Assembly: GCF_000021565.1 (NCBI RefSeq)
Contig: NC_012440.1
Location: 696,210-760,209, forward strand
Source: Persephonella marina EX-H1
Lineage (GTDB): Bacteria > Aquificota > Aquificia > Aquificales > Hydrogenothermaceae
Reading direction: 5' to 3'
Length of the DNA stretch: 64,000 nt
Under the pieces are notes generated by a model. That model was not told where the DNA came from and searched no databases. It worked only from the letters and a program-made list of their open reading frames with translations. Shown here in pieces: positions 1 through 64,000 of the stretch; the stretch's first letter is position 1; each line of letters starts with the position of its first letter. The translations under genes were made by a program, and so were the position numbers.

Positions 1-1478
1 ATTGTAGATGCAACAACGTCCATTCCAACGCCTCTTCCTGAAACCTCACTCACCTGGTCTGCTGTGGAAAATCCAGGCATAAACAGAAGCTCAAAAGCCT
101 CTTTATCAGACATATTCTGTGCCTGTTCAGGTGTTATAAGACCTTTTTCAACAGCTTTATTTTTGACTTTTTCAACATCTATTCCTCTTCCATCATCTTC
201 TATAGAAATTATTATTCTGTCTCCTTCCTGGTAAGCTGAAAGTTTTATAATTCCTGTTTCAGGTTTTCCTGCCTTTAACCTTTCTTCAACAGGTTCTATA
301 CCATGATCTATAGCGTTTCTTACAAGATGTATTAATGGATCTTCAAGTTTATCAAGTATGGATCTGTCTATCTCTGTATCTTCTCCTTCCAGTATAAGAT
401 TTACCTTTCTGTTAAGTTTTTTCGCCAGATCCCTTACTATCCTTGGGAACTTGCTGAATATCTTTCTTACAGGCTGCATTCTCAGTTTCATTACAGCATC
501 CTGAAGGTCACTTACAGTTCTGCTCATTCCCGTTATTGAATCCAGCAGTTCCTCAATCAGATCTGTACTCTCACAGGAAGTTTCAAGATTTGAGGCCAGC
601 TTTACTATTCTGTTCCTGTCTAAAACAAGCTCCCCTACAAGGTTCATTAATGTCTCAACCCTTTCAACATCAACCCTTATAACCTCTTCCTTCTTTTCAG
701 ATTTTTTCTTTGTTTTTGTTACCTGTTTTGTTTCCTCTTTTGGTTGTGGTTTTTCATCTGTTTTTACAGGGGCATCCTCTTTTTCTTTAACCTCTTCCTG
801 TTTTTCCCCCTCAGGTCTGGATTCCTCCCTGGGTTTTATCAGATCTTTTACATCCTTTCCCTCAGTAATAAGTTTTTCAAGTTTTTCAATAACCTCAAGT
901 GAAGGTCTTTCGTCTGGTGGAAGTAGGATCAGTTCTTCCAGTATCTCCCCAAGATCCTTCCCTTTGTACTTTAATATCAGTTCCTTTATGTCAGGATCAA
1001 CATCAGGTACAAACTCAAAATCTTCATCGTTATCAGATTTTTCATCTGCTACATGCTGTATCTCAGGTATTATCTCACCTTCTAATATAGTGTCAAGTTT
1101 ATCGAGAAGTGGTTTTACTTCTTCTTCATCTGGTATCTCACTGTTTTCTTTAAGCATCTCAATGGATTCTTTAAGTTTATCGACACCTTCAAATATAACA
1201 TCCATCATATCAGATGTAAGTTTTAACTCATCGTTCCTTAACTTGTTAAATATGTCTTCTATCTTATGTGCGATCTCTACGATAGAATTAAGGCCTAAAA
1301 ATCCTGCACCACCTTTTAATGTATGCATACTGCGGAATATTCTGTTTAACAGATCCTTATCTTCTGGTGATGTCTCAAGCTCTATAAGATCCTGATCAAG
1401 ATTTGACAGTATTTCATCTGCTTCTATAAGAAACTCTTCAAGGATCTCTTTCATATCATCAGTGAATTCGAGTTTCAT
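1..1478 (-). CDS. cheA: Chemotaxis histidine kinase CheA, N-terminal part (the gene runs past the window start)
   Basis: Minus-strand ORF with ATG at 1476-1478 and a GAGGT RBS. The N-terminus carries the Hpt phospho-acceptor motif (SMHTLKGGAGFLG). It lies downstream of cheR-cheB in the same operon. Confidence 0.85.
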   Translation of the reverse strand, partial: MKLEFTDDMKEILEEFLIEADEILSNLDQDLIELETSPEDKDLLNRIFRSMHTLKGGAGFLGLNSIVEIAHKIEDIFNKLRNDELKLTSDMMDVIFEGVDKLKESIEMLKENSEIPDEEEVKPLLDKLDTILEGEIIPEIQHVADEKSDNDEDFEFVPDVDPDIKELILKYKGKDLGEILEELILLPPDERPSLEVIEKLEKLITEGKDVKDLIKPREESRPEGEKQEEVKEKEDAPVKTDEKPQPKEETKQVTKTKKKSEKKEEVIRVDVERVETLMNLVGELVLDRNRIVKLASNLETSCESTDLIEELLDSITGMSRTVSDLQDAVMKLRMQPVRKIFSKFPRIVRDLAKKLNRKVNLILEGEDTEIDRSILDKLEDPLIHLVRNAIDHGIEPVEERLKAGKPETGIIKLSAYQEGDRIIISIEDDGRGIDVEKVKNKAVEKGLITPEQAQNMSDKEAFELLFMPGFSTADQVSEVSGRGVGMDVVAST

Positions 1479-1499
1479 TTTTATTACCTCAAAATTTTT

Positions 1500-2024
1500 T
1501 TAAAGTCCGAACTGTTTTAATATGTCGTCCACATCTTCCTGTGAAACGTCTCTCTTCCATTCAAGCTCTTCAAGTTTCTCTTTAAGTTCTTCCTTTTTCT
1601 TTTCGGAAGTTTCTCTCCCAATTCCAAACAGAATAAGTATTTTCAGTATCTCTTTTTCCACATCTGATATGAAGTTTGATATCTTTTGAAGTCTCTGTGA
1701 TATGATGTCCTGAAACTCCAGTAATGTTAATGTTTCTGTCAGCTTACCTACTGCTTTTTTCAGGTTTTCTTCCAGAGATTCCTTGATCTCTGTATTGTCT
1801 ATCTTTAGAACGGTCTGTAAACTGTTGTTAATCAAAGATGTTATCTCCATTATATTGTCCAGTATTTTCTGAGTAGCCTCTTCACTTTCCTGTATTGCAA
1901 GCTCTATATGTTCATTCACACTTCTAAATCCTTCTTTTTTACTTCCAAGGCTTTCTATATCCTTTTTGTATTGTTCTATTAAAGACAGTACCCTTTTCAG
2001 CTCATCAAATAGATTTTCGTTCAT
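1500..2024 (-). CDS. CheZ-like CheY-P phosphatase (hypothetical, coiled-coil)
   Basis: 174 aa between cheB and cheA. It contains EFQDIISQ, which matches the CheZ catalytic D-x3-Q motif (E. coli DFQDLTGQ). The rest is Lys/Glu-rich coiled coil. Confidence 0.5.
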   Translation of the reverse strand: MNENLFDELKRVLSLIEQYKKDIESLGSKKEGFRSVNEHIELAIQESEEATQKILDNIMEITSLINNSLQTVLKIDNTEIKESLEENLKKAVGKLTETLTLLEFQDIISQRLQKISNFISDVEKEILKILILFGIGRETSEKKKEELKEKLEELEWKRDVSQEDVDDILKQFGL

Positions 2025-3036
2025 ATCTTACCTCCTGAATATTATTTAGAAATTCGGTAATCTGTTCCGGATCTAGAATAAGATCGACCTTACCTGTTTT
2101 TATAGCGTTTTCGGGCATTGATGGAAGAACGCAGCTTTCCGGATTCTGGGCTATATTTAACCCACCGTATTTTTTTATTTCTTTTACACCTTCACTACCG
2201 TCATTTCCCATACCTGATAGGATAATCCCCACACTATTTTTTTTCGTAGTATGTGCTATGGAGCTTAAGAGTAGGTCTATGGATGGTACAAATCTGCTTT
2301 TTTTATTAATCGTTTTAAACATTCTCTTTCCGTTGAAATTTTCAATGATCATATTTTTTCCGCCTTTTACTATATACGCAACACTGTCTTTTAGTATCTC
2401 TCCATTTTCTGCTTCTTTAACCGTTATTCTGGAGCTCTGGTTTAATCTTTTTGCAAAAGTCTGGGTAAACCCTTCAGGCATATGGATAGCTACGACAACA
2501 TGAGCTTTAAGATTTTCTTTGATACCAGAAAGTATTTCAGACACGACCTGAGGACCACCTGTTGAAGCCCCGATTCCGATAAGAGGAGTATCATCAAATT
2601 CTGGATTTATCTCAGTTTTCTGTCTGTGGAATGATGGCTTTACCTTTGATTGTGATAGAGATCTGATCTTATTTATAAGATCTTCTTTAAGTTTAAAAAG
2701 ATCCATGAATGATGAAGGTTTTGTTATAAAATCGTCAGCCCCTTTTTTTAAAGCTTCAAATGTGATTTCTGCACCTTCCTCTGTTAAGGAGCTCAGTATG
2801 ATTATCTTTGTTGAAGGTGAGACCTTTTTTATCTTCTCAAGGGCCTCAAGTCCATTCATAACGGGCATCTCAATATCAAGTGTGACCACATCGGGCCTTA
2901 GTTTTTCAACAAGTTCAACAGCTTCAAGACCGTTTGTGGCGATTCCTGAGATATTTATATCTTTTGCATCACCAAGTATCTTTTTTAAAGCTGCTCTTAC
3001 TGTTGAGGAGTCATCAACTATAACTGTATTGATCAA
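2005..3036 (-). CDS. cheB: Chemotaxis response regulator protein-glutamate methylesterase CheB
   Basis: N-terminal receiver domain (IVDDS...LDIEMPVMNGLEAL) plus C-terminal methylesterase with the GASTGGP active-site motif. Confidence 0.9.
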   Translation of the reverse strand: MINTVIVDDSSTVRAALKKILGDAKDINISGIATNGLEAVELVEKLRPDVVTLDIEMPVMNGLEALEKIKKVSPSTKIIILSSLTEEGAEITFEALKKGADDFITKPSSFMDLFKLKEDLINKIRSLSQSKVKPSFHRQKTEINPEFDDTPLIGIGASTGGPQVVSEILSGIKENLKAHVVVAIHMPEGFTQTFAKRLNQSSRITVKEAENGEILKDSVAYIVKGGKNMIIENFNGKRMFKTINKKSRFVPSIDLLLSSIAHTTKKNSVGIILSGMGNDGSEGVKEIKKYGGLNIAQNPESCVLPSMPENAIKTGKVDLILDPEQITEFLNNIQEVRYERKSI

Positions 3037-3812
3037 TTTACTCTCCTGTAAAATGTGTATTTACCTTTCTTTTCCGGAATGAAAAGATCAGAAAACTCCC
3101 TGTCTATCTTTTCAGTAGGTGCAAGGACCAATATACCTGATTTTGTCAAAGATGAATGAAAATTTTTTAACGCTTTTCTCAGCTTCTCTTTTGTGAAGTA
3201 TATTATTACATTCCTGCAGAATATAGCTGAATAGTTTCTGAAGAAGAAGTAGTCTTCACTGACAATATTCCCCTGTTTGAATTCGGTTATATTTTTAACG
3301 TCCTCTTTTATATACAGCTTACCATCCTTCAAAGTGACAAACTTCCTGTAAGGAACCGGAATCTGATTGATCTTTTCAGCTTCGTATATACCTTCCCTTG
3401 CTACAGAGAGAACAGAACTGCTCAGATCAACGCCTGTTACCCTTTTGTTTTTTTCATCAGGTTTCAGATCAAGTATCATCATAGCGATAGAATAAACCTC
3501 TTTACCTGTTGAACATCCGGCGCTCATTATTTTGTAGAAAGGTTTATTTATTAGTTCTTTAAGATATAGATCTTTGAACTCAAACATCTGTTCTTTATGT
3601 CTAAAAAAAGATGTCTCATTTACAAGTATACTGTCTATAAAGAGATCAAAAAGCTCATTATTGCGGAATACCTCGTCAATTGAAACACCGTACTTTCTGA
3701 TAAAGCTTCTTACTTTGACCTCAAGGAGTTTAAGTCTGTCTTCATCATAAAGGTTACCTGTAAATTGGTGAATCTTTTCCCTTAACTTCTCTAAATTCAA
3801 ATTATTCCTCAA
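3033..3812 (-). CDS. cheR: Chemotaxis protein methyltransferase CheR
   Basis: CheR N-terminal ETSFFRH motif and the SAM-binding SAGCSTGKEVYSIAMM motif. It overlaps cheB by 4 nt, consistent with translational coupling. Confidence 0.9.
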   Translation of the reverse strand: MRNNLNLEKLREKIHQFTGNLYDEDRLKLLEVKVRSFIRKYGVSIDEVFRNNELFDLFIDSILVNETSFFRHKEQMFEFKDLYLKELINKPFYKIMSAGCSTGKEVYSIAMMILDLKPDEKNKRVTGVDLSSSVLSVAREGIYEAEKINQIPVPYRKFVTLKDGKLYIKEDVKNITEFKQGNIVSEDYFFFRNYSAIFCRNVIIYFTKEKLRKALKNFHSSLTKSGILVLAPTEKIDREFSDLFIPEKKGKYTFYRRVN

Positions 3813-3863
3813 CCGAAAATAGTATTATAATTAAATCCGCTTATAAATAAATATCGGTGAAAA

Positions 3864-4217
3864 ATGGAAAATGTTAATAACCTGCTGGACAAACTAATAG
3901 GAAAACTAAAAGAAGAGAAGGATTTACTGATTAAAAGTATACAGGACGCCAGGTATGTTGAAGAGCTTGTTAAGGTGATTGAAGAAAAAAGGGATATACT
4001 TTCACAGTTATCAAAGTATAACAGGGAGGATTTTAAAGGTTTTGAGGATAAATTAAGAGAGATAGAAACACTCGGAAGATCAAATCTCACTCTTGCAGCA
4101 AATAACGCCCAGTTTATAGATGAGATATTTTCAGTACTTTTTGAGGAACCCCAGAAGTACGATCAGTCTGGTAATATATCACAGGAGCAGAAAGGTCTTT
4201 TCAACAAAAAGATATAA
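3864..4217 (+). CDS. Hypothetical coiled-coil protein (possibly FlgN-like chaperone)
   Basis: 117 aa ORF divergent from the che operon and predicted alpha-helical. No diagnostic motif found. Confidence 0.4.
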   Translation: MENVNNLLDKLIGKLKEEKDLLIKSIQDARYVEELVKVIEEKRDILSQLSKYNREDFKGFEDKLREIETLGRSNLTLAANNAQFIDEIFSVLFEEPQKYDQSGNISQEQKGLFNKKI

Positions 4218-4237
4218 AGGGGATACCTCCCCTTTAT
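4216..4237. terminator. Hairpin between convergent genes (AAAGGGGA-tacc-TCCCCTTT)
   Basis: Perfect 8-bp inverted repeat with an A-run on one side and a T-run on the other, placed exactly between two convergent stop codons. Confidence 0.4.
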
Positions 4238-5571
4238 ACACCAAGGATATAGTATTTAAGCCACAGCAGTCCCAGTGCAACTATGACTGTGATTACGGTT
4301 ACCGGTGTTCCTGCTTTAACAAAGTCGAAGAACTTTATGGGATAGCCTTCCCTTTCTGCAAGACCGGCAGCCACAACGTTAGCTGAAGCTCCGATTATAG
4401 TCAGGTTTCCTCCAAGGCATGCACCTAGTGCTAATGCCCACCATAATGGTTCAACATCAAATGCTGCTGTTTTCGCAAAATCTAAAAGAACATAAGACAT
4501 AGCCATGGTGAAAGGTATGTTATCAACAATTCCTGATATGATAGCTGCAAAGGGTCCAAGGATGAGAATACCAAGTATGGGATCTTTTATAATACCTGCT
4601 ATCATATGGGCTACATCCTCAAAAACACCAGAATGTTCAAGACCACCTATAACAATGAATAATCCCAGGAAAAACATAAGTGTTGTCCACTCAACCCTTT
4701 CAAGTATTCTTTCAGGATTCTCCTTTGCCCACAGCATCAGAACCGAGGCCATAAAGAGGGCTATAGTACCGGCTTCTAAATGAAGAATATGATGGAGGAA
4801 AAACAGGATTATCGTTATACCAAAAATGATAAGACCTTTTCTCATAAGAACAATATCAAATTCTACCCTCTGGGCTTCGACTATCTTTTTCAGCTCTTCC
4901 TCATCTTTTATCTTTGGTTCCAGATCTCCTTTTATTTTCATCATAAACGTGAATACAGCGGTACCTATTATCAGTGTAACAACTATTATTGGTGCAAGGT
5001 TAACGATGAAATCCATAAATGTAAATCCACCTATTGATCCTATAATAATGTTTGGAGGATCACCTATCAGGGTTGCCGTCCCGCCAATATTTGATGCTAA
5101 TACGACAGCTATTATATATGGAACCGGTTTTAACTTTAGTCTTGCTGTCATCGTAATAAGTATTGGAACCATAAATAAAACTGTTGTAACGTTGTCCAGA
5201 AAAGCTGACAGGACAGCTGTCAGTGTTGTAAATGTCAACAGTATTTTAAGTGGGTCTCCTTTCGTAAGCTTTAAAGCTGTAGCTGAAAGTATCGAAAAGA
5301 AGCCTGATTCTATAAGGACAGATACGATTATCATCATCCCTATTAGAAGGAACATTGTATTGTGATCTATCGATTCCCACGCAGCCTCAGGGGTTACAAC
5401 TCCTAAAAAAACCGCCAGAAGACCACCAAACAGAGCAGCGGGAACTCTGTGGAAAAACTTCTCAAGGATTATCATAGTGTAAGTTCCAACAAAAAGAACT
5501 ATTGATACCCAGTAGATTATCTCTTTACTTCCAAGGCCCAGCATACTTAAAATTGAATGATGTTCCACCAT
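4234..5571 (-). CDS. ArsB/NhaD-superfamily anion/cation permease
   Basis: 445 aa, polytopic and highly hydrophobic, with internal duplication typical of ion-transporter-superfamily permeases (arsenite/citrate/Na+-H+ antiporter-like). Confidence 0.65.
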   Translation of the reverse strand: MVEHHSILSMLGLGSKEIIYWVSIVLFVGTYTMIILEKFFHRVPAALFGGLLAVFLGVVTPEAAWESIDHNTMFLLIGMMIIVSVLIESGFFSILSATALKLTKGDPLKILLTFTTLTAVLSAFLDNVTTVLFMVPILITMTARLKLKPVPYIIAVVLASNIGGTATLIGDPPNIIIGSIGGFTFMDFIVNLAPIIVVTLIIGTAVFTFMMKIKGDLEPKIKDEEELKKIVEAQRVEFDIVLMRKGLIIFGITIILFFLHHILHLEAGTIALFMASVLMLWAKENPERILERVEWTTLMFFLGLFIVIGGLEHSGVFEDVAHMIAGIIKDPILGILILGPFAAIISGIVDNIPFTMAMSYVLLDFAKTAAFDVEPLWWALALGACLGGNLTIIGASANVVAAGLAEREGYPIKFFDFVKAGTPVTVITVIVALGLLWLKYYILGV

Positions 5572-5581
5572 CCTACTCCTT

Positions 5582-6361
5582 TCATTTTGTCTGATCTAAA
5601 AATATTCCTATTGATGTTTCAGAGTTTTCAATAAATGAGTTTATATCCTCAACACCTCTGTTGAATATCAGGAGATCATAGTTGTTTTTTCTTGCATAGT
5701 ATGGGATTTCCTTTTTAGGATCTCCTTTTATAACGAGAAGTTCCGTTTTCTCTTCACCTACAGCTTTAGCTATCAGTGATCTGACAGTATCAACATGCTC
5801 CCTGAACATCTCAGCTATTATCTGCTTTGCTTCACCTTCAGTGTGGGTCTTTACAAGTCTTTTTTCATAGAAGTCCTCGTAAAATGAATATATGAATTTA
5901 TAATTCTCTAATACTCTGTCTGCGAAATATTTTGAGCTCTTTATGAAATCAACGGTTGAATGGTCTTTACTTACATATATCAGACCATTTTTTAAAGTAT
6001 CTGTATCTTCCTGTAAAGCCAGTATGTTTGTACTTTCAAACTCCTCCAGTATTTTTTCGCAGTATGTATGGTGGAATATATGTTCTAAAGGATCTATCTT
6101 TTCTTTTGTTAAAACAAGCAGGTCAGGTGAGTAGCTTTTTACAAACTCTATTCCTTCATCAAGACTTGATTTGACCTCTATCTTATAATTGATCCCTTCA
6201 TTTATGAGATCCCTTTCTATACTGTCTTTTGGGATATTATCAAGGTCAGAAACCAGTATTACTACTTCTTCGTCAAGTTTCTTTGCCAGATCTTTTAAAA
6301 TTGAAAAGTTATTCATATTGAACTTTTTATATTGAAAATAGACGATCCGCTTAAATAGCAT
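5582..6361 (-). CDS. Tandem universal-stress-protein (UspA) domain protein
   Basis: The C-terminal half has a Usp-like motif (LLVIKGDPKKEIPYYARKNNYDLLIFNRG). It sits directly upstream of the permease on the same strand. Confidence 0.5.
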   Translation of the reverse strand: MLFKRIVYFQYKKFNMNNFSILKDLAKKLDEEVVILVSDLDNIPKDSIERDLINEGINYKIEVKSSLDEGIEFVKSYSPDLLVLTKEKIDPLEHIFHHTYCEKILEEFESTNILALQEDTDTLKNGLIYVSKDHSTVDFIKSSKYFADRVLENYKFIYSFYEDFYEKRLVKTHTEGEAKQIIAEMFREHVDTVRSLIAKAVGEEKTELLVIKGDPKKEIPYYARKNNYDLLIFNRGVEDINSFIENSETSIGIFLDQTK

Positions 6362-6436
6362 AACTTGCTCCTTTTATTTTTATCTGTTATTTAATAGGGT
6401 TATCGGAGAATAAAAGAGGAAACTTTAAGGGAAAGA

Positions 6437-6454
6437 TGCCGCTTATAAGCGGCA
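6437..6454 (-). terminator. Hairpin TGCCGC-ttataa-GCGGCA downstream of htpX
   Basis: 6-bp GC-rich stem. On the minus strand it is followed by a pyrimidine/T-rich tract. Confidence 0.35.
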
Positions 6455-6461
6455 CTGTATA

Positions 6462-7328
6462 TTAGACACTCCCCATTCTTCTTGCCATCTCATAGAGTCT
6501 TCTAATTCTTTCCTCTGTAGGTGGATGTGTTGAGAATAGTGAGGCTATAGAACTTCCTTTTAAAGGATTAACTATCATCATATGTGCAGTTCCGGGATTA
6601 ACCTCCCTTGCTGCTACAGGTGCAAGTTGATGAGCGGCCATCTCTAACTTTTCCAGAGCTTTTGCAAGTGATAGAGGACATCTGCATATCTCAGCACCTG
6701 TAGCGTCAGCAGCGTACTCCCTTGATCTTGATATTGCCATCTGTATTATCATCGCTGCTATAGGTGCAAGAATAAATAACAGCAGTGAGCCGATAAGTCC
6801 TCCTATACCGTTGTCCTCATCATTTCCTCCAAAAATATTTGACCAGAAGGCCATCTCAGCAAGCATTGAGATAGCGCCACCAATAGTTGCTGCAATTGAT
6901 GAGATAAGTATATCCCTGTTTTTTATATGGGCTATCTCATGTGCAAGAACCCCTCTTAACTCTTCAGGAGAGAGGATATTCAGTATTCCTGATGTAACAG
7001 CCACAACAGCATTTTTAGGGTTTCTACCTGTTGCAAATGCATTTGGTATTTCCGTTGGGGCAAGGTATATTCTTGGTTTTGGAATACCTGCATTCCTTGC
7101 AAGTTCAGCCACCATATCGTGTAGCCATGGGGCTTCTTCATAAGGAATCTCCTGAGCCCTGTACATTTTTAATGCCATTTTATCTGAGAACCAGTATGCA
7201 AAGAAGTTCATAGCCATTGCAAAGAAGAAGGCTATTATCATACCGGTCTGACCACCTATTATCTTCCCTGCAAGTAAAAACAGTCCAGTTAAAACACCAA
7301 GTAGCAGGACTGTTTTGATAGTATGCAT
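6462..7328 (-). CDS. htpX: Zinc metalloprotease HtpX (M48 family)
   Basis: [10 protein letters not shown] HExxH zinc motif, N-terminal TM helices, and overall HtpX architecture and length. Confidence 0.9.
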
Positions 7329-7430
7329 CTTTTAGCTACCTCCTTGGTTTTTCTTTTTTATAGTATTCTAAAAGTGTGAAATTTCAGTGAAGAATATCAT
7401 ATAATAAAAGTTATTCATAAATAATGATTT

Positions 7431-9128
7431 TTGGGAGGGATGATGGGCGACAAAACAGCAGAAGTAGAAAAGTTAAGGTCAGAAATAGAAAGATTAAAGA
7501 AGCAGATAGAGGAGAAAAATAGATATAAAACTATTGTTGAAAATGCAGGGGAGGCTATAGTTATACTTCAGGGCGGGTATATGAAATATCTGAACCCGAA
7601 AGCGGCCTCTCTTGTGGGAATACCTAGGGAAAAACTGCTGAACTCAACATTTGAACAGTTCATACATCCTGAAGACAAACAGATGGTCCTTAATAACTAT
7701 ATAAACAGACTTCAGGGGAAGCCAGCACCTGAAAGCTATACTTTCAGAATCAGGGATATAAACTTACAGACAAAATGGCTCCAGATAAGACCTGTTAAGA
7801 TAACCTATGAGGGCAAACCTGCTATACTCAATTTCTTCATTGATATAACAAAGCAGAAAGAGTTAGAAAAGATACTTGAAAAAACTAACTCTATACTGAG
7901 ATGGACTATAGAATCCCTTTCAGACGGTATTGTTGTTGTTGATCTTAATTTCAACATAATTCTTTACAACCAGAACTTCCTGAATATATGGGGAGTTAAG
8001 GATGAGGATCTGGAAGATACAACGAGATTTTTATACATCGCTTCAAAAAAAGTGGTATATGAGAAGATGTTTTTAAAAAGGATCGATGAGCTCAGAAAGG
8101 ATATTTATGCATCCGGTAAAGGCAGATTAACACTTCTCAATGGAAGGATATACGAATGGTATTCAATCCCTTTTAAGGTTCAGAACAGGGTTTCTGGAAG
8201 GATATGGCATCTAAAGGATATAACAGAAAAGATACAGGCTGAAGCAGCTTTAAGGGAAAGGGAAAAGAACTACAGGGAGCTTGTTGAGAACGTGAACAGT
8301 ATAGTTCTAAGATGGAAGCCTGATGGAACCATAACATTCATAAACAGGTTTGGTGAAAAGTTCTTCGGTTATAAAAGAAAGGAGCTTATAGGAAAGAATG
8401 TCTGCGATACTATTGTACCGCAGTGTGATTCTGAAGGTAACAACCTTCACCAGATGATAGAGGATATAACCAGAAATCCAAACAGGTATGTTAACAATGA
8501 GAACGAAAATATGACAAAAGATGGAAAAAGGGTTTGGATACTATGGAAGAACAGACCAGTATACGACTCAGATAATAATCTTATAGAGATATTTTCCATA
8601 GGACACGATATCACAGAGAAAAAGATACTGGAGAAAAAGCTTGAGAAACTCGCAACAACAGATGGTCTTACAGGTATTTATAACAGGGTAAAATTTGAGG
8701 AGATACTCGAGGAAAAACTGAGAGATTTCTCTTTAAACGGATCAAAATTCTGTCTTTTCCTTTTTGATATAGACAACTTTAAGAAGATAAACGACAGCTA
8801 TGGCCATCATAGGGGAGACCATGTTTTAAAAGAGGTGGTAAACGTTGTTAGAAGAAGTTTGAGAAATGACAGTCTTTTTGCAAGGTGGGGTGGTGAGGAG
8901 TTTATAATTCTTTTCCCTAATACTGATCTGAAAAGCTGTTTTCACGTTGTTGATGGTATCAGGAAGATGATATCCAGACATGTGTTTGATGTTGTCGGAA
9001 GAATAACGATAAGCGGCGGTATTACAGAGGTTTTAGAAGGTGATGATTCAGTTTCTATAGTGAGAAGGGCTGATAATCTGCTTTATAAGGCAAAAGGTAG
9101 TGGAAAGAATATTGTTATGGCAGGGTAG
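7431..9128 (+). CDS. Multi-PAS diguanylate cyclase (GGDEF)
   Basis: Three PAS-like repeats followed by a GGDEF domain with an intact RWGGEEF active site and an RxxD-like I-site. No EAL domain. Confidence 0.85.
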   Translation: MGGMMGDKTAEVEKLRSEIERLKKQIEEKNRYKTIVENAGEAIVILQGGYMKYLNPKAASLVGIPREKLLNSTFEQFIHPEDKQMVLNNYINRLQGKPAPESYTFRIRDINLQTKWLQIRPVKITYEGKPAILNFFIDITKQKELEKILEKTNSILRWTIESLSDGIVVVDLNFNIILYNQNFLNIWGVKDEDLEDTTRFLYIASKKVVYEKMFLKRIDELRKDIYASGKGRLTLLNGRIYEWYSIPFKVQNRVSGRIWHLKDITEKIQAEAALREREKNYRELVENVNSIVLRWKPDGTITFINRFGEKFFGYKRKELIGKNVCDTIVPQCDSEGNNLHQMIEDITRNPNRYVNNENENMTKDGKRVWILWKNRPVYDSDNNLIEIFSIGHDITEKKILEKKLEKLATTDGLTGIYNRVKFEEILEEKLRDFSLNGSKFCLFLFDIDNFKKINDSYGHHRGDHVLKEVVNVVRRSLRNDSLFARWGGEEFIILFPNTDLKSCFHVVDGIRKMISRHVFDVVGRITISGGITEVLEGDDSVSIVRRADNLLYKAKGSGKNIVMAG

Positions 9129-9150
9129 CCACAGGGCTACCCTCATTTTT
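9123..9150 (+). terminator. Rho-independent terminator GGGTAGCC-acag-GGCTACCC + TCATTTTT
   Basis: 8-bp GC-rich stem and a T-run, overlapping the stop codon of the GGDEF gene. Confidence 0.6.
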
Positions 9151-11017
9151 AGTTCACCTCAGGTTCAATAACGTCGTCGTCACCTTTCTTTCCTTCAGAC
9201 TGCTGAGCTCCAGACTGGTAAAGTTTCTGAGCTATCTTGTTTGCAACGGATGTTACCTTATCTATAGCTGACTGTATCTTTCCTCTGTCATTTGAAGCTA
9301 TGGCATCTTTTCCTTCCTTGATCACACTTTCAGCCTCTTTTACATCCTCATCTGACAGTTTACCCTTGTTCTCATTGATGGTTTTCTCAAGACTGTAGAC
9401 GAGGGCATCAAGCTGGTTTCTCAGCTCAACGGTCTCCTGGAACTTTTTATCTTCCTCTTCATGTTTTTTAGCTTCCTCTATTATTCTGTTTATCTCATCT
9501 TCAGTTAATCCTGAAGACTGCTGAACAGTTATAGACTGTGATTTTCCTGTTGCTTTATCTGTTGCTGTAACATGCAGGATACCATCAGCATCTATATCAA
9601 AGCACACCTCAATCTGTGGAACTCCCCTTGGTGCAGGTGGTATGTCTGTCAGGAAGAACTTTCCAAGTGATTTATTCTCCTTGGCCATTTTTCTCTCACC
9701 CTGTAGAACATGTATCTCAACCTGTGTCTGGTTGTCAGCTGCTGTTGTGAATATCTCACATTTCTTTGTTGGTATAGGAGTGTTTCTTGGTATAAGAACA
9801 GTCATAACACCACCAAGTGTTTCTATACCGAGTGAGAGAGGTGTAACATCTATAAGAAGAACATCTTTAACCTCACCTGCCAGAACACCACCCTGTATAG
9901 CAGCACCTATAGCAACAACCTCATCAGGGTTAACACCTTTGTGAGGTTCTTTTCCGAAGAACTCTTTTATCTTCTGCTGTACAAGTGGTATTCTTGTTGA
10001 TCCACCAACGAGAACAACATCATCTATATCGGCTGGTGTGAGTTTCGCTTCCTCAAGGGCTCTTTTGACAATATCCATAGTTCTGTCAACAAGATCTTTT
10101 ATCATCTCTTCAAGTCTCGCCCTTGTCAGCTTTTTCTCAAGGTGTAAAGGCTGATTTGTGTTAGGATCTATTGTTATGAAAGGAAGGTTTATCTCCGTTT
10201 CCATCTTGAATGACAGCTCTTTCTTTGCCTGTTCTGCTGCTTCTTTTAATCTCTGGAATGCTGTCTTGTCCTGTTTAAGATCTATACCGTGATCCTTCTT
10301 AAACTCCTCTAAAAGCCAGTTTATTATTCTCGCATCTATATCAGAACCACCAAGATGTGTATCACCATCTGATACCTTAACTTCTATTACGCCATCTCCA
10401 CCTTCAAGAATTGATACATCAAAAGTACCACCACCAAAGTCGTAAACAAGTATCTTAACGTCGGATTTTTTGTCTAATCCATAAGCTAGAGCTGCCGCTG
10501 TTGGTTCGTTGATTATTCTCTTAACTTCAAGTCCAGCTATCTTACCTGCATCTTTTGTAGCCTGTCTCTGTCTCTCATTAAAGTATGCTGGAACTGTAAT
10601 AACAGCTTCTGTAACTTTCTCACCAAGGTAGTTCTCAGCTGCCTCTTTAAGTTTCTTTAATACCTGTGCTCCAACCTCTTCAGGTCTTACAATCTTTCCT
10701 GCATTTGGAACATCAAATGCAGCGTCTCCTTTATCGTCTGATACAACTTTATAAGGAACATGTTTTATCTCTTCCTGAACCTCGTCATACTTTCTTCCTA
10801 TAAATCTTTTTGATTCGTATATAGTATTTTCAGGATCAAGGACAGCTCTTCTTTTTGCAGGATCACCTACAAGTATCTCCCCTTCCTTTGTCCATGAGAC
10901 TATTGATGGTGTTGTTCTGAATCCTTCCTGGTTTGCTATTACAACAGGCTCTCCTCCCTGTATAACTGAAACAACTGAGTTAGTAGTTCCAAGGTCTATT
11001 CCTATTACCTTTCCCAT
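9149..11017 (-). CDS. dnaK: Chaperone DnaK (Hsp70)
   Basis: N-terminal [23 protein letters not shown], full Hsp70 length, and a C-terminal Lys/Glu-rich lid. No adjacent grpE or dnaJ. Confidence 0.95.
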
Positions 11018-11159
11018 TAATCGGTACCTCCTTTTTTATTCTCTCATAAAAAATATAATATTTTAGTTAATCATTGTCAAGATTTTTTATATTATTACAC
11101 ATATATTTTTCAGTTTGATCTAAATGCCGAAAAGTTAAAAAAATACTCAGGGAGCTAAG

Positions 11160-11669
11160 ATGAGGATAGCTTACATAAATTTTTTAATAGAAGGTGATAA
11201 TTACAGGGCAGGAGTTCTTCTTACAGATGAAACTACAAAACCTGTAGAGTTCAGAATTACTACAAATCTTAATATTGATCAGCTCCAGGAGATACTCTAT
11301 GGGGAATCTCTTAAAGAGGTTCTATATAAAGAAAGATTTACAGTCCAGCTTTTAGATTCTCTTCAGGAAGATTACGATATAGTTCTTGTTAAGGAAAAAT
11401 CTCTCCTTTCTATAAGGAAGGAGATCAAGAAACCTGTTGTACATATCCAGAAGTACGAGTACTTCATGCCTTTGAACAGACAGAGTCATAAGATAATAAA
11501 TCTACAGGAGAAGTATGAACCTTTATACATAACTATATCCTCTCAGGATGAAAACAGACTCGTTTCTATATCACAACAGCTTAACGAGATATATAAAAAC
11601 TTTAACATTATGGAACCTTTTGACCGAATAGAAAAAGCGATAAAATACCTTTCAGAGAAGGGTCAGTGA
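11160..11669 (+). CDS. Hypothetical protein, translationally coupled to the SNF2 helicase
   Basis: 169 aa with no recognisable motif. Its stop overlaps the next ATG (GTGATGA). Confidence 0.5.
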   Translation: MRIAYINFLIEGDNYRAGVLLTDETTKPVEFRITTNLNIDQLQEILYGESLKEVLYKERFTVQLLDSLQEDYDIVLVKEKSLLSIRKEIKKPVVHIQKYEYFMPLNRQSHKIINLQEKYEPLYITISSQDENRLVSISQQLNEIYKNFNIMEPFDRIEKAIKYLSEKGQ

Positions 11670-13357
11670 TGATTGATATATCTGGAAATCTGGTTAAAGA
11701 TATTGAGGTGAATACAGTATCTCTCTTTAACGATTCTATATGTGGGGTTTCTGAGAATCTTGTAAAGCCGATCCCAACAGTTAAAAATATAGGAAAGATA
11801 TTTATTAAAAAAGATAAAGATATTAATAAAATATTAAATGGCGACTTTAAATCAGTTAAACTGACGAAGAGGGAGTATAAAAATCTATCCATCTTTGATC
11901 TTATAAAACCTGTTCTGATGCCATCCATAGATTTTGATATACCTCAGGATCTAACATTCCCACACAGACTTTTCAACTACCAGATACAGGGGATAAAGTT
12001 CCTTATAAGCAACAGATCAGCACTTCTTGCTGACCAGATGGGAACAGGAAAAACTGTTATGTCAACGACAGCTCTCAGAATCTTATTTATGAAGGGAGAT
12101 GTAAAGAAAGCTATCATAATAGTTCCGTCAAACCTTATCTCAGTATGGGAAGAACATCTGAATCTATGGGCTCCGGAGATACAGTTTGTAACTATAAGGG
12201 ATAGTAAAGAAGGCAGAAAAGTTCTGTGGAACATAGACTCCCATGTTTACCTTATAAGCTATGACAGCTTAAAAAACGATTACAAACATTATAAAGATTA
12301 TCTTGGAAAGTTCAGAATCACTCTGGATCTTGTAATAATAGATGAAGCCCACAATATAAAAAATCCTTCTGCTTTAAAAACAAAGGCCGTTAAGTTTATA
12401 TCAAGACTTTCCAGATATAAGTGGGCTTTAAGTGGAACACCTCTCCAGAACAACCTGAAAGAACTTCTCTCACTTTACGAGTTTCTCTTCCCTGATAAAC
12501 AGAGAAAGGAGAGTATATCTGAGGAGGAGGCAAGGGAGCTTATCAGACCTGTTATGCTCAGAAGACTTAAAAAGGATGTTCTTAAAGAGCTTCCTGAAAA
12601 ATTACCTCCAGAGATAGAGAAATTTGATCTATCACCTTCACAGCAATTAGAGTACGATTCGATTCTTGGAAGGGAGATAGAGAAAATAGAGGACATTATA
12701 GATAAATACAGAGATGAGAAGAACTTCAAATTTATACTTAAACAGAATATCATACACTCTATCCAGAAACTTAGACAGGTATGTAATTTCCCCTCTAAAG
12801 GTTTTGACAGTCCAAAGATGGCGAGACTGAGGGAGATAATAATAGAACTTATAAAAAATGATGAAAAGGTTATAGTTTTCACAAACTTTGTTAAATACGG
12901 GATAGAAAGGATAGTTAACAATCTTTCCTATTACATCAATCCAGATTATATAGTCCAGTACCACGGTGGGATGAGACCTGAGGAAAAGATAAAAGCTGTA
13001 AAGGATTTTAAGGAAAAGAAGAATAAGTATGTATTTATTGGTACTATTACTTCTGCGGGAGAAGGTCTGACATTAACAGAATCAAGTTATGCTATATTTT
13101 TTGATCTCCACTGGAATCCTGCAAAGATATGGCAGGCTGAGGACAGGATTCACAGAATAGGTCAGAAGAACAAGATTAATATATATAACTTTGTGATGAG
13201 AAATACAGTTGAGGAGAGGATACTCCAGAAGTTAGAGGAGAAAAGGGCTATGATACAGAATGTTATAGATGGAATAGAAAAACCTGTTGATGAGATGGTA
13301 ACAGTTGATGATCTTATGGAGTTTATTGGAATAAATCTGAAATCCGTTCCAGCTTAA
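11666..13357 (+). CDS. SNF2/Rad54-family helicase-like ATPase (short bacterial form)
   Basis: Walker A (DQMGTGKT), DEAH box (IIDEAHNIKN), the SNF2-specific LSGTPLQNN, helicase-C motifs (FTNF, GGEGLTLTESS) and a QAEDRIHRIGQ motif VI. The roughly 100-aa N-terminal extension is unknown. Confidence 0.85.
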   Translation: MMIDISGNLVKDIEVNTVSLFNDSICGVSENLVKPIPTVKNIGKIFIKKDKDINKILNGDFKSVKLTKREYKNLSIFDLIKPVLMPSIDFDIPQDLTFPHRLFNYQIQGIKFLISNRSALLADQMGTGKTVMSTTALRILFMKGDVKKAIIIVPSNLISVWEEHLNLWAPEIQFVTIRDSKEGRKVLWNIDSHVYLISYDSLKNDYKHYKDYLGKFRITLDLVIIDEAHNIKNPSALKTKAVKFISRLSRYKWALSGTPLQNNLKELLSLYEFLFPDKQRKESISEEEARELIRPVMLRRLKKDVLKELPEKLPPEIEKFDLSPSQQLEYDSILGREIEKIEDIIDKYRDEKNFKFILKQNIIHSIQKLRQVCNFPSKGFDSPKMARLREIIIELIKNDEKVIVFTNFVKYGIERIVNNLSYYINPDYIVQYHGGMRPEEKIKAVKDFKEKKNKYVFIGTITSAGEGLTLTESSYAIFFDLHWNPAKIWQAEDRIHRIGQKNKINIYNFVMRNTVEERILQKLEEKRAMIQNVIDGIEKPVDEMVTVDDLMEFIGINLKSVPA

Positions 13358-13367
13358 GGAGGGAGGT

Positions 13368-14756
13368 ATGCACAGACCTAAGGTAGAACCTAAAAATATA
13401 GAATCTGTATTTTTACCTGATGAGATGTTCTTTTCCACTACGGATCTTAAAGGTATAATTCTGTCAGGTAATGATGTTTTTATCAGAGTAAGTAAGTTCT
13501 CTAAGGAAGAACTTATAGGAAAACCCCACAACATTATCAGACATCCAGATATGCCCAGAATAGTCTTTAAGCTTCTGTGGGATTATATACAGTCTGGAAA
13601 GCCGATAGTTGCCTATGTAAAAAATATAGCAAAAGACGGCAGTTACTACTGGGTTCTTGCCACGGTTGTTCCTATCTTTGATAATGAGGGAAATATAGAA
13701 AAGTATCTTTCTATAAGGATAAAACCGACAACACAGTTTTTTGATCATATACCAAAGGTTTACGCTGAACTTCTCAATGCTGAAAAGTCCGGAGGTATGG
13801 AAGCATCATTAAAAAAACTTGAAGAGATAGTAAGATCTTTAGGTTATAAAAGCTATGACAGCTTTATGACAGACATTTTAAGCAAAGAGATAGAGGATAA
13901 AAAAGATGTTCTTAAGGTAGAAGATATTCCACCAGATATGATCTTTGAAAACAGTTTTACAGAGAATGTGGCAACAATATTCAGGTATGCGAAAAAGATT
14001 GATGAGCTGTATGACAGCATATACAGGAAGATCACTCATTTTGAGAACCTCGGAAAGCTTCTTGATGAAAAATCAGACAGAATATTCAGTCTTACAGATG
14101 ATATAAGACTTATATCACTGAACTCCTCAGTTGAGTCTTTCAAACTTGGAAGTCAGGGAGCATCCTTTTCTGTTCTCTCTGCTGAGATGAGGAAGAACTC
14201 AGAGGTAGGGAATAAAATAATAGACGAGATGAGAAAGATAACAGAGATAATTATGGAAGATATAGACAGGATAATCCTTCTGATAAACATATCAAAGCTT
14301 GAAGTTATAGCTATAACAAAATTTTTACACTCTATACTTGAGGAGGATGAAACCAGAGAAGATAATGATATAGAAGAGCTTGAGCAGAATATTATTGATC
14401 TTGTCAGATCATTAAAGATATCTTCAGAAAAAACATATTCTTACTCTGAAAAGATGGGACATCATCTATTGAACATCTCCGAGTATCTTAAAAAGCTGAA
14501 GATCCTTATAAAAAGGCTTGAGTTTCTTTACCTTAATGGTATGGTAGAATCAGCTCACCAGACAGAAACAAGCTTTTCTATAATATTTACAGAGGTAAAC
14601 AAACTCGTTGAGAGTACAAAAGATATACTTAACGATATATCAGTTCCCCTATCTGAGGTCAAAGATGAAAACAGAAATCTAAAGTACGAGCTTGAAGAGG
14701 TTGAGTATAATATTAATAAGATTACAGATACCATATCAAATATATCAAATGTTTAG
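13368..14756 (+). CDS. Soluble Aer-like PAS (FAD-type) chemoreceptor with a divergent MCP signalling domain
   Basis: The N-terminus (STTDLKGIILSGNDVFIRVSKFSKEELIGKPHNIIRHPDMP...YYWVLATVVP) closely parallels the E. coli Aer PAS domain. A central LISLNSSVESFKLGSQGASFSVLSAEMRK aligns with the MCP core ([27 protein letters not shown]). There is no TM segment. Confidence 0.65.
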   Translation: MHRPKVEPKNIESVFLPDEMFFSTTDLKGIILSGNDVFIRVSKFSKEELIGKPHNIIRHPDMPRIVFKLLWDYIQSGKPIVAYVKNIAKDGSYYWVLATVVPIFDNEGNIEKYLSIRIKPTTQFFDHIPKVYAELLNAEKSGGMEASLKKLEEIVRSLGYKSYDSFMTDILSKEIEDKKDVLKVEDIPPDMIFENSFTENVATIFRYAKKIDELYDSIYRKITHFENLGKLLDEKSDRIFSLTDDIRLISLNSSVESFKLGSQGASFSVLSAEMRKNSEVGNKIIDEMRKITEIIMEDIDRIILLINISKLEVIAITKFLHSILEEDETREDNDIEELEQNIIDLVRSLKISSEKTYSYSEKMGHHLLNISEYLKKLKILIKRLEFLYLNGMVESAHQTETSFSIIFTEVNKLVESTKDILNDISVPLSEVKDENRNLKYELEEVEYNINKITDTISNISNV

Positions 14757-14766
14757 GGGAGATTGG

Positions 14767-15090
14767 ATGAAAGTTGAGTATATAGTCGTTTTTATAACAG
14801 TTCCAGACAGTAAAACAGCAAATAATATAGCTAAAAAACTTGTTGAAGAAAAATTAGCAGCCTGTGTAAATATAGTCAAGGATATAAACTCCATTTACTA
14901 CTGGAAAGGTAATATAGAAAATGATGATGAGCTTCTTCTTATTGTAAAAACAAGGCTGGAGATCTTTGAGAAGCTCACTGATTTTGTTAAAAAGATACAT
15001 CCTTACACAGTTCCTGAGGTAATAGCACTTCCTATTATAGCCGGTTCAGATTCCTATCTTAAATGGATAGATGATACTCTTTACAGGTAA
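14767..15090 (+). CDS. cutA: Divalent-cation tolerance protein CutA
   Basis: 107 aa from the ATG at 14767. MKVEYIVVFITVPD...AACVNI...HPYTVPEVIALPI matches the CutA1 fold family. The track's 14692 start is probably too far upstream. Confidence 0.75.
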   Translation: MKVEYIVVFITVPDSKTANNIAKKLVEEKLAACVNIVKDINSIYYWKGNIENDDELLLIVKTRLEIFEKLTDFVKKIHPYTVPEVIALPIIAGSDSYLKWIDDTLYR

Positions 15091-15132
15091 GTATTTGCTA
15101 CACCTGATTTTATGCTGTAATATAATCCCATA

Positions 15133-15999
15133 ATGAGACTTATAAAAGAGCTTTTAACAGTTTTAGTATACCTCGTAGTTTTTACAATCGCTGTCGGGGG
15201 ATTTGATCTTTTACCAGAAATACTGAGTTTTTTAAAGGGGTTGGGCATGGCACCATCAATAATAGTTTTGGTAATACTGATAATCATATTTTTAGCGGCA
15301 GCAATAAGAATACTTCCTGAATACGAGAGAGGTGTTGTTTTCCGTCTTGGTAGGGTTATTGGTGCAAAAGGACCTGGACTTATAATCCTTATCCCTTTCA
15401 TAGATAAGATGGTGAGGGTTTCTCTAAGGGTTGTAACACTTGATGTTCCAACTCAGGATATTATAACGAAGGATAACGTTTCTGTTAAGGTTGATGCTGT
15501 TGTTTACTTCAGGGTTATAGACCCTGTTAAGGCTATAGTTAATGTTGAGGACTATGTTTATGCGATATCCCAGCTTTCACAGACAACACTTAGAAGCGTT
15601 TGTGGTCAGGCTGAGCTTGATGAGCTTCTATCACAGAGGGACAAACTGAACCTGAAGCTTCAGGAAATAATAGACAGGGAGACGGATATATGGGGTGTGA
15701 AGGTTGTTTCCGTTGAACTTAAGAGAATAGATCTTCCTGAAGAGCTTGTTAAGGCTATGGCAAGACAGGCTGAAGCTGAAAGGGAGAGAAGGGCTAAGAT
15801 AATAGGTGCAGAGGCTGAGTATCAGGCCGCTCAGAAACTTGTTGAGGCTGCAGAACTTCTATCAAAACAGCCTATAGCTATGCAGCTGAGATATCTTGAA
15901 ACACTAACAACAATAGGACAGAAAAACGCAAAAACTATAGTCTTCCCATTCCCAACAGAGATGCTTGAGTTTTTAGATAAATTCAAGAAAACCGACTAA
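15133..15999 (+). CDS. Stomatin-like SPFH/band-7 protein
   Basis: N-terminal membrane anchor, an SPFH core ([12 protein letters not shown]...[12 protein letters not shown]) and a C-terminal Ala/Glu coiled coil. No adjacent NfeD. Confidence 0.85.
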
Positions 16000-16151
16000 A
16001 AACTGGATTTTAAAGATCCTCTCGCTTTTTTTGATCTTATAATCTGATCAGTTCTTCAATTGGTATTGCATAATTTTCTATCAGGTATTATATTTATAAC
16101 CAAACACTAAAGAAATTTTATAACACTAAGCTAATATTTAAGGAGGAAAGG

Positions 16152-19139
16152 ATGTTCAGTGAGAATCTACTGGATAAGAAATCAAGGGAGCTTATAGATC
16201 TATCAAAAAGTATCGCACAGAAGCAGGGGGATAAGCTTGTTGATACAGACCATCTGCTCCTTGCACTCATATCTAAGAAAGACTCCCCTTTAATTAAGAT
16301 ACTTGAAAAAAGAGGTATAGATACAGAGGATCTTGTAAATAAGATTGACAGTTATCTGAAGGATCTTTATTCACAGATAAACAGATCTGTTACAGAGTAT
16401 ATAAACTACATAAAAGATCTTCAGAGACAGCTTACAAAGGTTAGAAACGATCTTATAAATATACAGGAAGAGTTAAAAAGGGTTTCAGCTGAGAAAAGGG
16501 AGCTTGAGAATGAGTTGAGATACGAGGAAAGCTCCTTCTGGGGTGGTTTTGGAAGCTCTGTAAGGATTGAGTACGAAAGGCTGAAAAGGTATGAAGATCA
16601 GCTGAGAAGCCAGATAGACCAGATTAAAAGATCACTGCTACAGGTAATGGATGAGAAAACTGCAGAGGCTTTTATTTCAGGCAATATAACGCTCTCAGCT
16701 GTTTTATACAGAGTTATAGAGAACTCAGATCTGGTAAAACAGATTGATGATCTGGGATTTTCGCCTGACAGGGTTGTTGTAAAAATATCTCAGGAAGCTC
16801 TCGGAACTGAGACAGGTAAGATCTACAGTAATAAATTTATAAAAGTACTTGAAACCGCAGAGAAAAAGGCTTTATCCTCAGGTGAGACTCAGGTAAAGCC
16901 TTACCATATAGCATCTGCACTTATAGAAGATGAGACAACTATCGCAGGAAAAATATTAAAACAAATACTGTCAGGAGGAAAAGAGAAGATGAATGGAGAA
17001 AATATCCAGAAAGAGATGGCTGAAGAAGAAAAATCACCACTGGAAAAATTTACAGTGGATCTTACAGCTTTAGCAAGGGAGGGAAAGCTTGATCCGGTTA
17101 TAGGAAGAGAAAAAGAGATTCAGCAGGTTATAGAGGTTCTTCTAAGAAGAACAAAAAACAACCCTGTCCTCGTAGGTGAGGCTGGTGTTGGTAAGACAGC
17201 TATAGTTGAAGGTCTTGCCCAGAAGATAGTAAATAAAGAAGTTCCAGAGGAGCTTTATGACAAGAAGATACTTGCACTTGATATGGGAGCATTACTCGCT
17301 GGAACAAAGTATAGGGGTGAGTTTGAGGAAAGACTTAAAGGGATTATAGATGAGATAAAGAATGATGGAAATGTCATTCTCTTTATAGATGAGCTTCATA
17401 CAATCGTTGGAGCCGGTGCTGCTGAAGGAGCTACAGATGCAGGTAATCTTCTGAAGCCTTCACTTGCAAGAGGTGAGATAAGGGTTATTGGTGCCACAAC
17501 TATAGATGAGTACAGAAAACATATAGAAAAAGATCCTGCACTTGAGAGAAGATTCCAGCCTGTTTATGTGGAAGAGCCTGATGTTGAGACAACCATTGAG
17601 ATACTGAACGCTCTCAAGCCAAGACTTGAGAAACACCATGGGGTAAAGATAGATCCTTCAGCTATAGAAGCTGCTGCAAAGCTCACACACAGGTATGTTA
17701 CAGACAGAAAGCTTCCTGATAAAGCTATAGATGCACTGGATCAGGCATGTGCAAGGAAAAAGCTCAAGCTCGTTTACGCTCCACCTGAGGTGATAGAGAT
17801 AGAGAGAAAGATAAAGATGCTTGATGAACAGATAGTTCAGGCTTCTCTGGAAGGTGATTATGAGAAGGAAGCCCAGCTTAAGATAGAAAAAGCAAAGCTT
17901 GAGAAAGAGCTTAAAGAGGTTATGTCAAAATCGGACAGTGAGCATCTGAAACTTGATCAGCTTAAGAAACAGCTTGAGGAGCTTGAGAGAAGAATAATAG
18001 AGACAGCTGAAAAAGGAGACTACGAGAAAGAGACAGAGCTTAAGATAGAGAAGGCAAAACTTGAGAAACAGATAAAAGAGCTTGAGCTTAAGATAGCTGA
18101 GAAAACTGTTGTTTCTGAGGATGATGTTGCTGAGGTCATATCAGACTGGACAGGTATTCCAATATCAAGACTGAAAGAAGAGGAGATGCAGAGACTTTTA
18201 AGACTTGAGGAAGAACTGCATAAGAGGGTTGTTGATCAGGAGCATGTTATAAAAACTGTTGCAGAGGCTATAAGAAGAGCAAGGGCTGGACTTTCTGACC
18301 CAAGAAAACCTTTAGCATCATTTATGTTCCTTGGTCCAACAGGTGTAGGTAAAACAGAGACGGCAAAAGCACTTGCGGAGGTTCTTTTTGGAGATGAGGA
18401 TGCACTTATAAGACTTGATATGTCAGAGTTTAAAGAGGAACACTCTGTCGCCAAACTTATTGGAGCACCTCCAGGATATGTAGGTTATGAGGAAGGTGGT
18501 AAACTTACAGAGGCTGTAAGAAGAAAGCCTTACTCAGTCATACTCCTTGATGAGATAGAAAAGGCACATCCAAGGGTTTTTGATGTGTTCCTCCAGGTTC
18601 TTGATGATGGAAGACTTACAGACTCAAAAGGAAGAACTGTTAACTTCAGGAATACGATCATCATAATGACATCAAATATAGGAAGTCAGTACCTCACATT
18701 GATACCTTTTGATGCTCCAGATGATGTTGTGGAAAAGGAGTTTGAGTCAGCGAAACAGAAGGTTTTAGATGAGGTTAAAAATTACTTCAGACCTGAGTTC
18801 TTAAACAGGCTTGACGATATACTTGTATTCAAACCACTTCTGAAGAATGAGCTACTCCAGATCGTGGATATGATGCTAAAGCTCCTGAACGCAAGACTTA
18901 GAGACAGGGATATTCATCTTGAGGCTACAGATAAAGCGAGGGAGCTTATATCAAAACTTGGATACGATCCTGTTTACGGAGCAAGACCTCTCAGAAGGGC
19001 TATACAGAAGTATGTTGAAACACCACTTTCTGAAAAGATACTCTCAGGTGAGGTAAAACCTGGGGATACAGTTGTTCTTGATGAGGAGAACGGTCAGCTT
19101 GTTTTCAGAGTAAAACAGGAAGCAGAAGCCAGGTCATAA
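16152..19139 (+). CDS. clpB: ATP-dependent chaperone ClpB (atypically long, 995 aa)
   Basis: A split Clp_N domain, two AAA modules ([14 protein letters not shown] and [14 protein letters not shown]), a roughly 110-aa middle coiled coil with two [16 protein letters not shown] repeats, and the ClpB-type [13 protein letters not shown]...[11 protein letters not shown] segment. Confidence 0.85.
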
Positions 19140-19163
19140 AAAGGGGGCTTTAAGCCCCTTTTA
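19139..19163. terminator. Bidirectional terminator AAAAGGGGCT-tta-AGCCCCTTTT
   Basis: Hairpin flanked by an A-run and a T-run, placed between the convergent clpB and mutS stop codons. Confidence 0.6.
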
Positions 19164-21773
19164 ACTCTCTTTCAGTCTTTTTATCTTCTTCTTTAGATCA
19201 TTCAGGAAAACAAGAGCTTCTACCGGTGTTATACTTCCTATGTCTATACTCTCTATCTCTTCCAGTATCTGTCTGTACTCATCTTTCTCAATATCTTCTA
19301 TCTCTTTAAAAAGTGGAAGCTCATTTATCTCATTAAGGTAACTGTTTTCCTTCTGTTTAAGTGAGTATATATCTTCCTCAAGTTTTTTATCCCTCTGCTC
19401 CTCAAAGTAGTAAAGTATCTCGTATGCTCTTTTTATTATCTGTTCTTTAATCCCTGCAAGTTTTGCAACATGGACACCGTAACTTTTATTGCTGAAACCT
19501 TCCTTAACCCTGTATAAGAATTTTATATTTTCTCCATCCTCAAATATGTCCATATGGAAGTTCTTAACACCTTTTATCTCCCTCTCAAGCTGTGTAAGCT
19601 CGTGGTAATGCGTAGCAAATAATGTTTTCACCTTTACCTTTTCAGCGAGATACTCAGATATAGCCCATCCTATAGACAGTCCGTCATACGTACTTGTTCC
19701 CCTTCCTACCTCATCTAATACGATAAAACTTCTCTCAGTAGCATTGTTTACTATATTCGCCATCTCAAGCATCTCAACCATAAATGTTGATAGACCTTTG
19801 GCAAGGGCATCACCTGATCCTATCCTTGTGAAGATAGCATCAACAACACCTATCTTTCCTTTTTTCGCAGGTATGTAAGATCCTGTCTGTGCAAGGAGAA
19901 TGATTATCGCTGACTGTCTTATAAATGTGCTTTTACCTGCCATATTTGGTCCTGTGATTATATGAAAGTATGAGTTTCTGTTCATCTTAAGGTTATTTGG
20001 AACGAAATCAGGCATAAACTCTTTTATAACAGGATGGTATCCCTCTTTTATCTCTATCTCGTAACCGTCGTGTATATCAGGTTTCGTCCATCCCTTCTCA
20101 ACAGCTATCTGTGCAAGTGACTGGATAGCATCTATCATCCCAACCTGCTGGGCTGTTTTTCCTATTCTGTCTGACAGGAATGCAACCTCTTCCCTTATTC
20201 TCATGAATATCTCATACTCTAATGCTTTTATCTTCTCATCTGCAGAGAGTATCTTTTCTTCAAAACTTTGAAGTTCATCAGTTATAAATCTCTCAGCATT
20301 TGATAATGTCTGTCTTCTTCTGAAATGATCTGGAACAAGCTTGAGGTTTGGCTTCGTTACCTCTATGTAGTATCCCATAACTTTGTTAAATCCTATCTTT
20401 AGACTCTGTATCCCTGTCTCTTTTCTCAGTTTTTCCTGGTAGCTTTTTAGCCATTCATTACCTTTTTCTTTTATCTCCTTCAGCTCATCAAGATCTTTAT
20501 CAACACCTTTCTTTATAAGACCTCCTTCCTTAAGATGTATAGGTGGATCATCCTCAAGGTATCTATCAAGTTTCTCAATAAGCCAGCTGTAATCCTCTAT
20601 CCTTTCAAATGACTCTTTCAGCAGATCTGATTTTATCTCTTTTGATATCTCCTTCAGTTTTGATACCTTCTTTAATGACTCCCTCAGCCCAACAAGGTCC
20701 CTCGGTGTTGATGTGTTTGAGGATATCTTTGAGATAAGCCTTTCTATATCAAATATCTGATCAAGTATATCCCTTATCTTTTCCCTTAACTCAGTATTCT
20801 CAACAAGCTCTGTTACAGCGTTCTGTCTTTTTATTATCTCCTTACTGTTTTTAAGGGGATGTAGGAGGAAAAATCTTAACTTTCTCCTTCCCATTCCTGT
20901 TAATGTTCTGTCCATAACCCTCAGAAGAGGTATATTCCCCTCATTTGGGCTTACTATCTCAAGATGTTTCTGTGCAGAGTAGTCAAGTCTTACATAGCTG
21001 TCTTCCCTGTAGGGCTTTGGTGTTGATATAAATGGGAGAAATGATTTCTGTGTTACCTTCGCATACTTCCATACAGCTGATAGGGGATATATAACATTCT
21101 GTTCTTCTGTGTCAAAACCAAAAGCAGATATATGTCCTGTTTTGAAAAATCCCAGAAACTCAGAGTGTGTATCCTCACTGAAGTAATCTTCAGGGAGCTG
21201 AGAGAAAAATATACTTTTAAACTGTGATCTTAGATCTGAAAAATCATACCCTTCCTGAACAACGATCTCTTTTGGCTGGAATTTTCCTATAAAGGATATA
21301 AGCTCATCCCTGTTTAGACTGCCTCCAGTGAACTCTCCTGTAGAAAGATCAAGGTAGGCTATATAAAACCTTCCCCTCTCCTGATATATCCCAAGGAGAG
21401 CGCTTTTCAGCTTTTCGTTCTCAAAATATGTTCCAGGTGTGAGAACCCTGATAACATCCCTCTTTACAATACCTTTAGCCTTTGAAGCATCTTCAAGCTG
21501 TTCACAGATAGCAACCTTGTAGCCTTTTGATACAAGTCTTGTTATATAGCTGTCAGCGGAATGGAAGGGGATACCACACATAGGTATGTATCTGTCCTTT
21601 CCTACCTTTTTCTTTGTCAGAACTATGTTCAGTTCCCTTGCTCCCGTATGGGCGTCCTCATAGAACATCTCATAAAAATCACCAAGTCTATAAAGAACAA
21701 GGGCATCAGGATACTGATCTTTTATTTTGTGGTACTGGGCTAACATAGGTGTTATATTCTTTTCTTCCTTCAA
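19161..21773 (-). CDS. mutS: DNA mismatch repair protein MutS
   Basis: 870 aa with the Walker A motif TGPNMAGKSTFIRQ, the LDEVGRGTSTYDG motif and an N-terminal mismatch-binding domain. Confidence 0.95.
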   Translation of the reverse strand: MKEEKNITPMLAQYHKIKDQYPDALVLYRLGDFYEMFYEDAHTGARELNIVLTKKKVGKDRYIPMCGIPFHSADSYITRLVSKGYKVAICEQLEDASKAKGIVKRDVIRVLTPGTYFENEKLKSALLGIYQERGRFYIAYLDLSTGEFTGGSLNRDELISFIGKFQPKEIVVQEGYDFSDLRSQFKSIFFSQLPEDYFSEDTHSEFLGFFKTGHISAFGFDTEEQNVIYPLSAVWKYAKVTQKSFLPFISTPKPYREDSYVRLDYSAQKHLEIVSPNEGNIPLLRVMDRTLTGMGRRKLRFFLLHPLKNSKEIIKRQNAVTELVENTELREKIRDILDQIFDIERLISKISSNTSTPRDLVGLRESLKKVSKLKEISKEIKSDLLKESFERIEDYSWLIEKLDRYLEDDPPIHLKEGGLIKKGVDKDLDELKEIKEKGNEWLKSYQEKLRKETGIQSLKIGFNKVMGYYIEVTKPNLKLVPDHFRRRQTLSNAERFITDELQSFEEKILSADEKIKALEYEIFMRIREEVAFLSDRIGKTAQQVGMIDAIQSLAQIAVEKGWTKPDIHDGYEIEIKEGYHPVIKEFMPDFVPNNLKMNRNSYFHIITGPNMAGKSTFIRQSAIIILLAQTGSYIPAKKGKIGVVDAIFTRIGSGDALAKGLSTFMVEMLEMANIVNNATERSFIVLDEVGRGTSTYDGLSIGWAISEYLAEKVKVKTLFATHYHELTQLEREIKGVKNFHMDIFEDGENIKFLYRVKEGFSNKSYGVHVAKLAGIKEQIIKRAYEILYYFEEQRDKKLEEDIYSLKQKENSYLNEINELPLFKEIEDIEKDEYRQILEEIESIDIGSITPVEALVFLNDLKKKIKRLKES

Positions 21774-21804
21774 CCTGTACCTCTGATCTTTTTTTAATAT
21801 TATC

Positions 21805-22632
21805 CTACTCTAAAAAGATAATATCCAGAGCAAGCTCAGGATCAACCCTCTGATCGTTTATATAAATACCAAAATGAAGGTGAGGTGCTGTTGATCTTCC
21901 TGTTGATCCTACCTTTCCTATTATCTGTCCAGCTTTTACAAAGCTTCCTTCCTTTACACTGATCTCAGAAAGATGGGCATAAAGTGTAAAAAGTCCAAGC
22001 CCGTGATTTATTATGACTGTGTTTCCTGTAAAAAACAGATCCCTTGCTATCTCAACCTTTCCTGAAAGGGAGGCGTAAACAGGCGTTCCTTCAGCTGCCC
22101 TAAAGTCTGTTCCCCAGTGTATTGATCTTTTCTTCCCGTTTATAATTCTTTTTGCTCCAAAAGGCGTGGTTACATAAAGTTTATCAAGAGGTGGATAAAA
22201 TGAGCTTTCATCAAAAAGCTTCTGTGAGTACTTTCTGAATATCTTTCTAAGCAAAAAGTACTCTTTTTCTATTCTCTTTAATACTTCTTTTGTTCTCTTT
22301 CTCTCCTTTACCCTTATCTTTGAGACGGGGTAAGATTTTCTGCTCACAGATATAAACTTCCTGTATATGACTCTGCCGTCTTTCAGCAGATTTACCGTTA
22401 TAACAGATGAGCTTTTATAAGGGACAGCGAAGAAAGCTATACTGTCCTTTACTGGAAATCTGTAAGTTTTACTGCCGGACTCAATCTCTATCGTATACTC
22501 TGAATTTCTTTCAAAGCTGTTTATCTTTATATAGTTTAATGATCCCGGATATACAGACTCAGAGTATATACTTATATCTGAAGCGTAGGATGTCAGGGAT
22601 AAAATAAGGAGAAAAACAGCTACAGCTAACAT
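21805..22632 (-). CDS. M23 family (LytM-type) metallopeptidase
   Basis: Signal peptide, HWGTDFRAAEGTPVYASLSGKV and HLHFGIY (the HxxxD...HxH zinc ligands). Confidence 0.85.
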   Translation of the reverse strand: MLAVAVFLLILSLTSYASDISIYSESVYPGSLNYIKINSFERNSEYTIEIESGSKTYRFPVKDSIAFFAVPYKSSSVITVNLLKDGRVIYRKFISVSRKSYPVSKIRVKERKRTKEVLKRIEKEYFLLRKIFRKYSQKLFDESSFYPPLDKLYVTTPFGAKRIINGKKRSIHWGTDFRAAEGTPVYASLSGKVEIARDLFFTGNTVIINHGLGLFTLYAHLSEISVKEGSFVKAGQIIGKVGSTGRSTAPHLHFGIYINDQRVDPELALDIIFLE

Positions 22633-22714
22633 AACCCACCTTTTAACGTTTGAATAAAAATAGTTTATAGTATAAATTGTTAGTTTGAAATAAAAAATAA
22701 AAGAGGTGTAGCAG

Positions 22715-24031
22715 TTGAAAAAGTATTATATAAGAACTTTTGGCTGTCAGATGAATATAAACGACTCACAGAAGATGGCAGGAATGCTTAAAACACTTGG
22801 TTATGAACCTGCAAGGGACTGGGAAGATGCTGATATAATCCTTGTAAATACATGTTCTGTAAGGGAAAAGCCTGATCAGAAGGTTCTTTCTGCTCTTGGT
22901 GAGTTTAAGAAGATAAAAAATAAAAAGCCTGATGCTGTTATAGGTGTCTGCGGATGTCTCGCACAGAGGGCAGGTTATGAGATACTCCAGAAAGCTCCTT
23001 TTGTTGATATGGTATTTGGGACAACAAATATACACCATCTTCCAAAACTTCTTGAAGAGGCACTTCAGGGTAATAAAGCTGTTGAGATATTAGAGGATAT
23101 AGACCAGAATGAGACAGAGCTTGATAAATACCCTACTGTCAGAGAGAACAGATATACGGCTTACGTAACAGTTATGAGAGGATGTGACAAGAAATGTACA
23201 TACTGTATAGTTCCCTACACACGTGGTAAAGAGAGAAGCAGACGTATAGGGGAGATACTTCAAGAAGTCCAGTGGCTTATTGATGATGGTGTAAAGGAGA
23301 TACATCTGATAGGTCAGAATGTTACAGCTTACGGTAAGGATCTTGGAGATGTGAGATTTGTTGATCTTCTCTACGCTGTTGCAGATGTTGAAGGTGTTGA
23401 GAGGATAAGATTTACAACAGGACATCCAAGGGATCTTGATGAGGAAACAATAAAGGCTATGGCTGAGATACCACAGATATGTGAACATCTACATCTACCT
23501 ATTCAGGCTGGATCAGACAGGATACTTAAAGCTATGGAAAGGGGATACACACAGAAGGAGTATCTTGAGAAGATAGAGCTTTTAAAGAAGTATATACCTG
23601 ATATATCTCTCTCAACAGATATTATTGTAGGATTTCCAGGTGAGACATACGAGGATTATATGGAAACTATAAAAGTCTTAAAAGAGGTGGAATACGATCA
23701 GGTATTTGCCTTTAAGTACTCTCCACGTCCCGGAACACCTGCTGCACAGATGCCCATGACTGAAGATCCAAAAACCTTGAGTAAGTGGCTTAACGACCTT
23801 ATATTAATGCAAAAGGAGATAACATTTAAGAAGAATCTACAGTACGAAGGTAAAACAGTTGAGGTTCTTGTTGAGGAAGAGAAGGAAGGAAGGTTTGTTG
23901 GAAGAACAAGGACAAATAAGCTTGTTCATATTGAAGGAAGGAATAATTTGTTAGGAGAGATAGTTGATGTGAAGGTTACAAAGGTAAACAGGTTCAGTCT
24001 TGAAGGGGAAGCGATAGAACAATTAGTATAA
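22715..24031 (+). CDS. miaB: tRNA-2-methylthio-N6-dimethylallyladenosine synthase MiaB
   Basis: MTTase N-terminal cysteines (FGCQMN), a radical-SAM CDKKCTYC motif and a C-terminal TRAM domain. Confidence 0.9.
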   Translation: MKKYYIRTFGCQMNINDSQKMAGMLKTLGYEPARDWEDADIILVNTCSVREKPDQKVLSALGEFKKIKNKKPDAVIGVCGCLAQRAGYEILQKAPFVDMVFGTTNIHHLPKLLEEALQGNKAVEILEDIDQNETELDKYPTVRENRYTAYVTVMRGCDKKCTYCIVPYTRGKERSRRIGEILQEVQWLIDDGVKEIHLIGQNVTAYGKDLGDVRFVDLLYAVADVEGVERIRFTTGHPRDLDEETIKAMAEIPQICEHLHLPIQAGSDRILKAMERGYTQKEYLEKIELLKKYIPDISLSTDIIVGFPGETYEDYMETIKVLKEVEYDQVFAFKYSPRPGTPAAQMPMTEDPKTLSKWLNDLILMQKEITFKKNLQYEGKTVEVLVEEEKEGRFVGRTRTNKLVHIEGRNNLLGEIVDVKVTKVNRFSLEGEAIEQLV

Positions 24032-24047
24032 ATTTAGGAGGCCTGTT

Positions 24048-24527
24048 ATGATTGAGATGAGTGTTCAGGGGATTACGCTTGATCCTGTTACGAATATGCC
24101 GATAGTCGTGTTAAAAGGTAAGGAAAGTGAGGATATACTCCCGATCTGGATAGGGATATTTGAGGCTAACGCAATAGCGATGCAGCTTGAGGGGGTGGAG
24201 AGACCAAGACCTATGACACACGATCTTATAAAGAATCTGATAAACTCTCTCTCAGCATCTGTTGAGTACATTCATATACATGATCTTAAAGCCAACACCT
24301 ATTACGCAGAGATATCACTTATACTTAACGGAGAGAGGATAGTTATAGACTCAAGACCAAGTGATGCTATCAATATTGCTCTGAGATGCAACGCACCTAT
24401 CTATGTTTCAGAGGCTGTTTTAAAACAGTCAAGGATAGAAAATGAGATTGAAACGGAAGAGGAAGAGATACAGGACTGGCTTGAGTCAATAAAACCTGAG
24501 GATTTTGGTAAAAACCCTTCAGTCTAA
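24048..24527 (+). CDS. Bifunctional-nuclease-domain (DUF151/BFN) protein
   Basis: 159 aa. [19 protein letters not shown]...EAVLKQ is typical of the BFN domain family. Its 3' end overlaps the convergent fabH by 4 nt. Confidence 0.65.
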
Positions 24528-25465
24528 AATTTTAGAACGATAGCACCCCAGGTTAGACCTCCTCCAAATGCTGTGAGGAGGATATGATCTCCTTTATCTA
24601 TCTTTCCCTCTTTCCATGCCTCATAAAATGCTATGGGTATTGATGCTGCACTTGTGTTTCCGTATCTGTGAATATTGCTGTAAACCCTTTCCTCAGGAAG
24701 TTCCATCCTTTCAGCAAGGGCATTTATTATTCTTATATTAGCCTGATGGGGTATAACAAGCTTTATATCTTCCAGTGTAAGACCTGCCTTTTGAAGAGCT
24801 TTCTTTGATGCTGTTTCCATAGATTTTATCGCAAGCTTAAATGTCTCCCTTCCTCTCATTCTGAGTTTCTCACCTACAGGACAGTAAAGAGATCCCCAGT
24901 GTGACCCGTCAGATTTCATAACAGCTGAGAGGATATCACTCTCACCGTCAGATTTTGAGACAACAACAGCACCTGCACCATCACCGAAGATAACAGCTGT
25001 TGATCTGTCGTTCCAGTCTATTATCTGGGAGAAAACCTCTGCTCCTACAACTAAGATGTTTTCAAACTGACCTGATTTTATAAAGGAGTTAGCCAGGGTA
25101 AGACCGTAAATAAATCCACTACAGGCAGCTGATATATCAAAAGCCATAGGTTTTGAGGATCCAAGCTTGTCAGCAAGAAAACAGGCGGTTGATGGAAATG
25201 TCATATCAGGTGTTGATGTTGCAACGATAACAGCATCTATATCCTTTGGGGTGAGACCTGCATTTTCTATAGCTTCCTTAGCAGCTGGAAGGGCTATATC
25301 ACTTGCCTTTTCCCACTCCTCAGCTATTCTTCTCTCTTTTATACCTGTTCTTGTTGTTATCCATTCATCAGATGTGTCTAAGAACTTCTCAAGATCAAAA
25401 TTTGTAAGGATTCTTTCAGGTATGTTTATCCCTATACCTTTTATCTCAGCCTTGATATCACCCAT
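24524..25465 (-). CDS. fabH: 3-oxoacyl-ACP synthase III FabH
   Basis: N-terminal FabH-type sequence, an active-site Cys (AACSGF), and His/Asn ([15 protein letters not shown]). Confidence 0.9.
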
Positions 25466-25470
25466 CTATC

Positions 25471-26487
25471 CTAACCTTTCAGTTCTTCAGGTAGAAGGTT
25501 GTCTATATTTTCTTTTAATCTGTCGTTGAAATGTGTCTTTTCAAAGTCTGAAGCTGCTTTTAGTGCGTTTTTGATAGCTCTGCTGTCAGCCCTTCCGTGT
25601 GTTATTATACATGTTCCCTTTGTTCCAAGAAGTGGAGCTCCACCGTACTCGGCAAAGTCCGCCTTCCTTTTAAATCTTTTAAGTGCAGGTATCATAAGTG
25701 CAGCCCCTATTTTTGAGACGAGGCTTTTCTTTACCTCATTTTTTATCATCTCAACTATTATACTGCCGAGGCTCTCACTTGTTTTTAAAACGATATTACC
25801 AACAAATCCATCACACACAATAACATCAAAATCACCTGTAAATATATCCCTTCCTTCAGCGTTTCCTATAAAGTTCAGTTTTGTCATCTTTAATAGAGGA
25901 TATGTATCCTTAACAAGATCGTTACCTTTACCTTCCTCTTCACCTATACTTAGAATTCCAACCTTGGGATTGTCACTTACTCTCAGTATCTCCTTGGCGT
26001 AGGTATGCCCCATTACAGCAAAATAGATAAGATGTCTTGGACGGCAGTCAACGTTAGCCCCAACATCTATGAGAACTGTTGGTTTTTCTTTTTTTGTTGG
26101 GAATGCAACAGCTATTCCCGGTCTTTCTATACCTTCAGCAGCTCCAACAACGAACTTTGATATTGCCATAGCTGCCCCGGTGTTACCTGCAGAGACAAAA
26201 CCGCTTGCTTTCCCTTCTCTGACCAGTTTAGCAGCTATATGCATTGATGATTTTCTTTTTTTTCTGACTGCGATAGAAGGGGGTTCATCCATATCTATAA
26301 CTTCTTCTGCGTGGACGATCTCTACAGGGAGATCCTTTGTGTCATACTTCTTAAGTTCCTTCTCTAAAAGATCCTTATTACCTACAAGGTAAACGCCTAT
26401 ATTGAACTCTCTGGCAAATAAAACAGCCCCTTCAACGTTACTCTGAGGGGCGTAATCACCCCCCATAGCATCTAAAGCTATATACAA
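25471..26487 (-). CDS. plsX: Phosphate acyltransferase PlsX
   Basis: MYIALDAMGGDYAP N-terminus. Conserved rpmF-plsX-fabH gene order. Confidence 0.9.
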   Translation of the reverse strand: MYIALDAMGGDYAPQSNVEGAVLFAREFNIGVYLVGNKDLLEKELKKYDTKDLPVEIVHAEEVIDMDEPPSIAVRKKRKSSMHIAAKLVREGKASGFVSAGNTGAAMAISKFVVGAAEGIERPGIAVAFPTKKEKPTVLIDVGANVDCRPRHLIYFAVMGHTYAKEILRVSDNPKVGILSIGEEEGKGNDLVKDTYPLLKMTKLNFIGNAEGRDIFTGDFDVIVCDGFVGNIVLKTSESLGSIIVEMIKNEVKKSLVSKIGAALMIPALKRFKRKADFAEYGGAPLLGTKGTCIITHGRADSRAIKNALKAASDFEKTHFNDRLKENIDNLLPEELKG

Positions 26488-26670
26488 TTATACGACCTCT
26501 ACTACCTCTTTATCTTTGTAGTATCCGCAGTGTGGACATACTCTGTGAGGAGTTTTTGGCTGTCCACATTCAGGGCATAAAGATAATCCAGGTACAGTTA
26601 ATTTTCTCATCCATTGAGCTTTTCTCATTGCTGTTTTTGCTTTTGATTTTTTTCTTTTAGGTGCTGCCAT
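26488..26670 (-). CDS. rpmF: 50S ribosomal protein L32
   Basis: 60 aa with MAAPKRKKSKAK and a C-x2-C...C-x2-C zinc ribbon. Confidence 0.9.
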   Translation of the reverse strand: MAAPKRKKSKAKTAMRKAQWMRKLTVPGLSLCPECGQPKTPHRVCPHCGYYKDKEVVEVV

Positions 26671-26789
26671 ATTTTAAATACCTCCTTCTTATCTTGCAAA
26701 AGTCAGAATTACGAAAAAAGAATTATACCAAAAATGAGTACTTTTTTAAAGTTTAAGTTCATCAGGTAGTTATACAGGATAAAAATATA

Positions 26790-26818
26790 TTGACATTTTA
26801 TCACCAACGTTATATATT
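26790..26818 (+). promoter_or_regulatory. Sigma-70-type promoter for the tRNA gene (TTGACA-17 nt-TATATT)
   Basis: Consensus -35 TTGACA at 26790-26795, a 17-nt spacer, then -10 TATATT at 26813-26818. The predicted start is about 6 nt before the tRNA 5' end. Confidence 0.55.
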
Positions 26819-26831
26819 ATTAATCCGCTTT

Positions 26832-26907
26832 GGGCTCGTAGCTCAGTTGGCAGAGCAGACGGCTCATAACCGTCCGGTCGGAGGTTCGAGTCCTCCCGGG
26901 CCCACCA
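26832..26907 (+). tRNA. tRNA with CAT anticodon (elongator tRNA-Met, or tRNA-Ile2 if lysidinylated)
   Basis: A 76-nt cloverleaf folded by hand: acceptor GGGCUCG/CGGGCCC, D stem GCUC/GAGC, anticodon stem GACGG/CCGUC with loop CUCAUAA, T arm GGAGG-UUCGAGU-CCUCC, and an encoded CCA. It is not an initiator (G1-C72 pair, no triple G-C in the anticodon stem). Confidence 0.85.
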
Positions 26908-26909
26908 TA

Positions 26910-28085
26910 CTAAAGTTCTCTGTGGGCTTTCTCCCATACAGAAACAGCTTCCCTACATTCCTCAACAGTTGGAACAAGGGCTATCCTGAAATACTCTGAA
27001 CTGCATCTGTTCTCAAGTATCTCTATGCCAGAGCAGAAGTTGACACCAGGTGATACAACTATCCCATACTTTAAAAGATGTTTTGCGTACTCCTCACCTG
27101 TCATCCCATCTGGAGCTTTTATCCAGAAATAAAATGTTGCCTCAGGGTATAGATACTTAAGCCCTATACGGTCAAAGAACTCAATGAATATCTTTCTCTT
27201 CTCATTAAATATCTTTCTTCTTTCCTCTACATGCTCTTCATCAGACCATGCAACTTCCGCTGCCTTCTGGATAAAATCAGGTGTTGCAACGCCAAATGAG
27301 GCTCTTCCTTTTCTGTACTCTTTTATAAGATTGGGATCTCCGGCTATAAATCCTGTTCTGTATCCTGTCAGACCGCTTCTCTTTGATAGTGAGTGAAAAA
27401 CAACAACACCTTCAATACCTGTCTGAAGTGCAGAAAGGGGCTTTTCCCCGTAGTATATCTCCGTGTAACACTCATCAGAGCATAGAATTATCCCGTAATC
27501 CCTGCATATACCGTAAACTTCCTCAAAATAGCTTCTTGGAGCTGTAGCACCTGTCGGGTTGTGGGGATAGTTTATCCAGACTATCTTTGTTTCCTCAAGT
27601 AATGACTTATCAAGCTTATCAAGTCTGAGTAAAAAACCGTCCTCTTCCCTAAGAGGGACAGGGACTGGAACTCCACCTGCATAAAGTGTTCCCCTCTCAT
27701 AAACAGGATATGCAGGAGTTCCAAAGATCACCTTATTTTTTTCAGGGATATCTGTATCAATAAAAACGAGTGGAAAGTGGAATATAGCCTCTTTTGATCC
27801 GTTTGAAGGTATTATCTGGCTGTCAGGATCAAGCTTAACACCAAATCTGTTTAAAAACCATCTTGAGACAGCCTCTCTCAACTCCTTTCTTCCTGCAACT
27901 GAAGGATACTGGCTGACTTCAGGAACTGCATCAATAAGAGCCTGCCTGATTTTAGGGTCTGTAGGCTCCTTAGGGTCTCCTGTACCAAAATCGTATATCT
28001 TTATCCCTTTATCTTTTAGTTCAGCTTTAATTCTGTTTAACTCTTCCATAGGATAGGGTTTCAGACTTCTTATCGTTCTGTTCAT
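26910..28085 (-). CDS. PLP-dependent class I aminotransferase (possibly LL-diaminopimelate/aspartate aminotransferase-like)
   Basis: 391 aa with aminotransferase I/II fold features (DFGTGDP, SLSKRSGLTGYRTGF with the Schiff-base Lys). Confidence 0.7.
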   Translation of the reverse strand: MNRTIRSLKPYPMEELNRIKAELKDKGIKIYDFGTGDPKEPTDPKIRQALIDAVPEVSQYPSVAGRKELREAVSRWFLNRFGVKLDPDSQIIPSNGSKEAIFHFPLVFIDTDIPEKNKVIFGTPAYPVYERGTLYAGGVPVPVPLREEDGFLLRLDKLDKSLLEETKIVWINYPHNPTGATAPRSYFEEVYGICRDYGIILCSDECYTEIYYGEKPLSALQTGIEGVVVFHSLSKRSGLTGYRTGFIAGDPNLIKEYRKGRASFGVATPDFIQKAAEVAWSDEEHVEERRKIFNEKRKIFIEFFDRIGLKYLYPEATFYFWIKAPDGMTGEEYAKHLLKYGIVVSPGVNFCSGIEILENRCSSEYFRIALVPTVEECREAVSVWEKAHREL

Positions 28086-28159
28086 CCTTAACTCCTTAGA
28101 TTGTTATGGGAAATCTATTATATTGAAAAATCTTTTTAAAATCATAAATTCTTCCCGGT

Positions 28160-28726
28160 ATGAAAGTTCTGAAAGATATCTTAAAAGCAAATGAAGACAG
28201 GAAGATAATAATAATGCCTGTTGGCATATCTGGAAGTGGTAAGACCACTCTTTTTAAAGATCTGAAGGAAGATTTTGATATAGAGTATATTTCCTTTGAT
28301 AAGATAAGGGTTGATATATACAGAAAGAATTTTCCTGAAAAAGAGGATATAAAATACTCTGAGGTTTTCAGATATATAACGGACAATAAGATAAAGATTC
28401 TTCCATTAGCCAAAAAACAGCTCTTAGATTCTGACAGGAGATTATTCTATATTGACAACACAAATCTGACTAAAAAGGCAAGGAGAAAGTTTCTTTTACT
28501 GTGTGACGACTGTCTGAAAATAGCTGTCTATTTCAAGCCTGATCTTAAGGAGTGTATCAAGAGACAGTTCAATAAAGACAGGGATAAAAGATTAAAACCT
28601 TCAGTGATCTTAAACCAGTACTCAGCGGTTGAAAAGCCTGACTTCTCTGAATTTGATATTATAATAACTAAAAAGATAAACGGAAAGATTGATGAAAAAG
28701 GTCGCTCTGATAACAGGTGTTTCTAA
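28160..28726 (+). CDS. P-loop NTPase / kinase-like protein (AAA_33 / polynucleotide-kinase-like)
   Basis: Walker A IIMPVGISGSGKTT near the N-terminus and a small size of 188 aa. It overlaps the SDR start by about 35 nt. Confidence 0.55.
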   Translation: MKVLKDILKANEDRKIIIMPVGISGSGKTTLFKDLKEDFDIEYISFDKIRVDIYRKNFPEKEDIKYSEVFRYITDNKIKILPLAKKQLLDSDRRLFYIDNTNLTKKARRKFLLLCDDCLKIAVYFKPDLKECIKRQFNKDRDKRLKPSVILNQYSAVEKPDFSEFDIIITKKINGKIDEKGRSDNRCF

Positions 28727-29420
28727 AGGTCTGGGAAAATCCCTCGCAGAGAAGTTCAGATCTGAAGGATTTTATATCTCAGGTGTCTCAAGATCACAGC
28801 CTGATACAGATATTGATCTTTTTATAAAGGCAGACATCACAGACCAGACTGAAAGGGATAAAGTTATCCGCCAGACAGCAGAAAGATTTGGGAGAATAGA
28901 CATTCTTATAAATAACGCAGGTATAGGTCTTTACGAGAGATGGGAAGGCTCAGATATGGATGATATAAGAAAACTTTTTGATCTAAATCTTTTCTCTGTT
29001 ATAGACCTTACAAAAAAGGCAGTTCCTTATCTAAAGGAGACTAAGGGGACTGTAATAAACGTTTCATCTGTGGCAGGAAAGCTTTATATGCCTTATATGG
29101 GAGCTTACTGCTCCTCAAAGTATGCGATAAATGCCTTTTCAGACAGCTTAAGGGCTGAATTGAAACCTTATGGTATACACGTTTTAAATCTGATAGTTGG
29201 AAGGATAAAAACAGGTTTCTCTAAAAGGGCTATGGGAAGTAAAAAACCACCTGAAACCCCTTACGGTGGATCTCCTGAAAGATTTGCAGAGGTTACGTAT
29301 AAAGCATATCTGAAAAAGAAAAGAGAGATCTGGTATCCTCACTGGTACAGATATCTTATTATTTTGGCAAAGATCTTTCCTGATACATTTGACAGGATAA
29401 GTTTAAAGAAATGGGGTTAA
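28689..29420 (+). CDS. Short-chain dehydrogenase/reductase (SDR)
   Basis: TGVSKGLGKSLA Rossmann motif, NNAG, and a YxxxK-type catalytic dyad (YCSSK). Confidence 0.85.
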   Translation: MMKKVALITGVSKGLGKSLAEKFRSEGFYISGVSRSQPDTDIDLFIKADITDQTERDKVIRQTAERFGRIDILINNAGIGLYERWEGSDMDDIRKLFDLNLFSVIDLTKKAVPYLKETKGTVINVSSVAGKLYMPYMGAYCSSKYAINAFSDSLRAELKPYGIHVLNLIVGRIKTGFSKRAMGSKKPPETPYGGSPERFAEVTYKAYLKKKREIWYPHWYRYLIILAKIFPDTFDRISLKKWG

Positions 29421-30328
29421 CTGTCTTCTATCTTCTCAAGGTAGTAAAGCATTCTTGCACCTATAAGAATCGCACCAAAGCTCATATAAAGCCATGCTAA
29501 AAATGCGAATATACCGCTTAATGTTCCGTATATAGGGTTTGTTTTTGAGGCTAATATTATATAGCTGTTAAAACCTGTCTTTAGAAGAAAAAGTATAAGC
29601 GATATAAAGATAGTTGACCAGAGAACATTTCTCATATTTACCTTTATAAGCGGTGTAAGATACCTGTATATAAGGAATATTATTATGAAAAATGTGATAT
29701 AGTGGACCACATTTGTTATATTTGTTGCTGTATCAAGTAAAAACTTAAGGTGGACAACATCAAAGATCTCTTCAAGATACTTCCATAGGGCAAAACTTTT
29801 TACAGTCTCAAGAACTGATGATATCACAAGACCTATTATGTAAATTATTATGAGTGCAACTGTAAAAACAGGGATACCAAATATATAAACAAAGGCTGTT
29901 TTTTTTATACTTACCTCTCTTCCGTCAAAAACATATACGAGAGCTTCATGAAGTGATGTAAATATACCTGTCGCAAAATAGAAGGCTATAACAGTCCCGA
30001 TTATACCGAAAAAGGCTCTTTTTGATGATAATGTAACAAGAAGATCAAGAAACTCCTGAGTTACAGAAGGAAAAAATCTCTGTAATACCTCAAGAATAAT
30101 CTGTATGTTTATATCAGCGAGGAATGATATCAGAACTGTTAGAACAACAAGTAAAGGGAAGAACGACATCAGTGTAAAGTATGATATGGCAGCGCTGTGG
30201 TATCCAAAACCTACCTTAAAGTAATCAAGGAAAGCCCTGTAGAAACTGCTGAAAAAATTTTTTAAAAAGGGCTTTCCTTTTCTGATCTTAAAGAATCTGT
30301 AAGGATTTATCCTGTGAAGATATCTCAA
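29417..30328 (-). CDS. YihY/BrkB (ribonuclease BN-like) family inner-membrane protein
   Basis: 303 aa. The N-terminal YRAFLDYFKVGFGYHSAAISYFTLMSFFPLL is characteristic of the YihY family, followed by 6 TM helices. Confidence 0.8.
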   Translation of the reverse strand: MRYLHRINPYRFFKIRKGKPFLKNFFSSFYRAFLDYFKVGFGYHSAAISYFTLMSFFPLLVVLTVLISFLADINIQIILEVLQRFFPSVTQEFLDLLVTLSSKRAFFGIIGTVIAFYFATGIFTSLHEALVYVFDGREVSIKKTAFVYIFGIPVFTVALIIIYIIGLVISSVLETVKSFALWKYLEEIFDVVHLKFLLDTATNITNVVHYITFFIIIFLIYRYLTPLIKVNMRNVLWSTIFISLILFLLKTGFNSYIILASKTNPIYGTLSGIFAFLAWLYMSFGAILIGARMLYYLEKIEDS

Positions 30329-30618
30329 GTTTCAGACTTAACTACCTCTTCTAATTTTTTTATCTTCTCCTCAACCTCACCTAACGCTTTTCTCTTCTCT
30401 TCCTCTGAAAGCTCTTCCTCCCTTTTTACAAGTGTTGTGAGTTTATCAACAACTTCTGAGAGGAGATTTTTAGCCTTATCTGTCAGCTCTGCCTCTTTCA
30501 GCATAGCCTGTATCTCGTCAAGTTTCTGGAGTATCTCTTCCTTTCTTTTTGCTGCAACATAAGCACCTACAGCTCCAAGTGCTGTTCCAAGAACCATAAG
30601 TATAGTCCCTTTTTTCAT
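30325..30618 (-). CDS. Small membrane-anchored coiled-coil protein (YtxH/DUF948-like), paralog A
   Basis: 97 aa with an N-terminal Gly-zipper TM helix (GTILMVLGTALGAVGAYVAAKRK) followed by a Lys/Glu coiled coil. It parallels the next ORF. Confidence 0.55.
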   Translation of the reverse strand: MKKGTILMVLGTALGAVGAYVAAKRKEEILQKLDEIQAMLKEAELTDKAKNLLSEVVDKLTTLVKREEELSEEEKRKALGEVEEKIKKLEEVVKSET

Positions 30619-30627
30619 AACTCCCTC

Positions 30628-30912
30628 CTATTTTATGAGTTTTTCTAATCTTTTTATCTTCTCTTCAACCTTGTGTATTATAGCTTCCTTCTCGTCAATG
30701 GCAGCTTTCTCAGCTTTCTTTGTCAGGAACTTTATACTGTCAACGGTATCCTCTATCATATCCCTTACGTTATTTTTAATATCTAACCTTTCCACCTTTT
30801 TTTCAATATCATTCAGCTTCTTGTATATCTTTTTCTTGTTTCTTATTGTCAGGTATGTTGCTATTGAACCCATAACAGTTCCTATTAAAAATATTATGAT
30901 GTTCTTCCTCAT
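30628..30912 (-). CDS. Small membrane-anchored coiled-coil protein (YtxH/DUF948-like), paralog B
   Basis: 94 aa with the same architecture (IIFLIGTVMGSIATYLTIRNKKK plus coiled coil). It is tandem to paralog A. Confidence 0.55.
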   Translation of the reverse strand: MRKNIIIFLIGTVMGSIATYLTIRNKKKIYKKLNDIEKKVERLDIKNNVRDMIEDTVDSIKFLTKKAEKAAIDEKEAIIHKVEEKIKRLEKLIK

Positions 30913-30922
30913 ATCCTTTCCC

Positions 30923-31165
30923 CTAAGATTTTTTTCTTCTAAAAAATGATAACAGACCTAAGATTGATGTTGTATACTCAAGATTCTCAACAATCTTATG
31001 AACTTTAGGAGAAAGTGTTTTGTAGTCAACATTCAGCCTTACAAGGATCTGGGACAGTGTTTTAAGTATTGCAAATAGAACAACAGACACAACAAGCATC
31101 CCTACAGTGATAATAACCATACATAAGGCGATAATACCTAAGAAAAATGTGCTTGCTTCCATCAC
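30923..31165 (-). CDS. Small hydrophobic membrane protein (DUF948-like)
   Basis: 80 aa with a single long TM segment then an amphipathic tail. Same strand and tight spacing with the paralogs. Confidence 0.5.
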   Translation of the reverse strand: MMEASTFFLGIIALCMVIITVGMLVVSVVLFAILKTLSQILVRLNVDYKTLSPKVHKIVENLEYTTSILGLLSFFRRKKS

Positions 31166-31175
31166 TCTTACCTCC

Positions 31176-31562
31176 CTAAGAATTTACGTTTTCCAGATAT
31201 ACGGTTTTTATATCTGGTGTTTTAAGCATTGTGTTGCTTACAGTACATCCTCTTTTTCCTATAGTTAAAACTCTTTCTATCTGTTCAGGTGTCAGGTCTG
31301 ATCTGAAAGATACCTCAATCGTTATACTGTCGTACCTGTTTTCCTTTTCATGTTTCTTTCCTTTTACTGTGATCTGGAGATCCTCTATTTTGTAACCTTT
31401 GTGGTTCACATAAGCCTCAACTGTCAGTCCGAAACAGTAACCTATGGAGATTAGCATCAGATCAACAGCTCTCATTCCTGTCTCTGTGAGATTTATACTC
31501 TTTCCGTTTATCTCACCTGTAAAAGTGCTGTCCTGAAGTCTGACAACGGCCTTCTTTTCCAT
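31176..31562 (-). CDS. OsmC/Ohr-family peroxiredoxin-like protein
   Basis: 128 aa with two conserved Cys in GYCFG and GCTVSNT contexts, typical of the OsmC fold. Confidence 0.8.
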   Translation of the reverse strand: MEKKAVVRLQDSTFTGEINGKSINLTETGMRAVDLMLISIGYCFGLTVEAYVNHKGYKIEDLQITVKGKKHEKENRYDSITIEVSFRSDLTPEQIERVLTIGKRGCTVSNTMLKTPDIKTVYLENVNS

Positions 31563-31571
31563 TTAAACCTC

Positions 31572-32429
31572 CTATTTTCTTGTATTTGGCAGATTAATTA
31601 TAGGTGTCATCTCTGTGTCATAAGGTATAAGAATGACAGTGTTATTATCACCTTCAGCGTAAGATTTTATATTCTCTATGAACTTCCACTGGAGATACTC
31701 CTTGGTTAAAGATCCTGCTATTATCTTGTTCGCATCAGCTATACCTTTTGCCTCAACCCTCTTTCTTTCAGCCTCAAGCTTCTCCTTCTCAACGAGGAAT
31801 TTCATCTTCTCAGCCTCTTCGTAGGCTCTTCTCTTCTGTTCAATAGCCTCAACAACCCTTTTTGGAAGTTTTATATCCCTTATCAGTATCTCATCTAACA
31901 GTATGTATCTTTTCTCAAGCTCCTTTGATACCTTTTCCATAAGCTTTTTCTGTATGACATCCCTCTCCTGATAAACCTGTGAACTGTCAAGTTTTGCTAT
32001 AACATCCCTAACAGCAGATCTTATAACAGGTTTTATTATCTTGTCCTCATACTCAAGACCGTACTCAATGTATATCTCAGCAGCCTTATCAGACATGATC
32101 TTGTAAAGAACTGTAAGCTCCGTGTTTATCGTCAGACCGTCTTTGGAAAGTGAGTTTATGGAGTTTGCACCTCTAAGATCGTAAGAGTGTGTTCTTACAG
32201 ACATCTTAACAACCTTCTGGACTATCGGTATAACGATATTAAGGCCGGGATGTAGTTCTTCCTTATCTGCTTTACCAAGTGTAAGTTTTACCCCAACATA
32301 TCCACTGGGTATGATAACGAAAGGATTTGCTAAAAGGAAAAGGAGTATCAAAAACACAAAGATCACTGGAAATATCTTGAAAAAATTTGAGACTTTCTCT
32401 TTCTGGGGCATCTGTGGGATTTTATCCAT
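31572..32429 (-). CDS. Prohibitin/HflC-like SPFH (band 7) protein
   Basis: N-terminal TM anchor, an SPFH core (GYVGVKLTLGK...LTVLYKI) and a C-terminal Glu/Lys/Ala coiled coil. Confidence 0.85.
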   Translation of the reverse strand: MDKIPQMPQKEKVSNFFKIFPVIFVFLILLFLLANPFVIIPSGYVGVKLTLGKADKEELHPGLNIVIPIVQKVVKMSVRTHSYDLRGANSINSLSKDGLTINTELTVLYKIMSDKAAEIYIEYGLEYEDKIIKPVIRSAVRDVIAKLDSSQVYQERDVIQKKLMEKVSKELEKRYILLDEILIRDIKLPKRVVEAIEQKRRAYEEAEKMKFLVEKEKLEAERKRVEAKGIADANKIIAGSLTKEYLQWKFIENIKSYAEGDNNTVILIPYDTEMTPIINLPNTRK

Positions 32430-32536
32430 GGCTATCTCCTATATAAAAATTTTAGCATATTTTATTCTTGTAATATTATTGATATACTATATTCATAGAA
32501 ATATATTTATTATATAAATCATACCGGAGATCTGTT

Positions 32537-32716
32537 ATGGCGTGGTACAGCCTGTCTGAGGTATTAAAAATAAAGCCTCCTACAGATGAGAAAAGTCTTA
32601 AAAGATTGTGGATGAGACCAAGGCCTTCAAAAAAGATAACAAAACCTAAATCTTCAGAAAAAAAGGCTGAGGTTTCTGTTGAGATAAAGAAGGGGAGAAT
32701 AGATATATACGTTTAA
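32537..32716 (+). CDS. Candidate small basic protein (59 aa), not in the ORF track
   Basis: ATG at 32537 with a GGAG 8 nt upstream. MAWYSLSEVLKIKPP..., Lys-rich. No homology recognised. Confidence 0.25.
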   Translation: MAWYSLSEVLKIKPPTDEKSLKRLWMRPRPSKKITKPKSSEKKAEVSVEIKKGRIDIYV

Positions 32717-32868
32717 GGAAGGTTTATCACTATACTCTCTGAAACTGATACAGCCTCAGCTGAACTGCTTAACTCCCCCATCAGAAACATACCAAATACA
32801 ACAAGGAATATCAGGAAAAGGAAAACCATCTCTATCTTCTTTGATTCATCTGTAATTATGTTAAACAT
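32713..32868 (-). CDS. Candidate small membrane protein (51 aa) immediately downstream of uvrB
   Basis: ATG at 32868 preceded by AAGGGAAGG. One predicted TM helix (MVFLFLIFLVVFGMFLMG). Confidence 0.25.
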   Translation of the reverse strand: MFNIITDESKKIEMVFLFLIFLVVFGMFLMGELSSSAEAVSVSESIVINLP

Positions 32869-32925
32869 CTTACTGACCTTCCCTTATATTCTGTTAATAT
32901 ATTTATCGGCAGAAAAATAAAAACT

Positions 32926-34914
32926 TTAAAATGCTCCTATAAGGGATCGTAGTTTCTCAATTTTATCCCTTATCTCTGCAGCCTTCTCAAACTCCCATTT
33001 TTCAGCATATTCCCACATCTGTTTTTCAAGGCTTTCTATCTGTTTTAAAAGATCCTCTTCACTTTCTATATCTTCAGGCAGGTTTTCATACATCTCATAT
33101 ATTCCTATCTCCTCAAGTGATATAAGATCTTTTACCTCTTTTGATACAGTTTTAGGTTCAATACCGTACCTTTCATTGTACTCCTTCTGTAATTTCCTTC
33201 TTCTCTCCGTCTCATTTATAGCCTTTTCCATAGCAGGTGTTATTGTATCTGCATAAAGAATAGCCTTTCCGTTTACATTCCTTGCTGCTCTTCCTATGAT
33301 CTGGATAAGAGCTGTTGCCGATCTTAAAAATCCCTGTTTATCTGCATCAAGAACTGCAACAAGTGAAACCTCAGGCATGTCAATACCTTCCCTGAGGAGA
33401 TTAACGCCAACTATAACATCGTACTTTCCTTCTCTAAGCTCTTTTATTATCTTTACCCTTTCTATGGTATCTATCTCTGAATGGAGGTATATAGCCTTTA
33501 TATCCCTTTCCTCAAGGTAGTCTGCAAGGTTCTCAGCCATCTTTTTTGTGAGTGTTATAACTATGGCTCTCTCATTTCTCTCTTTTATATTCCAGATCTC
33601 TGATATAAGATCATCAATCTGTCCTTCTGTTGGTTTTACGACCACCTCAGGATCTAAAAGTCCTGTAGGTCTTATTATCTGCTCCACAATAACACCTTTT
33701 GATCTCTCTATCTCCCATTCTGCCGGTGTTGCAGATACGTATATAGCTCTCTGTATCTTTTCAACAAACTCCTCAAATTTTAAAGGTCTGTTGTCATAGG
33801 CTGATTTTAACCTCCATCCGTATTTAACGAGGTTGTCCTTCCTTCTTCTATCTCCGTTGTACATGGCTCTAACCTGTGGGATTGTTACGTGAGACTCATC
33901 AACTATCAGTAAAAAGTCATCAGGAAAGTAGTCCATAAGTGTGTAAGGCGGCTCTCCTGGTTTTCTCCCATCAAAGTATCTTGAGTAGTTCTCAATACCT
34001 TTACATGTTCCAAGTTCAAGCATCATCTCTATATCGTAGTTAGTTCTCTGCCACAGCCTGTTTGCCTCAATCTCCTTCCCCTGCTTTCTGAACTCCTCAA
34101 CCTCCCTCTCAAGATCAGCCTTTATCTGTTTTATAGCCTCTATCATATCAGGTCTCGGTATAACATAATGACTTGCAGGAAATACAACTGTAGTGTTCAG
34201 CTTTCTTTTTATATCCCTGTTGAATATATCAAGCTCTGTTATGCTCTCTATCTCATCACCGAAAAACTCAACCCTTAGAATAATATCCTCTGAGTGAGAT
34301 GGGAGTATCTCTACAGTGTCTCCCTTTACCCTGAATGTTCCTCTTTTAAACGAAAAATCATCCCTTACGTACTGAAGTTCAACAAGTCTTTTTAGAAGAT
34401 CCTGCCTTTCAATCTGCTGTCCAACAAAAAGATGGAGTCTTAATTTTTCGTAAAACTCTGGTGTTCCAAGACCGTATATACATGATACAGAGGCAACAAC
34501 GATCGTATCAGGTCTCTCTATAAGACTTTTTGTTGCTGAGTGTCTCAGTCTGTCTATAGCATCATTTATTGAACTGTCCTTTTCAATATAAAGATCCTTT
34601 TCAGGAACATAAGCCTCAGGCTGGTAGTAATCGTAGTATGAGACAAAGTACTCAACAGCATTATCTGGGAAAAGCTCTTTAAGTTCTCTGTAAAGCTGTG
34701 CGGCGAGAGTTTTGTTATGGGTCAAAACTAAAGTAGGTTTTCCATATTTTTCAATAACATTGCCGATAGTGAAAGTCTTTCCTGTTCCAGTGGCTCCCAA
34801 TAGAACCTGCTCTTTTACTCCCTGTTTTAGGTTTTCATAAAGCTGATTTATGGCTTTTGGCTGATCTCCTGCTGGAGGAAATGGCATATCTATCTTGAAA
34901 GGCGTTCTTCCCAT
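32926..34914 (-). CDS. uvrB: Excinuclease ABC subunit B UvrB
   Basis: 662 aa with Walker [10 protein letters not shown], a beta-hairpin region, helicase motifs and a C-terminal UVR domain ([10 protein letters not shown]). Confidence 0.95.
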
Positions 34915-34987
34915 CTTTCTCCCTTTTCAGTGAGTAGTAGATAAAATAATATATACTGAAGATTGTATATTACAAAGAGGAGGACTG

Positions 34988-35599
34988 ATGTCAGCTATTT
35001 TTGGTAAGGAGATCCTGGATTATATTTACAATCTTTTCAGCCTTGAGGATGAAGTATTAAAGGAAATGGAAAGGTTTGGGAAGGAGAATGATTTTCCGAT
35101 TATAGATAGATACTCCGGAAGTTTTCTCAATCTGATAACAAAAATAAAAAAGCCTGAACTTGTTGTTGAACTTGGATCAGGCTTTGGATATTCCGCATAT
35201 TACTTTGCGAAGGCTTTAGAGAATGGAAAGGTAGTTCTTATAGATTACCAGGAGAGGAATATAGAAAGGGCAAGATACTTTTTTGAAAAAGGAGGTCTTA
35301 CTGATAAGGCTGAGTTCAGAGTTGGAGATGCTGTTGAGATAGCAAAAGAGTATAAAGATATAGATATTCTTTTCCTTGATTTAGAGAAGTTGAGATATCT
35401 GGAAGCTGTTAAAACCCTTGAAGAAAACCTTTCTGAAGATGCGATAATTATAGCTGACAATGTTCTGTGGCACGGAAATATACTTTCTGAAACAGACAGA
35501 AAAGCTGAAAGATTAAGGGAGTTTAACAGTTATATGTCTGAAAGATACAGATCTATCATAATTCCTGTCGGTGATGGTCTCCTTTTATCTGTTAAATGA
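34988..35599 (+). CDS. Class I SAM-dependent O-methyltransferase (family 3, caffeoyl-CoA OMT-like)
   Basis: VVELGSGFGYSA SAM-binding motif, LDLEK, and the metal-binding D..N pattern of cation-dependent OMTs. Confidence 0.8.
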   Translation: MSAIFGKEILDYIYNLFSLEDEVLKEMERFGKENDFPIIDRYSGSFLNLITKIKKPELVVELGSGFGYSAYYFAKALENGKVVLIDYQERNIERARYFFEKGGLTDKAEFRVGDAVEIAKEYKDIDILFLDLEKLRYLEAVKTLEENLSEDAIIIADNVLWHGNILSETDRKAERLREFNSYMSERYRSIIIPVGDGLLLSVK

Positions 35600-35759
35600 A
35601 TGTTCCAAATAGAACAGTTTTCTGTCCTGAATGGAACAGCTTGAAATCTTGTTTATCTGTAATTTGTTCTTAATAAATAACTTTTCTTGATCTAAATCAT
35701 TGGCATTTTAATTGCCTAGTAGGAATATAAAATGTAGATCCTGCTGCTGCTAACCCATC

Positions 35760-36650
35760 TTATTGGGAGGGGCTACCTCCCTTTTTTAAAATCCTATCAA
35801 TCCTGAAACCTCTCTTTAAGACGGATAACAGTCTTCTTTTATCAGCCAAGAGTGAAGGCTCCTTCTTTAAAGATTCTATAATCAGCTTCCAGCCTGTTTT
35901 TAAATCGCCAAACCTGAGGCAGACCTCGCCGATGGAGAATAAAAAAAGATGATGATACTCATCAGGTATCTGGTTTATATAATCCTGATAAACCTTTAAA
36001 GTTGATCTCCAGAAAACAGGATTTCTGCTTGTTCTTCCTCCATGTTCTCTCATAAAAACCTTATCATTATCTAATATTTTTATCTTCAGACCCTCTTTGA
36101 AAGATCTTAGGAAGAACTCCCAGTCTTCTCTTGGGATATATTTATCTTTGTAACCTGAGAATTTTTCTTTCCTTAAAGCTGTAGCTGTAGGGTATCCTAT
36201 CATTGATGAATAAAGGATCTCTTCTATAGTTTTCGGTATTTTTTTAGTTGATCTTCTTATCACCTTCCCTTTTTCATCAATAAACGTTCTTGGAAATGAA
36301 TAGACGATATCGTACTCCTGAAGATACTTTACACTCTCACTTACATACCCTTTCTCCCAGATATCGTCGTAATCAAGGAAGAAGATAAAAGAGCCTTTAG
36401 CTTTTGATACTCCAAAATTTCTGCTGTAAGCTCTCTCCATATTTTTCTCGTTTCTGTAGTAATGTATCTTTTTGCCTATCAGATCATTAAAGCTGCCAAA
36501 TATAATCTCTTCTGTTCTATCTTTAGATGCGTCATCAACAATAACTATCTCAATGTCTGAATAGGTCTGGTTTATAGCTGAATTTACGGCATCTTTTATA
36601 AATCTCTCACCGTTGTAAACGGGGATAACTACGCTAACAAGACCTTCCAA
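35760..36650 (-). CDS. Family-2 glycosyltransferase
   Basis: VVIPVYNGERFI...IVIVDDASKDRT with DxD-type motifs (DYDD). Confidence 0.8.
   Translation of the reverse strand: MEGLVSVVIPVYNGERFIKDAVNSAINQTYSDIEIVIVDDASKDRTEEIIFGSFNDLIGKKIHYYRNEKNMERAYSRNFGVSKAKGSFIFFLDYDDIWEKGYVSESVKYLQEYDIVYSFPRTFIDEKGKVIRRSTKKIPKTIEEILYSSMIGYPTATALRKEKFSGYKDKYIPREDWEFFLRSFKEGLKIKILDNDKVFMREHGGRTSRNPVFWRSTLKVYQDYINQIPDEYHHLFLFSIGEVCLRFGDLKTGWKLIIESLKKEPSLLADKRRLLSVLKRGFRIDRILKKGGSPSQ
35766..35788 (+). terminator. Canonical intrinsic terminator GGGAGG-ggcta-CCTCCC-TTTTTT
   Basis: 6-bp all-GC stem with a 5-nt loop, immediately followed by T6. It is oriented for the plus strand and overlaps the last codons of the minus-strand GT2 gene. 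Confidence 0.6.
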
Positions 36651-36651
36651 T

Positions 36652-37413
36652 CTACCTCTCCCTGATATTTTTTTCCCAGAGAAATATATATTTCAAAAAT
36701 GTATAAAATGTTGTACTTAATGCAACGATAAAACCTCTTATTCCATCTAAAAAACCTTTTCTTATAAAAAACTCTTTAATAAAAGCTGATACAGGATTGA
36801 TTATAATATTACGGAGTCTGAACTTTTTACCTTTTGTGTACATATCCTCAGCTGAGATCTTTGAGTATCTCAAAACCTTTGAGAAATGATCATAAATATC
36901 CCTGTATGAGTAGTGTAAAAGATCTCCATTTATCTTTGATGTTTTACCGTCAATGACGAGATACTCGTGTACATTTCCACCTTCCCATCTTGGGTTAGAT
37001 GATCTTTTTACAAGCCTAAGCTTCCAGTCAGGCTGAAAGGCGTAATTTAAGATCTTCCCAAGATAGACAGTTTTTCTGTTTATAAAGTATCCATCAGCTT
37101 TGGGATTTCTTACTGCCTGAATGATTGATCTTTTCAGCTCTTTGGATGGGATCTCATCACAATCAAGAAAAAGTATCCATTCCTGTGAACATTTTTTTAT
37201 TAATGAGTTTTTCTGCTCCCTGTATCCTTTCCAGTTTTCTATATAAACCTTAGCTCCGTATTCTTTAGCTATCTCAACGGTTCTGTCTGTTGATCCTGAA
37301 TCAAGGACGATAATCTCAGAGGCTATATCTTTGACCGCCTTTAATACACCTTCAATACGGTCTTCCTCATTGTAAGAAATTAGAGCTACAGTCAGGGGTA
37401 ATCTTTCCATCAA
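36652..37413 (-). CDS. Family-2 glycosyltransferase (LPS-core WaaE/KdtX-like)
   Basis: ALISYNEEDRI...IIVLDSGSTDRT and a DCDE catalytic motif. Confidence 0.8.
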   Translation of the reverse strand: MMERLPLTVALISYNEEDRIEGVLKAVKDIASEIIVLDSGSTDRTVEIAKEYGAKVYIENWKGYREQKNSLIKKCSQEWILFLDCDEIPSKELKRSIIQAVRNPKADGYFINRKTVYLGKILNYAFQPDWKLRLVKRSSNPRWEGGNVHEYLVIDGKTSKINGDLLHYSYRDIYDHFSKVLRYSKISAEDMYTKGKKFRLRNIIINPVSAFIKEFFIRKGFLDGIRGFIVALSTTFYTFLKYIFLWEKNIRER

Positions 37414-37475
37414 ACCTGTTTCGGCTTTTTATTAAAACTTTTCTATTATAACACCGAAACAGGACTCTTAAAAAA

Positions 37476-38441
37476 CTACCCTCCTATGCTTGTCATTATT
37501 CTTCTGCAGTCTGAGAATGCATACCCCGATCTCATTATCTTCTGGTTTGATATATCTTTCTCAATGAGAACCTTCTTTATAAATCTGTCTAACTCCTCAT
37601 CAGTTCCGTATCTGACAACCTCTTTTGCGTCCAGTTCGTCATCTGTTCTGAGACACAGCTTGATATGTCCTTCCGCTGTAAGTCTAAGTTTTGAACAGCC
37701 ATCACAGAATGGGTTTGATATAGGTGTTATAAAACCTATCTTTGTTCCAAGTTTTGGTATTTTGTAAACCCTTGCTGCACCGCTTCCAACGGATATGGCA
37801 GGTATGAGTTTACCGTACTTTTTTTCTATCTTATCCTTTATCTCTTTAAGAGGCTGTACCTTATCCTCCGACCACTGGATCTGTTCACCACCTATAGGCA
37901 TCATCTCAATAAATCTGACCTCAACACCGTACTCTTTACCAAACTCAACAAAATCAAGGGCTTCATCCTCATTTAAACCTTTTACTATAACAGCATTTAC
38001 CTTTATAGGATCGTATCCAAGCTCCTTTGAAACCCTTATCCCTTCAAGAACATCCTCAAGTCTTCCCTTTGTTATCTGGTAGAAAAGTTCAGGCTTTAGG
38101 CTGTCAATTGATATATTAAGTCTGTCTAAACCTGCCTTTCTCAGTTTCTCAGCATGTTTTGACAGTGTTATAGCATTTGTTGTAAGTGATATATCATTTA
38201 TCTGGGGGATATCTTTTAACATTTTTACAAGCTCTTCAAGCTGGGGTCTGACTAACGGCTCGCCGCCTGTTATCCTCACCTTCCTCAGTCCGTACTTCGT
38301 CATAGCCTTAACGAGTCTTGCTATCTCCTCATATCTCAGTATCTCGTCATGGGGAACAAACTCTGAGTTATCCGGACGGCAGTAAAAACATTTCAGGTTG
38401 CACTTGTCTGTAACGGAGACTCTTAAATATGAGATGTTCAT
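37476..38441 (-). CDS. moaA: GTP 3',8-cyclase MoaA (radical SAM)
   Basis: LRVSVTDKCNLKCFYC radical-SAM cluster, RITGGEPL, and C-terminal Cys for the second cluster (CDGCSKLRLT). Confidence 0.9.
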   Translation of the reverse strand: MNISYLRVSVTDKCNLKCFYCRPDNSEFVPHDEILRYEEIARLVKAMTKYGLRKVRITGGEPLVRPQLEELVKMLKDIPQINDISLTTNAITLSKHAEKLRKAGLDRLNISIDSLKPELFYQITKGRLEDVLEGIRVSKELGYDPIKVNAVIVKGLNEDEALDFVEFGKEYGVEVRFIEMMPIGGEQIQWSEDKVQPLKEIKDKIEKKYGKLIPAISVGSGAARVYKIPKLGTKIGFITPISNPFCDGCSKLRLTAEGHIKLCLRTDDELDAKEVVRYGTDEELDRFIKKVLIEKDISNQKIMRSGYAFSDCRRIMTSIGG

Positions 38442-38582
38442 TTTTATCCTCCAGATATTAGCATTTTCTAATAAATCTTATTAAACCTTATTCATAAGGT
38501 TATATCATTTTTGTCCATATGACAAGTTTGAAATATCGGTATTAAAGATATTAATTGATTTTCAGTATGACATTGATTTTGA

Positions 38583-39416
38583 TCAAGTATTGAATTTTTT
38601 TAATAGAAGTTTGTAAATCCTGTTTTTTGGAAATCCTGTTTCCTCGGATATTATTTTTGATATCTCCTTTATCCTTTTACCTTTTTTGTAAAGCTCTTCC
38701 GCCATTTCAATTATATAATCCTCGTTAAATTCCTCACTTTGAACAGGATTACAGATGATCACAAACTCTCCCTTAATAATATCCTTATTCTGATCCAGAT
38801 ACCGGTAAACATCCTTTATATTTCCTCTTATAAATCTTTCATGGATTTTCGTTATCTCCTTCCCAACAACAACCTCACTGTCAGGAATGATCTCCTCAAT
38901 TATTTTTAATGTTTTCAAAACTCTCAGAGGGCTTTCATAAAGGATAAATGTGTACCCTATCTGTTTTAATCTCTCTATCTCTTCCTTTTTTTTCTTTTCC
39001 TTCTGAGGAAGAAATCCTACAAAAATAAATCTGTCTGAGGGAAGTCCTGATGCTGATAATGCTGCTGCTCCAGCAAAAGGACCGGGGATGGGAACAACAT
39101 TTATACTGTTTTCCCATGCTTTTTTAACAACCCTGTATCCAGGATCTGAGATACACGGTGTTCCGGCGTCTGAGACAAGTGCGATATCCATTCCTTCTTT
39201 TAAAAGGGATATAATCTTATCAGAAGCCTTTTCCTCTATATGCTCATGGTATGAAACAAGTTTTTTCCCTGTTATCCCGTAATGGCTGAGAAGTTTTCTT
39301 GTTACCCTCGTATCCTCACAGGCTATGATATCTACATTTTTTAATATCTCAACAGCTCTGTAAGTGATATCTTTCAGGTTACCTATCGGTGTTGCAACGA
39401 TATAGAGTGTTCCCAT
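38583..39416 (-). CDS. rsmI: 16S rRNA 2'-O-methyltransferase RsmI (tetrapyrrole-methylase fold)
   Basis: GTLYIVATPIGNLKDIT...IIACEDTRVTRKLL matches the RsmI N-terminal consensus. Confidence 0.9.
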   Translation of the reverse strand: MGTLYIVATPIGNLKDITYRAVEILKNVDIIACEDTRVTRKLLSHYGITGKKLVSYHEHIEEKASDKIISLLKEGMDIALVSDAGTPCISDPGYRVVKKAWENSINVVPIPGPFAGAAALSASGLPSDRFIFVGFLPQKEKKKKEEIERLKQIGYTFILYESPLRVLKTLKIIEEIIPDSEVVVGKEITKIHERFIRGNIKDVYRYLDQNKDIIKGEFVIICNPVQSEEFNEDYIIEMAEELYKKGKRIKEISKIISEETGFPKNRIYKLLLKKFNT

Positions 39417-40225
39417 TAATGTAATGTACCGTTTTTTATGTATCTGTAACCTATAAATATTCCATCTTTAAATACGGACACCTTTCCATCAGGGATATCA
39501 AGTATCTCTTTTTCTGTTATCTTTTTATAGAAAAATCTTAACTTTTTCTCGCCGAAACTGTTTATATGTATCTCTCCCATATCCTTTCTGTATCTTCCAT
39601 CAATGAGTATCACATTGAGATTTTTAAACTCAACAGGTGTTGTATTTTTTATATTTATAAATCCTGTCAGATACTTACCGTTGCTCTTCTCAACAAGTAT
39701 ATACTCCGCATCCCAGTTTAGACCTTCTACAGGGTACTTTACCCTGAATATCTGGCTCTGGGCAAGCTCAGACTTTACTTTAACTGTTATCTGGGGAGAG
39801 AAAAGCTCATTCCATTTAAGTGGTGATTTTATTCTTGATGGAAAATCTGGAACAGTTGTTATTACAAAACCTTTTCTTGTGTTTATCTTTATATATTCAT
39901 CATTGATATCTATAACTGTTCCTTTTATAACCCTTCCTTCACCTTCAACAGATACAAACTTCCCTATAAGATTTTTTTTCCAGTCTTTACTTACATTCTC
40001 AAGAAAGTAGCCTTCTATCTCTATACCATCAGCTTCTATAAGAATGCTGTCAGTTATTGCTATAGGTTTTAAAAAGATAGGTCCTATAACATTCTCACCG
40101 TCAGCAACCATAAACTCCTCTTCCTGAATGTATGTTGAATGTCCTGTTCTGCTTAAAAATAATGTGTCTGCAAATGAAAAACTGAGATCAAAAAATAGGA
40201 TAAAGAGGATAACTTTTTTAAGCAT
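39416..40225 (-). CDS. Hypothetical exported protein
   Basis: Signal peptide (MLKKVILFILFFDLSFSFA). Its stop overlaps the rsmI start (TAATG). No known motif. Confidence 0.55.
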   Translation of the reverse strand: MLKKVILFILFFDLSFSFADTLFLSRTGHSTYIQEEEFMVADGENVIGPIFLKPIAITDSILIEADGIEIEGYFLENVSKDWKKNLIGKFVSVEGEGRVIKGTVIDINDEYIKINTRKGFVITTVPDFPSRIKSPLKWNELFSPQITVKVKSELAQSQIFRVKYPVEGLNWDAEYILVEKSNGKYLTGFINIKNTTPVEFKNLNVILIDGRYRKDMGEIHINSFGEKKLRFFYKKITEKEILDIPDGKVSVFKDGIFIGYRYIKNGTLH

Positions 40226-40316
40226 TTTCCCTCCAGTTGTATGAGTTTAAAACTAATTATATCATCTCCCATTGAATACAGATTAATGTTTTATAATATT
40301 CTTAAACTGAAAATAT

Positions 40317-42158
40317 TTGTGGAGGAAAGATTTGAACAGAGAGTACAACTTCAAAGAGATAGAGGAGAAGCTTTTAAAAGAGTGGGAAGAAAATGATCTT
40401 TTTAAAACAGAGGAAAAACCTGATAAGGATAAATTTTACGTTCTTGAGATGTTCCCTTACCCTTCAGGAAGAATACATATGGGGCATGTAAGGAATTACG
40501 CTATAGGTGATGTTGTTAACAGATACCTCAGGATGAAAGGTAAAAACACACTTCACCCTATGGGATGGGATGCATTTGGTATGCCTGCTGAAAATGCTGC
40601 AATAAAAAGTGGTGTTCACCCAGCAAAATGGACTTATGAGAATATTGATTATATGAAAAAAGAGCTTAAAAGGCTTGGATTTTCATACGACTGGAACAGA
40701 GAGGTAACAACCTGCTCGCCTGAGTATTACAGATGGAACCAGTGGATATTCCTTAAGATGTACGAGAAGGGAATCGCTTACAGAAAGTCTGCTGTAGTTA
40801 ACTGGTGTCCACACGATATGACTGTTCTTGCAAATGAGCAGGTTATTGAAGGAAGATGCTGGAGATGTGATACACCTGTTGTTCAGAAAGAGATACCTTC
40901 ATGGTTTTTAAGGATAACAGATTATGCTGAGGTTTTACTTGATGATCTTGAGACACTAAAAGGGAAATGGCCTGAAGCTGTCCTTACAATGCAGAAAAAC
41001 TGGATAGGAAAGTCTGTTGGTGCAACGATAAGATTTCCTGTGGAGAACTCTTCACAGTATATTGAGGTTTTCACAACGAGACCTGATACAGTTTTTGGTG
41101 TTACTTTTATGGCTTTAGCTCCCGAACATCCTGTTGTTTTAGAGCTTTCAAAAGGAACAGATCAGGAAGAGGATGTTAAAGCTTTTGTTCAGAAATATCT
41201 AACAATGTCAACAAAGGAAAGAGGCATAGTTGAGGAGAAAGAAGGGGTTTTCACAGGAAGGTATGCGATAAACCCTCTAACAGGAGAGAAAATACCTGTA
41301 TGGGTTGCTAACTACATTCTCTGGGGATATGGGACAGGTGCGATTATGGCTGTTCCAGCTCACGATGAGAGGGATCACGAGTTTGCAAAAAAATACGGAA
41401 TTCCAATAAAGCCTGTTATAAAGCCTTTGGAAGGTGAGTGGGACTACCAGGAGAAAGCATTTGAAGAGGAAGGGATTCTTATAAATTCTGATGGCTTTGA
41501 TGGGCTTAAATCATCTGAGGCAAAGGAAAAGATAACAGAGGAGATTGAAAAGAGAGGTATTGGAGAAAAAACAATAAACTTCAGACTCAGAGACTGGAAT
41601 ATATCAAGACAGAGATACTGGGGTACGCCTATACCTATAATTTACTGTAATGACTGTGGAACTGTTCCTGTTCCTGAAGAAGATCTGCCTGTTTTACTTC
41701 CTGAGAATGTTGAGTTTACAGGCATGGGAAATCCCCTTGAACAGGTTGAAGAGTTTGTTAAAACAACCTGTCCAAGATGTGGAAAGCCTGCGAGAAGAGA
41801 AACTGATACTATGGACACATTTATAGACAGCTCATGGTATTTCCTGAGATACTGTGATCCTCACAATGAAGAACTACCTTTTGATAAAGAAAAGGCTGAC
41901 TACTGGATGCCTGTTGATCTGTATATCGGTGGGATAGAGCATGCTGTACTACATCTGCTTTACTCAAGGTTTTTCACGAAGTTTTTAATGGAAATAGGTC
42001 TTGTTGATGTTGAAGAGCCGTTCTCCCAGCTTCTCACACAGGGAATGGTTCTGAAAAAGTGGATAAAGATAGAAAAACTCCTTGAGATACTTGGGGTTGA
42101 TGAAAACATAACGCTGGATGAACTGAAACTGAAGGTGGAAGAACTAAAGAGTAAGTAA
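40317..42158 (+). CDS. leuS: Leucyl-tRNA synthetase alpha subunit (N-terminal 613 aa of a split LeuRS)
   Basis: HMGH class-I motif, the CP1 editing domain and a zinc knuckle. It ends about 30 aa after the conserved LTQGMV, with an added amphipathic tail. The KMSKS motif is missing. Confidence 0.9.
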
Positions 42159-42227
42159 TACTTGTAACCGGAAAAATTAATTATACATTTATGTATTATA
42201 CAACGATGTATAATACGGATTTGTATA

Positions 42228-43352
42228 ATGGAACATAAAGAAAGAAATCCTTTTTATTTTGGTGGAACTGTTAGTAACGAAGATTTTTGCAACAGGGAAA
42301 GGGAGCTTGAAGAGCTGAAGAGGGATATTTTTTCTGGCATCAACATACTTCTGTATTCTCCACGGAGATTTGGAAAATCATCACTCCTTCTAAGGCTAAA
42401 AGAACAGCTGGAAAATGAAGGAATAAAAGTTATTTTACTTGATCTGTTTCCTGTTGTAGATGAGAAAGATTTTATAAACCGGTACTTTGATGAAACTATA
42501 AAAACACTGCTCTCCAGAAAAGAGAAGGTTATTCAGACTCTAAAGGAACTGACAAACCTTAACTTTAGTGTTAGCTCTACCCTTAAACCTGACGGCAGTG
42601 TAACCTTTTCTGTTTCTTTTTCTTCAAAAGAGAAAAAAACAGTTTTAAAAGAGATACTGGAAATTCCATTTTTATACGCTACCAAAAACAACGCAAATGT
42701 CGCAGTAATATTTGATGAATTTCAGGAAGTTGAGAATTTAGGATTAGAAAAAGAGATCAGAACAGTTATCCAGAACCACGGCAGGAATGTTTCTTATGTA
42801 TTTTCAGGAAGTAAAAAGAGTGTCCTTACCCAGATTTTTTCTAATAAAAGCAGACCTTTTTATAAGTCGGTTAAAAAATTTCCATTAAAGGAAATTCCAC
42901 TTGAAGAGTGGATACCGTTTATCCAGAATAAATTTGAAAAAACAGGAAAAAAGATAGATGAAGAAATAATAAAAGAGGTTTTTTGTATCTGCCGAGGATT
43001 TCCATATTATATCCAGCATATATGTTATGTTCTGTGGGAAGTTTCTAAAGAAAAAGTAAAAAAAGAAGATCTAGATTATGCAATAAATCTTGTTCTGGAA
43101 AGGGAAGAGGACTCTTTCTGGGAAGAGTGGTCAAATTTACCGCCAACTCAGAAGAAAGCTTTAAAAATAATAACCTACACAAATGGTAAAAATATTTATT
43201 CAAAAAACACTCTTTCTGAATTTGAGATCACTGCTTCACATCTTAAAAGAGCAATAGAACAACTTCAAAAAAAGGATATCATCACTAAGGAAAGAAATAC
43301 TTATCAAATTATAGACCCTATTATGGAACTGTGGATTAAAAAGAATTTTTAA
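42228..43352 (+). CDS. Archaeal-type AAA ATPase (Arch_ATPase with a DUF234-like C-terminal domain)
   Basis: N-terminal FFGGTVSNEDFCNRERELEEL, Walker A YSPRRFGKSSLL, Walker B AVIFDEFQ and a C-terminal wHTH-like region. Confidence 0.8.
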   Translation: MEHKERNPFYFGGTVSNEDFCNRERELEELKRDIFSGINILLYSPRRFGKSSLLLRLKEQLENEGIKVILLDLFPVVDEKDFINRYFDETIKTLLSRKEKVIQTLKELTNLNFSVSSTLKPDGSVTFSVSFSSKEKKTVLKEILEIPFLYATKNNANVAVIFDEFQEVENLGLEKEIRTVIQNHGRNVSYVFSGSKKSVLTQIFSNKSRPFYKSVKKFPLKEIPLEEWIPFIQNKFEKTGKKIDEEIIKEVFCICRGFPYYIQHICYVLWEVSKEKVKKEDLDYAINLVLEREEDSFWEEWSNLPPTQKKALKIITYTNGKNIYSKNTLSEFEITASHLKRAIEQLQKKDIITKERNTYQIIDPIMELWIKKNF

Positions 43353-43364
43353 ATCCTGCTTTAG

Positions 43365-43589
43365 CTATGAATCTTTGTTTACTATTTCATTAATAGCTCT
43401 CACACTAACTCCAAGTTCTCTGGCAAGTCTTGACTGCGAAAGTCCTAAAGGTTTTATAAATTCCTCTTCAAGAATCTCCCCCGGATGTGTAGGTTCTCTT
43501 TCAAGCTGTATAACAGAGAGAGCCTCTATTCTTTTATCTGTTTTTAAAGCTTTCTTAAACTCTTTTACTAAAATAATAACATCGTAGGC
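43365..43589 (-). pseudogene. higA: HigA/VapI-type antitoxin remnant (XRE HTH), no start codon and C-terminally truncated
   Basis: My minus-strand translation reads ...[43 protein letters not shown], matching the HigA consensus [22 protein letters not shown]. There is no in-frame ATG, and the HTH is cut short. Confidence 0.5.
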
Positions 43590-43592
43590 TTA

Positions 43593-43697
43593 GCCATTTT
43601 CAAATCTAAATATAATTCTATACTGGAAAACCTTTCTGATATCCCCATTTGTAAGATATCGCTGTTGAAAAACTCTTTTCCTGACCTCCCATGATAT
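43593..43697 (-). pseudogene. higB: HigB/RelE-type toxin remnant (C-terminal fragment)
   Basis: Translation ...DIRKVFQYRIIFRFENG* then in frame after the stop AYDVIIL, resembling the HigB C-terminus (RIIFRFEGGDAYDVDYIDYH). There is no start codon and an internal stop at 43590-43592. Confidence 0.45.
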
Positions 43698-43753
43698 CTA
43701 TACTCCTCCAGATGTTATAATAAGTTTTATAAAACTTTAATCAAGGAGCGGGA

Positions 43754-44617
43754 ATGAAAACCCTGAAAGAGTTTCTTGAAGAGAACCATCTGACACTTAA
43801 TGATAACGCGAAACTTCTTTTTGAAAAGTTAGATCTTGATATGGAAGTTTTGAAACAGCTTGAGGAAAAATACGGAAAATCTGACAAGATGTCAAAATCT
43901 AAACACAACACAGTTGATCCTGATGAGATGATAGAAAAGTACGGGGCGGATACTGTCAGGCTTTACATACTTTTTGCAGCTCCACCACAGAACAGCTTTG
44001 ACTGGATAGACAGCGGTATTGAAGGGGCACACAGATTTTTAAAAAGGGTCTGGAACTTTGTTGTTGAAAGGGCAGACCAGCTAAAAGATGTCTCATACTC
44101 AAAGGAAGATTTTAAAAACCTTCCTAATGAAGACCAGAAACTGAGAAGAAAACTTCACCAGACAATAAAAAAGGTAAACGAAGACATAACAAGGGAGTAC
44201 CAGTTTAATACAGCAATAGCTGCCATTATGGAGCTTATGAATGAGCTTACATCCTATAAGGGAAGTAATCTTAAAGTTTTAAAGGAAGCTGTTGAAAATC
44301 TTATACTTATGCTTTCCCCATTTACCCCTTTCATAGCAGACCAGCTGTGGAGAACTATAGGAAAAGAAGGATACACAATACAGCAGCCTTTCCCTGAACC
44401 TGATGAGGAGGCTCTTGTTGAAAAAACAAAAGAGATACCTGTCCAGATAAACGGAAAGGTGAGGGCAAGAATTACCGTCCCTGCAGATGCTGATGAGGAG
44501 ACGGTCAAAAATATAGCTTTTGAGAATGAAAGTGTTAAAAAATGGACAGAAGGTAAGGAGATAGTTAAAGTTATATTTATAAAGGGTAAAATACTTAACA
44601 TAGTAGTTAAAGGTTAA
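43754..44617 (+). CDS. leuS: Leucyl-tRNA synthetase beta subunit (C-terminal 287 aa: KMSKS plus the anticodon-binding domain)
   Basis: Begins about 40 aa before KMSKSKHNTVDP and continues through the anticodon-binding domain (GADTVRLYILFAAPP). An AAGGAG RBS sits 6 nt upstream. Confidence 0.9.
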   Translation: MKTLKEFLEENHLTLNDNAKLLFEKLDLDMEVLKQLEEKYGKSDKMSKSKHNTVDPDEMIEKYGADTVRLYILFAAPPQNSFDWIDSGIEGAHRFLKRVWNFVVERADQLKDVSYSKEDFKNLPNEDQKLRRKLHQTIKKVNEDITREYQFNTAIAAIMELMNELTSYKGSNLKVLKEAVENLILMLSPFTPFIADQLWRTIGKEGYTIQQPFPEPDEEALVEKTKEIPVQINGKVRARITVPADADEETVKNIAFENESVKKWTEGKEIVKVIFIKGKILNIVVKG

Positions 44618-44627
44618 GAGGTAGGAG

Positions 44628-45062
44628 ATGAGTTATAAAAATATCCTTGTAGGTTATGATGGATCTGATCCAAGTAAGAAGGCTTTAAAAAAGGCTGTAG
44701 AACTCTCAAAAATAATGAAAAGCGATCTACATATAGTAGGTGTTGTCAGACCTTTCCAGTTTGCTGCTGTTGATTTTATACTTCCTGAAGAGATAGAGGC
44801 TTATGAGAAAGAGGAGATATCAAAAGAGGAGAGATTTTTAAAAGAGGCTCTTGAGATAGCGAAAGAATCGGGCATTGAGGCAAAAACAAAGGTTCTTGAA
44901 GGTGAGCCCGCTGAAGAGCTTATGAGTTATGCTGATGCTAACGGATGTGATCTTATAGTTGTTGGTCATAGAGGAGCAGGTGGATTTAAAAGGCTGATAC
45001 TTGGAACAACAGCTGGTAATCTTGTTAAGTATGCAAACCAGTCTGTATTAGTTGTTAAGTAG
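44628..45062 (+). CDS. Universal stress protein UspA
   Basis: 144 aa with ILVGYDGS...VVGHRGAGGFKRLILGTTAG, the Usp ATP-binding motif. Confidence 0.85.
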   Translation: MSYKNILVGYDGSDPSKKALKKAVELSKIMKSDLHIVGVVRPFQFAAVDFILPEEIEAYEKEEISKEERFLKEALEIAKESGIEAKTKVLEGEPAEELMSYADANGCDLIVVGHRGAGGFKRLILGTTAGNLVKYANQSVLVVK

Positions 45063-45617
45063 CTTTTCTTTAATTTTTGGGTATATAAGGAATAGAGTTA
45101 TAAGGACAAAAAGTACACCTACAGCCATAAAGTAGTACTCTTTTACTTCGCCAAATATATGTTCTGCAGCTTTTCCAAAGAAAAAGCCTATGGAAAGGTA
45201 TATAACAGCCCAGAAGAAAAGGGATATAAGATTAAAAAATATAAACTTAAACATACCAAATCCTGTTGCACCCATAAGAACCATAGGGACTACTCTCATC
45301 CCGTAAAGAAATCTGATAATGAATATTGACAGTATTCCGTATTTATCAACAAGCTGTTTTGCCTTCCTGTATTTTTTTCTTGTGTAAACATTTCCAAGTA
45401 AAAACTCCCTTCCCTTCCATCTACCGAGGAGAAAGTATATTATCTCGTGGAGAAATGCTCCTGACATTGCAGATACAAGGGATACAAAAGGGTTGAGCAT
45501 CTTAAGTTTTATAAAAAAGCCAACTATAAGGAGAAATATCTCACCTTCAAGGAAAGTTCCTATAAAAACTGCTATATACCCGTAATGCTGAAGAAAATTC
45601 TCTAAACTCTCTATCAA
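45048..45617 (-). CDS. DedA-family (SNARE-associated) membrane protein
   Basis: HYGYIAVFIGTFLEGE N-terminal DedA motif plus TM helices. Confidence 0.8.
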   Translation of the reverse strand: MIESLENFLQHYGYIAVFIGTFLEGEIFLLIVGFFIKLKMLNPFVSLVSAMSGAFLHEIIYFLLGRWKGREFLLGNVYTRKKYRKAKQLVDKYGILSIFIIRFLYGMRVVPMVLMGATGFGMFKFIFFNLISLFFWAVIYLSIGFFFGKAAEHIFGEVKEYYFMAVGVLFVLITLFLIYPKIKEKLLNN

Positions 45618-45647
45618 AATTCTCCCTCTGTAAAATAAACAAAGATA

Positions 45648-46154
45648 TTATAACTTATGAATAAGGTACTGTTGAAAGAAAATGTTTGAAAAAAGATGAA
45701 ATATAAATGGAGCTATAACCGAACCAGATCTGATATAAAGATATCCAAATATCAGAGAGGGGAAGAAGGTGAGAACACTCAGTATATCTGGATTTATGAT
45801 AACGTGAGGTAAGGAAAAAAGGACGGAGACTGTGATATTCCGGAGATGAATATTCTTTACCGGTACTGTGGATAAAAGATAACCTCTAAAAAATATCTCC
45901 TCTGCAAAAACCTGTCCTGACTGATAGAAATTTTGTATTGAGATACTATTCCATATAAAAGGGAGATATACAGAAGACAACAACGACCCATACAATATTC
46001 CGGATCTGTAGTTTTTTAAGCCTAACTCTTTTAGATCCTTAAAGATAAGAGGGGAGATAAGAACAAAGAAGGAGGCATAGAAAAATAGGCTGTTAAAATA
46101 TGTAAGTGATAGCAGTAATACCAGCAGTATATAAAGCGTAAAAGCTGAATACAT
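45648..46154 (-). CDS. CPBP-family (CAAX/Abi) intramembrane metalloprotease
   Basis: EEIFFRGY (the EExxxR motif), the LPH and HLFSN His motifs, and a multi-TM fold. Confidence 0.75.
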   Translation of the reverse strand: MYSAFTLYILLVLLLSLTYFNSLFFYASFFVLISPLIFKDLKELGLKNYRSGILYGSLLSSVYLPFIWNSISIQNFYQSGQVFAEEIFFRGYLLSTVPVKNIHLRNITVSVLFSLPHVIINPDILSVLTFFPSLIFGYLYIRSGSVIAPFIFHLFSNIFFQQYLIHKL

Positions 46155-48025
46155 CAGGCTTTCAACCTTTTTAACTTCTGGAGATGTATCATTATAGCTG
46201 TTATAGCCGCTGGAGTTATCCCTTCAAGTCTTGCAGCATGACCGAGGGTTAGAGGTTTTGCAGCTGTCAATTTCTGGACTACCTCTTTTGTAAGTCCGGC
46301 TATCTGTGAGTAGTCTATATCTTCAGGTATCTTTATGTTCTCCAGATATCTCATCTTTTCATTCATCTTTCTTTCCCTTTCAAAGTATCCTGAGTACTTA
46401 ACATTGATATCTATCTCTTCAGCCACATAATCACTCTCAGGTGTTTCAAAGCCGTACTCTTTAAGTTTATTAACATCTATATCAGGTCTTTTTAAAAGAT
46501 CATAAGCTGAAACGGATCTTGTCTCGCCTTTTGATACTATCTTCCTTCTCTCATTTCTGTAAATATCAAGCCATCTGCCTATCTCTTTCTCTATCTCTTC
46601 TACAGCTTTAAACTGCTCGTAGCTCAGCATACCGAGATTGTAAGCCTTTCTGTAAAGTCTTAAAACAGGATTGTCCTGTCTGAGATGAAGTCTGTACTCT
46701 GATCTTGATGTAAAAAGTCTGTAAGGCTCTATAACACCTTTTGTTGTGAGATCATCAATCATAACACCTATATAAGCCTCGTCTCTTCTTATATAAAACG
46801 GTTCTTTACCAAGTGCCCTCAGTGCAGCATTTATACCTGCGACAAGACCCTGTCCCGCTGCTTCTTCATATCCTGTTGTTCCATTAAAGTTTCCTGCGTG
46901 GTACAGACCTTTTACTCTCTTTGTCTCAAGTGTTGGGTAAAGTTCAGTTGGTGGGACTATATCATACTCAATTGCGTATGCAGGCTTTAGTAATACAACA
47001 TTCTCAAGTCCCGGGATTGATCTGTACATCTCCCACTGGACTTCTTCAGGTAGAGATGTTGAAAGGCCGTTTGGATATATACTTATGCCGTTCTTTGTTT
47101 CAGGCTCAAGCCATACTGTATGTCTCTCTTTGTTCTCAAACTTTACTATCTTGTCTTCTATTGAAGGACAGTAACGGGGACCTATACCTTTTATAGCTCC
47201 GCCATAAAGTGCTGTTCTGTGTAAATTCTCCCTTATTATTCTGTGTGTTTCTGGAGTTGTATATGTTATGTAGCAAGGTATCTGCTCTTTCTGGTTTTTT
47301 CTGAACCAGTATGAGTGCTCTGGATCGGTCCAGAATGAGAACTTTGGTGCAGGTTCATCTCCTGGAGCTTCCTCAAGACCTGAAAAATCAATCGTTCTTT
47401 TATCAAGTCTCGCAGGTGTTCCTGTTTTGAACCTCTGGAGGGGAAATCCAAGCTTTCTGTAAAAATCAGGGAGTTTTGTTGATGGTTTTTCGTCCATTCT
47501 TCCTGCAGGTATCCTTTTATCTCCTATATGAATAACACCATCGAGGAATGTTCCTGTTGTAACAACAACAGACTTGGCTCTGATCTTTAATCTTCTATCT
47601 ACCTCAACACCTTCAACTTCGTAACTGCTCTCTTTCAGATAAATATCTGTAGCCTCACCTTCAATAACTGTGAGATTCTCTGTGTTTAGAACCTTATTAA
47701 CCATATACTTTCTGTACTCTTCCTTGTCAGCCTGTGCCCTCGGTGATCTTACAGCTGGACCTTTTCTTGTGTTTAAGGTTTTAAACTGGATACCTGTAGC
47801 ATCAATCGCCTTTCCCATCTCACCGCCGAAAGCATCAATCTCCCTTACAACAATACCTTTTGCAATACCACCTATAGCTGGATTACAAGGCATAAGACCT
47901 ACTTTTTCTTTATCTAATGTGATAAGGGCAGTCTTCACCCCGAGCTTTGCAGAGGCAAGGGCAGCCTCAATACCAGCATGACCACCACCTATAACAACAA
48001 CATCATACTCAAGGTCATATACCAT
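46154..48025 (-). CDS. mnmG: tRNA uridine-5-carboxymethylaminomethyl modification enzyme MnmG (GidA)
   Basis: FAD-binding [16 protein letters not shown]-terminus and full length of 623 aa. Confidence 0.95.
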
Positions 48026-48158
48026 AAGATCACCTCTTTTCTGTTATATGAAACTAAAATAATATATGAAAATCATACCTTTATACAACACAGCTTGAAT
48101 ATATTTTTTCAAAACAGTAAATATAAAAGTATATATTCCGTTACAGGGAGGAGGTGTT

Positions 48159-49430
48159 ATGTTTCCCTTTATTATCATCTTTATTATGGGACTTTTTTTG
48201 ATTTTGCCCCAGCAGGTTTTTGCTATACCTGCATTTGCGAGACAGTACAAGGTTAGCTGTAACACATGTCATGCAGCATTTCCAAGGCTGAATAGCTATG
48301 GTGAACAGTTTGCAGATGAAAACTACAGAATGCCTAACTGGAGGGACACTGTTCTAGATACAGGCGACAGTATGCTCGCTCTACCTAAGTATGTTCCACT
48401 TTCAATAAGGGCTATGGCTTACGCTCAGGTAAGGGAAGGAAAGTATATAGATCCGGTCAGTGGTGAGACTGAAAAAGCTGACACAGACTTTCAGGCTCCG
48501 TATATGATAAAGATTCTTTCAAGTGCTCCACTTTCAGACAGAATATCCTTTTACTTTTACGGTATCTTAGCTGAGAAAGGAGAGAACGGAACTGTTATCG
48601 TTGAGGATGCGTGGTTCAGCTACTCAAGCATTTTCAATACAGGGATAGACCTTATGATAGGTCAGTTCCAGATATCAGATCTGATGTTCCCAAGGGAGCT
48701 CAGACTTACATTCCAGGATTATATGATATACAGAATGGCTGGAATAACCTATGATAGAGGAGTTATATTCAGTAAAGGCTTTGATCCAGTTTCCATAGAT
48801 TTAGGTCTTGTGAACGGAAATGGGATTGAGGAAAACCTTAAGATAAACAGCCCGGGTTATAAAAGACCTGATCATATGTTTGATAATGACAGGAAGAAGA
48901 CAGCATTCGGCAGGATCGGTGTAGATATAGCAGGTGTCTCAGCAGGTCTGTTCGGACTTTACGGTAAGCAAAAAACAAAGCTCACAACAAGTGCAGGAAC
49001 AAAAAGTGGAAGCAGGTATGCGGATAAAAAGATATACGGGCTTGATATATCTGGAAATGTAAATGATAAGGTCTACTATTTCTTCCAGTATCTTTACAAT
49101 GACTGGGGAAAGTACTTTGATGATACACCAAACAAAAAATACCAGTGGTGGGGTGTCTTCGCAGGAGTTGATTATGTCTACAGTGATAAAGTTGTTCTGT
49201 CTGTTCTGTATAACTATGCTGATGCTGGAGACTTTGACGGAACATCAACAGTTTATGAAGGTATAAATATAAACACATTAACACTCACATACTCATACTA
49301 CTTTATGAGAAATGTTAAAGGTATTATTGAGGCAACATACGACTTCCAGTCAAAGGATAATGATCCTGATTTTGTAGGACATGAGACAAAGGAAGGATAT
49401 ATTCTGATAGGATTTGATGCTGCATTCTAA
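48159..49430 (+). CDS. Putative outer-membrane beta-barrel protein with an N-terminal CxxCH haem-c motif
   Basis: Signal peptide, then CNTCH at residues 34-38. After that comes about 380 aa with alternating-hydrophobic, Gly/Tyr-rich strands and a C-terminal ...IGFDAAF (terminal Phe), the outer-membrane beta-barrel signature. Confidence 0.55.
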   Translation: MFPFIIIFIMGLFLILPQQVFAIPAFARQYKVSCNTCHAAFPRLNSYGEQFADENYRMPNWRDTVLDTGDSMLALPKYVPLSIRAMAYAQVREGKYIDPVSGETEKADTDFQAPYMIKILSSAPLSDRISFYFYGILAEKGENGTVIVEDAWFSYSSIFNTGIDLMIGQFQISDLMFPRELRLTFQDYMIYRMAGITYDRGVIFSKGFDPVSIDLGLVNGNGIEENLKINSPGYKRPDHMFDNDRKKTAFGRIGVDIAGVSAGLFGLYGKQKTKLTTSAGTKSGSRYADKKIYGLDISGNVNDKVYYFFQYLYNDWGKYFDDTPNKKYQWWGVFAGVDYVYSDKVVLSVLYNYADAGDFDGTSTVYEGININTLTLTYSYYFMRNVKGIIEATYDFQSKDNDPDFVGHETKEGYILIGFDAAF

Positions 49431-49990
49431 ATATTCTTCAGAACGAACTCACCAATAGGATTTTCAAACCTTTTGTCTCCACTGTGGTAAGCTGTCCACA
49501 GGTGGAGGCATTTTACTTTAAAAGGTTTTTCCTTGAAATCTCTTATACCACCGATACCGACATTTTTATCAAGTAAGACTGAAAATCTTGGATCGTCTAG
49601 AAACTGAGGATACTTTTCTTTAAAAATCTTTATCCTTTCCTCGATCTCCCTTTCATGTAAGGTTATAAAAAAGCTGAAAAGTGACTCATCAGTGCTTATC
49701 TTTTCAGAAAAGCAGGCTATATAGCCTTTCTCCTCAAGTCTTGATATTTTTGCCCTTATATCCCTATCAAGTATCCAGAATCTTGTAGGCTGGGGTACAT
49801 AGATCTTCCTTTTTTTATCCCATACAACTATATCCTGTCTGAAAACATCAATACTCTTCACGCTCCCACATACTCTTTTCAAATCTAACAACCTTATTTC
49901 TTCCTGTTTCTTTGGCTCTGTAAAGTGCGATATCTGCAAATTTAATACACTGCCAGAATCTATCACTATCATGAGGAAACTCAGAAACAC
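49427..49990 (-). CDS. DUF501-family protein
   Basis: KCLHLWTAYH motif region. The track start is a GTG that overlaps the upstream GGDEF gene by 143 nt, so the true start is uncertain. Confidence 0.5.
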   Translation of the reverse strand: MFLSFLMIVIDSGSVLNLQISHFTEPKKQEEIRLLDLKRVCGSVKSIDVFRQDIVVWDKKRKIYVPQPTRFWILDRDIRAKISRLEEKGYIACFSEKISTDESLFSFFITLHEREIEERIKIFKEKYPQFLDDPRFSVLLDKNVGIGGIRDFKEKPFKVKCLHLWTAYHSGDKRFENPIGEFVLKNI

Positions 49991-51695
49991 CTATACTCAC
50001 CGTTTTCTTTAATGTAACCCCATCTGTGTGTATTACCATATTTTCAACCTTCTTTCTAATCTTCTCTGCTATCTCAACAGATTTTCCTTTTTCCACATCA
50101 ACAAGTAAAACTATAAACTCTTCGCCACCGTACCTGACAACAATATCAGCTTCTCTTACACTTTTATTCAGAATATCAGCAACCCTTTTTAGTACCGTAT
50201 CTCCAACATCATGTCCGTACTGGTCATTAACCTGTTTGAAGAAATCAACATCAACCATAAGTATGCCTATTGTTGATTTTCTTCTTATTGTCTGCTGTGA
50301 AAGTTTTGGTATGAGCTCCTCAAGGAATCTTCTATTGTACAGTCCTGTAAGCTGATCAACAAGTGACTGTTTTCTAAGTTTTTCCATATAAGATTTTGCC
50401 TCAATAACAGGTGCAACCTCTCTGAGGTAAGCCTCAATGAATGGAAGCTTGTTCTTTATATTAACCCTGCTTTCCTTATCGTAAATCAGCTGGAGTATAA
50501 TTCCAACTCTACCACCAACATAGATAGGAATACATGTGAAAAACTCCTCAGCCTCTCCATTCTCACATTTAATAAAGTTAGGACATACACATGCATACTC
50601 CTCAGAAACAACCTCAGATCCTGTTCTTTTCACCCTACACTGATCAGCGTCAAGGAACACAACATCCTTACACCATTTTGTCTCTTCGTCTATATCTATC
50701 AGTTTATTGTTCTCTGTATCTACCTCATAGATAGAGTACTGCTGTATATTCATATCTTTCATTAACTTTCTAAGTCTCAGATAGATATCCTCTTTTGATG
50801 CGTCTTTTTCCACAATCTTTTTAAAGTTGTAAATCTTAACAAGCTCTTCAACTATCATATAGGTATCTTTCAGTGCATTACTGCTTTTGTTAATATTTCC
50901 ACCGATAAGATATGAAACCCTGTTCTCTATGGCTGTGAGTGTGTTGCATAGTTTATCCATTGTTTCATTATATGTATCAGCAACTTCCTTAGCCTCGTCG
51001 TTTGTGTTTATAAACACTCTCTCTGAGAAATCTCCATCCTTAGCTTTGCTCAGTCCTCTTTTCAGTCTTGAGAAAAACTCTGTGTAAGGCTGGAAGAATC
51101 TAAGGATAACAAATGTTGTCATAAGGAATATAAACATTGACATGAATGTTGTCTGTATAAGATTTGCAAAGGTGAAGGATCTTACAGGGGTAAGATCTGT
51201 TTTTATGTATATAGCACCTAAGACGGCACCAGCTTCTACATTATGACATTTAAGACAGTTTATCCTGTTTATAGGCTCTGCCTTGTAAGGAAGTATGAGA
51301 ACATAGCTGACTTTATCAAAGGTCTCTTCAAGTTTTTCGTAGGGTATTCCTGTCTGTAAAACCTTCAGTTCAGCTTCCGTTTTTGGCTTTTCATTTTCAG
51401 AACCTTCTCCATACTGCTGAACAACTTTATCTCCCCTTATAACCCTTATCTCCTCTATATTTCTATGTTCAAGCTTTATATTACTTAAAAATAGATCCCT
51501 TTTATCTATCTTCCCGATCTCCATAAGTGTTGTGAGGGAGTCTCTGACTATCTCTGCTATAACCGATGACTGATTCTTAACGTGGTTGATATTAACCTCT
51601 CTGAAGCTTTTGTACTCAAGTATCTGATTGACAAGGAACAGTATAAAAAGTAGTACAGCTACTCTTAACAGTAATTTAGATCGTATTGATTTCAT
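49848..51695 (-). CDS. Membrane diguanylate cyclase with a periplasmic c-type-haem sensor, HAMP, a Cys-rich GAF-like domain and GGDEF
   Basis: TM1, a periplasmic domain of about 150 aa ending in NCLKCHN (CxxCH, residues 147-151) just before TM2, a HAMP domain, a central Cys-rich domain, then GGDEF (RYGGEEF) with an I-site. Confidence 0.8.
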   Translation of the reverse strand: MKSIRSKLLLRVAVLLFILFLVNQILEYKSFREVNINHVKNQSSVIAEIVRDSLTTLMEIGKIDKRDLFLSNIKLEHRNIEEIRVIRGDKVVQQYGEGSENEKPKTEAELKVLQTGIPYEKLEETFDKVSYVLILPYKAEPINRINCLKCHNVEAGAVLGAIYIKTDLTPVRSFTFANLIQTTFMSMFIFLMTTFVILRFFQPYTEFFSRLKRGLSKAKDGDFSERVFINTNDEAKEVADTYNETMDKLCNTLTAIENRVSYLIGGNINKSSNALKDTYMIVEELVKIYNFKKIVEKDASKEDIYLRLRKLMKDMNIQQYSIYEVDTENNKLIDIDEETKWCKDVVFLDADQCRVKRTGSEVVSEEYACVCPNFIKCENGEAEEFFTCIPIYVGGRVGIILQLIYDKESRVNIKNKLPFIEAYLREVAPVIEAKSYMEKLRKQSLVDQLTGLYNRRFLEELIPKLSQQTIRRKSTIGILMVDVDFFKQVNDQYGHDVGDTVLKRVADILNKSVREADIVVRYGGEEFIVLLVDVEKGKSVEIAEKIRKKVENMVIHTDGVTLKKTVSIGVSEFPHDSDRFWQCIKFADIALYRAKETGRNKVVRFEKSMWEREEY

Positions 51696-51758
51696 CTAAA
51701 AACTCCAGATATTATATACAGGTATTTATTATTATTACTATTCGGAACGGAAAAGTAA

Positions 51759-52307
51759 ATGTTTAAAAAAAGAATATTTATAGGTAGTTTTATCAAACTA
51801 AGTAATACTAAATTCTATACGAGAATAAAGAAGGATTTTGGCGGAATAACAACGGGAAGATGGGTTCCGGTACAGAACTTTCACATAACATACAGATTTA
51901 TCGGAGATGTTACCAGTAAGGAGCTTGAAGATATATACTCTCTCCTGAAAAATGAGATAAACTATCCACGGACTGTCAGTCTTAATCTTAAAGGGGTTGG
52001 AGCTTTCCCAAATATTAGTAATCCAAGGGTCTTTTTTATAAAAGTTGAGGACAGTAATGGAGATCTTGTTGAGATAAACAACTTTATACAGGACAGACTT
52101 TCAGTTCTAGGTTACAAAAAAGAGATCAAACCGTTTGTTCCACATATTACACTCAAAAGGCTTAAGGGTGTAAAAAGGGAAGATTTTGTTGAAAAAGTGA
52201 AGAAGTATGAGGATATTCTTTTTGATACTCAGGAAAGTCTTGAGGTAAATATTATTGAAAGTATACTCACACCTCAGGGGGCTGTTTATAAGAAAATACT
52301 GCTGTGA
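51759..52307 (+). CDS. thpR: RNA 2',3'-cyclic phosphodiesterase ThpR / LigT (2H phosphoesterase)
   Basis: Two H-x-T-x motifs (HITYRF, HITLKR) at the correct spacing in a protein of about 180 aa. Confidence 0.8.
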   Translation: MFKKRIFIGSFIKLSNTKFYTRIKKDFGGITTGRWVPVQNFHITYRFIGDVTSKELEDIYSLLKNEINYPRTVSLNLKGVGAFPNISNPRVFFIKVEDSNGDLVEINNFIQDRLSVLGYKKEIKPFVPHITLKRLKGVKREDFVEKVKKYEDILFDTQESLEVNIIESILTPQGAVYKKILL

Positions 52308-52384
52308 AATGTTAATATATATTGCAAAATTTATGATTGATTTCATTTTTTATCTAATTAGATATATGTTATCAGATACCGTAG

Positions 52385-53779
<1,395 letters not shown>

Positions 53780-53784
53780 ATGCT

Positions 53785-53806
53785 GGGGGCTTTCAGCCCC
53801 TTTCTA
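53785..53806 (+). terminator. Intrinsic terminator GGGGGCT-ttc-AGCCCC-TTTCT after thiC
   Basis: GC-rich hairpin 6 nt after the thiC stop, followed by a U-rich tract. Confidence 0.55.
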
Positions 53807-53818
53807 TCAAGGTAATAG

Positions 53819-54790
53819 ATGGAGAAGATAGAAAACATACTTGAAAGTATTGAAGACCCAATCGTTGTAACTGATTTCAAAGGGGAGATAATTTATCTTA
53901 ACCAGTCAGCTCAACAGCTAAAAGCCCAGATAGGAAAAAGACATTTTTATGAGCTTATAAATTATCCATTAACGCTTAAACATGTTAAAAACAGGATATC
54001 TGTTAAAAGTATATTCAAGGAGATAGAAAAGAGTAAGTTTTTGATAGATGCCTTTCCTTATGGAGACGATGGAGTAACCCTTCTTATAAGGGATATAACC
54101 AGATTTATTGAGCTTGAGGAGAAAAATAAGAAGGAGGGATGGATAGTAACGATCTCAAGGCTGATATCAAACATATTTCACGATATGAAAGGACCTATAG
54201 GTGGTATAAAAGGTTCTGCACAGCTTTTAAAAGAAGACCCATCAGATCAGGAGCTTATAGAGGATATACTCTACGAGGTTAAAAGACTTGAAAGTATGAT
54301 AAATGATGTAACATTAATAACAAAAACTATTAAACTACAGAAGGAAAAAACTAATATTCATATGCTTATAGACAGAGCCATAAAATCTCTTAAGTCCCAG
54401 TATCCGGAGATTGAGTTTGAAAGGATATACGACCCGAGCTTACCTGATATTGAACTTGACAGGGAGTATATGCTGAGAGTTCTGATAAATATAATCAGAA
54501 ATGGTATAGAGGCTGTTGAAGGAAAAGGAAAAATAACAGTTTACACAGGTATCTCTTGGGACAAGGTTTACTCACCAAAGGGAAACAAGATATTTATAAG
54601 AATAAAGGACAGCGGGAAGGGAGTTCCTGAAGAGATCATTGATAAGCTTTTTGTTCCTTTTACATCTACAAAAAAAGGAGGAATGGGTATAGGACTTTCC
54701 TCTTCATACAAGATAGTTAAAGAGCATGGAGGTGTTCTCAGATACATAGGGGATGCTACATTTGAAATACTACTTCCCTACAAGGAGTAA
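53819..54790 (+). CDS. Sensor histidine kinase (cytoplasmic, NtrB-like)
   Basis: PAS-like N-terminus, an H-box (FHDMKGPIGGIKGSAQLL) and HATPase N/G boxes (IRNGIEA, DSGKGV, GGMGIGL). Confidence 0.8.
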   Translation: MEKIENILESIEDPIVVTDFKGEIIYLNQSAQQLKAQIGKRHFYELINYPLTLKHVKNRISVKSIFKEIEKSKFLIDAFPYGDDGVTLLIRDITRFIELEEKNKKEGWIVTISRLISNIFHDMKGPIGGIKGSAQLLKEDPSDQELIEDILYEVKRLESMINDVTLITKTIKLQKEKTNIHMLIDRAIKSLKSQYPEIEFERIYDPSLPDIELDREYMLRVLINIIRNGIEAVEGKGKITVYTGISWDKVYSPKGNKIFIRIKDSGKGVPEEIIDKLFVPFTSTKKGGMGIGLSSSYKIVKEHGGVLRYIGDATFEILLPYKE

Positions 54791-54792
54791 AG

Positions 54793-56172
54793 ATGAAGGC
54801 ACTTGTTTTTGATGATGAGAGAACGATAAGAAATGTTCTTAAAAAGGTTCTTATGAAAGAAGACCTTACAGTAAAAACATACGAAAGTGGGAAAGATGCT
54901 GTCCAGATCATTCAGGAAGAGCTACCTGATATAGTCTTCCTTGATATATCACTTGGAGATGCTGACGGGCTTGAGATACTTAAACAGGTTATAGGCTTTG
55001 AGAACAAACCTTATGTTGTTATGATATCAGGTCATAACGAGTACAACTATCTTATAGAAGCCATGAAGCTTGGTGCTTATGACTACATACCAAAGCCCTT
55101 TGATATAGAAAGAATAAGAAAGGTTGTGAATGATATAAAAAAGATAGCAGGAGCACAGACAGTCTCTGAAACCCTTGATATAGATATAGTAGGTAAAAGC
55201 CCATCTATGGGTGAGATATTCAAGATGGTAGGTAGAGCTGGAGCAAGTGATGAGCCTGTTCTTATAACAGGTGAAAGCGGAACAGGTAAAGAGGTGATAG
55301 CGAAGCTTATACACAGATACAGCAACAGATCAGACAGACCTTTTATCGCTATAAACTGTGCAGCTATTCCCTCAGGACTTATAGAGTCAGAGCTTTTCGG
55401 TTACGAGAAAGGTGCGTTTACAGGAGCTGACAAACCAAAGAAAGGAAAGTTTTTACTTGCAGACGGTGGAACGATATTCCTTGATGAGATAAGCGAGATG
55501 TCTCTTGAAGCCCAGAGTAAGCTTCTTAGAGTTCTTCAGGAAATGGAGGTAACACCTGTAGGTTCATCAAAAACATACAGCATTGATGTTAGAGTTATAT
55601 CGGCAACAAACAGGGATCTTATAAAGCTTGTTGCAGAAGGTAAGTTCAGGGAGGATCTTTTCTACAGACTTTCAGTTATAGAGATACATATACCTCCTCT
55701 CAGGGAAAGGAAAGAGGACATACCTGATCTTATAGAGCTTTTCTCAAAACAGGCTATGAAAAAGTACGGTCTGAAAAGGGGTGGTTTTACGAAAGAAGCT
55801 GTGGAAGTTATGATGAACTATGACTATCCTGGAAATGTGAGGGAGCTTAAAAATATAGTAAACAAGCTTATAGCACTTCACAGGGAAAGGCCTATAACAC
55901 CAGATCTTATACCTCCAAAGATAACAGGTTCAGAAGATTTTGGTGGAACAGACTGGAGGAGTGGTTTTGTAAAGGAGGCAAGAAGTCTGATACTTCAGAA
56001 CAAGAAAAATATCTACGTAAAAATGATAGAAGAGGCAGAGAAACTGGTTATACAGGAAGTTTTAAAGCATACAAACGGGAATATATCGGAAGCAGCTAAA
56101 TATCTTGGGATTCATAGAAATACTATCCACAGGAAAATAGAAGATTTAAATATATCTGTAAATAAGTTATGA
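54793..56172 (+). CDS. Sigma-54-dependent response regulator (NtrC family)
   Basis: Receiver domain, an AAA+ sigma-54 interaction domain ([23 protein letters not shown] with GAFTGA) and a C-terminal Fis-type HTH. Confidence 0.9.
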
Positions 56173-56209
56173 TTATATATATAAAGTCCTACAGGAAATA
56201 AAAACAGTT

Positions 56210-57508
56210 ATGAAAAAAATTTTTAAATTTGCACTGCTGTTTGTCTTCTTATCATTTGTTTTTAGCTGTGCACCTAAACCTGCAGAGTATGAGGAGAAAA
56301 GAATCCAGAACAGCCAGTATTACTACAAGATAGGTCTTTCATATCTCAACAGCGGTAATATAGCACAGGCTATTTACTATCTTAATAAGGCATACGAGAT
56401 TGATCCTGAAGATCCTGACATCCTTAATGCCCTGGGTATCGCATATACGAATGTTAAAGAGTATTCAAGGGCCAAAGAGTTTTTCCTTAAATCTATAGAG
56501 ATCCTCCCTGATAAACCTGAGACATACACAAATCTCGGTGTTTTACTGGCACAGGAAGGAAATTACGAACAGGCACTGTGGTATTTAGAAAAGGCTATAG
56601 AAAACCCGAATTACAGAAATAAAGAAAAAGCCCTTTATAACATTGCTGTTGTTTACAGAAAGATGGGTAATCTTCCCAAATTTGAGGAGGCTTTAAAAAG
56701 GACAATATCATATAATCCTTACTTTATGAATGCATATATAACACTTGGAAATTACTACATACTCCAGAAGAGATATACAGATGCATACGATATATTTACG
56801 AGGGCTGTAAATGCAGGTCTTGTAAATCCATATATATATCTTGGTCTTGGAAAGGCTTACTACTATCTAGGTGAGTATGAAAAATCAAGATATTTCTTCC
56901 AGAAGGCTAAGAAGGTAGCTGGGGATGATATGTTCGTAAAGCAGGAAGCTGTAAAATTTATAGATATAGTTGATAGAAAGATAGTTGAGAAAAAAGAAAG
57001 GGAGATAAAAGAACAGAGTGTAAAAAAGAAGGTTAGTGTTAAGCGGGTTGTTAAAAAAGAGATAAGAAAAGAAGATAAAGTTGTAGAAACATTGGACACA
57101 GGTAAAGATCTATCTGAACCAGAAAAGAAGGAAGAATCCCCTGTTATGGAAGAAAAGAAACCGGAAAAAGAAAAGAGCGAAAATGAAAGGGTTAAGATTG
57201 GAGGAGAAAGGGATACAAAAGTAGCAAAGAGATCTGTTCCGGAGACGCCTAAGAAGGTTATTAAACCAAAAATAAGATTTTATGTTCAGGTAGGTGTTTT
57301 CTCGGATGAAAAATCTGCCATGGATATTTATGAAAAACTTAAAGAAAAGGGTTTTGAACCTCAGATCAAGAGAAGAAATATAGATGGTACAGAGTATTAT
57401 TTTGTTATAATAGGATATTTCAAAAGTTACCTTGAGGCTTCAAGGTTTTATAGAAAAAATCTTAAGCCGGACGGCTTTAAAGGAATAGTAAAATTTGTTA
57501 GAAAGTAG
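56210..57508 (+). CDS. TPR-repeat lipoprotein with a C-terminal SPOR peptidoglycan-binding domain
   Basis: Lipobox (FVFSC), about 6 TPR repeats, a Lys/Glu linker and a SPOR domain (FYVQVGVFSDEKSAMDIYEKLKEKGFEP). Confidence 0.75.
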   Translation: MKKIFKFALLFVFLSFVFSCAPKPAEYEEKRIQNSQYYYKIGLSYLNSGNIAQAIYYLNKAYEIDPEDPDILNALGIAYTNVKEYSRAKEFFLKSIEILPDKPETYTNLGVLLAQEGNYEQALWYLEKAIENPNYRNKEKALYNIAVVYRKMGNLPKFEEALKRTISYNPYFMNAYITLGNYYILQKRYTDAYDIFTRAVNAGLVNPYIYLGLGKAYYYLGEYEKSRYFFQKAKKVAGDDMFVKQEAVKFIDIVDRKIVEKKEREIKEQSVKKKVSVKRVVKKEIRKEDKVVETLDTGKDLSEPEKKEESPVMEEKKPEKEKSENERVKIGGERDTKVAKRSVPETPKKVIKPKIRFYVQVGVFSDEKSAMDIYEKLKEKGFEPQIKRRNIDGTEYYFVIIGYFKSYLEASRFYRKNLKPDGFKGIVKFVRK

Positions 57509-58478
57509 GAGTGAGATGGAAGGAAAAAAGATAGATATCTCAGTGGTTATACCGATCTTTGATGAGGAAGAAAATCTACCCCTTCTTTACGAAAAACTTA
57601 AAAAAGTTCTTGATAGTCTTGGAAAGGAGTATGAGATCATCTTTGTTAATGACGGAAGTAGAGATAGATCATGGGAGATCATAAAGGAGTTTGCTGAGAA
57701 AGACAGCCATGTTGTTGGTGTTAATTTCAGAAAAAACTTTGGTCAGACAGCTGCGATGTCAGCCGGGTTTGAAACAGCCAGAGGTGAAGTGATAATAACT
57801 ATGGATGGTGATCTCCAGAATGACCCTGAGGATATTCCTAAACTTCTTGAGCTTATAGATCAGGGTTACGATATAGTTAGTGGATGGAGAAAAGATAGAA
57901 AGGATGCCTTTTTAAGCAGAACTCTACCTTCAAGAATTGCAAACTGGCTTATATCTAAAGTTACAGGTGTTCATCTCCATGATTACGGCTGTTCCCTGAA
58001 AGCATACAGGGCTGATGTGGCAAAACAGCTTGATTTTTACGGTGAGATGCACAGATTCCTGCCAGCCTTATCAAAATCTATAGGGGCAAAAATCACTGAG
58101 ATTCCTGTAAAACACCATCCGAGGATATATGGAAAATCAAAATACGGTATATCAAGAACATTCAAAGTACTACTTGACCTTATGCTTGTTAAATTTTTAC
58201 TTGATTACAGAACAAAGCCTTTGAGGGTTTTTGGAGGAACAGGGGCTGTTTTATTTCTGTTTGGATCTATAACACTTTCTTATCTGGTTCTGATAAAGGT
58301 TCTGTTTGGTCAGGACATTGGGAACAGGCCTCTTTTGATATTTGGAACTCTTTTTGTTCTCTCAGGTATACAGCTTGTATCCACAGGGATTGTAGCTGAG
58401 CTTATAACAAGGACATACTATGAGTCCCAGGGCAAGAGACCGTATATTATCAAGGAAATAGTTAAGAAAGAAAGCTAA
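57495..58478 (+). CDS. Polyprenyl-phosphate glycosyltransferase (GT2, ArnC/GtrB/DPM1-like)
   Basis: ISVVIPIFDEEENL...FVNDGSRDRS, a DGDLQND DxD motif and two C-terminal TM helices. Confidence 0.85.
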   Translation: MLESRSEMEGKKIDISVVIPIFDEEENLPLLYEKLKKVLDSLGKEYEIIFVNDGSRDRSWEIIKEFAEKDSHVVGVNFRKNFGQTAAMSAGFETARGEVIITMDGDLQNDPEDIPKLLELIDQGYDIVSGWRKDRKDAFLSRTLPSRIANWLISKVTGVHLHDYGCSLKAYRADVAKQLDFYGEMHRFLPALSKSIGAKITEIPVKHHPRIYGKSKYGISRTFKVLLDLMLVKFLLDYRTKPLRVFGGTGAVLFLFGSITLSYLVLIKVLFGQDIGNRPLLIFGTLFVLSGIQLVSTGIVAELITRTYYESQGKRPYIIKEIVKKES

Positions 58479-58479
58479 A

Positions 58480-59343
58480 TTGAAAAAGTATATAAAGATA
58501 TTTGAATTAATCGTCTCATTAGCTGTAACTGGAGGATTTATATACCTTTTTTATGTTGTAATAGGTTTTGAGAAGCTGATATACTTTTTGAAAAAAGTTT
58601 CCCCTACAGATCTTTTTATAGCTTTCATACTTTACCTTTTTTCATATATAACAAGAACATACAGATGGAAGATAACCCTTGAGATAAAAGATTTTAAAAA
58701 GCTCTTCAAGATCACATCATTCAACACTGTGTTTAATATATTTCTCCCTTTCAGAACAGGAGAGCTCTCCTTTTTCTATATGTTAAAAAAAGAGAATGTA
58801 CCTTTCAAAGAAAGTGCAATAAGCTTTTTTACAGTGAGATTTTTTGATGCTGTATCACTTTTTACAGTTTTCCTCTCCTCATATCTGGTATATAAGGGTT
58901 TTACACTTTTTTCATTACTGCTTGTTTTAGTGATGCCTTTCAGTTTTTATATAATCAAGTTTATGGCAGGTTACATAAAGATAGAAAAGTTACAGAACTT
59001 TAACAGAAATGTCCTTACTGTAAAGAATATCCTTGTTCTGTATATACTCTCAGTACTTACTTTTGTTTTCAAATTCTCAGGTTTTTACTTTGTTATCCCC
59101 CACGGTATTGATCTAACATTTATTGAAAACTTTTTTGCAGCGGCAGCCGGGGATTTTACAACAATCCTTCCAATACACGGCGTTGCAGGGATAGGAACGT
59201 ATGAGGGAGGTTATGCTGGAATACTTTACCTTTCAGGACTTGATAAGGATACAGCTCTCCTGTCCTCAGTTTTTGTCCACATTTTCATACTTATAGGGGC
59301 AGCTTTTATAGCAGGTTTCAGCTATATATTTTTAAGAAAATAA
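58480..59343 (+). CDS. UPF0104 / lysylphosphatidylglycerol-synthase-TM-domain (flippase-like) membrane protein
   Basis: 8 TM helices and a conserved YITRTYRW motif. Commonly paired with polyprenyl-P GT2 enzymes. Confidence 0.65.
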   Translation: MKKYIKIFELIVSLAVTGGFIYLFYVVIGFEKLIYFLKKVSPTDLFIAFILYLFSYITRTYRWKITLEIKDFKKLFKITSFNTVFNIFLPFRTGELSFFYMLKKENVPFKESAISFFTVRFFDAVSLFTVFLSSYLVYKGFTLFSLLLVLVMPFSFYIIKFMAGYIKIEKLQNFNRNVLTVKNILVLYILSVLTFVFKFSGFYFVIPHGIDLTFIENFFAAAAGDFTTILPIHGVAGIGTYEGGYAGILYLSGLDKDTALLSSVFVHIFILIGAAFIAGFSYIFLRK

Positions 59344-60309
59344 TTATTTTTTACCAAAAAGCTGTTCTAACTTTTCTTTAACAATCTCAGATGTGATCTT
59401 TGTTACATCCTCCTTTATACTGTCTTTTATTGTTTCCTTGAGATCCTTCTCTATCTTGGAAACGAGATTCTCCTTAATCTCTTTTTTCAGAGACTCTTTA
59501 AGATCCTCAAGCTCCTTCTCTGTTCTATCAATAAAATCTTTCTGTAGGTCAGATATCAGCTTCTGTATCGCATCATCATTTTTAAGGTCATTTACAAGCT
59601 TCTCAACAGTCAGCTCTATTATCATCCTTTTAAGCTCTTCAGGAGAGATCTCAATCTCAAGCTTTATATTATTCGAGGGCTGGCTCTTAGGGATAACCTC
59701 ATTTTTTTCAGGTATATTTACAGTTTCCTCAAATATTCCTGAATCCGGTATTACCTCTTCAATGCTTGCAGGTATGTTCTCATCAAGATTTATCTCCTCA
59801 ATATTTTCCTCTACCTGAGGTATTTCCTGAATAATTGATTCTATATCGCTGCCCTTATCTTCAGATGAGACTTCGTTCCCACCAAAATCACCAAGTAATG
59901 CCTCTATATCCTCAGGGGGTTGATACACCTCTTCTGAAAAACTTTCCTCTTTTTTCAGTTCGGAGGAAGCCCGTTTTACAGACTCTATAAGTTTTTCATC
60001 CTCTTCATTTTTTATAAAGAACTGTATTGATACATTTTCAGGAAGTTCCTTTCTGTCAATAGGGTTTTCCTTTGATACAAGTATCTCAAACTTTTTGTCT
60101 TCAAGTTTATCCCTTGTTAAGAGAAATTTAAGATCATCCACAGCAAAGTCACCTGCTGATGCATCGTATATGATAATATCAGGATTAAAACTGCTTATAT
60201 CTTTCAGCATACTTAAACTGTCTATATACAGCTGTACATTCAGATCTGAAAGTCTGGATTTGATTTTGTTTGATAGCTCCTGATCAAAAGAGATAACAGC
60301 GATATTCAT
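59344..60309 (-). CDS. Hypothetical acidic protein with a degenerate receiver-like N-terminus and a Lys/Glu coiled-coil C-terminus
   Basis: 321 aa. MNIAVISFDQEL...DIIIYDAS resembles a CheY-like fold start. The middle is Glu/Asp/Ser-rich and the C-terminal 100 aa are KE-rich. Confidence 0.45.
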   Translation of the reverse strand: MNIAVISFDQELSNKIKSRLSDLNVQLYIDSLSMLKDISSFNPDIIIYDASAGDFAVDDLKFLLTRDKLEDKKFEILVSKENPIDRKELPENVSIQFFIKNEEDEKLIESVKRASSELKKEESFSEEVYQPPEDIEALLGDFGGNEVSSEDKGSDIESIIQEIPQVEENIEEINLDENIPASIEEVIPDSGIFEETVNIPEKNEVIPKSQPSNNIKLEIEISPEELKRMIIELTVEKLVNDLKNDDAIQKLISDLQKDFIDRTEKELEDLKESLKKEIKENLVSKIEKDLKETIKDSIKEDVTKITSEIVKEKLEQLFGKK

Positions 60310-60382
60310 TTTAAGATCCCTCCATTTTTATTAAGAATATTTCGTAATTTTATCAGTGAAAAATTAATTTTTAAAGTTTGTC

Positions 60383-60431
60383 TTGACATAAGGATCTTCA
60401 CTTAATAAAATTATGACTGATGAGTCAGTCA
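60383..60431 (+). promoter_or_regulatory. Promoter (TTGACA-17-TAAAAT) plus a palindromic operator overlapping the TetR start codon
   Basis: -35 at 60383-60388 and -10 at 60406-60411. The inverted repeat TGACTGA-tgag-TCAGTCA at 60414-60431 spans the ATG at 60420, so the predicted transcript is leaderless or nearly so. Confidence 0.5.
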
Positions 60432-60974
60432 GATACGAAAGAGAGGCTTATAAATTCTGCTGTAAAGATCTTTTCAGAGAAAGGGTATTTCAATACAAAG
60501 GTGTCTGATATCGTAAAAGATGCCGGTGTAGCTCAGGGAACTTTTTATCTTTACTTTAAAAGTAAGGAGGAGATATTTCTTTCTATTGTTGAGTATATAG
60601 TTGATCAGATAAACGGGACTATAGAAAAGTTTATATCTTCTGATCACAATGCTGAAACAAAGGTGATAAATTTTGGGAGAGAGATATTTACTGTTCTCTA
60701 CAGTTACAGGGAGATCGCTTATATATACCTTTTTCAGCTTTTCAGCATAGATGAGAAGTTCAAAAGTATATACGTATCAACAAATAACAGGATAAGAGAC
60801 TTTTATATGGAAACTCTGAAAGGTTATCCACAAAAGGAGGTAGCGGCAGATATTCTTATGGGTTTCGGTAAAAGGCTTTTAGAGTTTAATATCCTTATAC
60901 AGAAACAGGATATAAATCAGGTGATTGGTGAGTTTGAGAAAGGGGTGAAAATAATCTTCAGGGGAATGAGATGA
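60420..60974 (+). CDS. TetR/AcrR-family transcriptional regulator
   Basis: N-terminal HTH TKERLINSAVKIFSEKGYFNTKVSDIVKDAGVAQGTFYLYFKSKEEIF. Confidence 0.85.
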   Translation: MSQSDTKERLINSAVKIFSEKGYFNTKVSDIVKDAGVAQGTFYLYFKSKEEIFLSIVEYIVDQINGTIEKFISSDHNAETKVINFGREIFTVLYSYREIAYIYLFQLFSIDEKFKSIYVSTNNRIRDFYMETLKGYPQKEVAADILMGFGKRLLEFNILIQKQDINQVIGEFEKGVKIIFRGMR

Positions 60975-62254
60975 GAAAAGGTTTAATACTTGTTTTGCTG
61001 CCATTAACAGCTTTTGGTTTAACAATGGACGAAGCTGTAAATATAGCTCTTCAGAATAACCTGAGAATAAAACAGAAAGAGATGGATATCCATATCTCTA
61101 AACTCCAGCTAAAAGAGGATAAAAATCTATGGTATCCACAGTTTTTTATTAACTACTCATTTACATTTCTTAAGGACACACCTTATACAAACCTTCCCCC
61201 TTCAGCCTTGTTTCCCGTTCCCTTTTCATTCAAACAGATGAGCAGAGATTTTTATAACTTTGAGATAGGTTTTAACTACCCTATTTTTACGGGATTCTCA
61301 AGAACAGGAAAGATAAAGATATCAAAGGCTGAGATAAACTTCAATCAAAAGATCTATGATGAGGAGAGGATAAACACAGTAGCAGAGGTTAAGAAGGCGT
61401 ATATAGACGTTTTAATGGCGGAGGCTGTTCTTGATATATACAGGAAACAGTACAGTGCAGTTAAATCTCATCTTGAGAGGGCTGAGGAGTTTTATAAGGA
61501 AGGTCTGATAGCAAAGGTTGAGGTGTTACAGTCAAAGGTCAGACTTTCACAGATAGAGATGAAAATAAAGAAAGCTGAAGGTGATCTGAATGTGGCGAAA
61601 TCAAGACTTAATGTACTTCTGGATCAAAAGATGGATAAGGATTTTGATGTAGAGCCTGTTTATATAGAGATTCCCGATAGTCTGGATCTGAACGGGCTTA
61701 TAAGATCAGCCCTTGAGAACAGAAATGTGATAAAAGCTATGAGAATAAAGGAAAGTGAGCTTGACTATCTTGAGAAGATAGAAAAATCAGATTTTTACCC
61801 AAAAGTTTTTGCACAGGGAAAGTACTTTTACTCGGATCAGTATCCCTACCTTGATCCTAAGGGAAATCTATCATTTACAGTTGCCCTTAATCTCCAGTTT
61901 CAGGGTATAAAGCCTTACTACGCCTCACTTAAGGTTAAAGAGGAGAAGAGAAAGCTAAAACTGAAGATAAGAGATCTACAGAACAGTATAAAGCTTCAGG
62001 TGAAAGCAGCATACGAGAACTTCTCTGTTGCACTGAAAAATCTTAAGGTAGCACAGAGCAGTCTTAAGGAGGCTAAAGAGTACTACAGAATGGTTAAGGA
62101 GCAGTACATAAATCAATTAGCCTCAACAACAGATGTTCTTGATGCGGAGAGTTATCTTACATCTGCCAGAAAAGGTGTAACTATATCCCGTTACCAGCTT
62201 TTAAAGGCTTACATAGATCTTGAAAAAGCGGTAGGAGGCAAAATTGAAGAATAA
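60971..62254 (+). CDS. TolC-family outer-membrane efflux protein
   Basis: Signal peptide and two repeats of the long coiled coil/beta-strand pattern. It overlaps the flanking genes by 4 and 11 nt. Confidence 0.8.
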   Translation: MRKGLILVLLPLTAFGLTMDEAVNIALQNNLRIKQKEMDIHISKLQLKEDKNLWYPQFFINYSFTFLKDTPYTNLPPSALFPVPFSFKQMSRDFYNFEIGFNYPIFTGFSRTGKIKISKAEINFNQKIYDEERINTVAEVKKAYIDVLMAEAVLDIYRKQYSAVKSHLERAEEFYKEGLIAKVEVLQSKVRLSQIEMKIKKAEGDLNVAKSRLNVLLDQKMDKDFDVEPVYIEIPDSLDLNGLIRSALENRNVIKAMRIKESELDYLEKIEKSDFYPKVFAQGKYFYSDQYPYLDPKGNLSFTVALNLQFQGIKPYYASLKVKEEKRKLKLKIRDLQNSIKLQVKAAYENFSVALKNLKVAQSSLKEAKEYYRMVKEQYINQLASTTDVLDAESYLTSARKGVTISRYQLLKAYIDLEKAVGGKIEE

Positions 62255-63371
62255 GATAGGTCTGACGGTTGTTTTACTTCTTATAATTGTTTTTTCAGTT
62301 ATCTCTTTCAGATGGATAAAACACAGGATGGAGTATGCGATAACAGATGCTGTTTTTGTTGAGTCAGAAAAGCTTGCAAATCTTTCCTTTAAGAGGGTTT
62401 CAGGAAAGATAATAAAAATGCACAAAGATGAAGGTGATGATGTTAAAAAAGGAGATATTCTGGCAGAGATAGACCCATCTGACTATAAAGTTCAGCTGGA
62501 GAGGATAGTATCTGAGATAAAAAGCCTTTACTACAGGAAGAAAGCCCTTGAAGAAAAACTTAAAAGGATAGATGATCAGCTGAACAAGAAGTTAGAGATA
62601 TCAAAACTCTCATTAAAACAGGTGGAAGAGGGTATAAAGGGTTTGTCCCTGAGATTAAAACAGATAGATCTCAGGATAGGCCAGCTGAAAAGGGATATAA
62701 ATAGATTCAGAAATCTTGTTAAGAAGGATCTTGCACCTGCAAGGAAGCTTGAAAAGATGGAAACTGAGCTAAAGATACTTAAAGTTGAAAGGGAGTCTGT
62801 AGTATCAAAGCTTGAACAGATGAAGATAAGCAGGGATATAACAGAAAAAAAAGTAAAACAGGCAGAATCTGATATCCTGAAGGTAAGAGAGCTTAAAAAG
62901 GAGATTTCCTCAATTGAGGAAAAGATGAACGCTCTGAAAAAACAGAAGGAGGATATACAGAATCTGATTAAGGAAACAAAACTTTTAGCACCTTTTGATG
63001 GAAAGATAGCGAAAAAGTATAAGACTGAAGGTGAGGTTGTATCACCTGGAATTCCTGTTTATGCCCTTGTCTCTGATAAAGATATATATATAAACGTTCT
63101 TCTTGAGGAAACAAAGCTAAAAGGTATAAGGAAAGGGAGTAAGGCTTACATAAAGATAGATGCATACCCTGATGAGGTGTATGAAGGTGTTGTTGAGGAG
63201 ATAAATCCTGCTTCTGCGGCAAAGTTTGCTTTAGTTCCAAGGGATGTAACAGCAGGTGAGTTTACAAAGGTAGCCCAGAGAATACCTGTAAAGATAAGGA
63301 TAGTAAAGGGAGATAAAACCCTTTTAAGGGTCGGTATGAGCGGTGAGGTTGAGATAAAGAAGGAGAGATAA
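62244..63371 (+). CDS. HlyD/EmrA-family membrane-fusion (periplasmic adaptor) protein
   Basis: N-terminal TM anchor, biotinyl-lipoyl-like hairpin halves and a long coiled coil. Confidence 0.85.
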   Translation: MKNKIGLTVVLLLIIVFSVISFRWIKHRMEYAITDAVFVESEKLANLSFKRVSGKIIKMHKDEGDDVKKGDILAEIDPSDYKVQLERIVSEIKSLYYRKKALEEKLKRIDDQLNKKLEISKLSLKQVEEGIKGLSLRLKQIDLRIGQLKRDINRFRNLVKKDLAPARKLEKMETELKILKVERESVVSKLEQMKISRDITEKKVKQAESDILKVRELKKEISSIEEKMNALKKQKEDIQNLIKETKLLAPFDGKIAKKYKTEGEVVSPGIPVYALVSDKDIYINVLLEETKLKGIRKGSKAYIKIDAYPDEVYEGVVEEINPASAAKFALVPRDVTAGEFTKVAQRIPVKIRIVKGDKTLLRVGMSGEVEIKKER

Positions 63372-63378
63372 GGGAGTT

Positions 63379-64000
63379 ATGGAACAGCCTCCTATTTATG
63401 AGAGGATATCTAACTTTGAGAGAGGGCTTATAACATTTATTGTTATGTCCGGTGCATTTATGGCTATTCTTGACACAACAATAGTTGATATTATAGTCCC
63501 AAAGATAACAGCACCTCTCCAGACGGATCTTTACGGTGTCCAGTGGGTTATCACTGCGTATATGATCGCTTCTGCAACAATGCTCATTCTCTCAGGATGG
63601 CTTGATAAGAATTTTGAACTGAGGAATGTTTATATAGCAGGTATCACTCTTTTCACTCTCTCATCATTTGCCTGTGGTATATCCACATCACTTGAGGAGA
63701 TGATAATAGCAAGGGTTTTTCAGGGGGCAGGAGAGGCTTTCATAATGGCTACAGCACAGACAATACTTTTTGCTGTTTACCCACCTGAGAAAAAAGGTAT
63801 CGCTATGGGTATATTTGGACTTGGTGTAAGCTTTGCACCATCAATAGGTCCAACACTTGGTGGTTACATAACGGAACATTTAGACTGGAGATGGGTTTTT
63901 TTCATAAATATACCTTTTGGTATAATTACAGTTCTGCTTGCTCTTTTTTATCTTCCTGAGACTTCTTACTTCAGGGAAAAGGCAAAGCTCAACTTTATCT
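63379..64000 (+). CDS. MFS efflux transporter, DHA2 (EmrB/QacA) family, N-terminal part
   Basis: ILDTTIVDIIVPKI..., motif A GWLDKNFELRNVY and the ARVFQGAGEA motif. It is truncated by the window end. Confidence 0.85.
   Translation, partial: MEQPPIYERISNFERGLITFIVMSGAFMAILDTTIVDIIVPKITAPLQTDLYGVQWVITAYMIASATMLILSGWLDKNFELRNVYIAGITLFTLSSFACGISTSLEEMIIARVFQGAGEAFIMATAQTILFAVYPPEKKGIAMGIFGLGVSFAPSIGPTLGGYITEHLDWRWVFFINIPFGIITVLLALFYLPETSYFREKAKLNFI

Follow-up and report, generated by a model that had tools for sequence, protein, structure and literature searches.

In the window, by which we mean the whole 64,000-nucleotide stretch of Persephonella marina EX-H1 DNA that was analysed, leucyl-tRNA synthetase (LeuRS) is encoded by two colinear genes, leuS alpha and leuS beta, and comparison with related loci identifies the 1.6 kb between them as recently inserted, species-specific DNA and not as the cause of the split. 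The account that we consider highly probable is that of an old Aquificales split LeuRS and a later, two-step insertion in the P. marina lineage, with beta now on its own leader.

Two genes encode the halves of one synthetase

The alpha gene lies at 40332..42158 on the forward strand (longest ORF 40317-42158) and matches the family TIGR00396 (leuS_bact) with 936 bits over profile positions 1-572. Read from the TTG at 40317, the ORF gives 613 aa. The TTG at 40332, which is 6 nt past a GGAGG and was chosen by several gene callers, is the likelier start and gives 608 aa. The product contains the Pfam domains tRNA-synt_1 and tRNA-synt_1_2 (LeuRS editing domain) and carries the HIGH motif (as HMGH, 40476-40487, forward strand), the first part of the Rossmann fold and the CP1 editing domain; it ends with the N-terminal half of the leucine-specific domain (LSD). 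In an alignment to PDB entries it matches residues 3-580 of the Thermus thermophilus LeuRS (E 7e-243). The beta gene (43754-44617, forward strand; 287 aa; ACO03839.1, UniProt C0QPH7) covers profile positions 589-843 of TIGR00396 and holds the C-terminal LSD half, the KMSKS motif (43886-43900, forward strand), the anticodon-binding domain (Pfam Anticodon_1) and the C-terminal domain. It was aligned to residues 634-879 of the Escherichia coli LeuRS and 635-878 of the T. thermophilus enzyme, i.e. to the extreme C-terminus. Combined, the two separate ORFs, each a complete half, cover a full bacterial LeuRS, and the break falls inside the LSD, with LTQGMV on one side and KMSKS on the other. These data bear out the claim of an earlier, sequence-only reading that leuS is broken in the leucine-specific region into ORFs of 613 and 287 aa, and the alignment to intact LeuRS that it proposed places the break in the LSD and finds both KMSKS and Anticodon_1 in beta. 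By its domain content the locus very probably encodes the heterodimeric alpha-beta LeuRS typical of Aquificales.

An error of sequencing or assembly, or a decaying leuS whose function is supplied by another gene, is scarcely credible as the origin of this arrangement. Nothing specific speaks for it beyond the probable errors in the related MAG contigs L019 and L089. An artefact is excluded because independent metagenomes provide at least 23 contigs with the same layout, and the finished 1,930,284-bp P. marina EX-H1 chromosome shows it as well; both halves are highly conserved, with every motif intact, and for Aquifex aeolicus the activity of such a two-gene enzyme has been established biochemically (Xu et al. 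2002, Ma et al. 2006, cited in PMC2377443 and PMC3643597). No intein splicing blocks were found at the break, where the tails are homologous to the ordinary LSD of fused enzymes, and an Rfam search of 38000-47000 for group I or group II intron RNA in the gap returned no matches.

The tails at the break form one enlarged domain

Alpha extends 35 aa past LTQGMV (42051..42155, forward strand) and beta begins 44 aa ahead of KMSKS (43754-43885, forward strand). The sequence-only reading took these Lys/Glu-rich tails for extra additions that might act as a zipper, a view that the comparison does not uphold. Their summed length of 79 residues equals that of the contiguous LSD in the unsplit LeuRS of L021, and the alpha tail can be aligned, column for column, with the uninterrupted LSD in the fused enzymes of L013, L019, L021 and L089, as well as with that of the unsplit Thermovibrio enzyme P0286. 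The two tails are thus best read as the N-terminal and C-terminal halves of a single enlarged 79-residue LSD. As this LSD is contiguous in Thermovibrio, its enlargement appears to be older than the cut. When the naturally fused junction P0044 was modelled with AlphaFold2 (32-sequence alignment), pLDDT was <50 across the LSD, too low to speak for or against a helical zipper.

Single-ORF LeuRS was found in three Hydrogenothermaceae lineages (L013; L019/L089/L102; L021), with LSDs of 79 (L021), 83 or 85 residues and linkers that also differ in sequence and contain no ATG. The MAG contig L019 carries a frameshift and L089 an in-frame TAA that is missing from the 99.3% identical L102; both are probable errors. 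A metagenome scan with the junction alignment was dominated by generic LeuRS, LTQGMVLK being widespread, and gave L102 as its sole relevant match. A protein search with the junction peptide, for which candidate retrieval was limiting, was left out of the counts of fused forms; the matches listed were beta subunits only, with no alpha and no fused form among them. Short LeuRS from other phyla (P0296, P0308 and P0324, about 620-637 aa) were not accepted as independent splits, given their garbled, frameshift-like C-termini.

The gap holds a single-gene ATPase cassette and a decayed toxin-antitoxin module

Within the alpha-beta gap of about 1.6 kb, the ATPase_2 gene is intact and the higBA pair has decayed, as the sequence-only reading had recognised in outline. 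The ATPase_2/AAA_14 (AAA+) gene (42228-43352, forward strand; 374 aa) scores 39.2 bits against a Pfam cut-off of 33.2, with Walker A GKS at residue 49, Walker B DEF at residue 163 and a weak C-terminal winged-helix match. An inverted repeat (42180-42229, by repeat search) precedes the ORF, and this palindromic region and the ORF together make up a cassette at 42160..43352 on the forward strand. A copy with 85% nucleotide identity over 1194 nt is present in Persephonella hydrogeniphila (L101, 5932-7125), at another locus about 95 nt past the tmRNA gene, which was identified by an Rfam match of 185 bits and missed by ARAGORN. Between the copies, homology runs from 2 nt past the stop of alpha as far as the stop codon of the ATPase gene. 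The earlier label "archaeal-type" merely echoes the Pfam family name: relatives of the ATPase are mostly from Persephonella and Campylobacterota, not archaea, and the nearest outside Persephonella are from Campylobacterota. PADLOC gave weak and partial matches only, so no defence system is assigned.

Downstream on the reverse strand lies the remnant of a higA antitoxin gene (43368..43589; TIGR02607 antidote_HigA, E 2.2e-14, profile positions 2-44 of 81; 53 bits against a cut-off of 47.7), which also matches HTH_3. The N-terminal half of its HTH domain alone is left, cut off where the ATPase cassette ends. The adjoining higB toxin remnant (43590..43697, reverse strand) is a 36-residue fragment with the C-terminal motif ...YRIIFRFENG*. 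It has no start codon; a TAA (43590-43592) ends it on the 3' side, in the frame that it shares with the downstream higA remnant, and a TAG (43698-43700) closes the frame upstream. Instead of an intact HigB/RelE-like toxin gene there is a fragment between stop codons, and since its sole family match (PF05015, HigB-like_toxin) has an E-value of 0.11, below threshold, the higB assignment is tentative. In this broken state the higBA module is evidently non-functional.

We looked for the vehicle of the insertion. A repeat search for insertion scars at 42159/43694 revealed no flanking direct or inverted repeats that could represent a target-site duplication or terminal repeats, and none of the gap ORFs contains a transposase, integrase or other recombinase domain. 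The insert thus lacks the marks of a transposon, IS or integrative element as its vehicle, a point that weighs against the insertion account.

The last 60 nt before beta (43694..43753, forward strand) form a conserved leader common to the window, L090, L004 and L091/92, although the cargo upstream of it differs among the four. Homology with L090 picks up again at 43694. The leader includes a Shine-Dalgarno AAGGAG (43743-43748, forward strand) and an extended -10-like TGTTATAAT (43713-43721, forward strand), and boxes of similar form, TG(T/A)TATAAT, are seen in relatives with dispersed halves. A generic promoter/terminator scan yielded no more sites than in shuffled sequence and left the conserved TGTTATAAT uncalled. 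We regard this element as a candidate promoter of beta.

The same junction without the insert

An alternative history is that an intact leuS was broken by the ATPase and higBA insert, so that this locus preserves the splitting event. The colinearity of the halves, with the cargo exactly in between, fits such an interruption, and the unsplit enzymes of L013, L019/L089/L102, L021 and Thermovibrio, whose LSD is of the same type, indicate that an unsplit ancestor is real at some depth. The nearest relatives speak strongly against it. With the common flanks rsmI, a 269-aa gene, alpha, beta, usp and VTT, they are split at the same codon but have either no insert or unrelated cargo. In P. hydrogeniphila L084 alpha and beta overlap by 8 nt (GATGAATAA), with the Shine-Dalgarno within alpha; L087/88 likewise has an 8-nt overlap; and in L094/95 a single in-frame TAG and 27 nt separate the two. 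Other junctions are occupied by a 1364-aa repeat protein (L090), by LVIVD propeller, Uma2 and RHH-PIN genes (L091/92), by Uma2 (L096) or by molybdopterin oxidoreductase and Ni-SOD genes (L006), and in some other close relatives alpha and beta are dispersed. Along about 13 kb of colinear sequence, the alpha/beta junction is the sole structural difference between the window and L090 or L094. A tblastn search for ATPase or higBA remnants in the loci of the retrieved relatives found none. Alpha stop, beta start and Shine-Dalgarno are homologous among insert-free and cargo-bearing loci, and so the insert is not their source. Together with the different location of the cassette in P. hydrogeniphila and a split that is common to both Aquificales families, Aquificaceae included, this makes an interruption by the insert very improbable. 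The sequence-only reading, which saw in the insert a view of how the split arose, is contradicted here by the synteny comparison that it had itself proposed: the genes are adjacent, separated by other cargo or dispersed, and the ATPase block does not stand at the origin of the junction.

In the clade of Persephonella whose betas are at least 85% identical, the junction takes at least seven states: the genes overlap, are parted by an in-frame stop or by one of five unrelated cargoes, or are fully dispersed, in which case synteny breaks precisely at the alpha/beta junction. The junction of the anciently split leuS thus seems unusually fluid in Hydrogenothermaceae, and we lean towards the view that at least three lineages have re-fused it, which would make fission and fusion of this essential synthetase naturally and repeatedly reversible. 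A literature search of limited scope returned nothing on the leuS arrangement or on fused forms in Persephonella or Hydrogenothermaceae.

Age of the split

Beta starts at the same residue in its best ~120 relatives (285-297 aa) from Hydrogenothermaceae and Aquificaceae, among them Aquifex (A. aeolicus), Hydrogenivirga, Sulfurihydrogenibium and Venenivibrio, which argues that the split is old. All split betas share the N-terminus M-x-(K/T)-L-K-E-F. The beta N-termini of P. marina (MKTLKEFLEENHL) and A. aeolicus (MKIKDFLQENKIS) align from residue 1; judged by the beta start, both enzymes may be split in the same place, as claimed earlier. In a neighbour-joining tree of the beta part (about 290 residues; backbone support is weak, with many nodes <50%), L084 and L094, both split and insert-free, bracket the window clade, and the fused forms occupy three separate, nested positions. 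On this tree the fused Hydrogenothermaceae lineages look like re-fusions.

A single fission has to be weighed against an ancestrally unsplit Hydrogenothermaceae LeuRS, like that of Thermovibrio, in which the LSD linker was cut many times and the fused forms were simply retained. The fused Thermovibrio outgroup with its homologous LSD and the three fused ingroup lineages, which lie in both major Hydrogenothermaceae clades, run counter to a single fission and are compatible with such recurrence, and one point mutation or an indel of 1-2 nt is enough to switch the state (the TAG of L094; a net 2 nt between L021 and L087). Recurrent fission would, however, demand at least 7-8 independent events, each placing the start codon at the same residue, against one fission and three fusions. 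Moreover, the fused linkers vary in length and sequence, without an ATG, whereas the split forms all have the shared N-terminal motif, and no fused form is found among ~45 Aquificaceae betas, among the matches listed. We therefore regard recurrent fission as unlikely.

Proposed history and significance

The preferred history, an old split with a later insertion, builds on directly observed gene anatomy, homology, comparative arrangements and cassette relocation. The LSD would first have been enlarged to ~79 residues and later cut in a variable linker in mid-domain, most likely once, before Aquificaceae and Hydrogenothermaceae diverged. Hydrogenothermaceae presumably retained the resulting pair of genes side by side and translationally coupled. 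The short spacer between alpha and beta would then have acquired foreign DNA in the P. marina lineage, in at least two steps: probably first a higBA module, which decayed afterwards, and second the 1.19-kb single-gene ATPase cassette, which truncated higA. Beta may now be expressed from its own leader (TGTTATAAT and AAGGAG) in place of coupling to alpha, and the enzyme would reassemble through its two LSD halves.

As split LeuRS has been known since 2002 (Xu et al. 2002, as summarised in PMC3643597), the locus alone adds little; what is modestly new is the variability of the junction and the apparent natural re-fusions. They suggest a readable polarity, from the enlarged LSD seen in Thermovibrio through a cut in the linker to adjacency, insertion, dispersal or re-fusion according to lineage. 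One essential enzyme is thereby found in a natural series of fused, single in-frame stop, overlapping, cargo-separated and dispersed forms, suitable for tests of the neutrality of gene fission (constructive neutral evolution), of how subunit stoichiometry is maintained once translational coupling is lost, and of the role that the LSD halves play in assembly. If the junction is indeed fluid and reversible, one and the same enzyme can be compared directly in its split, stop-separated and fused versions. The locus also serves as a corrective, in that cargo between two gene halves need not be the cause of their split; here, that tempting conclusion appears to be wrong.

Comparison with known systems

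The cargo resembles known families. The ATPase shares with the orphan ATPases of PF01637 (ATPase_2/AAA_14) a Pfam score above threshold and both Walker motifs. The higBA remnants recall HigBA type II toxin-antitoxin modules in the N-terminal half of the HigA HTH, the HigB-like C-terminal motif and the usual order of toxin then antitoxin on one strand, and differ in that both genes are broken (no start, a stop between the fragments and a truncated antitoxin).

The heterodimeric alpha-beta LeuRS of A. aeolicus, with its split leucine-specific domain (Xu et al. 2002, JBC; Ma et al. 2006, Biochemistry; summarised in PMC3643597), likewise has two subunits (about 610-634 and 287-289 aa) and an unusually large LSD cut between LTQGMV and KMSKS. 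Its beta is 53% identical to that of P. marina over the entire subunit, and the starts align residue for residue. Its genes are far apart, with no alpha within 6 kb of beta, whereas those of P. marina are colinear and 1.6 kb apart; the A. aeolicus complex is biochemically active, and for P. marina subunit association and activity are predicted.

The unsplit LeuRS of Thermovibrio sp. (WP_456342347.1, 914 aa) and of the Hydrogenothermaceae MAGs L021 (890 aa), L102 (about 897 aa) and L013 share the homologous LSD segments KKWI.I..LLE.LG..E..T and L.E.HL..NDNAKLL, and their LSD of 79-87 residues corresponds to the P. marina alpha tail plus beta head. Unlike the P. marina enzyme, they are single polypeptides, with a linker that holds neither stop nor start codon. 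A further parallel is found in the adjacent, translationally coupled leuS genes of P. hydrogeniphila L084 and its relatives (L087, L094), to which the window has nucleotide identities of 81% and 75%. They share its flanks, alpha end, beta start and Shine-Dalgarno; the window differs in that 1.6 kb of cargo and a beta leader of its own take the place of their 8-nt overlap, or of their 27-nt spacer and its in-frame TAG.

A leucyl-tRNA synthetase gene in two parts

The leucyl-tRNA synthetase (LeuRS) of P. marina is encoded by two ORFs on the same strand. The alpha ORF (40317-42158; 613 aa from TTG) carries the Pfam domains tRNA-synt_1 and LeuRS editing domain, and the beta ORF (43754-44617; 287 aa) carries the end of tRNA-synt_1, including KMSKS, and Anticodon_1. 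In alignments to solved structures, alpha matches residues 3-580 of T. thermophilus LeuRS (E 7e-243), ending at ...LTQGMVL, and beta matches residues 634-879 of the E. coli enzyme and 635-878 of T. thermophilus, from just before KMSKS to the C-terminus. On the NCBIfam profile leuS_bact, alpha covers positions 1-572 and beta 589-843. This coverage places the break inside the leucine-specific domain (LSD), in agreement with the sequence-only reading.

The TTG at 40317 opens the longest alpha ORF, but alpha is probably 608 aa rather than 613 aa because GGAGG at 40320-40324, 6 nt before TTG 40332, fits a ribosome-binding site. Several gene callers also pick the 608-aa form, and the alpha of relatives begins at the corresponding M-E-Y-N-F.

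Beta and the ATPase of the gap are identical to proteins of P. marina EX-H1 (ACO03839.1 and ACO03139.1; 1,930,284-bp contig), and no fewer than 23 metagenome contigs show the alpha/gap/beta arrangement of the window, which together rule out an assembly artefact for the split gene. The genome is published, and its LeuRS belongs to a kind already known.

Fused enzymes and the leucine-specific domain

On translation, the junctions of three related loci (L013, L019 and L021) unexpectedly gave a continuous frame. L021 encodes a complete LeuRS of 890 aa (8186-10858), in a cluster of four proteins that come from separate assemblies. Three independent assemblies represent a second fused lineage (L019 4262-6958, L089, and L102 with a complete ORF of ~897 aa at 4318-7023), and L013 (1-1509) is a third. 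A literature search found no paper describing an unsplit single-ORF LeuRS of Hydrogenothermaceae. In L089, an in-frame TAA at 5995-5997 (KTD*WMPVD; Y in relatives) divides the otherwise fused gene into 521 + 376 aa; L102, from another assembly and identical at 99.3%, has TAT/TAC at that site. The TAA reflects either a nonsense mutation at the strain level or an error.

In the fused enzymes the alpha tail and beta head are contiguous, joined by a variable linker, and the conserved blocks flanking this linker align column by column with the alpha tail and beta head of the window. The 35 + 44 LSD residues of the window equal the 79 of L021, with 83 in L013 and 85 in L019. When alpha was searched exhaustively without a profile, the best representative proved to be a 914-aa LeuRS of Thermovibrio sp. 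(67% identity), which has a homologous contiguous LSD (KRWISVKNLLKALGLTEESTVGELIKAL...IGSLMRKHHITVGDNAILL). The Lys/Glu tails at the break had earlier been taken for extra additions that could act as a zipper. As they are contiguous in the fused enzymes and in Thermovibrio, they are not additions gained after the split; they form the two parts of an enlarged LSD that is older than it. These parts may plausibly keep the subunits associated. The LSD portion of an AlphaFold2 model built for a naturally fused junction is unreliable (pLDDT below 50). A different LSD, short (43-residue), Cys-rich and unrelated to the Aquificales/Thermovibrio type, is found in the unsplit 866-aa LeuRS of the Aquificota MAG S016_44 (L036 8159-10759).

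The alpha/beta junction among relatives

Genomic neighbourhoods of beta relatives were retrieved and compared with the window. In P. hydrogeniphila (L084) the neighbours are as in the window (rsmI, a 265-269-aa gene, alpha, beta, usp and VTT), and the 3' end of alpha overlaps beta by 8 nt (GATGAATAA), with the Shine-Dalgarno sequence within alpha; the two genes form a classic translationally coupled pair. The 8-nt overlap is also seen in the distant L087/L088. In L094/L095 (beta identity 90%), alpha and beta share one frame and are parted by a single TAG and 27 nt. At this junction (L094 6971-7003, also in L095; ...KLSKQK*IKRKVSGGKMKILKEF), a point mutation of the TAG or read-through would yield full-length LeuRS.

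The window aligns with L090 (beta identity 96%) and L094 as colinear single BLAST segments for 2.4-5.5 kb upstream and 7.9 kb downstream, the sole structural difference being the alpha/beta junction (window 42151-43693). The cargo is different in every cargo-bearing lineage tabulated: an ATPase gene and higBA remnant in the window, a 1364-aa CarboxypepD_reg repeat protein (4.5 kb) in L090, an LVIVD beta-propeller or Uma2 plus RHH-PIN in L091/L092, Uma2 alone in L096, and a Molybdopterin oxidoreductase with Ni-SOD in L006. Uma2-family (PF05685) genes and RHH_1 + PIN (vapBC-like) pairs appear repeatedly at the junction in different Persephonella genomes (L092 511-1882; L096 6316-6912; L091 3511-4195). 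The junction seems to gather small selfish or defence-type genes.

In L010, 10.9 kb downstream of beta (9959-20861) are colinear with window 43712-54621 at 81% nt identity. Synteny begins exactly at 43712, the beta leader; alpha is elsewhere, and coaBC-like and transporter genes stand upstream of beta in its place. The junction is also a rearrangement breakpoint. The 6-10 kb around beta lacked an alpha gene in A. aeolicus, Venenivibrio, a Sulfurihydrogenibium-like genome and several MAGs.

The alpha C-terminal ends lie within a 1-5-residue range in all split forms, and the DNA directly 3' of the alpha stop codon is unrelated between loci. A leader of ~55-90 nt 5' of beta, holding TGTTATAAT (43713-43721) and AAGGAG (43743-43748), is common to the window, L090, L004 and L091/L092. 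Common alpha ends and a common leader despite unrelated cargo mean that the alpha stop, beta start and ribosome-binding site predate the cargo. The proposal that the insert records how the split arose is not supported, as close relatives are split without an insert or with other cargo. Two points are modestly new: within DNA that is otherwise colinear, only the junction is fluid, and close relatives between them hold this LeuRS in natural fused, stop-separated, overlapping, cargo-separated and dispersed versions.

The insert in the window

Both elements earlier reported between the halves, an ATPase gene and a decayed toxin-antitoxin pair, are found in the gap. The ATPase_2/AAA_14 gene (Pfam; 42228-43352; 374 aa) forms a cassette (42160-43352) with its palindromic upstream region, running to the stop codon of the ORF and opening with ACTTGTAA. 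A 23-nt imperfect inverted repeat (42180-42229; ATTATACATTTATGTATTATACA / TGTATAATACGGATTTGTATAAT) overlaps the ATPase start and could serve as operator for the winged-helix domain at the C-terminus of the ATPase; it is kept in the P. hydrogeniphila copy. That copy (L101 5932-7125; 85% nt identity to window 42160-43352) lies between unrelated genes, ~95 nt downstream of a tmRNA gene (L101 5486-5837; Rfam RF00023, 185 bits; missed by ARAGORN). tmRNA genes are classic island integration sites. Given the different locus in P. hydrogeniphila, the ATPase block is a relocated single-gene cassette. The description of the ATPase as archaeal-type reflects a Pfam name only; members of the family are frequent among Persephonella, with orthologues at 87-89% and a paralogue at 44% in EX-H1, and among Campylobacterota (42-48%). 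PADLOC gave only weak partial matches for the ATPase.

On the minus strand, a HigB-like C-terminal fragment (43590-43697; ...YRIIFRFENG then TAA) precedes a HigA fragment (43368-43589; TIGR02607, E 2e-14, only profile positions 2-44 of 81) that stops ~15 nt from the cassette end. No linkage of a higBA remnant and the ATPase was found elsewhere in the relatives' loci. In the simplest order, higBA would have inserted first and the ATPase cassette second, with higA cut off by the arrival of the cassette or by an associated deletion. No target duplication, terminal repeat or recombinase was found at the insert ends. The insert is a secondary, compound insertion in the inter-subunit spacer.

A probable fission followed by re-fusions

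A neighbour-joining tree built from 35 beta-part sequences (100 bootstraps; short alignment, weak backbone support) places Aquificaceae, all split, as sister to Hydrogenothermaceae. Fused forms are nested at three different places: L021 has split L087 as its sister and L019 pairs with L089, each with 100% support, and L013 stands alone. One ancient fission and three re-fusions would make four events. Had the LSD linker instead been cut many times independently, as the fused outgroup and the weak backbone of the tree would allow, at least 7-8 separate fissions would be needed, each with a start codon made at the same residue. The fused linkers are unlike in length and sequence and are without ATG (ACA in L021). 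L021 and L087 show a net 2-nt difference across the junction, changing the TAG to a sense codon would be enough to fuse the halves of L094, and fusion is confined to the family in which the halves remained adjacent. For these reasons, together with the lower event count, we consider a single old fission with later re-fusions quite likely. A small frameshift within the linker, with translation re-initiating after it, could have been the original fission; the conserved overlap of 8 nt, which puts beta in the +1 frame, would be the expected trace.

Comparison with Aquifex

In every split Hydrogenothermaceae locus examined, the beta frame opens just 5' of one and the same M-x-(K/T)-L-K-E-F start. 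The best ~120 beta relatives, among them Persephonella, Hydrogenothermus, Sulfurihydrogenibium, Venenivibrio, Aquifex and Hydrogenivirga, are all 278-297 aa except one partial and two mis-called ORFs. PMC3643597 presents A. aeolicus LeuRS as a characterised alpha-beta heterodimer (Xu et al. 2002; Ma et al. 2006, both cited there) and describes its LSD as among the largest and as the site where the enzyme is split. The likeness to Aquifex noted from the sequence alone holds for the beta start: the A. aeolicus beta is 53% identical to that of P. marina, and the first residues of the two align with each other (MKTLKEFLEENHLTLNDNAKLL in P. marina, MKIKDFLQENKISVGDNAIFL in A. aeolicus).
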